The notes under the pieces: generated by a model
What the model was told of the DNA's origin: nothing
Seen by the model: only the letters and a program-made list of their open reading frames with translations
Database searches by the model: none
Shown here: in pieces, positions 1-64,000 of the stretch
How positions within the stretch are numbered: the stretch's first letter is position 1
How the letters are laid out: the number at the start of each line of letters is the position of its first letter
Assembly: GCA_963662265.2 (NCBI GenBank)
Contig: CAXXHA010000011.1
Span: forward strand, 64,001 to 128,000
Direction of reading: 5' to 3'
DNA from: Spirochaetia bacterium
Lineage (GTDB): Bacteria; Spirochaetota; Spirochaetia; CADAEX01
DNA: 64,000 nucleotides
Position numbers and translations under genes: made by a program

Positions 1-445
1 AGGACTCACAGTAAAAAATAATTCTCCCAGATACATTTATTGCTACAAAAGTTGTATTTACAAAATGCAGAAATGAGATTGTTGTAATAAATGATGAGGA
101 TATCGACCGGATAGTGACTATAGACAGGGAAAAAATTTTCAACAGGCAAGGATGGGCCTTCTTTATTACAACAAGTATCCTGTTTACAATAAAGAGGGGC
201 GTGTTTTATGCTAAAAACGGAAAACTCCCGGATGAATTCAATAAAAAACTGATGCACGGAATAATTATTCTCAACAGTGATAAATCCGGCTGCTTTATTG
301 CTGACAGGATACTTTTTACCCAGATAATACCTGCAGACAGGTTTTTTTCTCCTTGAAAGGGGAAGTTCCTTATCTTTCATATCTCAAGATTGCAGGGATG
401 GATAATGAACTATCATATTTGCATTCAGAAATACTAAGCTATTAA
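1..445 (+). CDS. 3' end of a frameshifted gene, possibly the C-terminus of a CheA-like kinase (HATPase end plus CheW-like domain)
   Basis: Joining frames across the A6 run at 13-18 gives GLTVKIILPDTFIATKVVFTKCRNEIVVINDEDIDRIVTIDREKIF, resembling the CheA G-T-x-F-x-I-x-LP-x-T junction. It includes ORF 114..356; the last frame ends at TAA 443-445. Confidence 0.3.
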
Positions 446-745
446 AATTATCTGTTTGCGGCAATTATTTCTTCATTATTGCATGATTTTCCCCTTTTTA
501 TGATTTTTAAAAATGGTATATAATTGGCAGAAATTGTAATATTAAAAATCTTTTCCATTTAAATATTTCTTTAATAAAACAAGAAACAATCTAAATACGC
601 ATTGTAACCAGGTTTGGGAAACTGACACTCAACAAGCCTGAAAACATAAAAATGAAGTTTTTACAGTATGAGTATTGATTGTATTGAATAATCTGATTTG
701 AACAGTCAGTTTTCAGATATCTGAAAACAATGAGCCGGGATTGGG

Positions 746-2120
746 ATGAATACAGGATTAAACAGAAAATATACAGCAATTTCTGTTGCATTATTAATTT
801 TTTTATTGATTACTCTTTTTTTTTGTGTTTTAAAAATACTGGTAAAGATGCTGAACAAAATAGTGATGATCTTATCACAATTCTATGGGCTGACTGGGCC
901 CCTGCCGACTATCTGAAAAAACTGTCAGAAGATTTTACAGAAGAAACAGGAATTAAAGTTGTTATAGAAAAAGAATCATGGGGGACATGGCAGAAAATCT
1001 TTTTTGACGAGATGAAAGTCAAAGGGAAAAAGTATGACATGGTTGTCGGTGATTCACAATGGCTCGGTAGGGGGGTTATTGAGGGACATTATGTATCTCT
1101 TTCAAAATGGATAAGAAAAAACAATGTCGAAATGTCCATGACAGAAAACTCCATGAAAGGATATTCCGAATTTCCAAGGGGAAGCGGACAGTTCTGGGCA
1201 ATACCTCTGGAAGGTGATGCCATGGCATTTTCATACAGGAAAGACCTTTTTGAAAATCCTGAAGAGAAAAACAAGTTTAAGAAAAAATACGGATATGATC
1301 TGAAAAGTTCCTGAAAACTGGATTGAACTGAGAGATGCCGCTGAATTTTTTTACAGACCTGATAATGGTTTTTTACGGAATACTTGTATGGACAGAACCT
1401 GATTATGACGGTATAACAATGGGGATTGATGCTTTTATCTGGGGATGGGGTGCTGAAATTGGAAACATCAAGACTCATAAGGTTAAGGGATATTTGAATT
1501 CAGAAGAGGGTATAAATGCTCTTGAATTTTATAAGGAACTGAACAGTTTTAATAATCCGGAATGGAAATACAACTATCTTGATACACACATGAGTTTCCA
1601 ATAATCCGATGATAAACGGAGAAGTGGCAATTGCCATGTGTTATCTTGCTATTGCGCCGGAGCTGCTTAATCCGGAAAACAGCAGGTTTTTATGACAGTA
1701 TAGGTTTTTTTTCCAACTCCTGAAGGACCTTCTTCAAGAGCCACATCACTCGGCGGCCAGGGGATTTCTGTTATCAGTTATTCAAAAAAGAAGCATTTAA
1801 GTTTTAAATTTCTGGAATGGTTTATAAGGGATGATGTACAGGAGAAATGGAGTGAACTGGGGGGATTAAGCTGCAACCGAAATGTTCTTGAATCAGACAA
1901 ATTTCTTTCTGCATCTCCCATAAACAAACCTTACCGGGATTCTATTGAAATAGTCCGGGATTTCTGGGCTGTGCCTGAATATACTGAACTTCTTGCCGCA
2001 TCTCAGGAATGCTGGAGTCAGTATATTGATACAGATGAAATCAGCGCTGAAAAAGCGATGAATATGTTAGCTGAAAAATGGGAGGATATTTTTGATCAGG
2101 CCGGGTACTACAAAGAGTAA
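746..2120 (+). CDS. Sugar ABC-type extracellular solute-binding protein (family 1), split by several frameshifts
   Basis: ORFs 730..1314 and 1335..1604 plus downstream fragments. Motifs ITILWADWAPA, FTEETGIKV, YDMVVGDSQW, AFSYRKDLF and SLGGQGISV. Hydrophobic N-terminus from ATG 746; stop TAA 2118-2120. Confidence 0.8.
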
Positions 2121-4619
2121 CAAAATAAGAAAAATATTTTTTTCCATAAGAGGGAAAATTCTCATCTTATGTATCTGCCTTGTATCAATTCCTGTATTTG
2201 TCCTCGGGATATTCAGTTATCAGGTATTCAAGAAACAGGCATATAATCAGACTATTGAAGAACTGAAAGATATAGCCGGCAACTGGGAAACAATAATATA
2301 TAAACAGATAGAAAACATCTCAATTGTGCTCTCGAGAGAGGAAATACTTGTTCAGCAGAGACTGAAGACTATTAATAATGCTGTCAAAATAATGATTGGG
2401 AATTATGCGGATACCCCTTCTGATACTATGGAAGTATTAAAGGGGCTTAACAATATCAGGATATCAAAAAACGGGTATATGACAATATTTGACAGGGACG
2501 GTTTTTTATACCTTACAAGGAGCGGTATAAATCCGGGAGGAAATATTTACAATAAAAAATCAGTACCAGACTGATTTTATTTCAAAAATTCTGCTTCAGG
2601 AAAACACTCTTATAAACGGGGATATAATAATATTAAAGCACCTGTGGCAGGAAGATGAGAGTGGTTAATCCGAGGAAAAGTTCTTTCGGCAGTTTCATTT
2701 TTACAAACCCCTGGGAATTGTTTATCTGTGTACATATCTATGAGTCTGATTATAAGAGTATTAAATATGAAGACAGGGTGAAGCGAGATCTCCGTTTTAT
2801 GATGGCGGATCAGGGAAATCGGGAAGAAGGGATATCTTTTTGCAATCAATACTGATGGAGAGTATGTGGTATCCAAGGATAACCTGAGGAGATGGAGAAA
2901 AATATTATTGATGATCTGACTTCAGACGGAAGAAAGATAATGCATGAAATTATTGATAAAAATATCGTGTCCGGGGGGGGGATATTTTTCTTGATTTTTA
3001 ATTTTACATGGTCAGATATAATAACAGGGAAATATTATAAGAGAATAGCGGTTACAAAATATATACCTGAATGGAACTGGATAATCGGCGCTTCAATGTT
3101 TCATGATGATTTTTTTAAATATTCTTACTGTTCTTAAAAAGTATATAGCATATCTGGTTGTGATTTTCTGTCGTAGCAGGTTCGTTTTTTGCAATATTAC
3201 TTTCAAATCTGCTTACTCTCCCCCATACTTAAACTTGATGAGGTTAATGAGAAAAGCTTCAATAGGTGATTTTGAAAACAGAAGTTGATGAAGTTATAGT
3301 GAGGTCTAATGATGAAATATCAAGTCTTGCAGATACTTTCAGCAGCATGATGAAAAAACTGAAGGAAAGAAGGGAGAGTCTGAATGAAGAGAAGGTTCTG
3401 CTTTCAACACTAATAGATTCATCTCCTGATCCTACTTATTTCCAGGATACAGAAGGATATTATCTTAACTGTAACAAATCATTTGAAAAGCTTATTTAAA
3501 ATAAAGAAAATGTATCTGCTGGGTAAAAAGGATTCATCTTTTCTGCCTCACAATGTCATAGAATCATTTATAAGCCTTAACAGGAAATCGCTTTCAGATG
3601 GCAAACTCGCTGTAAAGGAAATCTATATTGAGAACGGCAAAATTCTTGAAACAGTTACAAACCCCTTCTATGACAGGGAAGGTATGCTTCAGGGGGTAAT
3701 AGGTGTCAGCCGGGATATAACAGAAAGAGTTGAAATAGAGAAAGCTCTCAGGGAAAGTGAAAAAAAATTCAGGCAGATAATTGAAAATGCAAGTGATATT
3801 ATTTTCACAATGACGGTTGACGGTATAATTCTTGAAATGTCAAAAAGCTGGTCAAGTCATCTTGGTTATGATACAGATAAGATTAAAGGAAAAACATTTC
3901 AGAGGTTTTGTACACCATGATGATGCTGAAAAAGCGGAAGAAATATTAAAAGAATTCTATAAAAACAATAAGGCTACTCTTGACTACCGTGTTTATACAA
4001 AAAGCGGTTTAATGAAATGGCATACATGTAACGCCCACACTGATTAAGGACGGAAATGATAAACCGCTTTATATTATAGGGTGTTTCAAGAGATATAACA
4101 GAAATGAAAAAGCATTTTGAAAAAAATCCAGAGTGAAGCGGAACTTGACTCCCTTACTGGTATATATAACAGGAGAATGCTTGATAATTTCATTGAATCT
4201 GAAATAGCAAAAGCTAATCACTATAAGAGTAAATTTGGTTATCCTGATGATTGATCTCGATTATTTCAAGAGGGTCAATGATAATTACGGGCCATGATAA
4301 GGGGGACGAGGTCCTTAAAAACCAGCACATCTATATTCAAGGCAAATATCAGGCAGTCTGATATTATTGCCCGTTACGGAGGCGAGGAATTTGTTGATAA
4401 TTGCAAAGAATACAGATGTTGAAAGGGGAATAATCCTGGGTGATAAAAATCCGAAAGGCACTGGAGGAATATGATTTCTGCCTGTCTGATCCTGTTACTG
4501 CCAGTATCGGAGTCAGCCAGTATACAGAAAATGATTCCATTGAACTGCTTCTGAAGAAGGCTGATAATGCTCTTTACCGGGCCAAGAACAATGGAAGAAA
4601 CAGGACTGAAGCCAACTGA
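2092..4619 (+). CDS. Membrane diguanylate cyclase (Cache-HAMP-PAS-PAS-GGDEF), split by multiple frameshifts
   Basis: GGAGG RBS at 2081 and TTG start. TM helix; Cache-like fragments (YIPEWNWIIG); HAMP (SNDEISSLADTF); PAS (GVIGVSRDITER). DSLTGIYNRR, I-site RQSD and ARYGGEEF at ~4350-4392. Ends ADNALYRAKNNGRNRTEAN*. Confidence 0.85.
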
Positions 4620-4624
4620 CAGGG

Positions 4625-4779
4625 GTTAAATATATTTTTTTTATAAAAGATTCAGCATTGTACAGCGGGACAGGTCTTGAAAAAAGATATCCCCTGGAAA
4701 TAGTCCACATCCCCATTTTGCAAGATCTTCCTTCTGTCTGTTGTCCCTCAATACCTTCTGCTATGACTTTCAGCCCCAC
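4625..4779 (-). pseudogene. Isolated C-terminal fragment of an EAL phosphodiesterase domain
   Basis: GLKVIAEGIE...GYLFSRPVP, the conserved EAL C-terminal motifs. No upstream part of the domain is recognisable. Confidence 0.65.
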
Positions 4780-4949
4780 AAAAAAAATTATAGTTCAGCC
4801 GAATGAGACTCGTCAAATTTCCGGATACTATTTGATTTTTAATTATGAAGTAATTATAAATTATCCTGAAAAAGCTTAATTATTGTAAAATAAACATTTA
4901 CCCGATATAATTGTAAAAAAAATTAAAAATTGTTATCAGGAGTAAGTTA

Positions 4950-5739
4950 ATGAACCAGAAAAAATCCTTTTTTACTGTCGGTACAGTTATTGGAGAAACA
5001 ATCAATTTCTATACAGACAATTTTATGAAACTATGGATTCCTTATATAATTATCCAGGTTCCGTTTAGTTTTCTGACCAGCTATTTGACCCTCAATATGT
5101 ATGGCAGCCCATTTATATTTATTATTTCCCTGTTAAGCTCATTTGCAACAACTGTAATAGGTCTTTATGTAACTCTTGCCGCAATCAGGCTTTACAGGAA
5201 GAATGAGGCATCTTCCGGATATATTTTAAGCGATATGAAGAAAGTAATAATTTCATATATTCTCCTTCAGATACTGATTATCCTGGGAATTATAGGAGGC
5301 TGTATCCTTCTTATAGTCCCCGGTATTATATTTTCACTCAGGTGGTCTGTTTCAGGCATTTCACTGATAGATGAAAGTCCGGGAATCAGGGGATCTATGA
5401 AAAGAAGTAAAATCCTTACAAAAGGATTCAAGGGGCAGATTTTTGTGGTTTACCTGCTTCTCGTACTTATAGGCTTTGTTCTTCTTTCCGCTTTTTTCCC
5501 TCATGAGCAGCGGAGTTGCAGGGGGATTTTCCGGATTCCTGATGAATTTGTCCTACCAGGGTACAAATCCGTTTAAAATATCAAGTATTATTTATACAGT
5601 CATATCATCACTGATCTATCCCCTTTACCCGGCACTGACTGTGGTGATGTATTATAATCTGAAGAGGGAAAAAGAGGGGTATGAAACAGAAGAACTTGTA
5701 GACTCTTTTCTCGAAGAGGAAACTGGCCAGGAAAGCTGA
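4950..5739 (+). CDS. Polytopic membrane protein (GDPD membrane-domain-like), one frameshift near 5492-5500
   Basis: ORFs 4950..5576 and 5476..5739. Motifs LLIVPGII, SMKRSKILTKG and VMYYNLKREKEG; AGGAG RBS. Confidence 0.7.
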
Positions 5740-5778
5740 CAGGATTTTAATAAGAGAAAGGAAGCAGGATCTGAATAT

Positions 5779-6555
5779 TTGAAATCAAAAAAACTTGTTA
5801 TTGAGACACCCGAAAAAATAATATTCACTTACAATATAGCTGAAATAGGAACCAGAATTGCCGCTTATCTCCTGGATATCCTGTTTCAGCTGATTTTTCT
5901 GATTATAATGTTTATGCTGTTCGGCCTCAGTTTAATATCTGCTGACGCATATGGATCTGATCATGGATATTATTACATGGCTGTGATCTATATTATTCTT
6001 TTCCTTTTTCAGTGGGGCTATTTTCTGTTCTTTGAAACTGTTTTCAACGGCAAAACCCCCGGGAAGAAAATCTGCAATATCAGGGTGATCCGTGATAATG
6101 GGGAAAGGCTTGATTTCCAGAGTCTTGTCATCAGGAATCTGCTGAGAGCAGCGGATTCGCTTCCTGTCCCTTTTTTTAATATTCTCGGGGGACTGGTCGC
6201 AGTAATCAGTAAGCAGAGTAAGCGTCTCGGAGATTATGCTGCCGGAACAATTGTTGTTACAGATTCGCTGTTTACCCTTGATGAGCCTTATTTTGAGACT
6301 CATATCAATTCTGATGAGAGAGCTTTTATTATAAATCCAACAGGAGAAAAACGGCTTAAGGAAAAAGATCTTTATATATTGAGAAAAATTATCAATGAAA
6401 AGGAACAGATGTCTGGTGAATCTGCAGAACGGACTGCTAAAAACATAGTTGATAAACTTGAAAAAATATATGATATATCCGGAATAAGGGATAAAAGTGA
6501 TTTTGAAATAATTGAACAGATATACAAGGCTCATACCTATGAAGACAAAAAGTGA
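5779..6555 (+). CDS. RDD family membrane protein
   Basis: IETPE, GTRIAAYLLD, GKTPGKK..IRV, IRNLLR.AD and KRLGDYAAGTIVV motifs. Confidence 0.9.
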   Translation: MKSKKLVIETPEKIIFTYNIAEIGTRIAAYLLDILFQLIFLIIMFMLFGLSLISADAYGSDHGYYYMAVIYIILFLFQWGYFLFFETVFNGKTPGKKICNIRVIRDNGERLDFQSLVIRNLLRAADSLPVPFFNILGGLVAVISKQSKRLGDYAAGTIVVTDSLFTLDEPYFETHINSDERAFIINPTGEKRLKEKDLYILRKIINEKEQMSGESAERTAKNIVDKLEKIYDISGIRDKSDFEIIEQIYKAHTYEDKK

Positions 6556-7516
6556 AAAATTTGTAGAGGAAAAAAAAGAGAGCTGGGAACAGCTGCTTCT
6601 CCTTGTGAGGAAAATAGAGAGCAAAGGGATAAAAAAACTCTCTCCCGATGAAGCTGAAATTTTTCCAAGGCTCTACAGAAAAACATGCCAGGACCTTGCG
6701 GAAGCAAGAATGCTTGAATTGAGCCCTGATGTGCTTGAATATCTCAATAACCTTACCGGCCAGGCGCATCACATACTCTATTTCATGAAGCCGCTTACAA
6801 GGGATGATATTTCCGTTTTTTTCAGGAAACGACTTCCTTTTTCCCTGATCAGGAATTTCAAATATATATTATTTGCCCTGATCCTTTTCTGGGGATCTGC
6901 AGCAGGCAGCTATTATACAGTGCTTAAATCACCTCAGTTTGCAGAAAGGTTTGTTTCCCCCTCAATCCTCGGTTATATTAGTGAAATGTACAGTGAGCCT
7001 GTTTCAGAAGGAAGGAGCGGAGGAGAAAAGGCACAGATGTCTGCATTCTACATACAGCACAATACATCTATTGCATTCCTGTGTTTCGCAACAGGAATAT
7101 TTCTCGGGATAGGGTCTGTGTATTTCCTGCTTTACAATGGCGTGTTTCTCGGTTCCATTGTGGCATACCTGACAGTTTCCGGGCTGGGGAGCAATATATG
7201 GGAATTTATAACGGCACACAGTTTTCTGGAGCTTAATGCTATTGCAGTTTCAGGAGCTGCAGGAATAAAACTGGGAATTGCTCTTCTTAAATCCTGGCAG
7301 AATTATTCACTCGATTTTCTCAACAGTACAAAGGGTGATATACTTGATCTTGTCGCCTCTTCAGCTATAATGCTTTTTTTTGCAGCACTTATTGAAGGTA
7401 ATATATCGCCTTCCACACTAGGATACAGGTATAAGGCCGCAGTTCTTGTAATTACCATTGCTGTATCTGTTTTCTATTTTTTCATATACCCGCTCAGCCG
7501 TAAGGAAAAGCTGTGA
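6512..7516 (+). CDS. Stage II sporulation protein M-like (SpoIIM/DUF95) membrane protein
   Basis: LYRKTCQDLA, YLNNL, HNTSIAFLCFA.G, NGVFLG, HSFLEL and AALIEG motifs. The true start may be the ATG at 6539. Confidence 0.85.
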   Translation: MNRYTRLIPMKTKSEKFVEEKKESWEQLLLLVRKIESKGIKKLSPDEAEIFPRLYRKTCQDLAEARMLELSPDVLEYLNNLTGQAHHILYFMKPLTRDDISVFFRKRLPFSLIRNFKYILFALILFWGSAAGSYYTVLKSPQFAERFVSPSILGYISEMYSEPVSEGRSGGEKAQMSAFYIQHNTSIAFLCFATGIFLGIGSVYFLLYNGVFLGSIVAYLTVSGLGSNIWEFITAHSFLELNAIAVSGAAGIKLGIALLKSWQNYSLDFLNSTKGDILDLVASSAIMLFFAALIEGNISPSTLGYRYKAAVLVITIAVSVFYFFIYPLSRKEKL

Positions 7517-8142
7517 GAAAAATACTTATCATATTATATCTGATAAATATCTCGGCTGTTTTTCCTCAGCACAGCAGGGAAATAGTAGTGGAAAAACAGG
7601 CAACTGTTCTTTCTGAAATAGACAATGATAACCATGAGAACTGGGATCCGGGTCCTTTTTTTGAAAAAATTGAAAAAATTCTTCATGAAATGAACATTCT
7701 TTATAAAATACTTTTCCTGGTAATGGCAGCTGTAATTTTACTTTTCACCTTTTACAAGCTTCAGGGATTATACCTTGGAAGCAGGTATAATGCTGGATCA
7801 TATAAATATGGTAAAACAGGAAGATTGAACAGTAATGAGAATAGCCCAGGTAATAACTGTTTCTTTGAAAAAGCTCTCTTTTACAGGGACAGGGAAGATT
7901 ATTCAAATGCAATTATTCAGCTGCATATGGGATCCCTGGAATATCTTTACAGTAAGAAGCATCTTGAAGGTTTAAGAGATTACACTAACAGGGAAATTGT
8001 GAGGCTCCTTAGTAATACCGGGCTGTCAGTTGCATTCGGTAAAATTGCGGCAAAGGCTGAGCAGATTACTTTTAACGGTACAGAAGGGGAAGAGGGTGAT
8101 TTTGATAAGCTTCTTCAAATATACAGGAGCAATTTCTCATGA
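7513..8142 (+). CDS. DUF4129-like membrane-anchored protein
   Basis: Single TM segment plus TNRE motif (YTNREI) and E-x-x-x-F-G-like end; located in the RDD/MoxR operon; GTGA overlap with the upstream gene. Confidence 0.6.
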   Translation: MRKILIILYLINISAVFPQHSREIVVEKQATVLSEIDNDNHENWDPGPFFEKIEKILHEMNILYKILFLVMAAVILLFTFYKLQGLYLGSRYNAGSYKYGKTGRLNSNENSPGNNCFFEKALFYRDREDYSNAIIQLHMGSLEYLYSKKHLEGLRDYTNREIVRLLSNTGLSVAFGKIAAKAEQITFNGTEGEEGDFDKLLQIYRSNFS

Positions 8143-9191
8143 CGGCAGGAAAATACTCACCAGCACTGATTCTTTCCATAGCAGGAATAGTCCTTGTAAT
8201 TCTTTTCATGGCAGTCGCGGCTAGCGGTTTCAGCGGTTTCCTCCCAGGCAGTTTTTATTACAAGAACAAAAATGAAAACGGGTTTTATGTTTTCTACAGA
8301 ATTCTTGAGGAACTTGACTACAGGGTTGTTTTTGAAAACCGGTATAAAATCCTGTCCCTGAAAAACGGGACTGTGGTCTATGTGGATATTAATCAAATCG
8401 AGGAAAGCTTCAGGGAAGGGATGCTTGACTGGACAGGGAAGGGAAACAGCCTTGTTCTTTTTGACAGCAGTATTGATGTTTTTTTTGATGAAGAGGCTGT
8501 CAGGTACACGGGAAATATCAGCGGAAATTCGGAAGAGGGGAGCCTTATACAATCAGACCGGGTTTTTAATTCAGATTTTCTTTCAAAACTGAAAAATATC
8601 GATATTGTATTTGAAAACTCTGAAGGGGCTGTGATTGTCCGTACAGAATATGGAAAGGGAACAATACTCCTTGTTTCAGACAGAAATATTTTCAATAACT
8701 TAAGTCTGAGGAAAAGTGAGAATGCAGTACTTCTTGACAGGATATTCTATGAGTTCAGAAACACCCCCCTTTATCTGAGAGAAAAAGGTTCTGAAGTGAT
8801 TTTTGATGCCACTCTTGTCAAGGGTCTTCTCAGGGGAAGGCTTTCCTTATTCACAGTTCATCTGGCAGCAGTTTTTATAATATTCCTTGTCATAAGCGGA
8901 AAGCGGTTTTCAAAACCGCAGAACCTTTCTGCAAGTAAAATCAGGAAAATCAGCGAACATATAAATGCTGTCGGAGTTTTCTACCATAAAGCAGGGGCAT
9001 ATGAAATTATTGAACGGACAGATACAGAATATTTTAAGTGGGTAATATGCAGAAACAGAAAACCGTCAGTTCTGAGCCGGGAAGAATATGAGATAAACAA
9101 AGAGAAAATAGATGGGCTGACTGAGGATGAAACAGCTGAAAGATTTCAAGAAAGAAATAAATGCATAAAAAAAATACGGAGTAAAATATGA
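8139..9191 (+). CDS. DUF4350-like membrane protein
   Basis: N-terminal TM; YGKGTILLVSD..IFNNLSL..ENA; C-terminal TM followed by GKRF and EHINAVG.FY.KA; lies directly before moxR. Confidence 0.65.
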   Translation: MTAGKYSPALILSIAGIVLVILFMAVAASGFSGFLPGSFYYKNKNENGFYVFYRILEELDYRVVFENRYKILSLKNGTVVYVDINQIEESFREGMLDWTGKGNSLVLFDSSIDVFFDEEAVRYTGNISGNSEEGSLIQSDRVFNSDFLSKLKNIDIVFENSEGAVIVRTEYGKGTILLVSDRNIFNNLSLRKSENAVLLDRIFYEFRNTPLYLREKGSEVIFDATLVKGLLRGRLSLFTVHLAAVFIIFLVISGKRFSKPQNLSASKIRKISEHINAVGVFYHKAGAYEIIERTDTEYFKWVICRNRKPSVLSREEYEINKEKIDGLTEDETAERFQERNKCIKKIRSKI

Positions 9192-10171
9192 TGGAAGGGG
9201 AAAATATAAAAAATTACAGGCTGGAAGATATTGCAGAAATATTTGCATCTCTTAAAAAAGAGCTTGGTAAGGTTATTATCGGGCAGGATAAAGTCATAGA
9301 AAACCTTCTGATTGCACTGTTTGCCGGGGGGCATATTCTTATCGAGGGTATTCCCGGACTTGGAAAGACGCTTCTCGCATCAAGCCTTGCCTATATTGTC
9401 AACGGGAGCTATAAGAGGGTCCAGTTTACCCCGGACCTGATGCCTTCAGATATTATAGGGACAACTGTTTACAATTCCGAGAAAAACAGTTTTTCTGTGA
9501 AAAAAGGACCTGTATTTACAAATCTGCTGCTTGCAGATGAAATCAACCGGGCTCCCGCAAAGACGCAGTCTGCACTGCTGCAGGCTATGCAGGAAAAAGA
9601 GGTTACTATTGACGGAAAAGACTATGAGCTTGATAGTTTTTTCACATGTCTTGCAACACAGAATCCCATTGAGATGGAAGGCACCTATCCCCTTCCTGAA
9701 GCCCAGATAGACCGTTTTTTCATGAAAATACATATTGAATACCCCTCTCTTAAAGATGAAAGAGAGATCCTGAAGAAATACAGAAGCGGCTTTGACCATG
9801 AAAACCTTGAAACTACAGGCCTGGGAAGGATAATTGACAGGGAGGATATTCCAGCTGTCAGGAAAGTTCTTAATACTGTGAAAGTCGAAGACAGGATTAT
9901 CGATTACATTACAAGCCTTGTCTCTGCAAGCAGGAATCACCAGGGAATAGATGTCGGAGCTTCACCCAGGGGGTCTGTGGACCTGTTCAGGGCCTGCCGT
10001 GTCGCAGCTGCAGCTTCGGGCAGGGATTTTGTGATTCCCGATGATGTAAAATCAATTGCTTTCCCTGTCCTCCGTCACAGGATAATGCTTAATGTGGAAG
10101 CTGAATTTGAAGGAATAAAGGCTGATGAATATCTTCAGAAAATAATCGATTCAGTTGAAGTACCGAGATGA
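9188..10171 (+). CDS. moxR: MoxR family AAA+ ATPase
   Basis: GHILIEGIPGLGKT (Walker A), RVQFTPDLMPSD, LLADEINRAPAKTQSALL, ATQNPIEMEGTYPLPEAQIDRF, GASPR and VLRHR. Confidence 0.95.
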   Translation: MMEGENIKNYRLEDIAEIFASLKKELGKVIIGQDKVIENLLIALFAGGHILIEGIPGLGKTLLASSLAYIVNGSYKRVQFTPDLMPSDIIGTTVYNSEKNSFSVKKGPVFTNLLLADEINRAPAKTQSALLQAMQEKEVTIDGKDYELDSFFTCLATQNPIEMEGTYPLPEAQIDRFFMKIHIEYPSLKDEREILKKYRSGFDHENLETTGLGRIIDREDIPAVRKVLNTVKVEDRIIDYITSLVSASRNHQGIDVGASPRGSVDLFRACRVAAAASGRDFVIPDDVKSIAFPVLRHRIMLNVEAEFEGIKADEYLQKIIDSVEVPR

Positions 10172-11490
10172 AGTTTGTTCCGGTTCCTGCAGGGAGACTG
10201 ATATATCTACTTTTAATACCGGTTTCAATGATTCTGTTTTCAGTATTAATCCCTGTAAATGTAAATATAATTATCCTGACAGATTTATTAATTCTTGTTT
10301 TTGCCGCAGCTGACCTTATCAATGGATATGAAAACCGGTTTTTAGATATCTCAACTGAACCTGACAAGGTTTTCTATATAAACCACCCTGATGAAATCAG
10401 TATTGAAATTATTTCAGGGAATAAAAATGATTTTAATGCTGAAATAAATTTCGACCTTCCCCGGTTCTGGTCGGCAGATGAAGGGGTGAGGGAATATTTA
10501 ATCAGAAGAAACCAGTCAACTTTTTTGAAATACCGCCTGACAGCTAAAAGACGGGGGAGGTACCTGTTTAAGACTGTTCATTTAAGATTCAAATCCCGGT
10601 TTAAATTGTTCAGGTTCTACGGAAGAGCCAGTCTTAATACCCAGGTATCTGTATATCCTGATTACAGGCAGCTCAAGGAATATTTCCTCCTGAACAGGAG
10701 CAACCGTTTGTTTGAAATGGGTATTCATAAAAACCGTTACCGGGGCCACGGCACGGAAATGGAATCGCTCAGGGAATATACAAAGGATGATGATGCAAGG
10801 TTTATAGAGTGGAAAGCTTCATCAAGGTTAAACAGGCCTGTTACAAAAGTATTTGAGATGGAATCAACAAATGATATAGTTTTTGTCCTTGATTGCGGGA
10901 GGCTTATGACTTCCGAGGAAAATAATCTCTCATCGCTGGATCATGCAGTGCAGGCGCTTCTTGTGCTGTCAAATGCTGCTGTATCAATGGGCGACAGGAT
11001 CCGGGTAGTGGCTTTTTCAGATAGAATAATCGGGGATTATTCTCCCCCCAGGTACGGAAATCCCATGAAAAAAATCATTAATTTCATAACACCGATCCAG
11101 GCTGAATTTACCGAATCAAACTATTCTCTTGTTTTTTCCCATCTGCAAAACTCGATAAAAAAGAGGTCTCTTGTGATTCTTGTAAGTGATTTGATAGATG
11201 ATATTAATTACAATCTTTTCCGGAATAACCTGATGCTTCTTGCCAGGAGAAATGCAGTCCTTTTTCTTCTTCTGAGGGACAGCCTTCTTCAGGAGGCTGC
11301 TGACAGTAGCGCAGATACAATGGGTGATATATATAATGTGACTGCAGCAAGGTCTATGTTTATAAACAGAAGCAAGGCTCTTTTTAAATTGAAGCAGACC
11401 GGAATTACTGTTCTTGATCTTCTTCCCTGCCAGGTTACTGCAAAGCTTGTCGATAAATATATGCAGATGAAAGCTGATAACAGAATTTAA
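10168..11490 (+). CDS. DUF58 domain (vWA-like) protein
   Basis: RRGRY, VYPD, G.GTEMESLREY..DDDARFIEWKAS, LDCGRLM and LVSDL motifs; ATGA overlap with moxR. Confidence 0.9.
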   Translation: MKFVPVPAGRLIYLLLIPVSMILFSVLIPVNVNIIILTDLLILVFAAADLINGYENRFLDISTEPDKVFYINHPDEISIEIISGNKNDFNAEINFDLPRFWSADEGVREYLIRRNQSTFLKYRLTAKRRGRYLFKTVHLRFKSRFKLFRFYGRASLNTQVSVYPDYRQLKEYFLLNRSNRLFEMGIHKNRYRGHGTEMESLREYTKDDDARFIEWKASSRLNRPVTKVFEMESTNDIVFVLDCGRLMTSEENNLSSLDHAVQALLVLSNAAVSMGDRIRVVAFSDRIIGDYSPPRYGNPMKKIINFITPIQAEFTESNYSLVFSHLQNSIKKRSLVILVSDLIDDINYNLFRNNLMLLARRNAVLFLLLRDSLLQEAADSSADTMGDIYNVTAARSMFINRSKALFKLKQTGITVLDLLPCQVTAKLVDKYMQMKADNRI

Positions 11491-11566
11491 CAAAAGTATA
11501 GTATTTTAAATCCTTTTTTTTCAATAAAATAATATTATACTGATATATACAGTGAATAATATTATA

Positions 11567-11602
11567 ATGGAAATAAATATGGAAATAAATATGGAAATAA
11601 TA
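11567..11602 (+). repeat. Tandem 12-bp repeat ATGGAAATAAAT x3 (third copy imperfect)
   Basis: atggaaataaat atggaaataaat atggaaataata read directly from the sequence. Confidence 0.9.
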
Positions 11603-12373
11603 AGAAATAAGAAAGCTTTTATCTGTGATATGGATGGTGTTATCTACCATGGAAACCGTATCCTCCCGGGAGTTCACGAATTTGTTGAATGGCTCCAGAA
11701 AAAATATAAAAAATACCTGTTTCTGACAAACAGCAGCTCAAAAACTCCCAGGGAGCTTAGAGAGAAAATGCTCCGCCTGGGACTTGATATCGGTGAAGAA
11801 CATTTCTATACAAGCGCACTTGCCACTGCGGAGTTTCTCTCGACACAGAAGAAAAACGGAAGTGTCTATGTTGTAGGTGATGCGGGAATTTACAATGCCC
11901 TCTATAATGCCGGTTTTTCTGTTAATGATACAAATCCCGATTATGTTGTTGTAAGTGAGACTGATAATTACAACTTCGCAACTCTTCAGAAAGCTGTAGA
12001 GCTTGTAATGAACGGGGCAAAACTGATAGGTACAAATCCGGACCTTTCAGATCCTTCAGAAAAGGGGATAATTCCTGCAACCGGTTCTCTTATTGCTCCA
12101 ATAGAGCTTACAACAGGCAGCAAGGCATATTTTATAGGAAAGCCAAATCCCCTGATGATGAGGACTGCCCTAAAAATACTGAGTACACAGAGAGAGGATA
12201 CAGTAATTATAGGGGACAGGATGGAAACAGATATAATAGCAGGGATGGAATCTGAGATTACAACTGCGCTTGTTTTGAGCGGAGTAACATCAGAGTCTGA
12301 TCTTAGTAAATTTGCATACTGTCCGGATTATGTATTGAACGGGGTTGGCGATATTCCTGAATTGTCATTTTAG
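11567..12373 (+). CDS. nagD: HAD-IIA hydrolase (NagD-like sugar-phosphate/nucleotide phosphatase)
   Basis: CDMDGVIY, FLTNSS, TNPD, IGKP, IGDRMETDI and VLSGVT motifs. The start is ambiguous among three repeated ATGs. Confidence 0.85.
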   Translation: MEINMEINMEIIRNKKAFICDMDGVIYHGNRILPGVHEFVEWLQKKYKKYLFLTNSSSKTPRELREKMLRLGLDIGEEHFYTSALATAEFLSTQKKNGSVYVVGDAGIYNALYNAGFSVNDTNPDYVVVSETDNYNFATLQKAVELVMNGAKLIGTNPDLSDPSEKGIIPATGSLIAPIELTTGSKAYFIGKPNPLMMRTALKILSTQREDTVIIGDRMETDIIAGMESEITTALVLSGVTSESDLSKFAYCPDYVLNGVGDIPELSF

Positions 12374-12500
12374 TATAAAATTGAAATTGGAACTATTTAT
12401 TTAAATTAAACAAGTTATACTGTATTATTTGAAATAATCAAAAAAGTGAAATATTCTTTATTATATATTGAGAGTTTATATATAAATTAAAGAAATAATA

Positions 12501-13322
12501 ATGGATCTGATCATGTATAAAAAAATAATACTGTTGTTCGTAATTTTCAATTCAATATATGCTCAGGGAAGTGAGTTGAAAATTGCGTTAATGGAAGCTC
12601 CTCTGCTTACAGAAAGTAAAAACAGTAGTGGGCTTGGATATGGTATTATTTCTGACATAATTAAAAATGCCTGCAATTATGGGGGGCTGGAATATTCTCC
12701 TGTTTTTTATCCATTAAAAAGAGCAGGAGTTAAATTTGAAAATGATGATATACCTTTTATATTGGGGGTTGTCGGGAAAAAACCAGTTGATTCAGAAAAA
12801 TCAGAAGATAATTATCTATATTTGCCATGTTATAAAGTTATTTCATCTTTTTATTATTACAAACCAAACTGGAACCGGAAAAATCGATACAAAGAATATT
12901 CAGATTTAAAAGATATCAGGATCGGGATTCCACGGGGATTGCATTTAAAAAAAACATTTGAAGAAGCTGGAATTATTGTGGAAGAATATAATAATCCAGA
13001 ATTTGCTACAAAAATGCTTATTTCCGGAAGAATTGAATTATTGTTTCAAATAGATTTTATACAGATAAATATTATAAATAATAAATATAAAAAATATAAA
13101 GATAATTTTAACAAGCTGAAACATATTTATTCAAAGTCTGTTCTTGGATTGATTTATAAATCAAACAATAAAATTGCTGCTGTTGCGGCAGATAAATTTC
13201 ATGATGGATTATTGAAAATTGTTGAAAATGGAAAATATATGGAAATATTGAAAAGGTATTATTCACCTGAAAAAGTTCCCCAACATCATGCGGATTTTTT
13301 ACAGAATTTATTACGTAAATAG
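12501..13322 (+). CDS. Solute-binding protein, family 3 (polar amino acid-type), orphan
   Basis: Signal peptide; G...DII..A, YPLKRA, DLKDIRIGIPRG, KMLISGRIE and ENGKYMEILKRY motifs. Confidence 0.75.
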   Translation: MDLIMYKKIILLFVIFNSIYAQGSELKIALMEAPLLTESKNSSGLGYGIISDIIKNACNYGGLEYSPVFYPLKRAGVKFENDDIPFILGVVGKKPVDSEKSEDNYLYLPCYKVISSFYYYKPNWNRKNRYKEYSDLKDIRIGIPRGLHLKKTFEEAGIIVEEYNNPEFATKMLISGRIELLFQIDFIQINIINNKYKKYKDNFNKLKHIYSKSVLGLIYKSNNKIAAVAADKFHDGLLKIVENGKYMEILKRYYSPEKVPQHHADFLQNLLRK

Positions 13323-13526
13323 TAAAGATAAAAAATGGTTAAGATCAAAAAAAGTTAATGATCAGGATGTTTTGAACTATATTATTTCCTGAATATTAGA
13401 AAAAATATAGAATTAATTATCAAAACAGTTGAAATATTAAATTCGTCAAGAGAATTCATTATTTTTATGTTGAATAATGGTAATTCACTTTATCAAAAAC
13501 TATAATTATTTGAGGATTTTTTTGTT

Positions 13527-14363
13527 GTGATTTATAAAATCAGGAAGACTGTATTGATGAATAGTGTTTTCAATCTACTGTTTATTGTAGTGATATTATT
13601 AGTTTCTTCAGAAATTTATGCAGATGAAAAACTTATAATAGTCGGAGAATCCTGGCCTCCCTATTATTATGTTGATGAAGGTAAAATATCCGGAATTGAT
13701 GTTGATGTGGCAGGACAAATATTCAGTAAACTGGGTGTTAAACATGAATTCAGGATTTATCCCTGGAAGAGGTGCTGGCATATGCTTGTATACGGCAAAG
13801 CAGATGTCGGAATTTCTGTTTCTGATCAGCCGGATCGTAGCAGATATGTCTATTATCCTGAAAATGAAGTATGGAATGCAGATTATGCTGCATTTGCCAA
13901 AAGAAAAACAATCAGAGAATATGAAATAAATTCACTTAATGATATCAAAAATAAGAAACTGAAGGTGGGGATTGTTGACGGTAATTCATATTATCCCGGT
14001 TTCTGGGAAGTTTTTGAATCACCCGGCCATATGGCTGGAAAATATAACCCGCTTCTGGATTCCGCAACTACTGTTGAGCAGAATTTCAGGAAACTTGAAG
14101 CCGGCCGGATAGATATATTTATAATACCTGAAACAGTCGGGCTTTACTTGCTTAAAAAGCTGGGGCTTAAATCAAGTATTTCAAATTACAGGAAAATAAT
14201 TTTTTCCAAATCTTATCCGAACGTTTTTTCGAAAAAATCCGGGTTTGAAAACAGAAATTATAAAGATATTACAGAGTTAATGGGGGCGTATGACGAAGAA
14301 CTTGAAATTTTCAAGAAAACTGACGAATTTAAATTCATTTTTGAAAAGTATATTTCAGATTGA
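13527..14363 (+). CDS. Solute-binding protein, family 3, orphan
   Basis: ESWPPY, SGIDVDV, YPWKRC and NFRKLEAGRIDIFI motifs; signal peptide. Confidence 0.85.
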   Translation: MIYKIRKTVLMNSVFNLLFIVVILLVSSEIYADEKLIIVGESWPPYYYVDEGKISGIDVDVAGQIFSKLGVKHEFRIYPWKRCWHMLVYGKADVGISVSDQPDRSRYVYYPENEVWNADYAAFAKRKTIREYEINSLNDIKNKKLKVGIVDGNSYYPGFWEVFESPGHMAGKYNPLLDSATTVEQNFRKLEAGRIDIFIIPETVGLYLLKKLGLKSSISNYRKIIFSKSYPNVFSKKSGFENRNYKDITELMGAYDEELEIFKKTDEFKFIFEKYISD

Positions 14364-14420
14364 AGTATAAAAAGATAGTAATTAATATTTTTTATGATAA
14401 GCTGTTAACATATAATTAAG

Positions 14421-14474
14421 TTTTATTAACAGAGCGGGTCTAATACACCGCAGCTTGCGGCGGAATAGTTGATT
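14421..14474. repeat. GC-rich palindromic REP/IS200-IS605-end-like element (short copy)
   Basis: ttttattaacagagcgggtctaatacaccgcagcttgcggcggaatagttgatt; imperfect hairpin at 14448-14463; similar to the element at 60828-60950. Confidence 0.5.
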
Positions 14475-14508
14475 ATATTTCATTAAAAGAAAAAAATCGG
14501 GGTATATT

Positions 14509-15351
14509 ATGACAGGTAAAATAAAATATATAATTATTCTTATAATTTCAGTTTTGCTGCTGAGCAGCTGTTTCGATGTTGAAACTGAAATTACTGTTAA
14601 AAAAGACGGAAGCGGCATAATCATGCAGAAGGTGCTTTTTTCACAGATGCTTGTTGCCCAGATGTCCGGTCTTGCAGCGAGTTTCGGTGCTGAAGAGGAG
14701 GAAAACAGCTCGTTAAGCATGTATGATGAGGAAAAACTGAAATCAGAGGCATCTTCATACGGTGAGGGAGTCGAGTTTTTATCAGGCCGGGAAATAACTG
14801 AAGGTGAAAAAGCCGGTTACGAAGTGAAGTACAGCTTTGATGATATAAGAACACTCAGGATAAACAGCAATCCTTCAGCAGTTCTGGATATGCCGCAGCA
14901 GGAAGAGGGAGAACCTGATCTTTTCAGCTTTGAATTCTCTGATAAGGGGAAGTCCTCCATTCTTACTGTAATAATGGCAGAGCCTGAGTCAGAAGAAAAT
15001 GTTTCAGAAGAACTTGCTGCTGATTATCCCTCTGAGCAGGAAACAGATATTGAAAATTCAGAAGTTGATGATCAGACAATGAGCATCATGAAGCAGATGT
15101 TTTCAGGAATGAAATTCAGTTATAGAATTAAAATAGACGGTAAAATAACAGATACAGATGCGGATAATGTCGATGGCCAGGTTATTACACTCATTGAAAT
15201 GGATTTTGACAAGCTTCTTGAAAATCCTGATTCTTTTAATGAACTTGAAAATCTTCAGGGAGATAATTCTGATGAAGCTGTTAAGGCTATGAAGGATATG
15301 GAAGGGGTCAAGGTGGAGCTTAAAGACAGGATAAAAATAACTTACAGATAA
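14509..15351 (+). CDS. Lipoprotein (LppM/DUF3153-like), acidic
   Basis: Lipobox LLSSC followed by FDVETEITVKKDGSG; acidic linker. Confidence 0.7.
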   Translation: MTGKIKYIIILIISVLLLSSCFDVETEITVKKDGSGIIMQKVLFSQMLVAQMSGLAASFGAEEEENSSLSMYDEEKLKSEASSYGEGVEFLSGREITEGEKAGYEVKYSFDDIRTLRINSNPSAVLDMPQQEEGEPDLFSFEFSDKGKSSILTVIMAEPESEENVSEELAADYPSEQETDIENSEVDDQTMSIMKQMFSGMKFSYRIKIDGKITDTDADNVDGQVITLIEMDFDKLLENPDSFNELENLQGDNSDEAVKAMKDMEGVKVELKDRIKITYR

Positions 15352-15386
15352 ATAATTAAAATATTATATAAATCAGTATTTCTTAC

Positions 15387-15423
15387 AAGCCATGAATTCT
15401 TCTGAATGCATGGCTTTCTTTTT
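15387..15423 (+). terminator. Rho-independent terminator
   Basis: aagccatg..attc/gaat..catggctt stem followed by a T-rich tract. Confidence 0.6.
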
Positions 15424-15566
15424 AATCAGCTTTTCTTTCTTCCTGATTTTTGCGTTTTATTACAAAGATAAATGAAAATATACAGGTTTACTACATGTCT
15501 GATAAATATCTTAATGAATAAATACCGTTATATATGTGGTTAGGCATATTAAAACCGTACATATAT

Positions 15567-15595
15567 TTGACCAAAAAGCTTTTAAATGGTAAGAT
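15567..15595 (+). promoter_or_regulatory. Sigma70-type promoter
   Basis: TTGACC-17bp-TAAGAT with TG extension. Confidence 0.6.
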
Positions 15596-15634
15596 TTAAG
15601 AACTTGTAAATAATAAATGTTAGGAGATATTAGT

Positions 15635-17443
15635 ATGGTTCAGCGAGTAAGTTCTGATATGGCTCTTGTCAATACCGGGAAACCGGAACTTTTCAGGGAA
15701 CAGTTCCCTTATTCCCAGGTACCTTTGATTTTATTTGATGAAAAATCAGTACCAATGTCTCCTCCGGAAAATATATGGATTACAGATACAACTTTCAGGG
15801 ACGGCCAGCAGGCCCGTCCTCCGTATAAGCCTGAGCAGATTATACATATATTTGACCTTCTCCACCGGCTGGGCGGTGAGAACGGCATTATAAGGCAGAG
15901 TGAATTCTTTTTGTACAGTGAAAGGGACAGGGAAGCTGTGGAAGCCTGTATTGACAGGAAGTATTCCTATCCGGAAGTTACCGGGTGGATAAGGGCACAT
16001 GAGGAAGATTTCAAGCTTGTAAAGAATTTCGGCCTGAAAGAAACCGGAATTCTCACATCTGTTTCTGATTATCATATCTATATAAAGCTAAAGAGCGACC
16101 GTAAAAAAGTCCTTGAAAAATATCTTCAGATAGTCAGAAAGTCTCTTGAAGAGGGAATTATCCCCCGCTGCCATTTTGAGGATGTGACAAGGGCTGATAT
16201 TTACGGTTTCTGCCTCCCTTTTGCCCGGGAGCTTCTGAAGCTTTCACAGGAAAGCGGAATACCTGTCAAAATAAGGCTATGCGATACCATGGGATACGGC
16301 ATATCATACCCGGGAGCTGTACTTCCGAGGAGTGTTCCAAAAATCATACATGCTTTTCATAAAGAGCTTGGATACCCTTCAGAACTTCTTGAATGGCATG
16401 GTCATAATGATTTTCACAAGGTACTGATCAACGGTACTACTGCATGGCTTTACGGCTGTTCTTCACTCAATGCATCGCTTTTCGGATATGGAGAGAGGAC
16501 AGGTAATCCCCCTCTCGAAGGCGCTGTAATGGAATATATAGGAATAAGGGGAAGTTCGGACGGTATTGATACCAGGGTAATTACAGAGCTAGCTGAATAT
16601 TTTGAAAGAGAGATAAAGGCGCCCATACCTACCAATTATCCTTTTGCCGGAGCTGATTTCAACACTACAAGAGCCGGTATCCATGCCGACGGCCTTCTCA
16701 AGAATGAAGAGATATATAATATATTTGATACTGCGAAAATACTTGACCGGCCTCTTCGGGTTATGGTTACAGATAAATCGGGAATGGCTGGTATAGCACG
16801 CTGGCTCAATGAAAATATCGCGGGAATAGTGGACGGAAGCAAGGAAATGCTTACGAAACGGCACCCGGGAGTAAAGTATATATATGAATGGGTAATGGAA
16901 CAGTATGAGCAGGGAAGGACAACCAGTATTTCGTCCGAGGAAATTCTCTACAGGGCACGTCACTATATCCCCTCATTGTTTGAATCTGATTTTGAGAGGG
17001 CAAAAAAAGGGGCTCTTGCCCTTGCAGAGCGGTTTGCTGAACAGCTTTCACAGTCTCCTGAAATATCATCCGGAGACAGCGGGGAACTTGAAAACTATCT
17101 CAAGAAGATTATCGCCCGTGAGCCTTTCATACATCTTATTGCTGTTACTGACACAGAAGGGCACAGGATTGTTCCGCTCCAGACACAGAGAGGAGAAAAG
17201 GGCAAGTTCCGCCGCCTAAGCAGAAAGGATTTCAACAACAAGGAATGGTTCAAGAATGTTCTGACAAAAGGGGAAATATACCAGTCAGATCTCTTTTTCT
17301 CCGAATACACAGGCAAGCTGATTATGACAACAGCGCTTCCATTGATGAACAGGGAAGGTAAGCTTTACGGGGTTCTTGATGTTGATTTTAAATTTGAAGA
17401 AGTTGTAAAACTGATTGATGATCTTCCTGTGAAGGATATCTGA
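15635..17443 (+). CDS. Re-citrate synthase-like DRE-TIM metallolyase with C-terminal Cache/PDC-like domain
   Basis: ITDTTFRDGQQA, RCHFEDVTRAD, CDTMG, WHGHND, GERTGN and AGIHADG motifs. C-terminal EWFK...SDLFFSEYTGKLIMTTALP..N..G..YGVL.VD. AGGAGA RBS before ATG 15635. Confidence 0.8.
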   Translation: MVQRVSSDMALVNTGKPELFREQFPYSQVPLILFDEKSVPMSPPENIWITDTTFRDGQQARPPYKPEQIIHIFDLLHRLGGENGIIRQSEFFLYSERDREAVEACIDRKYSYPEVTGWIRAHEEDFKLVKNFGLKETGILTSVSDYHIYIKLKSDRKKVLEKYLQIVRKSLEEGIIPRCHFEDVTRADIYGFCLPFARELLKLSQESGIPVKIRLCDTMGYGISYPGAVLPRSVPKIIHAFHKELGYPSELLEWHGHNDFHKVLINGTTAWLYGCSSLNASLFGYGERTGNPPLEGAVMEYIGIRGSSDGIDTRVITELAEYFEREIKAPIPTNYPFAGADFNTTRAGIHADGLLKNEEIYNIFDTAKILDRPLRVMVTDKSGMAGIARWLNENIAGIVDGSKEMLTKRHPGVKYIYEWVMEQYEQGRTTSISSEEILYRARHYIPSLFESDFERAKKGALALAERFAEQLSQSPEISSGDSGELENYLKKIIAREPFIHLIAVTDTEGHRIVPLQTQRGEKGKFRRLSRKDFNNKEWFKNVLTKGEIYQSDLFFSEYTGKLIMTTALPLMNREGKLYGVLDVDFKFEEVVKLIDDLPVKDI

Positions 17444-17509
17444 AAGGGATATAACTGCTGAAATTACATAAATAACTTTAATTATATATTTAATCATTGT
17501 TGAGGATTC

Positions 17510-17538
17510 TTGACTGCCATATTATAAAAAGGTAGCTT
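17510..17538 (+). promoter_or_regulatory. Sigma70-type promoter immediately before the kinase ATG
   Basis: TTGACT-17bp-TAGCTT; ATG 8 nt downstream with no SD. Confidence 0.5.
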
Positions 17539-17546
17539 AACTCATA

Positions 17547-19482
17547 ATGAAATTCTCATACAAACTGATTATTGTCCTGCTGTCAGTCTCAATATCTGCT
17601 GTTGTTCTTTTCAGCATAGCTAATTACAACAACAGCTCAAAATATATTCTGACACTTGAAAAAAAACAATCTGTCTGAAAAAAGCCTCATTATACAGAAG
17701 CAGATGGACCATTATCTGAGTCAGTCTGCAAATTTTATATTCGGTCTCGGTACAAACCCGAGAATACTGAACTTTCTTTCAGACAGGAGTTATGAAAAAA
17801 CTGATGAGATTAATTTTCTACTGGATAAAATACAAAATTTCAACAGTGATGAATATTCAGCTATTTTTCTGATAGATAAGTCAGGGTTCTGCAGGGCTTC
17901 AACTGACAGGAGATTTATCGGAACAGATTACAGTTTCAGGCTGTATTACCAGAATGTTATTGATAAACGCAATAACCTGTTTGTTTCTGATTATTCAATC
18001 GGTTTGAGAAGCCTTATTCCCGGAATCTTTTTTTCCATACCGCTTGAAGATGATAACGGTTTTTTCACAGGAGTGCTTGTTGTCAAGATAAGCGGCAATT
18101 ATCTCCAGGAAAAGATTGATGAGCTTAATAATTTTGAAAAATCAATAATGTTCAGTGATGAGGATATCGAGAATATTAAGCTTTTCAAAAATATTGACAT
18201 ACCTGATTTAAATCCGGAAGCATTTATTATAAACCAGGACGGAATAATCATAATGCATCCTGATCCGGGACGTCTTTTTCACAGTATTACTGATCTTTCG
18301 CCTGATACAGTAAACAGGCTCCGAGAAAGCCAGCAGTTTCTCGGACGAAAGATAACAAGTCTTGATGAACCGGTACTCGGACAGCTCCACAGGGAGGCTC
18401 TGCAGGCCCAGAAGCCGATGACATCTGTATATAGGAATGAAAAGGAGGCAAGCTGGCATGTTCTTGCCCTTGCACCGCTTGAGAATAACAGGTGGTGTAT
18501 AGGTGTAAGCATGAGTTATGATGAATTCCTCCTGTCTTCGCATGAACTCCTGGTAAAAACTGTTGTAATAAGTATTATAGTCCTGATAGCAGTTCTTGCA
18601 GCAGCCCTTTATCTCTCACAGGTAATTACACGTCCTATGAACTATCTTATGATGATAATCTCCGATGCTATGAATAAAAACTGGAGCATCAGATTTAAAT
18701 CTGATAATAATGATGAATTTTCATTTCTTGGAGAGAGATTTAATGAACTGATGGATATTATTGAGGACTATTCGATGAACATGGAGCAGCAGGTCAGGGA
18801 AAGGACAGAAGAGGTAATTAATCTCCAGAGAGAAAATACACGCCTTAGAATAATGGAAGAAAAAGAAAGGCTTTACCGCGACCTTCATGATTCCCTCGGC
18901 GCACGGCTTACAAATATTAATATCTGCAATAATGTTGCAAAATCGATTATTCATAATGATATGTCCCGTACGGAAGAAATGCTTGTAAGGATTGATGCAA
19001 ACTGTGAACAGGCGATTGAGGATATGAAAAACCTTTTATCCGAGGGTGCTTCTGAAATGTTTAATGAGGAACTTTTCGGCCCCAAGATGGTTGAGAGATT
19101 CAGAAAAAGGCTCTCTCTCCAGAATATTGAACTGAAAACTAAAATACCTGACAGAAATGATTTTCCTCCACTCAGCAAAGAGATATATCATGAATTAAAC
19201 ATGATTCTTGAAGAATTGATAACGAATGTGTTAAAACATGCATATGCCAAAAAAATACGCCTCATTGTTTCCTTCAGGAAAAATGAAATGATCCTTGAAT
19301 TTACGGACAACGGTATTGGAATGAAGGAGAAAAGCATCGACAGGGGATACGGACTTGGTAATATTGAAAAAAGAACAGCCAGATTGAATTCTGAACTTAT
19401 TGTAAACACTCTACCCGGCAGGGGGACTTCATATTTAATTAAAATACCCCTGGAAAAAGCAGGAGCTGAAATAAATGAATAA
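17547..19482 (+). CDS. Sensor histidine kinase (dCache-HAMP-HisKA_3-HATPase), frameshift at A8 run 17659-17666
   Basis: MKFSYKLIIVLLSVSISAVVLFS TM helix in a different frame from ORF 17656..19482. Motifs DYSFRLYY, DEFSFLGERFN, RDLHDSLG, ELITNVLKHA, DNGIG and GYGLGNI. Confidence 0.88.
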
Positions 19483-20125
19483 ACAGAGCAAACTGAAAAT
19501 TGTACTTGTTGAAGATATAAAAGATGTAAGGGAAGGACTTAAGTATTTCCTTTCCCTTGAACCGACATATTCTGTAATTAATACATATGAGGCTGCTGAA
19601 GACCTTATAACAGGTCTTAAAGATGGGCTGACTCCTGATGTAATTTTAATGGATATAGAACTTCCCGGAATGAACGGCATTGAGGCTACCCGTATAATCA
19701 CACAGAAATTCCCTTCAATTTCCATCCTTATTCTGACTATTTTTGAGGAAGAAGTAAAAATACTTCAAGCATTAAGAAGCGGCGCCAAGGGGTATATTCT
19801 TAAGAATACAAAACCCCAGGACCTTATTGACCAGATTAAATGCCTCTCTGAAGGTGGTACTCCCATAAGCCCCTCCATAGCAGGAACCCTGGTTTCTGAA
19901 ATACAGAAAACTGCTCCACCTGCAAAGAAGGATTACTCTCTGACAAGCAGGGAAAAACAGATACTCGAGGATATCATAGAAGGGCATACAAGCCGTGAAA
20001 TTGCAAACAAGTATTCCATATCAGCATCAACAGCGAAAAAGCATATTCTCCATATTTACCAGAAACTTAATGTTAAATCAAAAGTTGAAATAGTAAAAAA
20101 AGTAATTAACGAACATCTTCTCTGA
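19475..20125 (+). CDS. NarL/LuxR family response regulator
   Basis: VED, PDVILMDIELPGMNG, GAKGYILK; HTH LTSREKQIL...HIYQKLNV. Confidence 0.95.
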   Translation: MNKQSKLKIVLVEDIKDVREGLKYFLSLEPTYSVINTYEAAEDLITGLKDGLTPDVILMDIELPGMNGIEATRIITQKFPSISILILTIFEEEVKILQALRSGAKGYILKNTKPQDLIDQIKCLSEGGTPISPSIAGTLVSEIQKTAPPAKKDYSLTSREKQILEDIIEGHTSREIANKYSISASTAKKHILHIYQKLNVKSKVEIVKKVINEHLL

Positions 20126-20130
20126 TACTG

Positions 20131-20154
20131 TTTATGGGCCTTTTGGCCCATAAA
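20131..20154. promoter_or_regulatory. Perfect inverted repeat (terminator or regulator site)
   Basis: tttatgggcc-tttt-ggcccataaa between the response regulator and dctP. Confidence 0.5.
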
Positions 20155-20260
20155 ACATCTCCGGCTCCAGAAAAAAGTTGTTATATTTACTCCTTTGGGT
20201 CAATTGTTGTCACTTTATACCGGTGATAGCATTAACCATGTTTATACAAAGGAGACTAAA

Positions 20261-21271
20261 ATGACAAGATTCAACAAAATCTTCAACATTTTTTTCATCG
20301 TTGCTCTTGTAATTACTGTGTTTAATGCTCCATGCGGTGGAAGCAATGAGGCAGCAAGCAAAGATGAGGTATTTGAATTAAAACTGGGACATGTCGCAGA
20401 GCCTGACAATCCCTATGCTCTTGGCGCAGCAAAACTGGCGGAACTCATGGAAGAAAGGACTGACGGAAAGGTGAAAATCAGTATTTTCCCGAGCAGTCAG
20501 CTTGGCAACCAGGAAAAACTTATTGAAAGTCTTGTTTTCGGCAGTATTGATTTTGCCATGACAACAACTGCTGTTCTGGGACAGTTCGAGCCGAACCTTC
20601 TTGTATTCGGTTATCCCTACATGTTTGAAACAAGGGATCATGCATATAAAGCACTCGATACTGTTGGAATTGAAGTTGCAAAAAACCTTGAAAGCAAAGG
20701 TGTAAAAATTCTCGGTTTTTATGAAAACGGAATAAGACACATGATTAATAACAAGGTTCCGATAAAAAAACCTGCAGATATGAAAGGTCTCAAGATGCGT
20801 GTTATGACAACACCAGTTTATGTTGAACTGATGAAATCACTGGGAGCTGACCCTACACCAATGTCATTCGGTGAAGTATATTCTGCATGTTCAACAGGAA
20901 CAGTAGACGGCCTTGAAGTACCAGCAGTACATATCTGGCAGAAAAGGTTTTTTGAAGTCAATAAATATGTTTCTCTGACAGGTCATACATATGAATCAGA
21001 ACCTCTTACAATGTCTATGAAAACATGGAACAAACTTCCTGAAGAATACAGAGAGATCCTTACACAGGCTGTAAAAGAATCTCTTGATTATGCAAGAAAC
21101 CTTGCAAGGGAACAGGAAGCAGGGTTCTTTAAAAATATTGTTGATTCAGGAAAGACAGAGATTATTGAAGTTGACAGATCCATTTTTGCAGAAGAAACAA
21201 AAGCAGTATGGGATAAACTTGCAACAAAAGAAAGTCCTGCTCTGATTGAAAAAATACAGAGCCTTCGCTGA
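20261..21271 (+). CDS. dctP: TRAP transporter substrate-binding protein DctP
   Basis: LKLGHV, FPSSQLG, ENGIRH, DMKGLKMRV, PTPMSFGEVY and GTVDGLE motifs; AGGAG RBS before ATG 20261. Confidence 0.92.
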   Translation: MTRFNKIFNIFFIVALVITVFNAPCGGSNEAASKDEVFELKLGHVAEPDNPYALGAAKLAELMEERTDGKVKISIFPSSQLGNQEKLIESLVFGSIDFAMTTTAVLGQFEPNLLVFGYPYMFETRDHAYKALDTVGIEVAKNLESKGVKILGFYENGIRHMINNKVPIKKPADMKGLKMRVMTTPVYVELMKSLGADPTPMSFGEVYSACSTGTVDGLEVPAVHIWQKRFFEVNKYVSLTGHTYESEPLTMSMKTWNKLPEEYREILTQAVKESLDYARNLAREQEAGFFKNIVDSGKTEIIEVDRSIFAEETKAVWDKLATKESPALIEKIQSLR

Positions 21272-21295
21272 TAAATATAGGGGAACAGGATTTAG

Positions 21296-21812
21296 ATGAA
21301 TGATAAATTTTTAAGAAACATTGAAAAGATTAATTATATTCTTGAAAAGGTTTCTGTTGTATTAATGCTATTCCTGCTTTTTCTTACTTTTGCTAATGTC
21401 GTGGGGCGGTATGTATTCAGCCGCTCCATATTCTTTGCCGATGAAATGGCCAGGTTTATATTTGTCTGGATTGTATTTCTGGGCATAGCAAAAATTGTAA
21501 AAGATAAAAGACAGGTTGCTGTAACATTGTTAAGCGACAGGTTGTCAGGTACAGCTTCTGGTTTCATACTTGAAAGTTTTATTGCAGTATGCGGACTGGT
21601 TTTTTTTAATCATTGTTTTTGTAGGGGGGATAATACTTTCCAGGACAATGATGTTCTACAGCAGCGCAGCGCTTACAATTCCCATGGGGATTGTATATCT
21701 GGCCATACCTCTGGGATCAGGGCTTACTATTGTTTTTCATATTCTTAATTATATTGAGTTTGTTCTCAATCACATCGAAAAACAGAAATCTGTAAAACCG
21801 GAGGTCATGTAA
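21296..21812 (+). CDS. dctQ: TRAP small permease DctQ, frameshift at T8 run 21600-21607
   Basis: NVVGRYVF, DEMARFIFVWIVFLG, then SAALTIPMGIVYLAIPLG in a second frame. Confidence 0.85.
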
Positions 21813-23091
21813 TGACATATTTTATATTTTTCGGAATTCTTCTCGGTTTTATATTTCTGGGAGTCCCGATAGCATATGCGCTCGGGCTTTCAACAGTATA
21901 TCTGCTTATAGCGGAACTTGAAGTGCCTCTGGTTCTGATTGCCCAGAACATGTTTTCCGCAACCAATTCCTATGAATTCCTGGCAATACCTTTTTTTCAT
22001 GCTGGCTGGAGCCTTTATGTCGCACGGCGGGGTTACGAAAAATTTGATTAATTTTTCGCAATCACTTGTAGGTCACTACAGGGGAGGCCTGGCGCAGGTT
22101 GTAGCAGTTTCAGGAATATTTTTCGGCGCAATATCAGGGTCTGCAGCAGCAGTAACAGCTGCTATCGGCGCTATAATGATTGATGTAATGGAAAAGAAGG
22201 GGTATTCAAGACCATTTACAGCTGCTGTTGTTGCGGCGGGAGGAAATGGTCGGTATTGTAATACCACCAAGCATTACACTTGTTGTTTACGGTGTAATAG
22301 CAGGGGTTTCAATCGGCGACCTTTTTCTCGGGGGATTCGGACCCGGAGTAATGTACGGCCTTTCCATGCTTGCATTAAGTTATTTTATATGCCGCAAGAA
22401 CGGCTGGGGCGGAGAAGGATCTTTCAGCTGGAAAAATGTAGGCAAGAGCTTTGTGGGAAGTTTCTGGGCCCTGTTAATGCCTGTAATTATCCTGGGCGGT
22501 ATATACGGAGGGATTTTTACCCCGACAGAAGCAGCCGCAGTTGCTTCAATATATGCGCTGTTTGTAGGTTTCTTCATATACAAGGAACTGAAAATAAAGG
22601 ATCTTCCCAAAATCGTTGCTCAGGCTATATACGGGACAGTTGTAATAATGTTTATTGTTGCTGCAGCAAAAGTATTCGGGTATGCAATAACTTCTGCCCA
22701 GATACCGCATAAGCTGGGGATGTTTATAACAACAGTAGCTCCAAACAAATATGTTTTCCTGATATTTGTAAATGTGATTCTACTTATGCTTGGGACACTG
22801 GTTAATCCGTCTGCTGCTGTAGTAATACTCACACCAATTCTTTACCCTGTTGCAATGGAATTCGGCATAGATCCTGTTTTCTTCGGTGTTCTTATGATCT
22901 GTAACCTTGCAATTGGTAATATTACACCGCCTGTAGGACTTGACCTTTTTGTTGTAAGCGCGGTAACAAAACTGAGTATTGATAAAATTGCAAAGGCAAT
23001 TTATCCGTATATCGGGATACTTGTCATGCAGGTATTTGTCTTTACTTTCTTTCCTCAGATAATAACATTCCTACCGAATTTATTTAAATAA
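21812..23091 (+). CDS. dctM: TRAP large permease DctM, two frameshifts (~21995, ~22243)
   Basis: GVPIAYALG, LAIPFF, FFGAISGSAAA, IPPSI, GIFTPTEAAA and ITPPVGL across three ORFs. Confidence 0.9.
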
Positions 23092-23102
23092 ATAATATAT
23101 AT

Positions 23103-23137
23103 GGGTTTTCCTGTTAAGGGAGAACCCTTTGTTTTTT
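23103..23137 (+). terminator. Rho-independent terminator
   Basis: gggttttcc/ggagaaccc stem plus T tract after dctM. Confidence 0.65.
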
Positions 23138-23365
23138 AGATTTACTATCTGGTATTATTAAAAGTATTTCTGAATAATCTATTTTGCTGCAGTATTGAAA
23201 CAAAAACATAATATCCATTAATTGCTGATATGAAAATAATTTTTACTGCAGCAAAGCTTTTATAATCATGAAATATTCTTCACCTGGTGTTTATTATTAT
23301 ATGCCTGTTTGAAATCAGGAAAAATAAGTCATAAAATTAATAATATAAATGTCAGGAGTGCTGAA

Positions 23366-23611
23366 ATGAAAATAATCACTCTTATCATTATAGCTGTAAT
23401 TATTTCTGCAGTTATATCAAGAAATATCGAGAAAAAAGAGGATATAAATACTGCACTTGAACATGTGAAGCAAAAATATCCCCTTGTTGTAACCTATTTA
23501 CTGGATCCCGGTAAGAAGTATAAATTTGTACTCCTTTTCAGTGATGATGTCAGCGAATCATACAGGAAAGAAGCCACTGATTTCTTTTACATGGAACTTG
23601 AAAGAGTCTAG
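23366..23611 (+). CDS. Small hypothetical protein with N-terminal hydrophobic segment
   Basis: AGGAG RBS before ATG 23366 (MKIITLIIIAVIISAV...). Confidence 0.45.
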   Translation: MKIITLIIIAVIISAVISRNIEKKEDINTALEHVKQKYPLVVTYLLDPGKKYKFVLLFSDDVSESYRKEATDFFYMELERV

Positions 23612-23828
23612 TTTTATGAAGTTTTAATAGAGTGTAGTTGCATGGAGCATGAAAGATTCCGGTAATCATGCCCTGAATTAAAAACAAATAATCCACTTGT
23701 ATTAATATCCTCTTCAAGCAAATCAATGAAATATTCATTCTGCAGAATATGAAAAGATATATTATAATTAGCCAGAAGCCGCATTTAATATTGTGCATCA
23801 TTTTAACTATTAAACAGGAGACAGTTAT

Positions 23829-25109
23829 ATGAAGTCTGACAAGATAAAAAAGTGGAAGGACGAGATGACTTTTCATCTGGAGAATGAGCTTCTTCCATTC
23901 TGGAAGGAAAGATGCCTTGATGCAGATAACGGGGGATATATTACTCAGTTTGACACAGACGGTAATGATACAGGTTGTGACGAAAAATCCCTTCTGGCGC
24001 ATATGAGGACTGTATATTCTCTTTCCCTTGCCCACAAATACGGTTTTGATAAAGACAGTGTATGCCTGAACCTTGCAAGACAGGGTGTTTATCATGCTGT
24101 CAGAAACTACTGGGACCATGAGTACGGCGGCTTTTACTGGCTTTTCAACAGGAAGAACGAGGTTGTTATAGACAAGAAGATTATATACGGTCTCAGTTTT
24201 GCAATATATGCTCTTTCCACATTCACAACTGTTTCAGGTGATAAAACAGGTATTGAATATGCACAGAAATGTTTCGACCTTCTCCAGATACATTGTTCAG
24301 ATACATTTGACGGCGGTTACTGGGAAATGTTTCACCGTGACTGGACTCTGTGCAGCCCCGGAAGCGGCGGGGGAGACCGCAAGACCCTTGATGTGCATAT
24401 GCATCTGATGGAGGCTTACACAGCACTTTATGCATGCAGCAAAAAGGAGCTCCACCGGAGGAAGCTTAATGAAATCATTGATATCCTGATTAAAAGAATA
24501 ATGCACCCTGATTTCGGAGGGGGAATCCCCCAGTTTTTCAAAGACTGGACTGTAGCCCCCCAGATCAAGTTTGATATTATCTGGGGATGGGACAGGTTTA
24601 CAGGGGAGAAGCAGGAAAAGGAAAATGTATTTGACAATACATCATACGGGCACAATGTTGAGTTTTTCTGGCTTCTTGTCGAGGCATTAAGGGTAATGGA
24701 TGATGATCTTCATAAATATGATGATCTTTTCGGAAAAATACTCTCTACAGCTGTAAATACAGGAATAGACAGAGAATTCGGAGGCGTATATGTCGAAGGT
24801 TCTCATGACGGTAAGCTGGTTTATGACAGAGGCAAGGAATTCTGGCAGCAGGCTGAATTCCTTACCGGAATGCTTGATGCATACCTTTTATACAATGATG
24901 AAAAATACCTTGATGCATATGAAAATGTCCATGATTTTGTGATGAAGCATATGATTAAACATGAAGTGGGCGAGTGGTGGCCTCTTCTGACACGGGAGGG
25001 GGAACCTGTCTGGACACACATGAGCCATTCCTGGAAGGTAAACTACCATACAATCAGGGCTGCTGTTTTAACAGTAGACAGGCTGGAGAAAATCCTTAAA
25101 AAACAATGA
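23829..25109 (+). CDS. AGE family (cellobiose 2-epimerase-like) epimerase/isomerase
   Basis: WDHEYGGFYW, HMHLMEAY, SYGHNVE, WQQAE and WKVNYHTIR motifs of the (alpha/alpha)6 AGE superfamily. Confidence 0.88.
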   Translation: MKSDKIKKWKDEMTFHLENELLPFWKERCLDADNGGYITQFDTDGNDTGCDEKSLLAHMRTVYSLSLAHKYGFDKDSVCLNLARQGVYHAVRNYWDHEYGGFYWLFNRKNEVVIDKKIIYGLSFAIYALSTFTTVSGDKTGIEYAQKCFDLLQIHCSDTFDGGYWEMFHRDWTLCSPGSGGGDRKTLDVHMHLMEAYTALYACSKKELHRRKLNEIIDILIKRIMHPDFGGGIPQFFKDWTVAPQIKFDIIWGWDRFTGEKQEKENVFDNTSYGHNVEFFWLLVEALRVMDDDLHKYDDLFGKILSTAVNTGIDREFGGVYVEGSHDGKLVYDRGKEFWQQAEFLTGMLDAYLLYNDEKYLDAYENVHDFVMKHMIKHEVGEWWPLLTREGEPVWTHMSHSWKVNYHTIRAAVLTVDRLEKILKKQ

Positions 25110-25159
25110 GTAACGCCAGATTTACACGGGTAAGCTGTAAAATGCAGGATAAATACTGC

Positions 25160-26173
25160 CTATAAAAGGGGGCAGGATTTTCTTATTATAAGCTCAGGTT
25201 CAATAATAATATTTGAGGGTTTTTCCTCTTTATCCTTTATCTGCTTGAGAAGTTCCGCTGTCGCAATTTCGCCTAGTCTGTATTTAGGCTGGTGTATTGT
25301 TGTCAGCGGAATTCTGTACCTTTCTGAGAAGTATATATCATCATAACCAAGGACTGCCACTTTATCAGGGACTGCTATTCCCGAGTCAAGAAGACCGTCG
25401 ATGAGTCCGAATGCTGCAAAGTCGTTTAACGCGAAAATACCGCATTTGTGAGATATCTTTTTAAAATAATCAGCATGTTCTATTGCAAAGCTGTAGCCGT
25501 CCTCCTGCCTGTTTATGCCGGTGAAAAGTTTTACAATCCTGTTTTCCCCTTTGTGCCGGTCAGCTTCTCTGTAGAATCCCTCGACCCTGTCATCTGCGGT
25601 CTGGTGTTCAAAGCCTTTCAGGCACATGATTTCTCTGTAATTGTTTTCAAAAAGCAACTTTGTCCCGATTTCACCCCCCTTTATGTTGTCGGAAGTGACA
25701 ATTGAATGGCTGTTGCCGCTGCTTCTGTAATTCATCAGCACTACAGGGGTACTGCTTTTTTTCAGCATATCAAAGGCAGGAGTTTCTGTATCAATAGGGG
25801 TAATCAGAAGGCCGTCTATATGGTTTAGCAGCAGGTTGTTGACTATTTCCTGCTCCTTTTCCCTCTGCCAGTTTGAACTGGTCAGAAACATTATAAATCC
25901 GTTTTTATGAAGCTCCGATTCAATTCCCCTTGCTATTTCCGTGAAAAAGGGATTTGAGAGATCTTCGATTACTACACCTATGATGTTTGAGCTTTTTCTG
26001 GTAAGCGCCCTTGCCAGGTTGCTCGGCTGATAATCATTTTCCTCTATGATTTTCAGGATTTTCTGCCTGGTTGTTTCATTGACCTTGTCGGAATTGTTCA
26101 GTACGCGGGAAACTGTAGCCTTGGAAACGCCGGCTATTTCAGAGATATCAAGTATTGTAAGTTTTCTGTTCAT
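25160..26173 (-). CDS. LacI family transcriptional regulator
   Basis: TILDISEIAGVSKATVSRVLN HTH; SNPFF, ND..AFG, GYDDI and LTTIHQP motifs. Confidence 0.95.
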   Translation of the reverse strand: MNRKLTILDISEIAGVSKATVSRVLNNSDKVNETTRQKILKIIEENDYQPSNLARALTRKSSNIIGVVIEDLSNPFFTEIARGIESELHKNGFIMFLTSSNWQREKEQEIVNNLLLNHIDGLLITPIDTETPAFDMLKKSSTPVVLMNYRSSGNSHSIVTSDNIKGGEIGTKLLFENNYREIMCLKGFEHQTADDRVEGFYREADRHKGENRIVKLFTGINRQEDGYSFAIEHADYFKKISHKCGIFALNDFAAFGLIDGLLDSGIAVPDKVAVLGYDDIYFSERYRIPLTTIHQPKYRLGEIATAELLKQIKDKEEKPSNIIIEPELIIRKSCPLL

Positions 26174-26174
26174 T

Positions 26175-27335
26175 TCAGTCTGTCTGCAGTTTTGTCCATT
26201 TTTCTCCGGAACTGCTGTTTTTAAGAATTGCCTCTATGAAAGCAAGTCCTGTAATACCCTGATTAGCATCAGGATAATCATATCCCGGCGCCGCTGCTTT
26301 GTCTGAGCCTGTTTTAACTGACCTGATAGTCTTAAAACCGCTTCTGTAGATATTGGCAAAGGCGCAGATCAGACCTTCCGGATGTCCTCCCGGCAGGTTG
26401 GATGCTTTCTGCGCTTCATCGCAGAGAGCAGCAGATCCTTTCCTGTAAACAGTTGATGTTCCGTCTGTATTCATTTTTTCAAGTACTTCAGGGGATTCCT
26501 GGTCCCAGAAAAGCCCCCCTTCTGTCCCGTAGATTCTTATTCTGAGTGCATTCCCCTCTCCGGAAGAGACCTGGGATGCATGCAGAATACCTCTTGCATT
26601 GCCACAATAGTGTATCAGTACAGATCCGGTATCATCAAGCGGATTTTCAGGAATATCCGCATTAAGGTCTGCGCATACTTCCTCTGGAACAAGGCCTGTT
26701 ACAGTCTGTACCAGGTTCAGTGCATGAATACCTACATCCATCATTGTACATGACGGTCCTGATATATCGGGATTGAGGTGCCATGTCTGAAAAATGTCAG
26801 GATCTTCCAGAAGTGGAGAAAGCCAACCCTGGGTATATTCAACAACAATTCTTATTATCCTTCCAATCTGTCCATCATTGACAATGTGGCGGGCCTGTTT
26901 AATCATGGGGTAGCCTGTGTAGCCGTGGGTAAGCGCGAAAAGCCTGTTCTTGTTTTCCGCGATATTCCTGATTTCCCTACACTGATCCAGGGAAATGCCC
27001 ATCGGTTTATCTGAAAATACATGAATACCTGCATTAAGAAATGCAGTGCTGATTTCATAATGTGATGAATTTGGAGATGCAACTATCACAAAATCAATCC
27101 TTTCATCTTCAGGGAGCGTTAGCTCATGTTTAATCATTGCCTTGTAATCAGTATATGATCGGTCAGGTTTTATCCCGAGTTCCTTACCCCTTATTATGCT
27201 CTTTTCAGGATCCCTTGAAAACACTCCTGATATAATTTCAGCTTCCCTGTCAAATGAGGAAGCAGTCATATGAACAAATCCTATGAATGATGTTTTACCG
27301 GCACCTATGATTCCGCCTTTGAGTTTTTTATCCAT
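26175..27335 (-). CDS. Gfo/Idh/MocA family oxidoreductase
   Basis: GIIGAG..SFIG.VH, SPNSSH, SDKP, YTGYPM, YTQGWL, DVGIHA and GHPEG motifs. Confidence 0.92.
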   Translation of the reverse strand: MDKKLKGGIIGAGKTSFIGFVHMTASSFDREAEIISGVFSRDPEKSIIRGKELGIKPDRSYTDYKAMIKHELTLPEDERIDFVIVASPNSSHYEISTAFLNAGIHVFSDKPMGISLDQCREIRNIAENKNRLFALTHGYTGYPMIKQARHIVNDGQIGRIIRIVVEYTQGWLSPLLEDPDIFQTWHLNPDISGPSCTMMDVGIHALNLVQTVTGLVPEEVCADLNADIPENPLDDTGSVLIHYCGNARGILHASQVSSGEGNALRIRIYGTEGGLFWDQESPEVLEKMNTDGTSTVYRKGSAALCDEAQKASNLPGGHPEGLICAFANIYRSGFKTIRSVKTGSDKAAAPGYDYPDANQGITGLAFIEAILKNSSSGEKWTKLQTD

Positions 27336-27410
27336 TTTGTCCCTCCATGATCTGATTCTTTTTGGAATTTCTCATTAGGTAAGCATATTCCTTTTCTGAT
27401 ACTGATATTT

Positions 27411-28469
27411 TCAGGTAATACCGAGAATTCTCCTGTTTGTATTTTCATCTGCAGCTCCACCTGCAAAGTCATCAAAAGCCCTGTCTGCAGTTTCTATTAT
27501 CATCGATTCTATAAAAGGTGCCCCCTCTCGTGCCCCCTGTTCTGCGCTTTTGATACAGCATTCCCATTCAAGTACTGCCCATGAACTGTATCCGCACTCA
27601 GTAAGAGTTGAAAACACTTTCCTGAAATCCACCTGGCCGTCTCCCAGGCTTCTGAACCTTCCTGCTCTCTGTATCCAGGGTGAATAACTTCCGTATACAC
27701 CGCTCCTTCCCGAAGGATTGAATTCAGCATCCTTCACATGGAATGCCTTTATATGGGGAGCATATATTCTGATGAATTCAATATAATCAAGGCACTGAAG
27801 AACAAAGTGGGACGGATCATAGAGTATTTTAATCCTCGGGTGGTTGTTTGAAGCTTCAAGGAACTGTTCAAAGCATAAACCGTCATGAAGATCTTCCCCG
27901 GGATGAAGTTCAAATGCAATATCAATACCGTATTCATCTGCTGTATCAAGCACAGGTTTCCATAATCTGTAAAGCTCTTTGTACCCCCGGAATACAAGAC
28001 CTTCTGGTCTCTGGGGCCATGGATAGACAAGATGCCACATTAAAGCGCCTGAAAAAGAGGGCAGTACCTTGAGTCCCAGGTTTGCTGATGCTTTTATCGA
28101 TGCCTTCATCTTCCGCACAGCCCACTGCTGCCTTGCAGAAGGGTTGTTTCTGAATTCTTTTTCTGTGAAAACATCGAAAAGCTCATCATAAGCAGGATTA
28201 ACCGCAATAAGCTGCCCGAACAGGTGGGTTGCAAGTTCTGTAATTTCAAGACCGCTGCATTGCTCTTTTATCTCATCGCAGTAGTCTTTCGATTCTGCAG
28301 CCTTGTCAATATCAATAATATGTTTTTCATTGGCTGGTATCTGTACTCCCCTGTAGCCAAGACTTTTTGCCCATCCAGTAATATCCCTGAGAGTGTTGAA
28401 TGGCTTTTCATCTGTTAAAAACTGTGCCAGAAAAATTGCAGGCCCTTTAATTTTCTCCATTTTTTCCAT
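27411..28469 (-). CDS. Sugar phosphate isomerase/epimerase (xylose isomerase-like TIM barrel)
   Basis: KGPAIFLAQF, FELHPGEDLHDG, YDPSHF, FHVKDAE, FRSLGDG and VLEWE motifs. Confidence 0.9.
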   Translation of the reverse strand: MEKMEKIKGPAIFLAQFLTDEKPFNTLRDITGWAKSLGYRGVQIPANEKHIIDIDKAAESKDYCDEIKEQCSGLEITELATHLFGQLIAVNPAYDELFDVFTEKEFRNNPSARQQWAVRKMKASIKASANLGLKVLPSFSGALMWHLVYPWPQRPEGLVFRGYKELYRLWKPVLDTADEYGIDIAFELHPGEDLHDGLCFEQFLEASNNHPRIKILYDPSHFVLQCLDYIEFIRIYAPHIKAFHVKDAEFNPSGRSGVYGSYSPWIQRAGRFRSLGDGQVDFRKVFSTLTECGYSSWAVLEWECCIKSAEQGAREGAPFIESMIIETADRAFDDFAGGAADENTNRRILGIT

Positions 28470-28527
28470 CCTTATATTAAATCATCGTGTACCGGGAGAA
28501 TTGAGTCGTAAAAAACATTGATGAGTT

Positions 28528-28547
28528 TATTGTAACCGGTTACAATA
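28528..28547. promoter_or_regulatory. LacI-type operator (perfect 20-bp palindrome)
   Basis: TATTGTAACCGGTTACAATA in the divergent intergenic region; central CG typical of LacI sites; identical core at 32457. Confidence 0.85.
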
Positions 28548-28616
28548 TATTTTAGCACAGTTCAGGTTTTGTTCAAGTATTTTGTGAAGATGCCAACATG
28601 ACAGAAGGACAGGGAA

Positions 28617-29582
28617 TTGAGAAAATATATTATAGGGATAGATATCGGGGGGACTAAAACAGCGGTTGTACTTGGAGACCCAACTCCTTCCATATATGAG
28701 CGTATCTGTTTTCCGACAGATACACAGGCAGGTCCGGAGAATACTCTCTCTAAAATATTCGATGCTGTATCAACGATGCTTGATAAAACAGGTAAAGACA
28801 ATGTCTGTTCAATCGGCATCAGCTGCGGAGGCCCACTTGACAGTAAAAAGGGGATAATTCTTTCTCCTCCAAACCTTCCCGGCTGGGATTGTATTCCTGT
28901 AAAGGAAATACTTGAGGAAAAGTTTAAAATACCTTCTTTTCTACAGAATGATGCTGATGCATGCGCCCTTGCCGAGTGGAGATGGGGTGCAGGAAGGGGA
29001 TGTCGCAACATGATATTCCTGACATTCGGCACAGGTCTGGGTGCAGGACTCATACTCAACAAACAGCTTTACAGCGGTACAAATGATATGGCAGGCGAGG
29101 CAGGGCATATAAGGCTTGAAGAAAAAGGACCTGTCGGATACGGGAAAGCAGGTTCATTTGAAGGGTTCTGCAGCGGGAGCGGAATATCACAGCTTGCATC
29201 AGAAATTATTGAAAAGAGGGAAGCTGAAAACTGCATGACCCGGTTCTGCAGGGAATTCAGGGGAAAAACAATAACAGCCAGGGATGTGTGCAGTGCATCG
29301 GATTCAGGCGATGAAGCAGCAATTGAGATTCTTGATATAAGCGGGAGATACCTGGGAAAGGGGCTTTCTGTGCTTATCGATATACTGAATCCAGAAAGGA
29401 TTGTCATCGGCAGTATATTTTCAAGATGCATGAAGCATCTTCTTCCCGCAGCTGAAGCTGTAATAAGGGAAGAGGCTTTAATTAATTCATCAGAAGTCTG
29501 CTCAATTCTTCCTGCAGCCCTCGGGGAGCAGATTGGTGATCTCGGCAGTATATGCGCGGGGGAAAGATTTTTTAAGCAGTAG
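28617..29582 (+). CDS. ROK family sugar kinase
   Basis: GIDIGGTK, GISCGGPLD, QNDADACALAE, TFGTGLGAG and AGEAGH motifs. Confidence 0.92.
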   Translation: MRKYIIGIDIGGTKTAVVLGDPTPSIYERICFPTDTQAGPENTLSKIFDAVSTMLDKTGKDNVCSIGISCGGPLDSKKGIILSPPNLPGWDCIPVKEILEEKFKIPSFLQNDADACALAEWRWGAGRGCRNMIFLTFGTGLGAGLILNKQLYSGTNDMAGEAGHIRLEEKGPVGYGKAGSFEGFCSGSGISQLASEIIEKREAENCMTRFCREFRGKTITARDVCSASDSGDEAAIEILDISGRYLGKGLSVLIDILNPERIVIGSIFSRCMKHLLPAAEAVIREEALINSSEVCSILPAALGEQIGDLGSICAGERFFKQ

Positions 29583-29591
29583 AGGTTATAT

Positions 29592-30230
29592 ATGGATGAA
29601 ATAAACAGACATATCGACAGCCTGTTATCAAGGTACAGCTGCCTGTCAGTCTGCAGATCAGATATGGAAAAGGCATATTGTATGATGAAGGTAAACTTTG
29701 AAAACGGAAGAAAGCTTATTATTTGCGGAAACGGGGGCAGCGCTTCTGATTCATCCCACATAGCAGGCGAGCTTCTGAAAGGGTTTCTTAAAAAACGGGG
29801 ACTTCCTGCTTCCGAGAAGATGAAACTGATTGATACTGATGCTGAAAGAGGAAATTACCTGGCAGAAAATCTCCAGGGTTCGCTTCCCGCAATTGCCTTA
29901 CCTTCAAATACATCTTTACTAACGGCAGTGCTAAACGATATGGATGGGAGGCTTGTATATGCCCAGCAGGTAAGAGGCTATGGTAATAAAGGTGATATTC
30001 TTATGTGTATAAGCACTTCAGGAAATGCTGAAAATGTGATAAATGCAGCAGTAACAGCAGCAGCCTCAGGACTTGAAATAATAGGACTTACAGGGGAAAG
30101 CGGGGGAGAGCTTTTAAAATTCTGCAATGCCTGCATAAGGGTACCTGCTTCATCAACAGCAGAAGTTCAGGAACTGCATTTACCTGTCTATCATACACTC
30201 TGCGCAATGATAGAGGAAACTTTTTTCTGA
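29592..30230 (+). CDS. gmhA: SIS-domain phosphoheptose isomerase (GmhA-like)
   Basis: CGNGGSASDSSHIAGEL, ISTSGNAENV, GLTG..GG and QELH..VYH.LC motifs. Confidence 0.8.
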   Translation: MDEINRHIDSLLSRYSCLSVCRSDMEKAYCMMKVNFENGRKLIICGNGGSASDSSHIAGELLKGFLKKRGLPASEKMKLIDTDAERGNYLAENLQGSLPAIALPSNTSLLTAVLNDMDGRLVYAQQVRGYGNKGDILMCISTSGNAENVINAAVTAAASGLEIIGLTGESGGELLKFCNACIRVPASSTAEVQELHLPVYHTLCAMIEETFF

Positions 30231-30452
30231 TAGAATTCCAGATGTACTGTTTTTGATCCGGGGGCAATGATTCAATTTTCTATCTACAGGCCAGTGAAAA
30301 TATTTTTTAGAGTTTTATGAAAAGTCTTTAAAGATGGATCATTAAAACCGGAATTGATTCTAATCATGATGCTTCATGGATGCAAGGCTTACGGGATCTG
30401 TTCGTTTCAGTATTTTGTATCAGATCCTGATCTGGAAAAGAAGGGTAGGTTT

Positions 30453-32339
30453 TTATCTTTTCAAGATCAGGTCAAGTAAAATATCCTGCTGGGAATAGTC
30501 GGGAATTATAAAATCAGCTCCCGCTTTTATCAGTCTTTCCCTTTTTTCCCTGTTGAGACTGTATCGCCTGACCTCATCGCTTGCAATACCTACAGATATT
30601 CCCCCTGCATTTACTGTCTGAGCTATCTCAACCGGACCGTCTCCGAATGTAATAAGGTTCTCCGCATTCTTACTTCCTACAGTTTTTATTATCCTGCTGA
30701 TTACTGCTTTTTTTGGATCATCTGCAATATCATCTGACGCTCCGAAAATACCTCCGTTAAAGAGATCATTATACCCGAGCAGTTCTGCCTCTTTCTTTAC
30801 ATCTTCTTCATCAGTTCCGCTTGCAAGATATAAAATTACCCCTTTTTCCCTCAGTTTTTCAAGGAAATCCACAGCTCCCTTGATTGTTACATCCTGTATA
30901 TCCAGTTCCATGTTGCCCAGTTTTTCAATTCTCCTGTTTACAAGCTGCATCAGCCTTTTGTTGTAAATTTTCTTGTATTCATGTATATCCAGAATCATAT
31001 TCTCCGGAACAAGTCTGAATTCCCTGATCAGATTAGTAAGACCATCCATCTGAATAAGAGTCATAAGTCCTGTTGTCTTGTCAATAAAATCACTTACCCT
31101 GGCCTGTATTATCCTATAAAGGGAAGAATCAATGTCAGCTTCTCCGATTATTGATTCTGTCATCATCGGATGCATAACCTCTTCCCATCCCTGTCTGAGT
31201 GTAGAAATTGTACCATCATGATCAAAGAGTGCGAATTTTATATTCCTGTCAAAGTCAGATCTCTTTATTATCTCAATTTCTGAGTTCTTAAGGTATTCTG
31301 CCTTTGAATGGTTCAGGGCCAGTTCCGGATTGTAAATATAAACTGCCTCATTTTCCATTTTCTGTATTTCTTCAGGAGATGCAGTCCCTGTCGTGTGAAG
31401 TTTTTTTACAGTCACAGCAGCAGCAAGATTTCCTATAACTGCAGCATCATGGGAAGGAAACCCTGAGCCTGTAGCTGCGGCAATTGCAGCAAGCGCTGTG
31501 TCTCCGGCACCTACTGTATCAATCTCAGACAGGATCTGTATTCCCGGTATTTCCATGCAGCCTGTACTGCTGCATACAATAATTCCCCGTTCCCCCCTTG
31601 TGAGGAAAACAGGTTTCTCCCATATATTGTAAAGCTCCTTTGCAGCCTTCAGATCTTTGTCCCAGCTTTCCTCAAGTTTTATCCCGTTTTTTTCAAGTAC
31701 TTTGAAAGCTTCTTCCCTGTTGATTTTTCTGCTTGTTCCCCTGAAATCCTGCGAAAAATCCCTGCTGTCTGTTATGCACAGAGTCTCAGGGGATCTGTTC
31801 AGCAATTTAACCAGCTGTTTTCTGAAATAGTCTGAATGGATCCCTGAAATCAGCTGCTGGTTGATGATGAGAATATCTGTATCAGGAAGAGCTGTTTTAA
31901 GATTTGATAACAATCTGTCAGCTGTGGTATTTTCAAGAAGGTTGAAATTACCGAAATCAATCCTGTTCCCTTCGGTTCCGTTTTTCAGTATTTTGGTATA
32001 GACATTTGTAATCCAGTTTTTCTCCTGTATAACCATTCCCGATATATCAATCTGTTTCTTTTCAAGTTTTTTTAAAAGCTCTCTTCCGAACATGTCTGAT
32101 CCGGTAACCCCGAATGCAGATATTTTTTCTACACCCAGAACTGCAAGGTTTACTGCAACATTTCCGGCTCCTCCAGGCGAAGAGCAGAAATTTCTGACAG
32201 GCAGGGTTGCAAGACCTGTTTCTATTGAAATTTCACCGGATTCAGGATCTGTTGCGATATAGAAATCCAGAGTAAAATCTCCGATAACTGCGGCTCTGCA
32301 GTCCGGTATTTTTGAAAGTATCTGTTTCACTGAATTCAT
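30453..32339 (-). CDS. Fusion of RfaE/HldE-like PfkB kinase and HAD hydrolase
   Basis: N-terminal VIGDFTLD, PGGAGNVAVNL, TRGERG and DTVGAGDT; C-terminal FDHDGTIS, LASGT and FGDGPVE. Confidence 0.85.
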   Translation of the reverse strand: MNSVKQILSKIPDCRAAVIGDFTLDFYIATDPESGEISIETGLATLPVRNFCSSPGGAGNVAVNLAVLGVEKISAFGVTGSDMFGRELLKKLEKKQIDISGMVIQEKNWITNVYTKILKNGTEGNRIDFGNFNLLENTTADRLLSNLKTALPDTDILIINQQLISGIHSDYFRKQLVKLLNRSPETLCITDSRDFSQDFRGTSRKINREEAFKVLEKNGIKLEESWDKDLKAAKELYNIWEKPVFLTRGERGIIVCSSTGCMEIPGIQILSEIDTVGAGDTALAAIAAATGSGFPSHDAAVIGNLAAAVTVKKLHTTGTASPEEIQKMENEAVYIYNPELALNHSKAEYLKNSEIEIIKRSDFDRNIKFALFDHDGTISTLRQGWEEVMHPMMTESIIGEADIDSSLYRIIQARVSDFIDKTTGLMTLIQMDGLTNLIREFRLVPENMILDIHEYKKIYNKRLMQLVNRRIEKLGNMELDIQDVTIKGAVDFLEKLREKGVILYLASGTDEEDVKKEAELLGYNDLFNGGIFGASDDIADDPKKAVISRIIKTVGSKNAENLITFGDGPVEIAQTVNAGGISVGIASDEVRRYSLNREKRERLIKAGADFIIPDYSQQDILLDLILKR

Positions 32340-32414
32340 AATCTGATACTCCCGGATATTAAAATATTGTTTATCAGGATGGGTTACAGCTCTTTTATAA
32401 CCCTAAATTAAAAT

Positions 32415-32443
32415 TTGACTATTAAAAACACTCGTGGTAGAAT
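32415..32443 (+). promoter_or_regulatory. Sigma70-type promoter of the sugar ABC operon
   Basis: TTGACT-17bp-TAGAAT with TG extension. Confidence 0.7.
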
Positions 32444-32456
32444 TTGAAACAATATA

Positions 32457-32474
32457 ATTGTAACCGGTTACAAT
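32457..32474. promoter_or_regulatory. LacI-type operator (perfect 18-bp palindrome)
   Basis: ATTGTAACCGGTTACAAT just downstream of the -10 box, the usual repressor position. Confidence 0.85.
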
Positions 32475-32507
32475 GAATAAGTAAAGTAGTCCTTACTGGA
32501 GAAAGTT

Positions 32508-34010
32508 TTGAGTAATGAAGATGTAATTTTACGGGCCTCAAATATCTGCAAAAGCTTTTCTACTGTCGAAGTACTTCACAAAATCTCATTTGAAATTGAA
32601 AGAGGAGAGATACTCGGGATTATCGGGGAAAACGGCGCCGGTAAATCTACAATGATGAAAATACTTGCAGGGATCCATACACCTACATCGGGAGAGATTT
32701 TTTTTGAAGGGGAGAAAGTTCTGATCAACAAACCCCTTGATGCGAAAAAAATCGGGATAAGTATAATTCCCCAGGAATTCAACCTGATCAATGATCTGTC
32801 TGTTTATGATAATATTTTTCTCGGTTCAGAAATTCTCCTGTCCAACAGGCTGCTGAACAAGGAAGAGATGAAAAAGAGAACCAGGTCTCTTCTGCATGAT
32901 CTGCAGGTGGAGATTTCCCCGGATGAGAAGATTGAAAACCTGAGTGCTGCCGAAAAGCAGATGGTAGAGATCAGCAAGGCTCTTGCTTTCAGGTCCAAGG
33001 TGCTGATAATGGATGAACCTACTTCTGTTCTTACCCAGCATGAGATAGATATTCTTTTCGACAAGATGAGGAAACTGAAGGAGTCAGGTCTCACAATCAT
33101 ATATATTTCTCATAAACTGAAAGAAGTAAAGGCAATCTGCGACCGTGTTCTTGTATTGAGAGATGGTGATTTTGTACTTGAAAGCAAAGTAGGAACTATT
33201 TCACCTGAAGAGATGGCAAAAAGCATGGTCGGACGGGAACTTTCCCAGGTATTTCCGGAAAAGAATACTCCTGAAGATAAAGTTGTTTTTGAGGTTAAAG
33301 ATCTTTCTATTCCCGGCCTCCTTGAAAATATCAGTTTTACACTTAAGAAAGGCGAGATTCTCGGCCTCGGCGGCCTTGTAGGGGCCGGCAGGACAGAGGT
33401 TGCTGAAGCAATAATGGGCTTAAGGGGAATTTCATCAGGCGAAATAACTGTTAGCGGCAGTAAAGTAAATATCAGAAATCCGCAGGATGCTGTCGGTGTC
33501 GGAATCGGATATCTTTCAGAAGACAGGCAGGGGAGCGGCATAATCACTTCTTTCAGCGTTGCGCATAACATGACACTTGTTTCCCTGAAAAAATACAGTG
33601 ACAATTTCATCCAGTGGATTGACAAGATAAGGGAAAAAGAATCATCAGAGAAATTCAGGAATCTTTTTAATCTCAAGACTCCGTCTCTTGATACAGAGCT
33701 TGAACACTTAAGCGGTGGTAACCAGCAGAAGGTATCATTTTCTAAAACCCTTGATACACAGCCTGAAATCCTGATAGTTGATGAACCGACAAGAGGTATT
33801 GATGTTTCTGCAAAACAGGAAATATACCAGTTTATTAATTCACTTGTTCAGAAAGGGCTGTCATGCATAATAATTTCCTCTGAAATTGAAGAACTTATCG
33901 GTATGTGCAACAGGGTTGTAGTTATGCATGAGGGAAAGATCCCCGGGATACTGGAGGAGGACAGTATTAATGAGGAAGAAATTATGTTGTATGCAACAGG
34001 TTTAAAGTAA
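32508..34010 (+). CDS. Monosaccharide (CUT2) ABC transporter ATP-binding protein, RbsA-like
   Basis: GENGAGKST, IMDEPT, SEDR, LSGGNQQKV and DEPTRGIDV; two ABC domains. Confidence 0.95.
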   Translation: MSNEDVILRASNICKSFSTVEVLHKISFEIERGEILGIIGENGAGKSTMMKILAGIHTPTSGEIFFEGEKVLINKPLDAKKIGISIIPQEFNLINDLSVYDNIFLGSEILLSNRLLNKEEMKKRTRSLLHDLQVEISPDEKIENLSAAEKQMVEISKALAFRSKVLIMDEPTSVLTQHEIDILFDKMRKLKESGLTIIYISHKLKEVKAICDRVLVLRDGDFVLESKVGTISPEEMAKSMVGRELSQVFPEKNTPEDKVVFEVKDLSIPGLLENISFTLKKGEILGLGGLVGAGRTEVAEAIMGLRGISSGEITVSGSKVNIRNPQDAVGVGIGYLSEDRQGSGIITSFSVAHNMTLVSLKKYSDNFIQWIDKIREKESSEKFRNLFNLKTPSLDTELEHLSGGNQQKVSFSKTLDTQPEILIVDEPTRGIDVSAKQEIYQFINSLVQKGLSCIIISSEIEELIGMCNRVVVMHEGKIPGILEEDSINEEEIMLYATGLK

Positions 34011-34017
34011 GGAGGAA

Positions 34018-34992
34018 TTGAAAATGGTTAAAGGTATGGAAATTGTTAAAAAAATCAGCTGGCAGCGTTATGCCTCCTTTTTTGCCCTTGTTTTTCTCTT
34101 TATTCTGTCGTCATTTCTGAGTCCCTATTTTTTGAAACCTCAGAACATCATCAATATAATGAGACAGATATCATATACCGGTATAATTGCACTTGGAATG
34201 ACATTTGTAATAATTACAGCAGGTATCGACCTTTCAGTAGGTTCTGTTGTTGCATTTACCGCTGCAGTGGTTGTGCTGTCGATGAACGCAATGCTCAGGG
34301 TCATTGAAAGTGAAGCTCTTGTTCTTATTATAGGCATCCCCATAGGACTTGTTGTAGGCGGAGCTGCGGGAGCGTTTAACGGACTTATGATAACTAAAGG
34401 CAGGATTGCCCCATTTATAGTAACCCTCGGTTCTATGTCTATTTTCCGTTCACTGTCACTTTATATCGGTGATGCGGGGGAAATACAGTCACATAACACT
34501 CTTTACGGAAAACTTGGAATGGGTTCTTTTCTTTTCATTCCTGTTCCTGTCTGGGTTATTCTTATCCTTGCGGCAGTTCTTCATCTTGTTCTCAATAACA
34601 CAAGATTCGGCAGATACCTGTGCGCGATAGGGTCTAACCAGAAAGTAGCAATGTTTTCTGCTATCAATGTCGACAGGATAAAATTCTATACATATACCCT
34701 GATTGGTATGCTTGTTGGTATAACTGCGATTCTTCTGGCATCCAGGTTTAATGCTGTAAGTACATCAAACATGGGCCTCACTTACGAGCTTGATGCTATT
34801 GCCTCTGTTATAATAGGCGGCACTGCCATGAGCGGAGGACGGGGCACAATCTGGGGTACTGTCTTCGGCGCTGTAATCCTTGGAATAATAAACAACATGA
34901 TGAATATGGTGGGGGTATCACCCTATCTACAGGGAACAGTAAAAGGTCTTGTAATAATCATAGCTGTATATTTTCAGAAACAGAAACAGTAG
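34018..34992 (+). CDS. Monosaccharide ABC transporter permease, RbsC-like
   Basis: GMTFVIITAGIDLSVGS, PFIVTLG, TRFGR..AIGSN and YELDAIASVIIGG motifs. Confidence 0.95.
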   Translation: MKMVKGMEIVKKISWQRYASFFALVFLFILSSFLSPYFLKPQNIINIMRQISYTGIIALGMTFVIITAGIDLSVGSVVAFTAAVVVLSMNAMLRVIESEALVLIIGIPIGLVVGGAAGAFNGLMITKGRIAPFIVTLGSMSIFRSLSLYIGDAGEIQSHNTLYGKLGMGSFLFIPVPVWVILILAAVLHLVLNNTRFGRYLCAIGSNQKVAMFSAINVDRIKFYTYTLIGMLVGITAILLASRFNAVSTSNMGLTYELDAIASVIIGGTAMSGGRGTIWGTVFGAVILGIINNMMNMVGVSPYLQGTVKGLVIIIAVYFQKQKQ

Positions 34993-35013
34993 TTTTTCAG
35001 GGAGTAATATCAT

Positions 35014-36036
35014 ATGGCAGATAAAAAAACTGTTATTGCATGTCCTTTTCCCCAGAAGCTTGAAACTGTATTTTCCGAAAAAAAACTGAAACAGCTTAAA
35101 GAACTGACTGATTTTAGATTTCTGGGAAATGGCGAGGTTGAGTACAGTAAACTTGATGAAAATATTTCAGATGCATTTGCCCTTATTGGACAGATGGATC
35201 TGCCCAGGGAACGGCTTGAAAGAGCTCCCAATCTTAAAGTTATTTTCAACGTCGAGGGAAATTTCTACCAGAATATAGATTATGATTACTGTTTCAGAAA
35301 CAACATATATGTTCTCAACTGCGGTGTAGTATATTCAAAACCTGTTGCAGAAATGGGACTTTCATTTGCGATAGATCTTGCAAGGGGAATCACACGGGAG
35401 GACAGAAGGTTCAGAAACAATGAGGAAACATATCTCGGTGACGGGTGCAGGGATTCTGTTCTGCTGTCGGGAAGCGATATAGGCTTTATCGGGTTCGGCA
35501 ACCTGGGACGAGCGCTTCTTAAGCTCCTGAAGCCGTTTAACTGCCGGATAAAGATATATGATCCATGGATTCCTGAAAATGTAATTATGGAAAACAACTG
35601 TATTCCCTCTTCCCTTGACGAAGTCTTGAGTTCTTCCAGGTTTATATTTGTAATTGCCGGAATTACAAAGGAAAACCAGGGGTTTCTGAACCGGGAAAAA
35701 CTTTCTCTTATTAAAAAAGATTCTTTTTTTATACTGTTAAGCAGGGCGGCAGCTGTTGATTTTGATGTTCTTGTCGATTTTGTTTCTGAAGGGAGGTTTA
35801 CTGCAGCAGTTGATGTTTTTCCCGAAGAACCCATGCCTCAGAACCACAGGGTGCGTAAACTTGAAAATATGATTCTTTCCCCTCACCGTGCAGGGGGAAT
35901 ACCGCAGGCTTTTGATTTAATCGGAGAGATGGTTGTCGATGACCTTTCACTTCTTTTACAAGGGCTTGCACCGGTCAGAATGCAGAAAGCTTTATTTGAA
36001 ACTGTAAAAAGCATGATCAGCAAACCTGCAGGTTGA
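35014..36036 (+). CDS. D-isomer specific 2-hydroxyacid dehydrogenase
   Basis: VAEM, GFIGFGNLG, YDP, SRA, DVFPEEP and SPHRAG motifs. Confidence 0.9.
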   Translation: MADKKTVIACPFPQKLETVFSEKKLKQLKELTDFRFLGNGEVEYSKLDENISDAFALIGQMDLPRERLERAPNLKVIFNVEGNFYQNIDYDYCFRNNIYVLNCGVVYSKPVAEMGLSFAIDLARGITREDRRFRNNEETYLGDGCRDSVLLSGSDIGFIGFGNLGRALLKLLKPFNCRIKIYDPWIPENVIMENNCIPSSLDEVLSSSRFIFVIAGITKENQGFLNREKLSLIKKDSFFILLSRAAAVDFDVLVDFVSEGRFTAAVDVFPEEPMPQNHRVRKLENMILSPHRAGGIPQAFDLIGEMVVDDLSLLLQGLAPVRMQKALFETVKSMISKPAG

Positions 36037-36110
36037 TTATTTGCATTTCATGTATCCGGAATTTAAAAAGTAAACGGATGCTTTATGAATATTTCATAGG
36101 AGGATTCATT

Positions 36111-37160
36111 ATGAAGAAAAATCTTTTACTTCTGCTTGTAGTTATACTGGCAGTATCATTCTTTGCATTTACTGGATGTGCGGAAAAAGAAGCTGCAGCT
36201 CCTGCTGCTCCTGAAGTATCTGCCTCAGATGCACAGCCTGTTGCAAAGAATTATGTTGGAAAGATTGGTATTTCTCTGCCGACAGCTACACACGGTTATA
36301 TGGGACGTGTTAACTGGTGGGTTAAAAAGGCAGTTAAGGACTGGAAAGCATCAAATCCCGGTCTTGAATTCCTTGTTGTAACAGCTGACAGTGTTACAAA
36401 ACAGGCTTCAGATATTGAAGACCTGATGATCAAGGAAATTGATGCAATTGTTGTATTTCCTTTTGACTCCTCTCTGACATCTGTTATTGAAAAAGCCTAT
36501 AACTCCGGTATCTATACTGTAGTTCTTGACAGAGGCGCTACAAGACCGGTTTATGATGTTTATATTTCAAATGATGATGAAGGTTATACACGTGAAGGTA
36601 CAAAGTGGATTGCACAGCAGCTCGGCGGTAAGGGAAAACTTGCTGTTATAGAAGGTATTCCGTGCGAAATCAACACAATAAGAACAGAAACAATTAAAAA
36701 GACAGCTGCACAGTATGGCCTTGAAGTTATTGATTCACAGCCTGGAATGTGGAACCCTGAAAAAGCACTTGCTGTAATGGAAAATTATCTTCAGAAATAT
36801 CCGCAGATTGATGCAGTCTATACTGCTGATGATGATATGATGAAGGGTGCTCTTCAGGCTTACAAGGAATCAGGAAGAAGCGATATCAAGGTATTTCTGG
36901 GCGGCGGTGCTGACAAGGAAATACTCAAGCAGATTATTGATGACAGCAACCCTCTTGTCAAAGCAGATGTAACATATCCGCCTGACTGTATTGCAACTGC
37001 AGTAGGTCTTGCCGTCCTGGGATATAACAAACAGTCATTTGAAGGTTTCTACCAGAAAAAACTGCCTGTAAGAATAATTCTTTCTGCAGAACTTATTACA
37101 AATGAAAATGCAAAACAGTATTATGAAGCTGATGAGCTTAATTTTGAAAAAGTTAACTAG
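36111..37160 (+). CDS. Sugar ABC transporter substrate-binding lipoprotein (RbsB-like)
   Basis: AGGAGG RBS; lipobox FTGC; Q.SDIEDL, VVLDR, W...KA and DDDM motifs. Confidence 0.9.
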   Translation: MKKNLLLLLVVILAVSFFAFTGCAEKEAAAPAAPEVSASDAQPVAKNYVGKIGISLPTATHGYMGRVNWWVKKAVKDWKASNPGLEFLVVTADSVTKQASDIEDLMIKEIDAIVVFPFDSSLTSVIEKAYNSGIYTVVLDRGATRPVYDVYISNDDEGYTREGTKWIAQQLGGKGKLAVIEGIPCEINTIRTETIKKTAAQYGLEVIDSQPGMWNPEKALAVMENYLQKYPQIDAVYTADDDMMKGALQAYKESGRSDIKVFLGGGADKEILKQIIDDSNPLVKADVTYPPDCIATAVGLAVLGYNKQSFEGFYQKKLPVRIILSAELITNENAKQYYEADELNFEKVN

Positions 37161-37180
37161 CTGAAATCTGTTAGGTAATC

Positions 37181-37216
37181 GGCCGGGTAATTCATATGAT
37201 TTATCCGGCTTTTTTT
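37181..37216 (+). terminator. Rho-independent terminator
   Basis: ggccgggtaa...ttatccggct followed by a T run. Confidence 0.75.
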
Positions 37217-37361
37217 ATTACAAGTGAATCATGTTTTTAATTATTAAATGCTGACACCTGCCAGATTATTATCTATACGATTTTCTTTATCCTGATATAA
37301 AGCTTCTGAAAAGCGGTTTATAAATATTCTGCATGGAGAAATATCAGTTGAGAGATGCAGA

Positions 37362-38372
37362 TTACTGTGTGAAATCATATTTATAGAGAATATCCCTGTT
37401 TACAGCAGTGTAAAACATTTTTTTCACCTGTTCGTATTCTCTTGTCTGCCCAAGTATCCACATCAGTTTTGTCATCGAAGATTCAACTGTCATGTCATAT
37501 GACTGAAGAACAGGATTTTCCATAACCCTTTTTCCGACTTCGTATAATTCAAGATCGCTTCCTTCAAACATGACCTGTGTTGATATCACAATAATCTTGT
37601 TTTTCCTTTGAATAGATTCGAGTGTTTTCAGAAAATTTCTCCTGTCCTCGAAAGGAATTCCCCCGCTTCCGTAGCTCTCTATTACTACTGCATCGTAATG
37701 GTCGCTTATATATTCAAGAATATCAGGTCTCATTCCAGGGGCAAGTTTGAGAAGAAAAACATTTGAATTAAGCTCTGTATAGAATACAGGCTTCCCTTTT
37801 TTCTCAGGAGCAGCATCGATAAAATATGTTATGCTGCTTCCGTTTACTGTAGCTGTATAAGGGTAGTTTATGCTTTCAAAAGCATCAAAGCTTTTTGTCT
37901 TTACTTTCTTACTTCTTGTTCCTGTAATTACTTTACCGTTAAAAACCAGGAAGACTCCGTGTATATTTTCACAGGCTACAAGTATGGAGTCCTTAAGATT
38001 TCTCCGTGCATCGGTAATTTCATCACTGATCGGCATCTGGGCGCCTGTGATTATAACAGGTTTGCTTATTCTCTGAACAAGGTAGGAAAGAGCGGATGCT
38101 GTATAGGATGCTGTATCTGTTCCATGTGTAATTATGAAGCTGTCATAACTGCTGTAGTTGTCCCTTATAACTTCTACCATCCTGATCCAGTGTTCAGGCT
38201 GGACATTTGTGCTGTCAATGTTAAGAAGTTCAAATGTATTTATGATATAGTCTGAATTGTTTTTACCTATATATTCAAGCAGCTTTTCAGGATTCAGTGA
38301 CGGTTTCAGCCCTCTGTCAGTTCTAGAGCATGCTATTGTTCCGCCGGTGGATATTAAAAGAATTTTTTTCAT
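37362..38372 (-). CDS. ansA: L-asparaginase type I
   Basis: ISTGGTIA, IDST, THGTDT, ITGAQ, AFESIN and DMTVE...KL motifs; no signal peptide. Confidence 0.92.
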   Translation of the reverse strand: MKKILLISTGGTIACSRTDRGLKPSLNPEKLLEYIGKNNSDYIINTFELLNIDSTNVQPEHWIRMVEVIRDNYSSYDSFIITHGTDTASYTASALSYLVQRISKPVIITGAQMPISDEITDARRNLKDSILVACENIHGVFLVFNGKVITGTRSKKVKTKSFDAFESINYPYTATVNGSSITYFIDAAPEKKGKPVFYTELNSNVFLLKLAPGMRPDILEYISDHYDAVVIESYGSGGIPFEDRRNFLKTLESIQRKNKIIVISTQVMFEGSDLELYEVGKRVMENPVLQSYDMTVESSMTKLMWILGQTREYEQVKKMFYTAVNRDILYKYDFTQ

Positions 38373-38502
38373 ATTTAATTATAATAGCTAACTGACTGAT
38401 TTGCATACAAATAAGCGGGGATAAAACACAGTGTAGCATTGCCTTTGAAGGCAGGTTTTACCGGTTTATCCCCTTTTTTAAAGAAAAAATTATCAGGAAT
38501 TA

Positions 38503-39090
38503 TTATTTCAACTGATATTCTATATTATATATTTTTCCATCTTCGATACCGTAATCCATTTCATTGATGCGTATGATATCCCCGAGACTGTATCCGGCTG
38601 TTTCTGCAATTTTTAAAGCTCTTTGTTCCGCAACAACAAGAAGTGATTCAAGATCTGACGGGGCTTTCTGTTTAGCAGATCTGTCATAAACATTCCTGTA
38701 AACACCGGTAGCACCGGAATTACGGAATTCATTCATCAGTTTATCCGGATCCATATCATCTGTAACACGGATATCCACAGCTTTCCGCGCAATGTATTTT
38801 TCTGAATCTGATTTATCTTCCGGATTTTTATAGGTTGAATTTTCCGACAGGTTATAATCATTTTCAGTCAATCCCCTGTTTTCAAGCAGTTCCAGAATAG
38901 AATAAAAAACTTTATCACAATTTTTTTCCGCTTCTGTCATATCAGGTGCTTTTTTTTCAACAATAATATTTATCCTGTCATCATTATATCCTAAAGCACC
39001 AACAGTCACTGAAACAGTTTTTGCAGGCGGAGGTGTGATACAGGATGTCAGCAGGACAAGCAGCGGCAGTAATTTTAATAAACTTTTCAT
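38503..39090 (-). CDS. SIMPL (DUF541)-like lipoprotein
   Basis: Lipobox LTSC; TVSVT; A..RA.KIAE.AG..LG.I..I.E motif; GGAG RBS before ATG 39090. Confidence 0.6.
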   Translation of the reverse strand: MKSLLKLLPLLVLLTSCITPPPAKTVSVTVGALGYNDDRINIIVEKKAPDMTEAEKNCDKVFYSILELLENRGLTENDYNLSENSTYKNPEDKSDSEKYIARKAVDIRVTDDMDPDKLMNEFRNSGATGVYRNVYDRSAKQKAPSDLESLLVVAEQRALKIAETAGYSLGDIIRINEMDYGIEDGKIYNIEYQLK

Positions 39091-39347
39091 ATGATTCTCC
39101 TTCACATTCAAAATTACAGCTAATGTTACATGCTATCAGGAATTGATACAAGATGAGACTGATATTACCCGGGTTTAAATTTGATATCTTAACTGGCTGA
39201 AAGAGGGTTGTGCAATGTTATTACTGTACATCAGGGATAATATCGAAAATATTAATTGCAGATAATATATACGCTGATAATAAAAATCCGGATTCTGGTT
39301 CAAACCGTATTAAAATACAGATAATCTACTTCAAAAAAAAAGTTAAA

Positions 39348-40142
39348 TTATAAAACAACACCGTAGGCTTCTGTAAAAGCCTCTTTTGTATACTCGTAGG
39401 AGGAATAGGCAAAGCCTGAATCTCCCCATTCCTTTCCCCAGCTGTTCATGACTGTAAAGTAATTTTTATCATATCCGGTTATACAAACAGCATGCCCGCC
39501 GGTTTTTTCCTTTGGAATATAATATTCAAGACGGCCTTTGCTTTCTGTCGCATAGTCCCATGATTTATCAGTATCAAGTCTTGTCAATATCGGGCCGTTA
39601 AATGCAAGCCATCTCTTCCAGTCATCAAGGTTTCTTCCAAGATTGTGATAGCTTTTTATTTTAAGCTTTGCTGCCAATGCATAGAAATCCTGCCACTCCA
39701 TCATGGATAACCTGCCGTCCATTGGAAGAATTTCTTCAAGGACACAGCCGTAGTTTCTGGCGATTCGGAGAGATAATTTTACCTGGGTACCCTGGGTTTC
39801 AAGGAAAGTAGAGGGATAGCTTGTAATTTCATCAGTTTCCTTGTTTGCCATCCATATAAACCTTGCAGAAGGCAGATCTGACTCTGATATAATACCTTTC
39901 CTGACATAATGCCATTTCAATACACCATATGCAGTTGAATAACCGACACAGGCTCCGGTTTTCCCCTGATTCTTAACTTCCCACCAGTCTTCACGCAGAT
40001 CAACAGAAGATGGTATTTCAGACTCCGTATCAAGAAGTCCTTCCGATTTTGCTTTTTCAACAGACCAGTCATCCTGTGTATTAAGAGATGGAACACAGTT
40101 CAGGATGTGATTGTTTTCATCAATATTGATTTTATCCGGCAT
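39348..40142 (-). CDS. C1 family (papain-like) cysteine peptidase
   Basis: PSSVDLR, NQGKTGAC (catalytic Cys), GGHAV (His) and NSWG..WG..G (Asn). Confidence 0.92.
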   Translation of the reverse strand: MPDKINIDENNHILNCVPSLNTQDDWSVEKAKSEGLLDTESEIPSSVDLREDWWEVKNQGKTGACVGYSTAYGVLKWHYVRKGIISESDLPSARFIWMANKETDEITSYPSTFLETQGTQVKLSLRIARNYGCVLEEILPMDGRLSMMEWQDFYALAAKLKIKSYHNLGRNLDDWKRWLAFNGPILTRLDTDKSWDYATESKGRLEYYIPKEKTGGHAVCITGYDKNYFTVMNSWGKEWGDSGFAYSSYEYTKEAFTEAYGVVL

Positions 40143-40254
40143 CTTTTATTCCTTTTTTTCCATAACTATAACTTTGGATCTTATGAATACGCAATAATAT
40201 TATTTTCAAGGTGTGAAAATAGATGATACTTCCAGTTTTTAATAATAATGTCTT

Positions 40255-41031
40255 TTATGCTATTCTCAGTTTTATTCCCATTGAATGTATCAGCTTTTTA
40301 TATTCCTCTGATATTCCGCTGTCAGTAATAATTTCATCGAAATCTGTTATATCCGCAAAATGCAAGGCTCCTATTTCTCCGAATTTGGAGGAATCAGCAA
40401 GAAGAATTTTTTTTTGTGATGACTTGAGAAGCGCATCTTTTGTCGGTCTTTCATAGTAGTTAACACATGTAACTCCGAATTTTACATCTATCCCTGCCGC
40501 TGTCACAAAAGCCTTATTTGCTCTGAAGCTTTTAATTACTTCAATTCCTTCAGGACTGTCGAAAGAAAGTGTGCTTTTGTGGAATTCCCCCCCTGTAAAA
40601 ATTATTTTACAATTATCCCTGCAGAAAATTTGATTTATAACATTCAGTGAATAGCTTAAAATTGTGAGCGGAAACCCTGTTGGAATATTTTTTGCAAGAT
40701 ATTCAGCGGTAGAACCGTAGTCAATTATCAGAGTGTCATTTTTTTCAATAAGGGATGCTGCCAGCATTCCTATTCTCTGTTTCGTTTCAACGTTAACAGA
40801 TTCTGCACAGTCCAGCGAATATGTTTTTTTTACAATGCCTGTGTTTTCCTCCGAATTTAAAAAGACGCTTCCGTGCTGTTTTATGACAATTCCGTTTCTT
40901 ATCAATTCCTTTATATCACGTCTTATAGTCATGTGCGAAACATTCAATCTGTTTGAAAGGTTATTGACATTTGATATTTTATTGATTTTCAATGTCTCTA
41001 TTATCTGTTTTAGCCTGTCTTCCTTATTCAT
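40255..41031 (-). CDS. deoR: DeoR family transcriptional regulator
   Basis: VSHMTIRRD HTH; D.GST, TGG, KAF..AAG...GVTC and DSSKFG; resembles the deoxyribose-operon repressor subgroup. Confidence 0.85.
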   Translation of the reverse strand: MNKEDRLKQIIETLKINKISNVNNLSNRLNVSHMTIRRDIKELIRNGIVIKQHGSVFLNSEENTGIVKKTYSLDCAESVNVETKQRIGMLAASLIEKNDTLIIDYGSTAEYLAKNIPTGFPLTILSYSLNVINQIFCRDNCKIIFTGGEFHKSTLSFDSPEGIEVIKSFRANKAFVTAAGIDVKFGVTCVNYYERPTKDALLKSSQKKILLADSSKFGEIGALHFADITDFDEIITDSGISEEYKKLIHSMGIKLRIA

Positions 41032-41102
41032 TCTGAATATTTTCCTTTAAAAATAGTGTTTTTACAATATATAACCTCAATATTTTTTCCAGCTGGTTCA
41101 TT

Positions 41103-41152
41103 TATAACATGAACAATGTTAATAAATTATAACATGTTAATATAATAACATG
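41103..41152. promoter_or_regulatory. Candidate DeoR operator array
   Basis: Palindrome CATGTTA-atataa-TAACATG at 41133-41152 (TGTTA-N6-TAACA, as in the E. coli deo operator), plus extra TAACAT/ATGTTA half-sites at 41105 and 41116. Confidence 0.6.
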
Positions 41153-41267
41153 ATATAATTTAAAATGATTGACAATTAACATTGCCGTTAATATGATTTG
41201 AATTAAATATATTGCCGCATTGTCAGTTAAAAAACTATTATTTTTATTTACCATCAGGAGGGTAATT

Positions 41268-42317
41268 ATGAAAAGTCTTAAAAAATCATTAATGCTTGCT
41301 TTTATTCTTATTCTGCCTTTTTCCATGCTGTGGGCAGGAGGAAAAAAGGAAGCTCCAAAAGAAGATGATGAAGGAACTGTTCTTAATGCTTATTCAATCT
41401 GGCCGGAAAACTGGGCAACACCAATGTTTGAAGAGTTTGAGAAAGCTACAGGAATCCATGTTAATTTTATGAGATTTTCTTCCGGTGAAGCGCTTGCAAG
41501 AGTTATAGCTGAAAAAGAAAATCCTCAGGTTGATGTTCTGTTCGGCGGCCCGATTGAAACATTCGGCGCAGGTGTCAGAGAAGGTGTTTTCGATGCATAT
41601 AAACCGCCTGCATACGATAAGCTGGAAGAAAGATTCAGAGACAAAGACGGGTACTGGACTGCAATTGCAGATGATCCGCTTTGTTTTATGAGCAATAAAG
41701 AGTTTCTTAAAGAAAACAATCTGGAAGCTCCGACATCATGGGATGATATTCTTGATCCTGCATATACAAATATGATCCAGTTTGCTGATGCAAGAACATC
41801 AGGAACTGCAGTTACCAGGATATTTTCTATACTTGAAGTAAACAACAGAGACGAAGCTGCTTCTTTTGAATATATGAAAAAACTTTCCAAAAATGTTCAG
41901 GTTTATACAAAATCAGGCGGCGGCGGAACTATTCCTGTAGGTCTTGGACAGGCTGGTATGGGTATATTCTTTATTGTTGATGCTCTTAAAACACAGCAGG
42001 CAGGATATGATGTTGCTGTTTCTTTCCCGAAAGAAGGTATTGGATCAGCTGCGGAAGGTATTGCTATTATAAAAGGCGCAAAACATCCCGGTCTTGCAAA
42101 GAAACTGATTGACTGGGCAACTACAGAGCAGATGCAGAACCACTATGCTCCGTATAAGATTAATTTTATACCTACTTATCCTGGCGTTAAACAGCTTCCG
42201 GCACTTACAGAAGCTCTTGAAAGCGCTGAAAGAATTTTTCCGATTGACTCAGAATATGCTGGCGAAAACAGAAAACGTATTGTCGATACATGGATTGATA
42301 CTGTTTTACAGCAGTAA
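41268..42317 (+). CDS. ABC substrate-binding protein, AfuA/FbpA-like family
   Basis: WAGGKKE signal; FEKATGI, SSGE.LAR..AEKENPQ.DV.FGG, PTSWDD and RTSGT motifs. Confidence 0.9.
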   Translation: MKSLKKSLMLAFILILPFSMLWAGGKKEAPKEDDEGTVLNAYSIWPENWATPMFEEFEKATGIHVNFMRFSSGEALARVIAEKENPQVDVLFGGPIETFGAGVREGVFDAYKPPAYDKLEERFRDKDGYWTAIADDPLCFMSNKEFLKENNLEAPTSWDDILDPAYTNMIQFADARTSGTAVTRIFSILEVNNRDEAASFEYMKKLSKNVQVYTKSGGGGTIPVGLGQAGMGIFFIVDALKTQQAGYDVAVSFPKEGIGSAAEGIAIIKGAKHPGLAKKLIDWATTEQMQNHYAPYKINFIPTYPGVKQLPALTEALESAERIFPIDSEYAGENRKRIVDTWIDTVLQQ

Positions 42318-42343
42318 AAGCATTCAGGATTAAAGGAGAAAAA

Positions 42344-44056
42344 ATGTCCGTCATTACTCTTAAAAGTAAAAAGGCTGATTCGTTTGGAAATCTTGTTAAA
42401 GATCCTGCACTGCTTCTCAGTGTGATTGTAATCTGGATTTTTCTTGCTGTATTTGTTCTGCTACCGATTTTCAGGATTTTATTTCTTGCTTTTTATGAAG
42501 GCGGGCATTTTAACTTCTCCGGGTTCTCAGAAGTTATACTGAAAAAATATACAATGATTGCCGGCTGGAACAGCATCCTTCTTGGATCTCTTGTCGGCAT
42601 ATCTGGGACTGCCCTGGGTTTCTTTTTTGCTTTTACATCAGTAAGAGCAAATCTCCCGAAATGGTGGTCTCGACTTCTTGACTGGGCAATTATTCTTCCT
42701 CTGATATCTCCCCCGTTTACAATGGCGATTACAGTAATATTCTCGTTCGGCCCCAAAGGTCTTATTACACATTCTCTTCTGGGTATGGAGAATTTTAATG
42801 TATACGGCATGTGGAGTACTTTGTTTGCTGAAACAATTACTTATTTCCCAATTTCCTATATTACTTTAAAAGGGATACTGGGAGGGATTGATCCTACTGT
42901 AGAAGACATGGCTTTCAGCCTTGGAAGTTCCAGATTTGAAGTATTCAGAAAGGTTACACTGCCTTTATCAACATCAGGACTTGCCAATTCTTTCCTGTTG
43001 CTTTTTGCTGCCTCCCTGGCTGATTTTGCTACTCCATTAATACTGGCGGGTAACAGTTTTCCTCTTCTGCCTACAGAGGCATTTCTTCAGATTACCGGAC
43101 TTTTTGATATAAAGGGTGGCGCTATCCTGTCGTTTGTTCTTCTTATCCCGTCACTTGCTGTATTTTTTCTTCAGCGTTACTGGGTAGGCAGAAGAAACTT
43201 TGTTACAATAACAGGGAAATCCGGGTCGCAGACCAAATTCAAGAGCGTTGGAAATAAAACACGTTACGTATTTCTTTTTATATGTCTGTTAACTGTAATT
43301 TTTATTTTTTATTTTTATGCTTTGCTTCTGTATGCATCTCTTATCAAGGCATTCGGGGCGGATAATTCTTTTACACTGTCTCATTATGCTCATATTTTTA
43401 CACGCGGCGGTAAAGTTATTAAAGATACTCTGATTATCGCTGTTAGCGGAATGCTTTTAGGCGGTCTTTACGGAGTTGTAGTTGGCTATATAACTGCAAA
43501 GAAAAAATATTTTTCCCGAAAGTTTATGGAAGTTGTTTCCATGCTGAATTATGCGTTGCCTGGCACAATTGTCGGTATAGCGTATCTTATAACATTCAAT
43601 GAAAAACCGTTCCTTCTGACAGGAACAGCATTAATTATAATTATCTGCAATGTCGCTAAATATGGCGCTTATGGGATCAGAACTACTGTTGCAATTCTTC
43701 AGCAGATACATCCAGGAATTGAAGAGGCATCATCCAGTTTAGGCGCTTCTTCAGTACATACATTCAAGAGGATTACAATTCCTCTGGTTCTTCCAGGATT
43801 ATTTTCTGGTCTCGGGATTGTATTTATCAGGTCCATGACAGCAATCAGCGCCGCTATTTTCCTGGTATCATTAAACTGGAGTCTGATAACAGTCAGTATT
43901 CTTGAAAATATGACAGAACTTCATCTCGGTGTTTCTGCCGCATTTTCTGTATTTGTTGTTATTGTAGTATTTATTGTTACATCATGCATCAGCTTCGGTC
44001 TGAAGTCATTAAGACAGCCCGGAGCAATGAGAATGACATCTTTATTCGGAGCATAA
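42344..44056 (+). CDS. ABC permease, AfuB/FbpB-like (duplicated TM domain)
   Basis: LPLISPPF, EDMA..LG, ADFATP, LPGTIVG and EEAS.SLGA (EAA) motifs. Confidence 0.92.
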   Translation: MSVITLKSKKADSFGNLVKDPALLLSVIVIWIFLAVFVLLPIFRILFLAFYEGGHFNFSGFSEVILKKYTMIAGWNSILLGSLVGISGTALGFFFAFTSVRANLPKWWSRLLDWAIILPLISPPFTMAITVIFSFGPKGLITHSLLGMENFNVYGMWSTLFAETITYFPISYITLKGILGGIDPTVEDMAFSLGSSRFEVFRKVTLPLSTSGLANSFLLLFAASLADFATPLILAGNSFPLLPTEAFLQITGLFDIKGGAILSFVLLIPSLAVFFLQRYWVGRRNFVTITGKSGSQTKFKSVGNKTRYVFLFICLLTVIFIFYFYALLLYASLIKAFGADNSFTLSHYAHIFTRGGKVIKDTLIIAVSGMLLGGLYGVVVGYITAKKKYFSRKFMEVVSMLNYALPGTIVGIAYLITFNEKPFLLTGTALIIIICNVAKYGAYGIRTTVAILQQIHPGIEEASSSLGASSVHTFKRITIPLVLPGLFSGLGIVFIRSMTAISAAIFLVSLNWSLITVSILENMTELHLGVSAAFSVFVVIVVFIVTSCISFGLKSLRQPGAMRMTSLFGA

Positions 44057-44066
44057 GGAGAATTAT

Positions 44067-45152
44067 ATGAAGTCTGTAAATATAAAACTGGAAAATCTTG
44101 TGAAGACTTATATGCATCAGCTTAAGGGAGAAATTAATGCGGTGAACGGAGTAAGTCTTACTGTTGAACCGGGAGAGTTGTTAACACTTCTGGGACCGTC
44201 AGGGTGCGGGAAGACTACTACAATGAGGATGCTTGCCGGATTTGAAGAACCTGATAACGGAAGAGTTATTATCGGATCGGAAGATGTAACCGATAAAATG
44301 GCAAACCAGAGAGATATAGGATTTGTATTTCAGAATTATGCATTGTTCCCCCACCTGTCTGTTTTTGAAAATGTTGCATATGGTCTTAAAATCAGAAATT
44401 ACGAGAAAAAAGAAATCAGTAAACTGGTGAAAGAAGCCCTTACTCTTGTAAAACTGGATGGCTATGAGGAGCAGTTCCCGCATCAGATGTCAGGAGGGGA
44501 ACAGCAGAGGGTTGCTCTTGCAAGAGCAGTTGTTATTAAGCCGAAAGTACTTCTTTTAGATGAACCTCTTTCAAATCTTGATGCAAAACTCAGAATATCA
44601 ACCAGAAGTGAAATCAGGCGGTTACAGAAATCATTATCCATTAGCACCCTTTATGTTACACATGATCAGGAAGAGGCAATGGCAATCTCAGACAGGATTA
44701 TTGTCATGAACCATGGTGATATTATCCAGATTGGAACAGCTGAAGAACTTTACTTTAATCCTGAAACAGAATTTGTTGCAAAGTTTATAGGTGTTATCAA
44801 TACAATCCCGTCTGAAGTTCTCAGTGTCAATGAAGATTCAGCAGAAGTAAATATTGAAAATATCAAGTTTAAAGTTTCCAATGTTTTAAGGAAAATATCA
44901 GCGGGGGAAAATGTTGATGTTCTTATACGGCCTGAAGCTGTTACACTTGAAGAGGTTAATGATAAGACAATACTAACAGGCGTTGTTATTGCCAGATCCT
45001 TTCTCGGTGACCGGGTGGATTATACTGTTGAAACAAAAAGTTTTACCCTTAAAGTGTCCCTGTATGATCTATACGGACAAACAGCTTTTAAAGAATCACA
45101 GCAGATAGGTATAGTCCTTGATGAAAAACGTATGAAAATTCTTGAGAGGTAG
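44067..45152 (+). CDS. ABC ATP-binding protein, AfuC/PotA-like
   Basis: LLGPSGCGKTT, FQNYALFPH, SGGEQQRVALARA, LLDEPLSNLD and YVTHDQEEA; TOBE tail. Confidence 0.95.
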   Translation: MKSVNIKLENLVKTYMHQLKGEINAVNGVSLTVEPGELLTLLGPSGCGKTTTMRMLAGFEEPDNGRVIIGSEDVTDKMANQRDIGFVFQNYALFPHLSVFENVAYGLKIRNYEKKEISKLVKEALTLVKLDGYEEQFPHQMSGGEQQRVALARAVVIKPKVLLLDEPLSNLDAKLRISTRSEIRRLQKSLSISTLYVTHDQEEAMAISDRIIVMNHGDIIQIGTAEELYFNPETEFVAKFIGVINTIPSEVLSVNEDSAEVNIENIKFKVSNVLRKISAGENVDVLIRPEAVTLEEVNDKTILTGVVIARSFLGDRVDYTVETKSFTLKVSLYDLYGQTAFKESQQIGIVLDEKRMKILER

Positions 45153-45155
45153 TAA

Positions 45156-45644
45156 ATGAAAAAAACAGTTATTCTTAGTTTAGTTATTTTTATATTTCTG
45201 GGAGCATCACTGTATTCACAGGAAAATAAGTATTACGGAGCAGATTATATCTATGAAAAGGATGGAGTTGCTGTTTTCTGGGCAGTTCTGAAAGGAGCTG
45301 AAATTAAATCAAACACTGTATATATTAATATGGTCCCTCTTGAACCGAATAATCTGTCTTACCGAAAATACAGCGTAATTGAATCAAATGTCTTTTCCGG
45401 AGAAGAGAAGATACTTGTTAAATATAAAAAAATTAAAGATGAAAATATTCTCAAGAAAGCATATGGTGATTTTTTAACAATGTCTGAAACAAATTTCCTT
45501 TTTTACAGGTCAGGTGATTCAAAGAAAAATCCTCATATGAGTATTTATTATAAAGGGGTACCTGATGCTGCTCCTGAGTTTAAGGATGAGAAACAGATAT
45601 ATGATTTTTTCAAGCATTCGCTGGATAAAATTGTAAACCAATAG
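45156..45644 (+). CDS. Secreted hypothetical protein, co-transcribed with the ABC operon
   Basis: Signal peptide; 3-bp gap after the ATPase; GAGG RBS. Confidence 0.7.
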   Translation: MKKTVILSLVIFIFLGASLYSQENKYYGADYIYEKDGVAVFWAVLKGAEIKSNTVYINMVPLEPNNLSYRKYSVIESNVFSGEEKILVKYKKIKDENILKKAYGDFLTMSETNFLFYRSGDSKKNPHMSIYYKGVPDAAPEFKDEKQIYDFFKHSLDKIVNQ

Positions 45645-45772
45645 TGGATTATTCCTTTCTTATTCCGGGGATTTTCCTGTCACTGGGAATATAACTTAAA
45701 TTCTCATAATAGTCATATATTATAAACCTTCATCTCTCTAAGTATGAGCTACCCATGAATTAATACTATTAG

Positions 45773-46669
45773 CTATGTTTTTATAGTTTCCTTATTAAGA
45801 TGCTCTGCTTTATCAAGGATAAACACTCCAGACAGTGTAAGCACGGTACCTGTAATACTGGAAACACTTACAGCTTCATTAAGGACAATAAACCCCAATA
45901 GTGTTGCAACTGCCGGAGCGACAAACAGCCATGCTGATGCAAAAACAGGTCCTGCTTCACGGACCAATACAAGTGTTGCTGTATGTCCTATGATTGAACC
46001 GCCTATAACAAGATATAACAAAGGAAATATTGCTTCAGAAGTGAATGAAACAGTTTCAAAAGCAAGTGCAATAATCATGAGAATTAGTCCGCCTGTTAAT
46101 GACTGTAAAGCGCTGATTAATACTGTATCATCCTCCCTGGAAAAAAGCAGCGGATAAATTGCATTACCGGCTGCATATAATATAACACTGCCAGCAGCTA
46201 TTGCGAAATAAAGGGGCTTAGCCTCAATTGCCGGGGATGCTATTAAAAAAGATCCAGCCATTCCCAGTATAAATGCAATAAAATGATAAATAGAAAGTTT
46301 TTTACCTAAAAACAGGGATGCAAATAATGCAGTTATAAGCGGCCCTGTTGAATCAAGCCTTGCCATGAATCCTGAATCTACACTTGTCTGAGCAATAAAC
46401 ATGCACCCGAATGTCCCGACAGTCATGAAGAGGGAAAGAATTAAGGATCTGAATAATAATGATTTTATTTCATCTAAATTTATTCTCCTGAATATCCTGA
46501 GTAGAATAAGCATTATCATGCCTGCTGCAGTAAACCTGATAGCTGCATAAAAAAGAGGTGAAGCACCGGCCTGCAGGCCAAGGCTTATTGCCAGAAAAGT
46601 GCTGCCGAATATCAGGCAGACCAGGATGAAAAGACTGTATATTTTGTTTTTCTGCATTGGATCCTCCAT
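45773..46669 (-). CDS. EamA/DMT family exporter
   Basis: About 10 TM segments; IFGSTFLAI, AAIRF..AG and P.VA.LLG...L.E motifs. Confidence 0.88.
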   Translation of the reverse strand: MEDPMQKNKIYSLFILVCLIFGSTFLAISLGLQAGASPLFYAAIRFTAAGMIMLILLRIFRRINLDEIKSLLFRSLILSLFMTVGTFGCMFIAQTSVDSGFMARLDSTGPLITALFASLFLGKKLSIYHFIAFILGMAGSFLIASPAIEAKPLYFAIAAGSVILYAAGNAIYPLLFSREDDTVLISALQSLTGGLILMIIALAFETVSFTSEAIFPLLYLVIGGSIIGHTATLVLVREAGPVFASAWLFVAPAVATLLGFIVLNEAVSVSSITGTVLTLSGVFILDKAEHLNKETIKT

Positions 46670-46699
46670 GTCATAAGAAATCTATCATTTGTAAATACA

Positions 46700-46744
46700 C
46701 AGGTACAGATACAGATTGAAATATTATTATGGGTACAGTAGAAT
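46700..46744. promoter_or_regulatory. MocR-type direct repeats and leaderless-type promoter
   Basis: GGTACAG at 46702 and 46732 plus a TACAGA repeat; TTGAAA-17bp-TAGAAT ending 6 nt before ATG 46751. Confidence 0.55.
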
Positions 46745-46750
46745 CTGTCC

Positions 46751-48157
46751 ATGAAAAAGTATGAGTATCTATACAGAAGAATCAAAAGGGATATTGAATC
46801 AGGCATTATACGTGAAGGGGAAAGACTTCTTTCAATCAGGGAAGAAGCCCTTTCATCCGGCCTTTCAGTAAATACAGTATTAACTGCTTATAATATGCTT
46901 GCTGATGAAGGGGTAATCAGACCCCGTGACAGAGGCGGATACTATGTCTGTTCAGGAGTTCTCAGGCTGACCGGGGAGGGAACCGGAAAACATTTTTCTC
47001 CACATGAAAGTTTTATTTCAACAAGCAGGGAAACTGGTGAACATCTAGATCAGCTGTATGAAAGGCTTTTACACATAGATTCCAGTTTTGCAAGCGCTGC
47101 TCCAGGTCTTGATATTCTTCCTTCCCTTCATTTAAACAATGGCCTTTCCCGGCACAGCAGGACCTGGTTGAATTACGGGAATCCGGAAGGCAGTTATATA
47201 TTAAGAAAACGGATTGCACTGATTAACCAGGAGACAGATGGAATAACACAGCCTGATGATATAGTTATAACAAACGGGGCGACCGAGGCTATGTCAATTG
47301 TAATTCAGACACTTCTGAGTCCGGGTGATAAAGTAGCTTTGGAATCTCCGACATATTTCAATTATTTCAGACAGTTGTCTGATTATGGAATAGATATCAT
47401 AGAAATTCCTGTCAAGAAAAACGGAATTGATCTCAATATTCTGGAAGACGAGCTGAAAAATAATGAAATAAAAATGATTATCACTCAGCCTAATGTGCAG
47501 AATCCGACAGGAATTGTAATGAATGATATCGACAAGGAGAGACTCGTAAATCTTGCTGAATATCATGGTTCTATTCTTGTTCAGGATGATGTTTTCGGTG
47601 ATCTTTCTTTTACCGGGATTCGCCCGGGGAATCTGAGTTCCTTTTCTGATTATCCCGGAATAATACTTGTATCCTCATATTCAAAGTCTGTTGCTCCGGG
47701 GCTCAGGATTGGTTGGATAAGATCTCCACGTTATGCCGGGAAGTTCACAGAGACAAAACTCCGGATATCAATGGATACATCCGGTTTGCCACAGGCAATA
47801 CTCTCAAGTTTCCTTGGAACAAAGGAACACCGGCGCAATAAACTGAAAATGAGGAATGCCCTGAAGAGCCGTATAGATGATCATCTGAGCCTGTTATCTG
47901 ATTTTCTTCCGGAAGGAAGTCATATTAACCGGCCGCAAGGGGGCTGCCTTTTATGGATTTCACTGCCTGAGGATATTGATGGCATAAAGCTTTTTGAAGC
48001 AACTGCAGAAAAAGGGCTGATCATAACTCCAGGGGCGATTTTTTCTTCAAGCAGTTTTTTCAATAATTATATCAGGATAAACACCGGTTTCAAATTAACG
48101 GGTAAGAGAGCAGATGCTCTATCAATATTGAAAGACTGCCGGAAACTGTTAAAATAG
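46751..48157 (+). CDS. MocR-type (GntR HTH plus PLP aminotransferase-like) regulator
   Basis: L.SIRE, S.NTV..AY..L, ITNGATEA, ESPTY, QNPTG, DDVF and SYSKSVAPGLRIGW motifs. Confidence 0.93.
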   Translation: MKKYEYLYRRIKRDIESGIIREGERLLSIREEALSSGLSVNTVLTAYNMLADEGVIRPRDRGGYYVCSGVLRLTGEGTGKHFSPHESFISTSRETGEHLDQLYERLLHIDSSFASAAPGLDILPSLHLNNGLSRHSRTWLNYGNPEGSYILRKRIALINQETDGITQPDDIVITNGATEAMSIVIQTLLSPGDKVALESPTYFNYFRQLSDYGIDIIEIPVKKNGIDLNILEDELKNNEIKMIITQPNVQNPTGIVMNDIDKERLVNLAEYHGSILVQDDVFGDLSFTGIRPGNLSSFSDYPGIILVSSYSKSVAPGLRIGWIRSPRYAGKFTETKLRISMDTSGLPQAILSSFLGTKEHRRNKLKMRNALKSRIDDHLSLLSDFLPEGSHINRPQGGCLLWISLPEDIDGIKLFEATAEKGLIITPGAIFSSSSFFNNYIRINTGFKLTGKRADALSILKDCRKLLK

Positions 48158-48335
48158 CAATTTATGACAAGTTTAATAGTTCTGAAATTGATTTGTATAA
48201 CTTCAAATATCTTTTTTTAAAAAGCTTATGAATATTTTTTACTCTTTTCTACATTGAAATTCAGTTTGAAAGAGGTTTGGTATAATTTAAAAATAGTACG
48301 TTATAAAATATAGAAAAATTATCTGATCTGTTTTG

Positions 48336-48737
48336 TTACTCCGGAAATTTGTCGAATTTGGGAGCTTTTTCCAGTTCATTATCCCATTTCGCCTTGTATT
48401 TATAAAATAAATGACCGCTCGGTTTCATGAATATTTTACTGTCCAGGGAACCTGCAGGTACAACAAGAAGTTTTCCCTCCATCTGAAGGTTCGGAAGTGC
48501 AGAGCCGCATTTTGGACAGAAACTTTTCTGGTGTTCTGTAGATTCATACTTGAAAGTTTTCACTTCCTGTTCTCCGGATAACCAGTTTAATTTTGCTGTT
48601 GAAGAGAACATATTAGCCGCATGAGCTGAGCCTGTATCTTTTCTGCACAGTTTACAGTGACAGAGATAAAAATCGTCAAAATCACCTTCAATTTCAAATG
48701 TAATTTTTCCGCAAAGGCATGAACCTGTATGTTTCAT
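48336..48737 (-). CDS. GFA (Mss4-like) family protein
   Basis: GSCLCG, CHC..CRK.TG, FC..CGS and PAGSLD motifs. Confidence 0.92.
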   Translation of the reverse strand: MKHTGSCLCGKITFEIEGDFDDFYLCHCKLCRKDTGSAHAANMFSSTAKLNWLSGEQEVKTFKYESTEHQKSFCPKCGSALPNLQMEGKLLVVPAGSLDSKIFMKPSGHLFYKYKAKWDNELEKAPKFDKFPE

Positions 48738-48797
48738 TAAAGATTTCCCCCTGTACTGTTATAATAAAAGATTTCATCAGCCTCTTCCGTCTCTGTA

Positions 48798-50444
48798 TCA
48801 CTTCCCGTAACCGGCTCTCTCAAGCGCAATCTCCGCAGCCTTCCGTTCGTTCCAGGCAATCTTGCCGTCCGCATATATTATCGAAGACTCGTGTCCCTTT
48901 CCCAGGAGTAATATAGTGTCTCCTTCCTCTGCAATTTCAACTGCCTTGTTTATAGCTTCCTGCCTGTCAAGTATCAGGTATAAGTTTTCCTTATTGAAAC
49001 TGCTGTCTATTCCTGCCTTTATATCTTCAAGAATAACTACCGCATCCTCACCGCGGGGATCCTCATCCGCAAGAATTACTACATCGGAATACTCTGCTGC
49101 AATTTTACCCTGAATAGGTCTTTTTTCCGTATCCCTTTCCCCTGCGGAACCGAAAACAGTTATCAGCCGGTTCTTTACTGTCTGTTTTATCAGTGGGAAT
49201 ATTTTCCTGTAAGCACCTGGAGTGTGGGCATAATCCACGATAACGGAAAATGGCTGTCCCATATCTATCGTATCCATCCTTCCTGTCACAGGTGTAACAG
49301 AGTCTACAAGAGATGCAAAGTCAGAAATATCCCTTCCGGTGGAAAGAGATGCCGCAAGGACAGATGCGAGTATGTTGTCTATATTGAAGATTCCCGGAAT
49401 ATTCATTGTTGCAGGGTAGTTTTTACCCCTGTAGTTTATATCGAACCTGGTTGTGATTCCGTCTGATTCTATATTGAGGGCAGATAAAATATTTGAGATT
49501 TTAATATCTTTTAAAGACTTTTCTGTATCTGCTGATCCGGAGCAGACTGCTGTATTATCTGATGCATCAACATGCTGGAGTTCCCCCTTTCCAAATGCAG
49601 AGTCATAACCTGGTTCGCCCGGAGCTGAATGATCCGTGTTATCAGATCCTGGAGCTGATGCACCGTAGTAGCAGTATATTTCAGATCCTGATGCTTTAAT
49701 AAATTCAGATGCGAATTTCTCGTTCCCGTTTACAATGCAGAAGTCAGTTGCTTTTCTGAAGAGGTTTGCCTTGTCGTTTACATAGTTTTCAATAGTACCG
49801 TGAAACTCAAGATGCTCATGAGAGATGTTGGTGAGTACTCCTGAGTTGTATTTTACATCCCTGAGCCTTGCTGTCTTTTCACTCAAGCCGTGGGAAGTTG
49901 ATTCAACAACAGCATATTTAAAATCATTATCTGCCATACGGGAGAGAATTTTCATTATCTCCGGGGATTCCGGCGTTGACTGCCTGTAGGTATTTTTCTC
50001 TATTGTGCCGGAGCAGTCATACTCGACTGTAGATATGAATCCTGCCCTGTATCCCGCATTCCTCAGAAGCTGGTATATGAAGGATACTGAAGAACTCTTC
50101 CCGTCTGTTCCTGTAACACCTATTATGTTCAGTTTCTGCGACGGAAAATCATAGTATGCTGAAGAGAATACAGACATTGCAGTCCTGGTATTGTCTGTAA
50201 GAATATAAGTGAGCCCTTCAATATATTCATCCGGCTCTTTTTCAATAAATACAGCAGAAGCTCCAAGGGAGTGGGCATTTTTTATAAACCTGTGACCATC
50301 TGTATGGATCCCTGTAATTGCGAAAAATGCATATCCTTTTTCAACACTTCTTGAGTCGTATGCAATTCCTGTAATATCTTTCTCTGTACTGCCTTTAATA
50401 CTTATTATGTTGCAGTATTTTATTAAACCTGATAACCTTTTCAT
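48798..50444 (-). CDS. murE: UDP-N-acetylmuramoyl-dipeptide:diamino acid ligase MurE
   Basis: YDSR, DGH.FI, GVTGTDGKSS, TPES, E.TSHGL, TN..HEHL.FHG, GRM, DYAHTP, RD..KR, DEDPR and GKGHE motifs. Confidence 0.95.
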   Translation of the reverse strand: MKRLSGLIKYCNIISIKGSTEKDITGIAYDSRSVEKGYAFFAITGIHTDGHRFIKNAHSLGASAVFIEKEPDEYIEGLTYILTDNTRTAMSVFSSAYYDFPSQKLNIIGVTGTDGKSSSVSFIYQLLRNAGYRAGFISTVEYDCSGTIEKNTYRQSTPESPEIMKILSRMADNDFKYAVVESTSHGLSEKTARLRDVKYNSGVLTNISHEHLEFHGTIENYVNDKANLFRKATDFCIVNGNEKFASEFIKASGSEIYCYYGASAPGSDNTDHSAPGEPGYDSAFGKGELQHVDASDNTAVCSGSADTEKSLKDIKISNILSALNIESDGITTRFDINYRGKNYPATMNIPGIFNIDNILASVLAASLSTGRDISDFASLVDSVTPVTGRMDTIDMGQPFSVIVDYAHTPGAYRKIFPLIKQTVKNRLITVFGSAGERDTEKRPIQGKIAAEYSDVVILADEDPRGEDAVVILEDIKAGIDSSFNKENLYLILDRQEAINKAVEIAEEGDTILLLGKGHESSIIYADGKIAWNERKAAEIALERAGYGK

Positions 50445-50500
50445 ATCGAAGGAATATTAGCAGTAAACTTCTGCTCCTTCAAGTATCGGAGGATTTTTAA

Positions 50501-50875
50501 ATGTTCACAGTCAGGATTGAAGACAGCTTTGCGGCAGCTCATTATATAAAAAACTATCACGGTAAATGCGAAAATCTTCACGGTCACAACTACAAGGTAA
50601 GGGTCTATGTGAAAGGGGAGGATCTTGATAAGGGTGGAATGCTGCTTGATTTTTCCATACTCAAGAAAGCGCTTAAAGAGATTTTCAAAGACCTTGATCA
50701 TAAAAATCTCAATGAAATTGAGCTTTTTAAAAAATATGATCCTTCTGCAGAGCTTATTGCAAAATATATTTTTGACAGGCTTATCCCTCTCCTCCCTGAA
50801 GAGGGAACAAGGTACAGTCTTACAAAAGTTGAAATATTCGAGACAGAAAAAAACATGGCAGTTTACGAGGCATAG
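50501..50875 (+). CDS. queD: 6-carboxytetrahydropterin synthase
   Basis: FAAAH, C..LHGHNY, G..LDF, LDH..LNE and PSAE motifs. Confidence 0.92.
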   Translation: MFTVRIEDSFAAAHYIKNYHGKCENLHGHNYKVRVYVKGEDLDKGGMLLDFSILKKALKEIFKDLDHKNLNEIELFKKYDPSAELIAKYIFDRLIPLLPEEGTRYSLTKVEIFETEKNMAVYEA

Positions 50876-50878
50876 CTG

Positions 50879-52021
50879 ATGGATTCAGGTGCCCCTATTG
50901 AAAGCTTGATGAATTCTGCCGTGCGAGAGAATGAGGATTTTCTCAACAGCCAGATTATTACATATATCGGAAACAAGAGAAGTCTTCTGGATTTCATCGG
51001 CAGGGGGATAGACAGAGTAAGAAAGTCTCTGGGAAAGGACAGGCTTGATATTTTCGATGTATTTTCAGGATCCGGGATTGTATCAAGGTTTCTGAAGCAG
51101 TATTCAGACAGGCTTGTTGTTAATGATCTTGAAAAATACTCGGAAATTATAAGCAGCTGTTATCTTGCAAACAGGTCGGAAATTGATCTTCCGCTTTTAA
51201 AGGAATACCACAGGGATATAATCCATAAACTTGAAAACAATCCTCTTAAAAAAGGATTTATCACGGAGCTCTATTCACCTGAAAATGACAGTGAAATAAA
51301 AAAAGGGGAACGGGTTTTCTATAAGGGACGGAATGCAAGGTATATAGATACCGCCCGGCAGCTTATAGAAAAACTGCCGATTGAATACCGGCATTTTTTC
51401 CTTGCACCACTTCTTTCAGAGGCATCTGTACATGCAAATACATCGGGAGTTTTCAAGGGATTTTACAAGGATTCATCCCGGAACATAGGGAAATTCGGAG
51501 GAAACAACGGGGATGCCCTTATGAGGATTCTCGGGGATATAAATCTTCCTTTTCCTGTATTCAGCAGATTTGACTGCAACGTGGAAATTCACAGGGGAGA
51601 TTCAAATATTATTGCAGAGTGTGTTGATGAGGTTGACATAGCATACCTTGATCCTCCCTATAATCAGCATCCCTACGGATCGAATTATTTCATGCTAAAT
51701 CTTATAACAGATTATATCAGGCCTGACAGGATCAGCGAGGTCTCGGGTATTCCTGTTGACTGGAACAGGTCTTCCTTCAACAAGAGGGCAAGATCTTCTG
51801 AATCTTTCAGAGAACTTGTTTCTAATCTGAAGGCAAAATACCTTCTTATTTCATTCAATTCGGAAGGGTTTATAAGTCTTGACGAGATGAAGAATATGCT
51901 TTCAGGAATAGGTAAGGTCGAAGTGCTTGAAACAAAGTACAATACTTTCAGGGGGAGCCGGAACCTCCGAAACCGTAAGATCCATGTAAAGGAATACCTT
52001 TATCTTGTAGAGAAGTATTGA
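50879..52021 (+). CDS. DNA adenine (N6) methyltransferase, D12/FokI-like class, orphan
   Basis: YIGNKR, DVFSGSGIVS (motif I), ND and YLDPPYN (motif IV); no cognate endonuclease adjacent. Confidence 0.88.
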   Translation: MDSGAPIESLMNSAVRENEDFLNSQIITYIGNKRSLLDFIGRGIDRVRKSLGKDRLDIFDVFSGSGIVSRFLKQYSDRLVVNDLEKYSEIISSCYLANRSEIDLPLLKEYHRDIIHKLENNPLKKGFITELYSPENDSEIKKGERVFYKGRNARYIDTARQLIEKLPIEYRHFFLAPLLSEASVHANTSGVFKGFYKDSSRNIGKFGGNNGDALMRILGDINLPFPVFSRFDCNVEIHRGDSNIIAECVDEVDIAYLDPPYNQHPYGSNYFMLNLITDYIRPDRISEVSGIPVDWNRSSFNKRARSSESFRELVSNLKAKYLLISFNSEGFISLDEMKNMLSGIGKVEVLETKYNTFRGSRNLRNRKIHVKEYLYLVEKY

Positions 52022-52099
52022 AAGAAGTCATGTGATATATTCACTTTAATAATAACTATTACGAAAACCAATTTAATTTTATCAACAGGAGTCTTTCTT

Positions 52100-52750
52100 A
52101 TGAAAATAGCAGGTATTACAGATATTCACGGAGATTTGTCATTTCTGAAAAAAGCTGAAAATTATATCAGGAATGCGGATCTTGTACTTATTTCGGGCGA
52201 TATCACCCATTTCGGGGGAGAATCTGAAGCATCTGAAATTATTGATAAAATATCAGAAATAAACAGCCGGATATATGCTGTGTCTGGAAACTGCGATAAT
52301 CCGGAAATAGAAGACTATCTCAGGAGAAAAGGGCTCCTTCCTGAAGAAAGCAGGGCAGAAACAGAAAAATACGCATATGCGGTTTCCGGTACAGGAGGCT
52401 CCCTTCCAACTCCTGTCAAAACTCCCCATACAAGAGAGGAAAAAGAATTTGTTCATTTCTATGAGAACAAAGCAGGGAATGCTGAGATTGTAATATCACA
52501 CCAGCCACCATATAAGACATTTGCAGACAAGGTTATGGGGCATCTTCATACCGGGAGCAAGGCATTGAGATCCTATATTGACCAGATGAAACCTCTTCTA
52601 TGCCTGTGCGGCCATATTCATGAATCAAGCGGGAAAGAGTATTACGGAAATACCCTTGTCATAAACCCGGGCCCTTTCAAGGACGGGAAGATGGCTGTCA
52701 TAGAGATAACAGAAGAAGGCAGAGCAGAGGCTGATATAATTAATTTATAA
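52100..52750 (+). CDS. Metallophosphoesterase (calcineurin-like)
   Basis: TDIHG, SGD, GNCD, SHQPP, GHIHE and NPG motifs. Confidence 0.92.
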   Translation: MKIAGITDIHGDLSFLKKAENYIRNADLVLISGDITHFGGESEASEIIDKISEINSRIYAVSGNCDNPEIEDYLRRKGLLPEESRAETEKYAYAVSGTGGSLPTPVKTPHTREEKEFVHFYENKAGNAEIVISHQPPYKTFADKVMGHLHTGSKALRSYIDQMKPLLCLCGHIHESSGKEYYGNTLVINPGPFKDGKMAVIEITEEGRAEADIINL

Positions 52751-52773
52751 TTATATCAGTCTGAATAGAATTT

Positions 52774-53184
52774 CTATTCTCCTGAATAATGTCGCATTTT
52801 TTTAATTTCAGATCTAATTTTTTTACTCTTTATTCTTCTTTCACTTGAAGCTTTTGTCGGCCTGGTCGGGCGTCTTTTTCTTTGTTTCACCAGAGCCGCC
52901 ATAATCAGGGATACAGCTCTTTCCTCTGCAAGTTCCCTGTTCCTCCGCTGGCTTCTTTCCTCTGATGAGTGGATAACAAGTTCTCCGTCTGAATTTATTC
53001 TTTTGCTAAGTCTCAGGTTTATCACTTCCTTTTCTTCCGGGGAAACCGGCAGGCTTTCTACAGGTATTTTCAAGACAGTTTTTGTTGATGTCTTATTAAC
53101 ATTCTGTCCGCCCGGGCCTCCTGATCTTGCAAATGAGAAATCTCCGTATGTTTTTATCCACTGTTCAAGTGTTTCTCTGTTCAT
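52774..53184 (-). CDS. arfB: Alternative ribosome rescue factor ArfB
   Basis: RSGGPGGQNVNK, RSQ..NR and a basic tail with RRPTRPT. Confidence 0.93.
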   Translation of the reverse strand: MNRETLEQWIKTYGDFSFARSGGPGGQNVNKTSTKTVLKIPVESLPVSPEEKEVINLRLSKRINSDGELVIHSSEERSQRRNRELAEERAVSLIMAALVKQRKRRPTRPTKASSERRIKSKKIRSEIKKMRHYSGE

Positions 53185-53341
53185 TTACCTGTTTTCATCC
53201 TCTGCAAAACAGCAGTGATATAAGGGAATCCTTAAAAATATAATACAGGTTTATCGGGGAAAATTAAAACTTCATAAATAATTTATTTATCTTTAATATT
53301 ACACCTGTGATAAAATTATATCATTATTCAAGGGGGATTCC

Positions 53342-54325
53342 ATGACAAAACTCGACCGGCTTGCAGAACTTCTTAAAAAAGCGCCTGACGAGGTTTTTAT
53401 CCAGCCTCATAATGTGCCTGATCCTGATGCGCTTGCAAGTTCTTTTGCGCTCCAGGACCTTCTCCATCAGAAAGGGATTGAATCGGTAATTGTCTATGAA
53501 AACGAGGTTGAGAAGGCAAATTCGCTTAAAATGCTTGAGCTCTTCGGCATTAATATATTTCCTGCAGCAGAAGTTGCAACACTCGGGGAAGAGGACTGGA
53601 CTGTTCTTGTTGATGTTCAGAAGGGGAATTCAAATGTGACTGATCTAGTTACTGATGAGGTTGCGGTTATTGATCACCATGAGTATATGGGGAATAAAAA
53701 CTACCAGTTTGAGGATGTGAGACCTGAAGTCGGAGCCTGTTCAAGTATACTTGCTTCCTATTATTTTGAAAACAATCTTGAGATGTCAAGGAATACCGCA
53801 ACAGCTCTTCTTTACGGTATCTTCATGGATACAGATAACCTTACAAGGGGAGTATCTGTATTTGATATTGATATGTTCTACCGTCTCTACAGTCTTTCAA
53901 ACATAACCCATATTAGCGAGCTTAAAGGGAACCAGATAAGCAAGTCTGATTTACTGGATTATGCAAAAGCTTTCAGCTCAGTCGAGATATATGATGAGAT
54001 TGGATTTCTCTACCTTGATAATACAAATGATTCTCTTCTCGGGGCTGCAAGCGATATTGTCATAACAATAGCAGGGGTGAATGTTGTTGTCGCATATTCT
54101 CCCAGGGAAGGGGGGATAAAGTTCTCAACCCGCAGTATCAACAAAAATATAAAGGCGAATGATTTTATCAGGTTTATTCTAAAGGATACAGGATTCGGAG
54201 GGGGACACGATTCAATGGCAGGGGGATTCCTCCCCAGGGAAAACCTTGAAGAAAACAAGAGCCTCGATACATTTGTCAGGTACAGGGCTATATCATACCT
54301 TGATATGATAAAAAACAGGATTTAA
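53342..54325 (+). CDS. DHH/DHHA1 phosphoesterase (NrnA-like)
   Basis: H..PDPDA, VD, IDHH, G...DT, S.RS and GGGH..MAGG motifs. Confidence 0.9.
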   Translation: MTKLDRLAELLKKAPDEVFIQPHNVPDPDALASSFALQDLLHQKGIESVIVYENEVEKANSLKMLELFGINIFPAAEVATLGEEDWTVLVDVQKGNSNVTDLVTDEVAVIDHHEYMGNKNYQFEDVRPEVGACSSILASYYFENNLEMSRNTATALLYGIFMDTDNLTRGVSVFDIDMFYRLYSLSNITHISELKGNQISKSDLLDYAKAFSSVEIYDEIGFLYLDNTNDSLLGAASDIVITIAGVNVVVAYSPREGGIKFSTRSINKNIKANDFIRFILKDTGFGGGHDSMAGGFLPRENLEENKSLDTFVRYRAISYLDMIKNRI

Positions 54326-54370
54326 AAAATACCATACCAGCTATGCAGTTTTATCCATGATCCAGGATTT

Positions 54371-56125
54371 CTAAACTTCCTTGAACTGGTTGTAGATTAC
54401 AAGGATTTCAGGCAGTGTTTCCTTGAAGCAGGCAAGAATTTTCGGGTCAAAATGGCCTTTCATCTCGTTCTCCATTATGTTTAATGCTTCTTCAACTGAA
54501 AGTGCTTTTTTATATGGACGGGCAGATGTAAGTGCGTCAAACACATCAGCAATAGCTACAATTCTTCCTGCAAGGGGGATATCAGTGCCTTTGAGACCTT
54601 CCGGGTATCCGTGTCCGCTGAATTTTTCGTGATGCCCCCCTATGATATCTACTGCAGTCTGAAGAACTGACCGGGTCAGGATATTGTCAAGTCTGCTGTT
54701 CATATTCTCAATTACCTTTTTACCGGTATCTACATGGGTTTTCATGATGCTGAATTCGTCCCTGTCCAGCGGCCCCTCTTTTAAGAGTATTCTGTCCGGA
54801 ATCCCTATTTTCCCGATATCATGGAGAGGCGCGAACCATTTAATCTCCCTTATAAAACGGGGAGTTACTGTTTTATGTTTATTGTAATATTTCAAAGCTG
54901 TGAGATATGAATATTCAGTCATTCTCTTGATATGAAGAGATGTTTCATTGTCTTTTTCATGCATCAGCGTTATGAAGGAATTTGAAGTTTCTGCAATTAT
55001 TTCCTGAATAAGAAATTCGACATAGAGTTTCTGTTTCAATACACCTGCAATTCTGAGGGCAAACTCTGAATCAGATTCAGTGTATGCGTTTTCTTTAAGG
55101 CTTGAGATAAAAAGAAAACCGATGCACCTGTTCTGGAAAAACATCGGAACAGTCAGGCTTGACCTGATATTTTCCCTTAAAATATTCTGCGTTGATAATG
55201 AAACATCTCTGTTTGATGCATATTTTTCAAGATTGTTTATTATTCTTGGTGTCCTGTCTTTGAGAAGCTTATCAAGGCTGGTATCTGAAATTCTTTCAGT
55301 AAAGCCGGGCTGAAGATATATTGGCTGGTATGATGCATATGCTGTTTCTGCTATGACAGTATTGTGCTTATCAATAAAAGCAAGGGCTATCCTGTCGCAG
55401 CTTATTTCCTCTGAAATTTGTTTATATATGAATTTCAGGATATCATCGAGATTCCCGTGTATATCTATATCCTGTATTTTCCTGTCTCTTTCAATATTGG
55501 CTGTTATCCTTGTGAAAATGCTGCTGAAAATACCTGATTCCGCATAATTCTGCTGGCATGTTATTTTAGTTATCTTTTCTTTTTTCTGGAAATTCAGAAG
55601 ATTTTTTATATTCTCAAGGCCATTGATGAGATTCCTGAAAAAGCATGAAAATCTGTAGTTGAGAAAGAAAGTATATAAAGTAATTCCAAGTGCTGTTAAA
55701 AGTGTAGCAGAAGAAATAATAAACAGAAAATGAAAATTTCCTACTCTCTTGCTGTTTATACTGTCAAGAAGACTTGCAGCTGTTTTGGAAATCTCCCTTA
55801 TATATTCATCCCTTTCCCTGCTGTTTGAGTAATCAGGTTTGTTTAAATTGAAATTAATATCCAGAATTTCAGATATTTTTTCTATTTTGATATCAAGATT
55901 ATTGTATTGAATTATTACTTCATCTGTAACTGCAGTATTTTTATTAAGAGATTTGATAAGGCTGTTCAATTCCTTATATGTTTCCCGTTTTACAGTTTCA
56001 AGTTTATTTGTATGAAAGTAATTTACGACAGAAAATGATAATGGGAGAACAATAAAAACAAGGAGAAGAATATGAAGGATAAAGAGAATTCTGATACTTG
56101 ATTTTATACTGATAATTTTTTTCAT
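54371..56125 (-). CDS. Membrane GAF plus HD-GYP c-di-GMP phosphodiesterase
   Basis: Two TM segments; GAF (IRSSLTVPM...IGFL); ET..HI.R, HDIGKIGIPD, HHEK..G.GYP and ADVFDAL...RPYK motifs. Confidence 0.9.
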   Translation of the reverse strand: MKKIISIKSSIRILFILHILLLVFIVLPLSFSVVNYFHTNKLETVKRETYKELNSLIKSLNKNTAVTDEVIIQYNNLDIKIEKISEILDINFNLNKPDYSNSRERDEYIREISKTAASLLDSINSKRVGNFHFLFIISSATLLTALGITLYTFFLNYRFSCFFRNLINGLENIKNLLNFQKKEKITKITCQQNYAESGIFSSIFTRITANIERDRKIQDIDIHGNLDDILKFIYKQISEEISCDRIALAFIDKHNTVIAETAYASYQPIYLQPGFTERISDTSLDKLLKDRTPRIINNLEKYASNRDVSLSTQNILRENIRSSLTVPMFFQNRCIGFLFISSLKENAYTESDSEFALRIAGVLKQKLYVEFLIQEIIAETSNSFITLMHEKDNETSLHIKRMTEYSYLTALKYYNKHKTVTPRFIREIKWFAPLHDIGKIGIPDRILLKEGPLDRDEFSIMKTHVDTGKKVIENMNSRLDNILTRSVLQTAVDIIGGHHEKFSGHGYPEGLKGTDIPLAGRIVAIADVFDALTSARPYKKALSVEEALNIMENEMKGHFDPKILACFKETLPEILVIYNQFKEV

Positions 56126-56213
56126 TTATGATCAACATCTCCATAAATAAATTATTAAGTTGTTTAAATAATGAAAAAAGATTTTTAAAAGAAGTTATTT
56201 TTAAATGTAAACA

Positions 56214-56242
56214 TAAAAAAACCCCGGAATAATTTCCGGGGT
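56214..56242 (-). terminator. Rho-independent terminator after the tRNA
   Basis: Minus strand accccggaa-attа-ttccggggt stem-loop followed by a T run. Confidence 0.8.
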
Positions 56243-56248
56243 GATTGA

Positions 56249-56321
<73 letters not shown>

Positions 56322-56692
56322 GATCACGTTGATAGTTATATATTTATCCGAAAAAAATGTCAATCAGCTGTGAAAAAAAAATTAAATAAATGTTTATACA
56401 GTTAATATTAAGAACTGTATTTAAAGTATATACTGCAATGAGTTATCAGTATAAATATTTTTACAGGCAGTTCTTCCTGGTGATTTTTTCCGTGGGAAAC
56501 ATATGCATCAGATTCAATGTAAATACATCACAGGATAGAAGTAATTATTATCAACACATAAGGGTGATTCTCTTGAAAAGATTATTCATTATATATAATA
56601 TCTAAAGTTATTATTAAAGTAATTTAGTAATTGTAAAATATTTCCGTGACATTAATCAGTTGATGCCGGATAACAGAAAATATTAAAAAAAG

Positions 56693-56761
56693 GCGGCAGC
56701 CGAAGATGCTGATAAACAGGTGGAAGGCCTGATAAATACAGCCGGTAAAAATAACTGCCGT
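56693..56761 (+). promoter_or_regulatory. Structured ileS leader (candidate cis-regulatory RNA)
   Basis: Nested pairings gcggcag/ctgccgt, ccg/cgg, gctg/cagc and cagg/cctg in an AT-rich context, ending 10 nt before AGGAGG. Confidence 0.5.
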
Positions 56762-56781
56762 GAATTGCTCAGGAGGCTATT

Positions 56782-59700
56782 TTGTATAAACCAGTGGATC
56801 CCAAAGTTAATTTTCCTCAGATGGAAGAAAATATACTTGAATTCTGGCAGAAACAGGGGATTTTCAAGAAATCAATTGAACAGAGAGAGGGATGTGATGA
56901 ATATGTATTCTATGACGGACCTCCGTTTGCAACAGGTCTCCCTCATTTCGGACATTTCGTACCCGGTACAGTAAAAGATATCTATCCAAGATATCAGACA
57001 ATGAAGGGCAAGAAAGTAGACAGAAGATTCGGATGGGACTGTCACGGTCTTCCTGTAGAATATGAAATGGAAAAAGAACTCGGTATTTCCGGTAAGACTG
57101 AAATTGAAAAATTCGGCGTTGCGAAATTCAATGAATCATGCCGGTCAATCGTTTTAAGATATACAAAAGAATGGGAAAACATTGTTACCAGAATGGGTAG
57201 ATGGGTTGATTTTGAAAACGACTACAAGACAATGAATCCCGACTACATGGAATCAATCTGGTGGGTTGTAAAGCAGCTCTGGGACAAGGGACTCATGTAT
57301 GAAGGTTACTATATCCTTCCTTACTGCCCCAGGTGTTCTACAGTTCTTTCAAACCATGAGCTTAACCTCGGAGGATACAAGGAAGTACATGATCCTGCTA
57401 TTACAATCAAGTTCAAGGCAGACGGAGAGGATAATACATATTTCCTCGCATGGACAACAACTCCATGGACGCTTCCTTCAAACCTTGCGCTTGCTGTTGG
57501 GAACGATGTTGAATATGTGAAAGTAGCTGACAGCGGCGAAAACTATATCATGGCTAAAGACAGACTCTCTGCATACTACAAGAATGAAGATGAATACACT
57601 TTAGTATGGACAAAGAAAGGATCCGAGCTTCTCGGTATGAGCTATGAGCCTCTTTTCCCTTATTTTGCAGATGCAAAGGAAAAAGGTGCATTCAGGGTAT
57701 TTGCAGCAGACTATGTAACAACAGAAGATGGTACAGGTATTGTTCACACAGCTCCGGGCTTCGGTGAAGATGACTATGCAACTCTTAAAGGTACAGGTAT
57801 TCCTACAGTATGTCCGATAGACGGTGAATGTAAGTTTACTGATGAAGTAGCTGACTATGAAGGCAGATTTGTTAAAGACTGTGACAAGGATATTATCAAG
57901 AGACTCAAGGAAGAAGGCAAGCTGATCTTAAGACAGCAGTATCTTCATAACTATCCTCACTGCTGGAGATGCTCATCTCCTCTTATCTACAGGGCAATCT
58001 CTTCATGGTTTGTCGATATCGACAAGATCAAACAGAAGATGCTTGATGCAAACCAGGAAATATACTGGATGCCGGGACACCTCAAGGACGGAAGGTTCGG
58101 AAAGTGGCTCGAAGGGGCAAGAGACTGGGCAATTTCCAGAAACAGGTACTGGGGTAACCCGATCCCTGTATGGAAGTGCGACAGCTGCAATGAAACAGAC
58201 TGTCTCGGTTCACGTGCAGAGCTTGAAGAAAAGACAGGAAAGAAGGTTGATGACCTTCATAAACATATAATCGATGATCTTACATATGAGTGTAAGTGCG
58301 GCGGAACAATGAAGAGAGTTCCGGAAGTTCTTGACTGCTGGTTTGAGTCAGGTTCAATGCCTTATGCCCAGGTTCATTATCCGTTTGAAAACAAGGAGCA
58401 TTTTGAGAGTCATTTCCCTGCAGACTTTATCTGTGAAGGTCTTGACCAGACAAGGGGATGGTTCTACACACTTACAATTCTTGCAGCAGCTATCTTTGAC
58501 AAGCCTGCTTTCAAGAATGTTGTTGTAAACGGACTTGTTCTTGCAGAAGACGGAAAAAAGATGTCAAAGTCTGCAAGAAACTACTCAGACCCTGTTGAAG
58601 TTATCAACCAGTACGGTGCAGATGCCTTAAGGTTCCTCCTTACAAACTCAGGTATTGTAAGGGCTGAAGACTTGAGATACTCGGATGAAAGTGTCAAGGA
58701 TATTCTGAAGTCAATAATTATCCCGATATGGAACGCATACAGCTTTTTTGTAACATATGCAAATATCGACAACATTAAAGTTACTGATGCTCCTTCAAAT
58801 CCTTCAAATCCTCTGGATCAGTGGATACTGAGTGAAGCTGAAAAGCTTACACAGGAAGTAACAGATTACCTTGAAGCTTATGATATTCACAGGGCAAACA
58901 CATGCTTTATCAATTTTATAGATCTTCTTAACAACTGGTATATAAGAAGATCAAGAAGAAGATTCTGGAAATCAGAAAATGACCTTGACAAGGACCAGGC
59001 ATACCAGACTCTGTACTCTGTTCTCATGAAGTACATAAAACTGGCATGTCCTGTAATACCTTTTATTACAGAGGAGATCTACCAGAACCTGAGAACTGAT
59101 TCAATGCCTGAATCAATTCACCTGTGCGACTATCCTGTTGCTGATGCATCTGTAAGAGATGAGGCTCTCGAAAAGAAGATGGAAGTTACTCAGCATGCAG
59201 TATCAATGGGCAGAGCATTGAGAGCAAACTTCTCACTCAAGATAAGACAGCCGCTCAAGGCTATCTACCTTGTAACAAGGGATGCCGAGGAAAAAACAAT
59301 TCTCAAAGAGATGGAAGGAATTATTTCCGAAGAGCTCAATGTCAAGGAAGTTGTAATCAGGGACAATGAGGAAGAGCTTGTTGAATACGAAGCCAAGGCA
59401 AACTTCAGAGTCCTGGGTAAAGTTCTCGGAAAGAGTATGAAAGCAGGCGCTGCAAAGATTGAAGAGCTTTCAATGGACGAAATCAAGTCTCTCCTTGACG
59501 GCGCTACACTTTCAATTGATATTGACGGTGCAAGCTATGATATTACAAGTGAAAGCATTGTTGTTCAGAGAAACGAGAAGGAAAACCTTAAAGTACTGAA
59601 TGAAGGGTCGCTTACAATCGGTCTTGATACAGAACTCACAGATGCTCTCAGGCAGGAAGGGGTTGTAAGAGACCTGGTGAGAAATATTCAGAGCCTCAGA

Positions 59701-59901
59701 AAAGATTCAGGGCTTGATGTATCAGACAGAATAAAGCTCTGCATCTCAGGTGCTGATGAAATAAGGGCTTCAGTAGACAGCCACGAAGAGTATATGAAGA
59801 ATGAGACTCTTACAGTTGAGTGGGACTGGAAAGAAGCTGATAATGCCAAAGAATTTGAATGCGGTGACTACAGTTGCAAGATAGCGCTGGAAAAAGTATA
59901 A
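56782..59901 (+). CDS. ileS: Isoleucine--tRNA ligase (type 2)
   Basis: YDGPPFATGLPHFGH, GWDCHGLP, WTTTPWTLP, GTGIVH.AP, DWAISRNRYWG, EGLDQTRGWFY and KMSKS; AGGAGG RBS with TTG start. Confidence 0.97.
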   Translation: MYKPVDPKVNFPQMEENILEFWQKQGIFKKSIEQREGCDEYVFYDGPPFATGLPHFGHFVPGTVKDIYPRYQTMKGKKVDRRFGWDCHGLPVEYEMEKELGISGKTEIEKFGVAKFNESCRSIVLRYTKEWENIVTRMGRWVDFENDYKTMNPDYMESIWWVVKQLWDKGLMYEGYYILPYCPRCSTVLSNHELNLGGYKEVHDPAITIKFKADGEDNTYFLAWTTTPWTLPSNLALAVGNDVEYVKVADSGENYIMAKDRLSAYYKNEDEYTLVWTKKGSELLGMSYEPLFPYFADAKEKGAFRVFAADYVTTEDGTGIVHTAPGFGEDDYATLKGTGIPTVCPIDGECKFTDEVADYEGRFVKDCDKDIIKRLKEEGKLILRQQYLHNYPHCWRCSSPLIYRAISSWFVDIDKIKQKMLDANQEIYWMPGHLKDGRFGKWLEGARDWAISRNRYWGNPIPVWKCDSCNETDCLGSRAELEEKTGKKVDDLHKHIIDDLTYECKCGGTMKRVPEVLDCWFESGSMPYAQVHYPFENKEHFESHFPADFICEGLDQTRGWFYTLTILAAAIFDKPAFKNVVVNGLVLAEDGKKMSKSARNYSDPVEVINQYGADALRFLLTNSGIVRAEDLRYSDESVKDILKSIIIPIWNAYSFFVTYANIDNIKVTDAPSNPSNPLDQWILSEAEKLTQEVTDYLEAYDIHRANTCFINFIDLLNNWYIRRSRRRFWKSENDLDKDQAYQTLYSVLMKYIKLACPVIPFITEEIYQNLRTDSMPESIHLCDYPVADASVRDEALEKKMEVTQHAVSMGRALRANFSLKIRQPLKAIYLVTRDAEEKTILKEMEGIISEELNVKEVVIRDNEEELVEYEAKANFRVLGKVLGKSMKAGAAKIEELSMDEIKSLLDGATLSIDIDGASYDITSESIVVQRNEKENLKVLNEGSLTIGLDTELTDALRQEGVVRDLVRNIQSLRKDSGLDVSDRIKLCISGADEIRASVDSHEEYMKNETLTVEWDWKEADNAKEFECGDYSCKIALEKV

Positions 59902-60824
59902 GACTTATAAAAGCTGCCGGAAAGTATCTCAGGGCTGCAGCTGAGGCAAATGCCTTATATGCAGTTCTGCTGTCTTTAATAATTTTAAGCAGCTGTACAT
60001 CATTGAAAGACAGTTATAAAGCAGCCCCCTACAGTTCATTACCGGGGGGCTGTCTTTTTTATTTTGCCCTTGATCCTGTTATTCTTCCGCTTGATGAGGT
60101 GGAAGACAGCATAAGGCCTCTTCTTGAGAGAACAGAAGAAATAACAGGGGGAGCGATCCGGGGTGAATATTATCTCCTTTTAAGAGGGAGTTACCCGGAT
60201 ACTTTTGCTGAGAAAAGGATTTCTGAAACTGCCGGGTGGCTGAAAGGTGATTGTAATCACTGTTACCATAATGAAGATAGAAATATTTCCCTCTTTTTTG
60301 CAAGGAATAATCATATTTTTGTTTCAAATTACATGAATCCTGAATCTGGTGATAAACCGATTCAAAAGATCTATGATAATTATAAAAGAAGAAACAAAGA
60401 TGATATTGCAGATTCTTTTCCATCTGAATATTTTACAAACAGGGACAGGAGCAATCTGTTTCAGTTTTATTCAGAAAAAGGATCAGATATTGTTCCTGTT
60501 TTAAATGAAAGAAGGCTGGAATCTCCCGGAATAGGTGCTGTTGAAATAGTCCTGAAAGAATCAGTTTCTGATAAGAGGGAATTCATGTTTGAAAGCATAC
60601 TTTCTTTTTCTTCTGAGAAGGAGGCAGGTAGATACTCACCTGCATTGAAACTTGTGCTTCTTGATCTGATACGAAAAGAGGATTCCGGGTATAAAGCGGC
60701 AAACGGGAGAAGGTTTTCTGTTGTAAAGGATGAGAATATTTTAAGAGTTTCTGATATAATTGTTTCAGACAGGGTAACAGGCAGGTTTTTCAATAAAATT
60801 ATCCATACACCCCTCAGTAAATAG
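59874..60824 (+). CDS. Hypothetical lipoprotein
   Basis: Lipobox ILSSC; long ORF following ileS; start uncertain. Confidence 0.6.
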   Translation: MQDSAGKSIRLIKAAGKYLRAAAEANALYAVLLSLIILSSCTSLKDSYKAAPYSSLPGGCLFYFALDPVILPLDEVEDSIRPLLERTEEITGGAIRGEYYLLLRGSYPDTFAEKRISETAGWLKGDCNHCYHNEDRNISLFFARNNHIFVSNYMNPESGDKPIQKIYDNYKRRNKDDIADSFPSEYFTNRDRSNLFQFYSEKGSDIVPVLNERRLESPGIGAVEIVLKESVSDKREFMFESILSFSSEKEAGRYSPALKLVLLDLIRKEDSGYKAANGRRFSVVKDENILRVSDIIVSDRVTGRFFNKIIHTPLSK

Positions 60825-60827
60825 AGG

Positions 60828-60950
60828 ATTATTACCCCGCTTACAAACGGGGGGATGTGGTTCTGAACTGAAATTTCTAAAATTATGTAGCAAGATCCGG
60901 GTTATTAAACCGCCACAGGCGGGGATCTAAAACCCTTCTTGCGAATAAAA
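60828..60950. repeat. Two-hairpin REP/IS200-IS605-end-like element (longer copy)
   Basis: ccccg...cgggg hairpin at 60835-60852, ccgcc/ggcgg hairpin at 60910-60922, and tail aaccc...aataaaa shared with the reverse complement of 14421-14474. Confidence 0.45.
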
Positions 60951-60965
60951 AGGACAGGTATTCTG

Positions 60966-61574
60966 ATGAAAATTGGCGTGGTTGATTATGAGGCCGGGAA
61001 TTTAAGGAGTGTTGAAACAGTTCTTAAACACCTGGGAGCTGATTATATTATTTCAAACGATACTGATTTACTTTACAAGAGTGATAAGGTAATTTTTCCG
61101 GGTGTCGGAGAGGCAAGTTCCGCAATGTCAGTGCTCAAGAGGGATTCACTTGATGATTTTCTTAAAAGCTATGCAAAGACAGGGAAGCTTATTCTCGGTA
61201 TATGCCTGGGAAGCCAGATAATTCTTGACAGATCTGAAGAAGGCCCTGTTGACTGCCTTTCTCTTATCCCGGGAAATGTTGTTTCGTTTAAAAAGGAGAT
61301 GGGGCTGAAAATTCCTCAGATCGGATGGAACAGCGTTAAATCAGAAAAAGATCATTTTCTTTTCAAGGGGATTCCCGAAGGTTCATCCTTCTATTTTGTA
61401 CACTCATACTACACCGATGTTGAGGAAACGTATTCGATCGGAAAGACTGATTACGGTATCACATTTTCATCTGCACTTGCTAAAGACAATGTGTCTGCTG
61501 TACAGTTCCATCCGGAAAAGTCAGGCCGTCACGGCATAAAGCTTATTGACAACTTCCTTAAGGAGGAAAAATAG
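60966..61574 (+). CDS. hisH: Imidazole glycerol phosphate synthase glutaminase subunit
   Basis: DY.AGNL.SV, PGVG, GICLG.Q, P.IGWN, YFVHSY and QFHPEKS motifs. Confidence 0.96.
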   Translation: MKIGVVDYEAGNLRSVETVLKHLGADYIISNDTDLLYKSDKVIFPGVGEASSAMSVLKRDSLDDFLKSYAKTGKLILGICLGSQIILDRSEEGPVDCLSLIPGNVVSFKKEMGLKIPQIGWNSVKSEKDHFLFKGIPEGSSFYFVHSYYTDVEETYSIGKTDYGITFSSALAKDNVSAVQFHPEKSGRHGIKLIDNFLKEEK

Positions 61575-62345
61575 ATGCTTAAGAAAAGAGTGATTGTATG
61601 CCTCGATGTAAGGGACGGTAAAACAACTAAGGGAATTAAATTCAAGGGAAATATTGATATAGGTGACCCTGTGGAGATGGCTGAAAAGTATTATCTCGAA
61701 GGTGTTGATGAGCTTGTATTCTATGATATTACAGCCTCTGCCGAGAAGCGGGGGATAATGCTTGATGTTGTTGAAAAAGTCGCTGAGAAGATCTTTATTC
61801 CGTTTTCGGTAGGCGGTGGGATTGCTTCAGTTGCAGATATGAGAAGCGTTCTTCTTGCAGGTGCTGAGAAAATCAGCGTTAATTCACAGGCTGTGAAAAA
61901 TCCTTCAATTATTGAAGAGGGTGCATCTGTATACGGCAGGCAGTGCATAGTCCTTGGTATGGATGCATTATACGATGAATCAATGCCTTCCAGATACAGG
62001 ATTGTAATAAACGGCGGAAGAACTCCAACAGAACTCGATGCTCTTGAATGGGCCTTAAAGGCCGAGAAGCTTGGAGCGGGGGAGATTGTTCTCAACTCAA
62101 TTGATGCGGATGGTACAAAAGACGGGTATAATATTCATCTCACAAGAATGATGAGTGAAGCACTCAACATACCTGTTGTAGCTTCAGGCGGAGCAGGCAA
62201 GCCTGTCCATCTGAGGGATGTATTTACAGAGGGCAAGGCCGATGCTGCGCTTATTGCCTCAATGGTCCATTTCGGAGAGTACAGTCTTAAGGAAATCAAG
62301 GATTATCTTGACAGGGAAAATGTTCCTGTAAGACTTGACTGGTAA
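61575..62345 (+). CDS. hisF: Imidazole glycerol phosphate synthase cyclase subunit
   Basis: [43 protein letters not shown] and ASGGAG motifs. Confidence 0.96.
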
Positions 62346-62643
62346 ATACCGGGTTTCAGTTTTAATAAAAGCTTTAATAGTAAAGGCTCTTTAAGTTAAT
62401 AATCGTCGAAGTAAAACAATATTTTTATATTGTTCTGATTTTAACAGTTATCTTGTCATAAACTGTTAAAATATATATATTATTAACAGGTGCATTATTT
62501 AATGCTTTAATTCCTGGTACTTTCTGCTCCGGCTGAAGACTGGGATTTGTCCTGAATTACACAGTACAGTTTAACTGACGCATTTGAAAACAGTTTTATT
62601 GTGCCTGGAAATAGATTATTTGTAAAAAGAAGGTAGAACAGAT

Positions 62644-62871
62644 ATGCCGACATATGATTATGAATGCAGTTCATGCGGTTTACAGTTTGAGGTTTTTCAG
62701 TCAATGTCTGATGACCCTATCAAGGAATGTCCAAATTGCGGAAAAGAGGTTAAGAGACTCGTAGGTGGAGGCCTCGGTGTTATTTTCAAGGGAAGCGGTT
62801 TCTACGTTACAGATAATAACAAAAGTAATTCTGCTGCTCCGGGAGCTTCCAAAAGTTCTGATAAGAAATAA
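62644..62871 (+). CDS. FmdB family zinc-ribbon protein
   Basis: MPTYDYEC..CG..FE..Q, CP.CG and FKGSGFY.TD motifs. Confidence 0.92.
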   Translation: MPTYDYECSSCGLQFEVFQSMSDDPIKECPNCGKEVKRLVGGGLGVIFKGSGFYVTDNNKSNSAAPGASKSSDKK

Positions 62872-62928
62872 TATCGAGAGATATAAAATAGCCGGACGCA
62901 GTAAAGAATAATGTTTCCGGACAAAAAT

Positions 62929-62962
62929 AAAAAAAGCTGTCTGGGATCAGACAGCTTTTTTT
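62929..62962. terminator. Bidirectional Rho-independent terminator
   Basis: A7-gctgtctg-ggat-cagacagc-T7. Confidence 0.85.
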
Positions 62963-62996
62963 ATGGATGTTTAAGTAAAATAATTAAGAGGTTTGT

Positions 62997-63476
62997 ATGT
63001 CCAAGGTGAAAAAAACCAACGCTGTGCGAATTCTGGACAGCAGGAAAATATCTTATAAAATATATACATATGAAACAGACGACGGGTTTAATGACGGAAT
63101 ATCTGTCGCTTCTAAAATATTTAAAGATACAGATTCTGTTTTCAAGACTCTTGTAACTGAAGGGGTGAAAAAGGAAATATTTATTTTTATTATTCCTGTT
63201 GCATCGGAACTTGATTTAAAAAAAGCAGCTTCAGTTGCGGGTGAAAAAAAGATTGATATGGTACCTGTTAAGAAGATTTTTGATTTAACCGGGTATATCA
63301 GGGGAGGATGCTCTCCTGTCGGAATGAAAAAACTCTATAAGACTTTTATTGACTGCTCGGTTGAAAATATTGAAAATATAATAGTCAGCGGCGGAAAAAT
63401 AGGGCTTCAGATTGAAATGACACCTGATGATCTCATTAAAATAATAGATGCTGAAGTCGCTGATGTTGTTAAATAA
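62997..63476 (+). CDS. ybaK: Cys-tRNA(Pro) deacylase YbaK
   Basis: KTNA.R.L, VFKTLV, LDLKK.A, TGYIRGGCSP.GMKK and SGG..G.QIE motifs. Confidence 0.93.
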   Translation: MSKVKKTNAVRILDSRKISYKIYTYETDDGFNDGISVASKIFKDTDSVFKTLVTEGVKKEIFIFIIPVASELDLKKAASVAGEKKIDMVPVKKIFDLTGYIRGGCSPVGMKKLYKTFIDCSVENIENIIVSGGKIGLQIEMTPDDLIKIIDAEVADVVK

Positions 63477-63511
63477 TGTCGGTAAAAGTGAAAGCCTCTT
63501 AATCCTGATTT

Positions 63512-64000
63512 TTATTCTGCAGGGTAAAGCACTCTTATCCCGTTGATATTGCGTGATGGCCCGGAACCCCATTTGTCCGAAATATTGTAAATTTTATTGA
63601 ATATATGTTCTTCAGGGAATTCCGGGTCATTCATGAAAAAACCATCAGAATCATATCCTGTAAGAACAATGTAATGGGGCGCATTTTTATAAGTCACTTC
63701 TGCTATAACAGGCTTTCTGCTGTCCAGATAGTATTTTATCAGCAATGTATCTGCAGGTCCTGCTTTCCAGTCAAAACGTGTATATACATATCCTTTATTA
63801 TAATTGCAGATAGAAGGCCAGTAGAGTTTTACTTTACCAAGATATTTTATCCCTTCATATGCATCTTCAAAACCGTTGTTTTTTTTCAGCCAGTTGTTCA
63901 GGTTATCCGGTGTTATATTATTGCCGCTGAAATATGACAGTACCATTGAAATACTGGTTAGAGCGCAGCCGTGTGTTCTTATAGTGAGATCTGATCCTGT
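63512..64000 (-). CDS. C39-like peptidase family protein (5' end outside the window)
   Basis: The frame is open to the window edge: TIRTHGCALTSISMVLSY (Cys), TP..LN.WL, HYIVLTG (His) and NDP. Confidence 0.8.
   Translation of the reverse strand, partial: TGSDLTIRTHGCALTSISMVLSYFSGNNITPDNLNNWLKKNNGFEDAYEGIKYLGKVKLYWPSICNYNKGYVYTRFDWKAGPADTLLIKYYLDSRKPVIAEVTYKNAPHYIVLTGYDSDGFFMNDPEFPEEHIFNKIYNISDKWGSGPSRNINGIRVLYPAE

Follow-up and report, generated by a model that had tools for sequence, protein, structure and literature searches.

A probable LacI-repressed, import-linked sugar regulon in a Spirochaetia bacterium carries a widespread, uncharacterized sugar-phosphate cassette

In the window, a 64,000-nucleotide stretch of DNA from a Spirochaetia bacterium, open reading frames and family profiles delineate four transcription units under two divergent promoter regions, each with the same LacI operator. 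One minus-strand unit comprises a xylose-isomerase-like TIM barrel (27411-28469; Pfam AP_endonuc_2), a GFO/IDH/MocA NAD(P) oxidoreductase (26175-27335; Pfam GFO_IDH_MocA and C-terminal domains) and, as its last gene, a LacI-family repressor (25160-26173; Pfam LacI HTH and Peripla_BP_1/3). On the plus strand lie a ROK-family sugar kinase (28617-29582; Pfam ROK, 186.8 bits) and a SIS_2/GmhA-like isomerase (29592-30230). The gene for an HldE-like PfkB kinase fused to a HAD domain (30453-32339, minus strand; Pfam PfkB and Hydrolase/HAD_2) stands alone, and the fourth unit, on the plus strand, encodes a CUT2 ABC importer together with a 2-hydroxyacid dehydrogenase. ORFs and families agree with a first-pass annotation, save for corrections to the GmhA-like, HldE-like and TIM barrel assignments discussed below. 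The whole regulon gene set is syntenic in two congeners.

The operator TTGTAACCGGTTACAA is a perfect palindrome found at 28530-28545, between the TIM barrel and ROK units, and at 32458-32473, where it separates the fusion gene from the ABC operon, in both cases inside an 18-nt palindrome in the divergent intergenic region. By chance, 0.01 perfect copies would be expected in the window, and two matches occurred in none of 100 shuffles. No further perfect copy exists in the 3.77-Mb assembly, whose sole 2-mismatch site falls within an ORF; the search of window and genome confirms the earlier description of four units and two divergent regions sharing a perfect operator. Operator 1 overlaps a promoter-like site (28518-28546), and operator 2 lies just downstream of another (32415-32443). 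Both are retained in the two congeners, operator 1 with one mismatch in each and operator 2 perfectly in both, and the repressor is 78 to 84% identical there. No NCBIfam equivalog cut-off is reached by the repressor, the best model being RbsR (220.5 bits against a cut-off of 382). We postulate that it binds both palindromes and would be released by a sugar or sugar phosphate.

The importer resembles LacI/RbsR-type ribose, allose and xylose CUT2 operons in its duplicated ATPase (32508-34010; two ABC_tran domains), BPD_transp_2 permease (34018-34992) and Peripla_BP_4 solute-binding lipoprotein (ORF 36033-37160, likely start 36111), as well as in its LacI-family repressor and palindromic operator. 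It differs from them in that no specific equivalog cut-off is reached, the catabolic enzymes are entirely different, and the transporter operon includes a dehydrogenase gene. The ATPase scores about 526 to 528 bits with the RbsA and XylG models, under both cut-offs, and the permease 247.7 bits with RbsC (cut-off, 398). A signal peptide with the lipobox FTGC follows the Met at 36111 of the binding protein, whose best solved relative is 4joq (211 bits), an entry in which the ligand is not stated. The D-isomer-specific 2-hydroxyacid dehydrogenase family protein (35014-36036; Pfam 2-Hacid_dh_C and 2-Hacid_dh) has glyoxylate reductase as its best NCBIfam match (121 bits against a cut-off of 455) and is 83 to 89% identical in congeners.

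The TIM barrel had been described as an isomerase; it is instead a close relative of 2-hydroxy-3-keto-glucal hydratase (PDB 8ro4; E = 9e-148, 495 bits, residues 4-351), a match that connects the regulon with the oxidative 3-keto-glycoside route. The GFO oxidoreductase has as its best solved relative 3v5n (268 bits), a protein of unassigned function. Identity as a levoglucosan dehydrogenase was ruled out (83.8 bits against a cut-off of 650). According to one report, a hydratase and a Gfo reductase encoded in an Agrobacterium tumefaciens operon finish 3-keto-glycoside breakdown, on evidence its authors regard as preliminary (PMC10628242). Because the GFO protein is paired with a hydratase-like TIM barrel, and by the logic of that operon, we consider it a candidate keto-sugar reductase or sugar dehydrogenase. 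The pair points to 3-keto-sugar chemistry, which had no place in the first-pass reading of the locus.

Known members of the 3-keto-glycoside pathway are GlycDH-AtOGE-AtHYD-Gfo of A. tumefaciens, BT/AL1-4 of Bacteroides and Alistipes, and the lgd genes for levoglucosan in B. smithii. The window shares with them a hydratase-like TIM barrel adjoining a GFO-family oxidoreductase, but no initiating glycoside 3-dehydrogenase or eliminase was recognized in it. Here the TIM and GFO genes are co-regulated with a kinase, an isomerase and a kinase::HAD fusion, a set that goes unmentioned in the consulted sections of PMC10628242 and preprint 10.1101/2024.03.25.586180.

The ROK kinase, the isomerase and the fusion belong to a widespread, uncharacterized sugar-phosphate cassette found in many phyla, on which we found nothing in print. 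The ROK kinase scores 182.1 bits with ROK_glcA_fam (cut-off, 260). The isomerase is predicted by family to be a Zn-type sugar-phosphate aldose-ketose isomerase; GmhA and DiaA proteins make up all of its best solved relatives. Its residues S50, D53, H56, E60, Q193 and H201 align with S58, D61, H64, E68, Q175 and H183 of B. pseudomallei GmhA; these six active-site residues are retained in 38 to 40 of 42 cassette isomerase homologues, and a family-specific 26-residue insertion is present in 39 of the 42. The alignment to GmhA is gap-free over the segment carrying Q175 and H183, which suggests that the length of the pocket is unchanged. A separate canonical GmhA is encoded elsewhere in the genome, and the copy in the window is therefore a distinct paralogue.

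The fusion consists of an HldE-like PfkB kinase (approximately residues 1-345) and a capped HAD phosphotransferase domain (approximately 365-628). The kinase has heptose-7-phosphate kinase 4e84 as its nearest solved relative (E = 2e-13); for the HAD domain, no relationship to GmhB could be detected. Neither the GAGD motif nor the DxDGT motif of the HAD part varies among 18 homologues. The proteins labelled GmhA-like and HldE-type in the first-pass annotation both score below the cut-offs of the curated families (137.2 bits against 209.45 for TIGR00441; 131.8 against 345 for rfaE_dom_I). Given these scores and the insertion, the isomerase and kinase may act on substrates other than those of the heptose enzymes.

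More than 4,000 entries of the protein collection are homologous to the fusion; at least 584 pattern matches were obtained in species-representative genomes, and 560 of the matches listed encode a relative. Neighborhoods were counted in the best 80 loci, from Bacteroidota, Spirochaetota, Planctomycetota, Ignavibacteriota, Lentisphaerota and others, and the counts are lower bounds, as many contigs are short. The recurrent order in these loci is LacI-ROK-SIS-(GH38)-(GH92)-(MFS)-fusion-GSU2086 protein-(DUF1080)-AGE-SSF. Counts per 80 were 51 for the GSU2086 family, 42 for SIS, 30 for AGE, 28 for SSF, 25 for ROK, 21 for GH92, 20 for GH38, 19 for MFS and 13 for LacI. In those 25 loci, from other phyla, ROK homologues (approximately 53% identity) adjoin the cassette isomerase. 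Six N-termini were sampled from each of GH38 and GH92; most have export-type signals, which in GH38 include Tat-type RR motifs. Homologues of the GFO, TIM, ABC and binding proteins were each found in 0 of 80 of the best loci from other phyla, so the association of the 3-keto module with the cassette is lineage restricted. Three further lineages of the bacterium's own phylum have the cassette flanked by ABC importers, and one of them again has the arrangement SBP-ABC-TIM...TIM-GFO, with TIM homologues only 32 to 34% identical. Some Bacteroidota cassette operons include DUF1080 (9 of 80 loci) and GFO(Tat) (5 of 80) genes, a further likeness to the oxidative 3-keto-glycoside route, to which periplasmic GFO(Tat) and DUF1080 genes belong according to a preprint (10.1101/2024.03.25.586180).

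The fusion and the GSU2086-family protein are the most tightly conserved pair of the cassette. In a scan centered on the GSU2086 protein, 46 loci had room for the fusion, which lay immediately upstream in 35. In a sample of 401 genomes from the bacterium's own phylum, a GSU2086-family protein over cut-off was encoded in 15, including all six that have the fusion; the two genes are unlinked in two of these six. This DHS-fold protein, assigned by a remote fold match (TM about 0.45), is most plausibly, by analogy, a hydride-transfer epimerase. In Geobacter sulfurreducens, GSU2086 lies between hldE (GSU2085) and gmhA (GSU2087), and all three are reported to show similar Tn-seq defects (PMC5585712). 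At one locus in the bacterium's own phylum a short GSU2086-type gene is followed by cytidylyltransferase-like and GmhA-like genes, with a radical-SAM gene nearby.

An AGE-superfamily epimerase gene adjoins the regulon (23829-25109, plus strand) and, just outside 25160-37216, is part of the same conserved gene set. Its product matches PDB 8h1k (E = 4e-170, 570 bits), which we take to be Runella mannose 2-epimerase, and two scans, each of 80 cassette loci, located homologues (approximately 59% identity) in 30 and 31 of them. Upstream of it are genes for a TRAP transporter (DctP-DctQ-DctM, 20195-23091, plus strand; DctM read in more than one frame), with a terminator-like site at 23103-23127 between them. 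The TRAP-AGE arrangement is retained in congener G011. No operator was found upstream of the AGE gene in the window genome, where the GSU2086-family gene is unlinked to the regulon and has no operator either; full co-regulation of the cassette is therefore not demonstrable in this genome. In congener G010 a 1-mismatch operator lies approximately 45 nt upstream of the AGE gene, and in one congener the GSU2086-family gene and the AGE gene, with its operator, are inside the regulon.

Profile searches of the 90.6%-complete assembly returned no rfaE_dom_II (HldC-type) or HldD match over cut-off and no GT9 heptosyltransferase match, and NTP_transferase matches lie on other contigs only. For the families tested, the earlier statement that the window lacks a nucleotidyltransferase, HldD and heptosyltransferases is upheld. 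Of 80 genome loci of the cassette, none has a homologue of NTP-transferases, cytidylyltransferase-like proteins or GT4, and of 80 metagenome loci one does, as predicted for homologous clusters with one exception in 160; ROK, GmhA-like and PfkB::HAD genes recur with SSF, MFS and ABC importers and LacI regulators, as the proposed neighborhood check anticipated. Since importers, LacI, GH38 and GH92 lie nearby and transferases appear at 1 of 160 loci, the cassette is import-linked and not part of envelope biosynthesis. The cluster's separation from nucleotide-heptose synthesis fits as well with the separate canonical GmhA.

The cassette resembles the first three enzymes of heptose synthesis in bacteria. 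It shares three reaction types with the ADP-L-glycero-beta-D-manno-heptose pathway (GmhA, HldE kinase domain/HldA, GmhB, HldC/HldE adenylyltransferase, HldD): its SIS isomerase retains the six active-site residues, its kinase is of the PfkB type, and a domain of the HAD superfamily completes the set. The partner family GSU2086 is syntenic with hldE and gmhA in Geobacter. Unlike that pathway, the cassette comes without adenylyltransferase, HldD or heptosyltransferase, its isomerase and kinase score below family cut-offs, the isomerase has the 26-residue insertion, and the HAD domain is capped, unrelated to GmhB and fused to the kinase; here, moreover, the genes are under LacI control amid importers and glycosidases.

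On balance, we favor the view that the cluster serves sugar catabolism or salvage as an import-linked, LacI-repressed regulon that joins three modules: the importer, the set made up of a cytoplasmic TIM barrel, the GFO oxidoreductase and the 2-hydroxyacid dehydrogenase, and the sugar-phosphate cassette. As part of this explanation, and with the same modest preference, the second module would be the hydration and reduction half of an oxidative 3-keto-glycoside route. A kinase-phosphatase fusion is unusual in a catabolic pathway, which counts against a catabolic explanation. More generally, because the cassette recurs beside mannosidases and sugar importers, it probably signals a sugar-phosphate pathway that has yet to be described.

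We speculate that the cell takes up a monosaccharide of manno configuration, as such or in its 3-keto or glycal form, and where needed hydrates and reduces it to the aldose. The ROK kinase would phosphorylate its terminal carbon, and the GmhA-type isomerase, whose site is conserved, might interconvert the aldose phosphate, in one or the other direction, with a ketose phosphate of central metabolism (sedoheptulose-7-phosphate for a C7 sugar, fructose-6-phosphate for a C6 sugar). The kinase::HAD fusion could shift the phosphate to the beta-anomeric position via a 1,n-bisphosphate, and a ring-locked sugar-1-phosphate would thus be prepared for the DHS-fold enzyme, by analogy with HldE, GmhB and HldD. 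The route proposed earlier, ROK followed by GmhA in reverse, gave no role to the fusion, a member of the most conserved pair, and needs revision. Of the accompanying interpretation, the link to import and the separation from envelope synthesis stand, but heptose is no more than a candidate substrate, as mannose fits the GH38/GH92 and epimerase context equally. Tentatively, a heptose (D,D- or L,D-glycero-manno-heptose) would be the leading single candidate, with D-mannose or a derivative close behind; heptose keeps this place because the six GmhA active-site residues are retained and GSU2086 lies between hldE and gmhA.

A hexose is favored by the neighboring alpha-mannosidases and mannose-2-epimerase-like enzyme. 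An alternative hypothesis, unlikely as a whole though the best placed of three, is that alpha-mannosidases release D-mannose or a derivative and the cassette processes it: ROK as mannokinase/glucokinase, the GmhA-like protein as mannose-6-phosphate/fructose-6-phosphate isomerase, AGE interconverting mannose and glucose, and the fusion and GSU2086 protein on a side branch via beta-mannose-1,6-bisphosphate and beta-mannose-1-phosphate. Isomerization of mannose-6-phosphate and fructose-6-phosphate has the same stereochemistry as the GmhA reaction. The GH92 (21 of 80 loci) and GH38 (20 of 80) enzymes, most of those sampled having export-type signals, agree with this alternative, as do the 570-bit AGE match to 8h1k, taken to be a mannose 2-epimerase, the position of ROK-SIS where a hexokinase-PMI pair would be expected, and the partial, below-cut-off manA match of the bacterium's own genome. 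However, mannose needs only a kinase and an isomerase, which leaves the fusion and GSU2086 pair without a reason; the isomerase is gap-free to GmhA across the Q175/H183 segment, and GSU2086 is within a genuine heptose operon in Geobacter.

We consider it improbable that the TIM, GFO and 2-hydroxyacid dehydrogenase enzymes are decisive, acting on a 2-hydroxy-3-keto-glycal, 3-keto-hexose, anhydro-sugar or small glycoside, with ROK, isomerase and fusion only tidying unusual epimers from non-stereospecific hydration and reduction. The 495-bit match to the solved hydratase, the operator that the TIM and GFO genes share with ROK-SIS, the second own-phylum lineage combining SBP-ABC-TIM, cassette and TIM-GFO, and the Bacteroidota-type DUF1080 (9 of 80) and GFO(Tat) (5 of 80) loci argue for it. 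Against it, no glycoside 3-dehydrogenase or eliminase is recognized in the window, the TIM homologues of that second lineage are only 32 to 34% identical, and the cassette persists in 80 loci of other phyla that lack GFO/TIM homologues, so its function is independent of them. Less probable still is that the cassette makes activated heptose (beta-heptose-1-phosphate and a derivative) from sedoheptulose-7-phosphate or imported heptose for a surface glycan or small molecule, with merely sugar-regulated expression: its chemistry runs in the order isomerase, anomeric kinase, phosphatase, as nucleotide-heptose synthesis does, Geobacter GSU2086 is in an LPS-related operon with an envelope-type mutant phenotype, and the own-phylum locus with cytidylyltransferase-like, GmhA-like and radical-SAM genes is compatible, but nucleotidyl- and glycosyltransferase homologues are missing from 159 of 160 cassette loci, neither a GT9 match nor an HldC-type match over cut-off turned up in the genome, the canonical GmhA is present for biosynthesis, and the cassette is accompanied by importers, periplasmic glycosidases and LacI repressors.

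AGE epimerase, transporter and ROK genes are also paired in Bacteroides-type sialic-acid and mannan routes (NanE-NanT-RokA; cellobiose 2-epimerase and symporter). Unlike those routes, the conserved gene set has no lyase or phosphorylase, and its AGE protein is of the mannose-2-epimerase type and travels with a heptose-like cassette; the likeness lies in an AGE gene adjoining a transporter (SSF elsewhere, TRAP here) and a ROK kinase. The position of TRAP next to AGE here parallels the AGE-SSF symporter pair of other phyla.

The regulon (25160-37216) comprises ten genes in four transcription units that diverge from two intergenic regions. From the 28469/28617 region, one unit runs through a xylose-isomerase-like TIM barrel protein (27411-28469, minus strand), a GFO/IDH/MocA oxidoreductase (GFO; 26175-27335, minus) and a LacI-family regulator (25160-26173, minus) with matches to the Pfam LacI helix-turn-helix and a periplasmic-binding-protein-like core; divergent from it are a ROK kinase (28617-29582) and, in the same unit, an SIS_2 protein (29592-30230). 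The 32339/32508 region separates a 628-residue PfkB::HAD fusion (30453-32339, minus) from a plus-strand operon encoding an ABC ATPase, a permease, a D-2-hydroxyacid-dehydrogenase-family protein (2-HADH) and a Peripla_BP_4 binding protein, whose true start is probably the methionine at 36111, which precedes a lipobox. A gene for an epimerase (AGE; 23829-25109) adjoins the regulon. The importer has the make-up of the CUT2 type, a single operon encoding a fused double ATPase together with a BPD_transp_2 permease and a Peripla_BP_4 binding protein, and it scored below every substrate-specific equivalog cutoff, namely those for ribose, xylose, allose, arabinose, galactose and AI-2.

The palindrome ATTGTAACCGGTTACAAT occurs in each of the two intergenic regions, overlapping or just downstream of promoter-like hexamers. 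Its 16-nt core has exactly two copies in the window, against a chance expectation of 0.01, and none of 100 shuffles had two matches; these two are also the only perfect copies in the 3.77-Mb assembly. The one site with two mismatches elsewhere in the genome, on contig C15, lies within an ORF and was put down to chance. No third plausibly placed operator, for example upstream of AGE or of the TRAP genes, was found in the window at three or fewer mismatches to the 14-nt core. At the sequence level these features are those of a LacI-family repressor with palindromic operators, and we treat the palindromes as predicted binding sites. ORF calls and Pfam/NCBIfam scans thus reproduced the gene content and four-unit layout described in the first-pass annotation, and its observation that both divergent regions carry the same perfect operator also held.

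Within the order, the fusion gene is confined to the genus, being present in 3 of 3 species and in none of 17 other genomes (20 genomes in all). In both congeners the TRAP-AGE, LacI-GFO-TIM, ROK-SIS, fusion and ABC-2HADH-SBP segments are syntenic at 64 to 96% protein identity, and both operators are kept. One congener, G010, has a gene of the GSU2086 family, introduced below, directly downstream of the fusion gene, as well as a third operator (one mismatch) about 45 nt upstream of its AGE gene; the window AGE gene lacks an operator. With three operators, the GSU2086-family gene and the AGE gene, the G010 regulon (L096 8886-18665) is a complete cassette as in Bacteroidota. In the genome under study, the GSU2086-family gene lies outside the window on another contig (C35:115016-116107; L086:9505-10617, minus strand), and no window-type LacI operator was found near it in L086. 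In this region (C35:105500-125400) the gene is downstream of a carbamate kinase gene, and genes for a threonine-aldolase-like lyase, an aldose 1-epimerase, a PfkB kinase, a Zn-dehydrogenase and a second CUT2 ABC importer are nearby.

The cassette is widespread beyond the genus. More than 4,000 homologues of the fusion were detected at E ≤ 0.001 among 7,999 scored candidates, and a pattern scan of species-representative genomes returned at least 584 matches, 560 of those listed encoding a fusion relative. We clustered the ORFs of the best 80 of these at least 560 loci, which were mostly from Bacteroidota, with others from Spirochaetota, Planctomycetota, Verrucomicrobiota, Lentisphaerota, Ignavibacteriota, Chloroflexota, Thermotogota and Acidobacteriota. 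The recurrent order in these loci was LacI-ROK-SIS-(GH38)-(GH92)-(MFS)-fusion-UNK370-(DUF1080)-AGE-SSF, where UNK370 is a 370-residue protein with no Pfam match. Because many contigs are short, the family counts are lower bounds: UNK370 was found in at least 51 of the 80 best loci, SIS in at least 42, AGE in at least 30, SSF in at least 28, ROK in at least 25, GH92 in at least 21, GH38 in at least 20, MFS in at least 19, LacI in at least 13 and DUF1080 in at least 9. Most of the N termini sampled from GH38, GH92, DUF1080 and a Tat-signal GFO family (six per family) carried export-type signals. Homologues of the window GFO, TIM, ABC ATPase and binding protein were each detected in none of the 80 best loci, and those of the permease and 2-HADH in one and two loci, respectively. 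Cultured isolates of Mariniphaga, Draconibacterium, Maribellus and Gaoshiqia are among the carriers (loci L019, L049, L074 and L031). We also detected a cluster of exported proteins of about 410 residues (c11; L004-L083), adjoining GH92 in nine cassette loci with up to four copies per locus; they have only a marginal GH42-like Pfam match and may be unclassified glycosidases.

In a sample of 401 genomes from the same phylum, the GSU2086 family scored over its cutoff in 15. The fusion (E ≤ 1e-60) was found in six, all of them among those 15, a co-occurrence among related genomes that are not independent. The two genes were unlinked in two of the six carriers, including the genome under study. 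ABC importers adjoin the cassette in three further lineages of the phylum. One of the three, an independent cluster in another family (L208, genome G030), has the order SBP-ABC ATPase-TIM-UNK370-kinase-HAD-GmhA-like-ROK-ROK-TIM-GFO, which echoes the composition of the window; its kinase and HAD came up as separate matches of lower identity.

The kinase domain of the fusion had TIGR02198 (rfaE_dom_I) as its top kinase model, at 131.8 bits against a cutoff of 345, and its closest solved relative was the heptose-7-phosphate kinase 4e84 (E = 1.9e-13). The GAGD motif, which supplies the anion hole and base, is a hallmark of PfkB kinases; in the fusion these residues (G277-A278-G279-D280) are invariant across 18 aligned homologues. 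Bifunctional HldE carries a C-terminal adenylyltransferase (rfaE_dom_II), whereas the fusion has a capped HAD domain in that position, with motif I (DxDGT) and motif IV (GDG) intact and D373, D375, G376, T377, G566, D567 and G568 invariant in the 18 homologues. The motifs indicate a working HAD fold that would be compatible with a phosphatase or a phosphomutase and do not imply GmhB specificity. No GmhB or HAD-IIIA model was among the matches to this domain, the top one being PhnX-like (34.8 bits against 218.9), and no solved relative scored better than E = 0.33; by these searches the domain has no detectable relationship to GmhB.

GmhA models were the best matches to the SIS protein, below their cutoffs (TIGR00441, 137.2 bits against 209.45; NF010546, 147.4 against 276), and its 15 best solved relatives were all GmhA or DiaA. 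In a study of Burkholderia pseudomallei GmhA, the zinc ligands and coupled or catalytic residues are H64, E68, Q175 and H183, together with D61 and S58 (PMC5705639). SIS residues S50, D53, H56, E60, Q193 and H201 align with S58, D61, H64, E68, Q175 and H183, the alignment being gapless across the Q175/H183 segment, and the six are kept in 38 to 40 of 42 cassette homologues from other phyla, the exceptions being mostly alignment gaps. GmhA is compact, at about 190 residues, and lacks large insertions. The SIS protein differs from it by 26 residues inserted behind the E-containing helix; this insertion is present in 39 of the 42 homologues and missing from the canonical GmhA encoded elsewhere in the same genome. 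We considered a NagS-type GlcNAc-6-phosphate dehydratase and rejected it: NagS is related to MurQ (PMC12680351), whereas the SIS protein's best solved relatives are GmhA and DiaA. The canonical GmhA scored over its cutoff (212.6 bits) and lies at C28:48193-48651 (L097:7182-7739), in the surroundings of genes for two CotH-kinase-like proteins, a beta-helix protein, an SDR epimerase-like protein and two GT4 glycosyltransferases.

UNK370 belongs to the NCBIfam "GSU2086 family" (NF052581; 328.7 bits against a cutoff of 250 for the C35 copy). Its AlphaFold model (pLDDT 90.3) has remote fold matches only, to deoxyhypusine synthase (DHS), LOR/SDH and the AgrE/ArgZ C-terminal domain (TM 0.41 to 0.46). 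In a metagenome scan centered on this family, the fusion was directly upstream in 35 of 46 loci with at least 2 kb of room. Ten metagenome loci had no fusion match; ten neighboring ORFs scanned from seven of them included GH3, GH2, MacB/FtsX, topoisomerase and other unrelated proteins, and none was a heptose biosynthesis gene. In Geobacter sulfurreducens, GSU2086 lies between hldE (GSU2085) and gmhA (GSU2087), and similar Tn-seq defects are given for all three (PMC5585712). At one locus in a genome of the same phylum as the window (L206, genome G216; 8179-11365), a short GSU2086-type gene (332 residues) is followed by genes for a 160-residue cytidylyltransferase-like protein, a 200-residue GmhA-like protein and a radical-SAM protein, which looks like a biosynthetic sugar-nucleotide context similar to that in Geobacter. 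The idea that the GSU2086 protein depends on a nickel-pincer cofactor was not supported, LarC (PF01969) being detected in only three of five genomes with both fusion and GSU2086 genes and not found in the genomes of loci L019 and L049. The genome under study encodes a single LarC homologue and four of LarA (Lar_N), on contigs C23, C39, C29, C32 and C3, and on that basis the organism probably makes and uses this cofactor independently of the cassette.

The TIM barrel matched PDB 8ro4, "2-hydroxy-3-keto-glucal hydratase," almost end to end (E = 9.1e-148, 495 bits; residues 4-351 against 1-349), and this match replaces an assignment as IolE (51.5 bits against a cutoff of 290). We infer that 8ro4 is the Agrobacterium tumefaciens enzyme AtHYD of PMC10628242; in that paper, preliminary evidence indicates that AtHYD hydrates the glucal and that a Gfo enzyme of the same operon reduces 3-keto-glucose. 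The close solved relatives of the window GFO are all of unassigned function, and assignments as levoglucosan dehydrogenase or inositol dehydrogenase were rejected on scores far below cutoff. AGE matched PDB 8h1k (570 bits, E = 4e-170), an entry labeled "N-acylglucosamine 2-epimerase" that we take to be the D-mannose 2-epimerase of Runella slithyformis.

A biosynthetic role for the cassette fits poorly with its surroundings, which are importers, exported glycosidases and LacI regulators. The first-pass annotation had named homologous clusters that consistently include nucleotidyl- and glycosyltransferases as a finding that would count against catabolism. Such clusters were not found: homologues of the NTP-transferases, cytidylyltransferase-like proteins and GT4s encoded by the genome under study, queries that bound the sensitivity of this tblastn search, occurred in none of the 80 genome loci and in one of the 80 metagenome loci. 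The genome under study (90.6% complete) had no GT9 match and no match over cutoff to HldC-type (rfaE_dom_II) or HldD models. Given this scarcity of transferases and the importer, glycosidase and LacI context, we read the cassette as import-linked, that is, as a candidate system for catabolism or salvage. The first-pass annotation had further proposed that an imported heptose, heptulose or heptitol is phosphorylated by the ROK kinase and fed by GmhA in reverse into the pentose phosphate pathway. The link to import and the heptose-pathway type of the enzymes stand; the heptose substrate and so simple a route through reversed GmhA are not established.

A heptose substrate is plausible and falls somewhat short of an even chance. 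The closest relatives of all three enzymes are heptose enzymes, the active site of GmhA is intact with a gapless Q175/H183 segment, the founding member of the GSU2086 family lies between hldE and gmhA in G. sulfurreducens (PMC5585712), and in L206 a GSU2086-type gene precedes cytidylyltransferase-like, GmhA-like and radical-SAM genes. The competing possibility is a hexose, mannose or a derivative of it, which we consider somewhat less likely. It would suit the GH38 and GH92 alpha-mannosidases and the mannose-2-epimerase-like AGE found in the cassette context, and the isomerization of phosphomannose shares its stereochemistry with the reaction of GmhA.

We postulate a mechanism that would accommodate either sugar. 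The ABC system would bring in a manno-configured monosaccharide or its oxidized form, and the sugar or its phosphate would free the repressor. The hydratase-like TIM protein, GFO and 2-HADH may convert keto or enone forms to the aldose, a step suggested by the 8ro4 match, by the A. tumefaciens operon (PMC10628242) and by the Alistipes/Bacteroides AL/BT enzymes described in a preprint (10.1101/2024.03.25.586180). The ROK kinase would phosphorylate the terminal carbon, and the GmhA-type enzyme would link the aldose phosphate to sedoheptulose-7-phosphate or fructose-6-phosphate. The fusion could phosphorylate the beta-anomeric hydroxyl and then strip or transfer the terminal phosphate, leaving a ring-locked sugar-1-phosphate; if the HAD domain is a mutase and not a phosphatase, the route would cost no net extra ATP. 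The DHS-fold enzyme would carry out a hydride-transfer step on this sugar-1-phosphate, which for L,D-heptose would be epimerization at C6, a nucleotide-free counterpart of HldD.

In its most specific form, which we regard as unlikely, the proposal is that the cassette serves to catabolize envelope manno-heptoses, the L,D- and D,D-heptose of LPS cores, capsules and S-layer glycans. The heptose would be liberated by GH38/GH92-type enzymes or an oxidative 3-keto route, ROK would act at C7, and the fusion would shift the phosphate to the beta-anomeric carbon via the 1,7-bisphosphate. The GSU2086 DHS-fold enzyme would epimerize C6 of the ring-locked heptose-1-phosphate, and the insertion-bearing GmhA, working in reverse, would yield sedoheptulose-7-phosphate.

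Gram-negative envelopes are rich in heptoses, and both heptose phosphates and ADP-heptose act as signals in innate immunity. If envelope manno-heptoses are indeed the substrate, the cassette would represent the first route of heptose catabolism and would give a function to two unstudied families, the kinase::HAD fusion and the GSU2086 DHS-fold proteins. If the sugar is mannose and not heptose, the cassette would represent a hitherto unknown mannose-phosphate branch in glycan-degrading anaerobes. Searches of the main texts of open-access papers found none on bacterial heptose catabolism, utilization, degradation, salvage or recycling, and no description of the cassette. What the window adds is a defined repressor with its operator, an ABC importer, a connection to a keto-glycal hydratase, an arrangement with an unlinked partner gene and a congener in which one operator governs the full set. 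With its operator and repressor defined, a binding protein at hand and the congener's complete set controlled by the same operator, it offers a compact version that is convenient for experiments.

The TRAP genes upstream of AGE begin with that for DctP (20195-21271). The gene for the large subunit, DctM (window 21813-23091), is split between two or more overlapping reading frames (21939-22712 and 22228-23091), and another start lies near 21813. Homopolymer runs lie close to the break, and over the second part the corresponding segment of the second congener, G011, shows 97% identity; either the gene is frameshifted or the assembly is in error here. Window positions 15617-20125, immediately upstream of TRAP-AGE, encode a 608-residue ORF combining an HMGL-like aldolase/lyase with a dCache sensor; genes for a Cache-sensor histidine kinase and a LuxR-type response regulator come next. 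These genes may regulate TRAP-AGE, or the 608-residue ORF may be a fusion generated by a frameshift.
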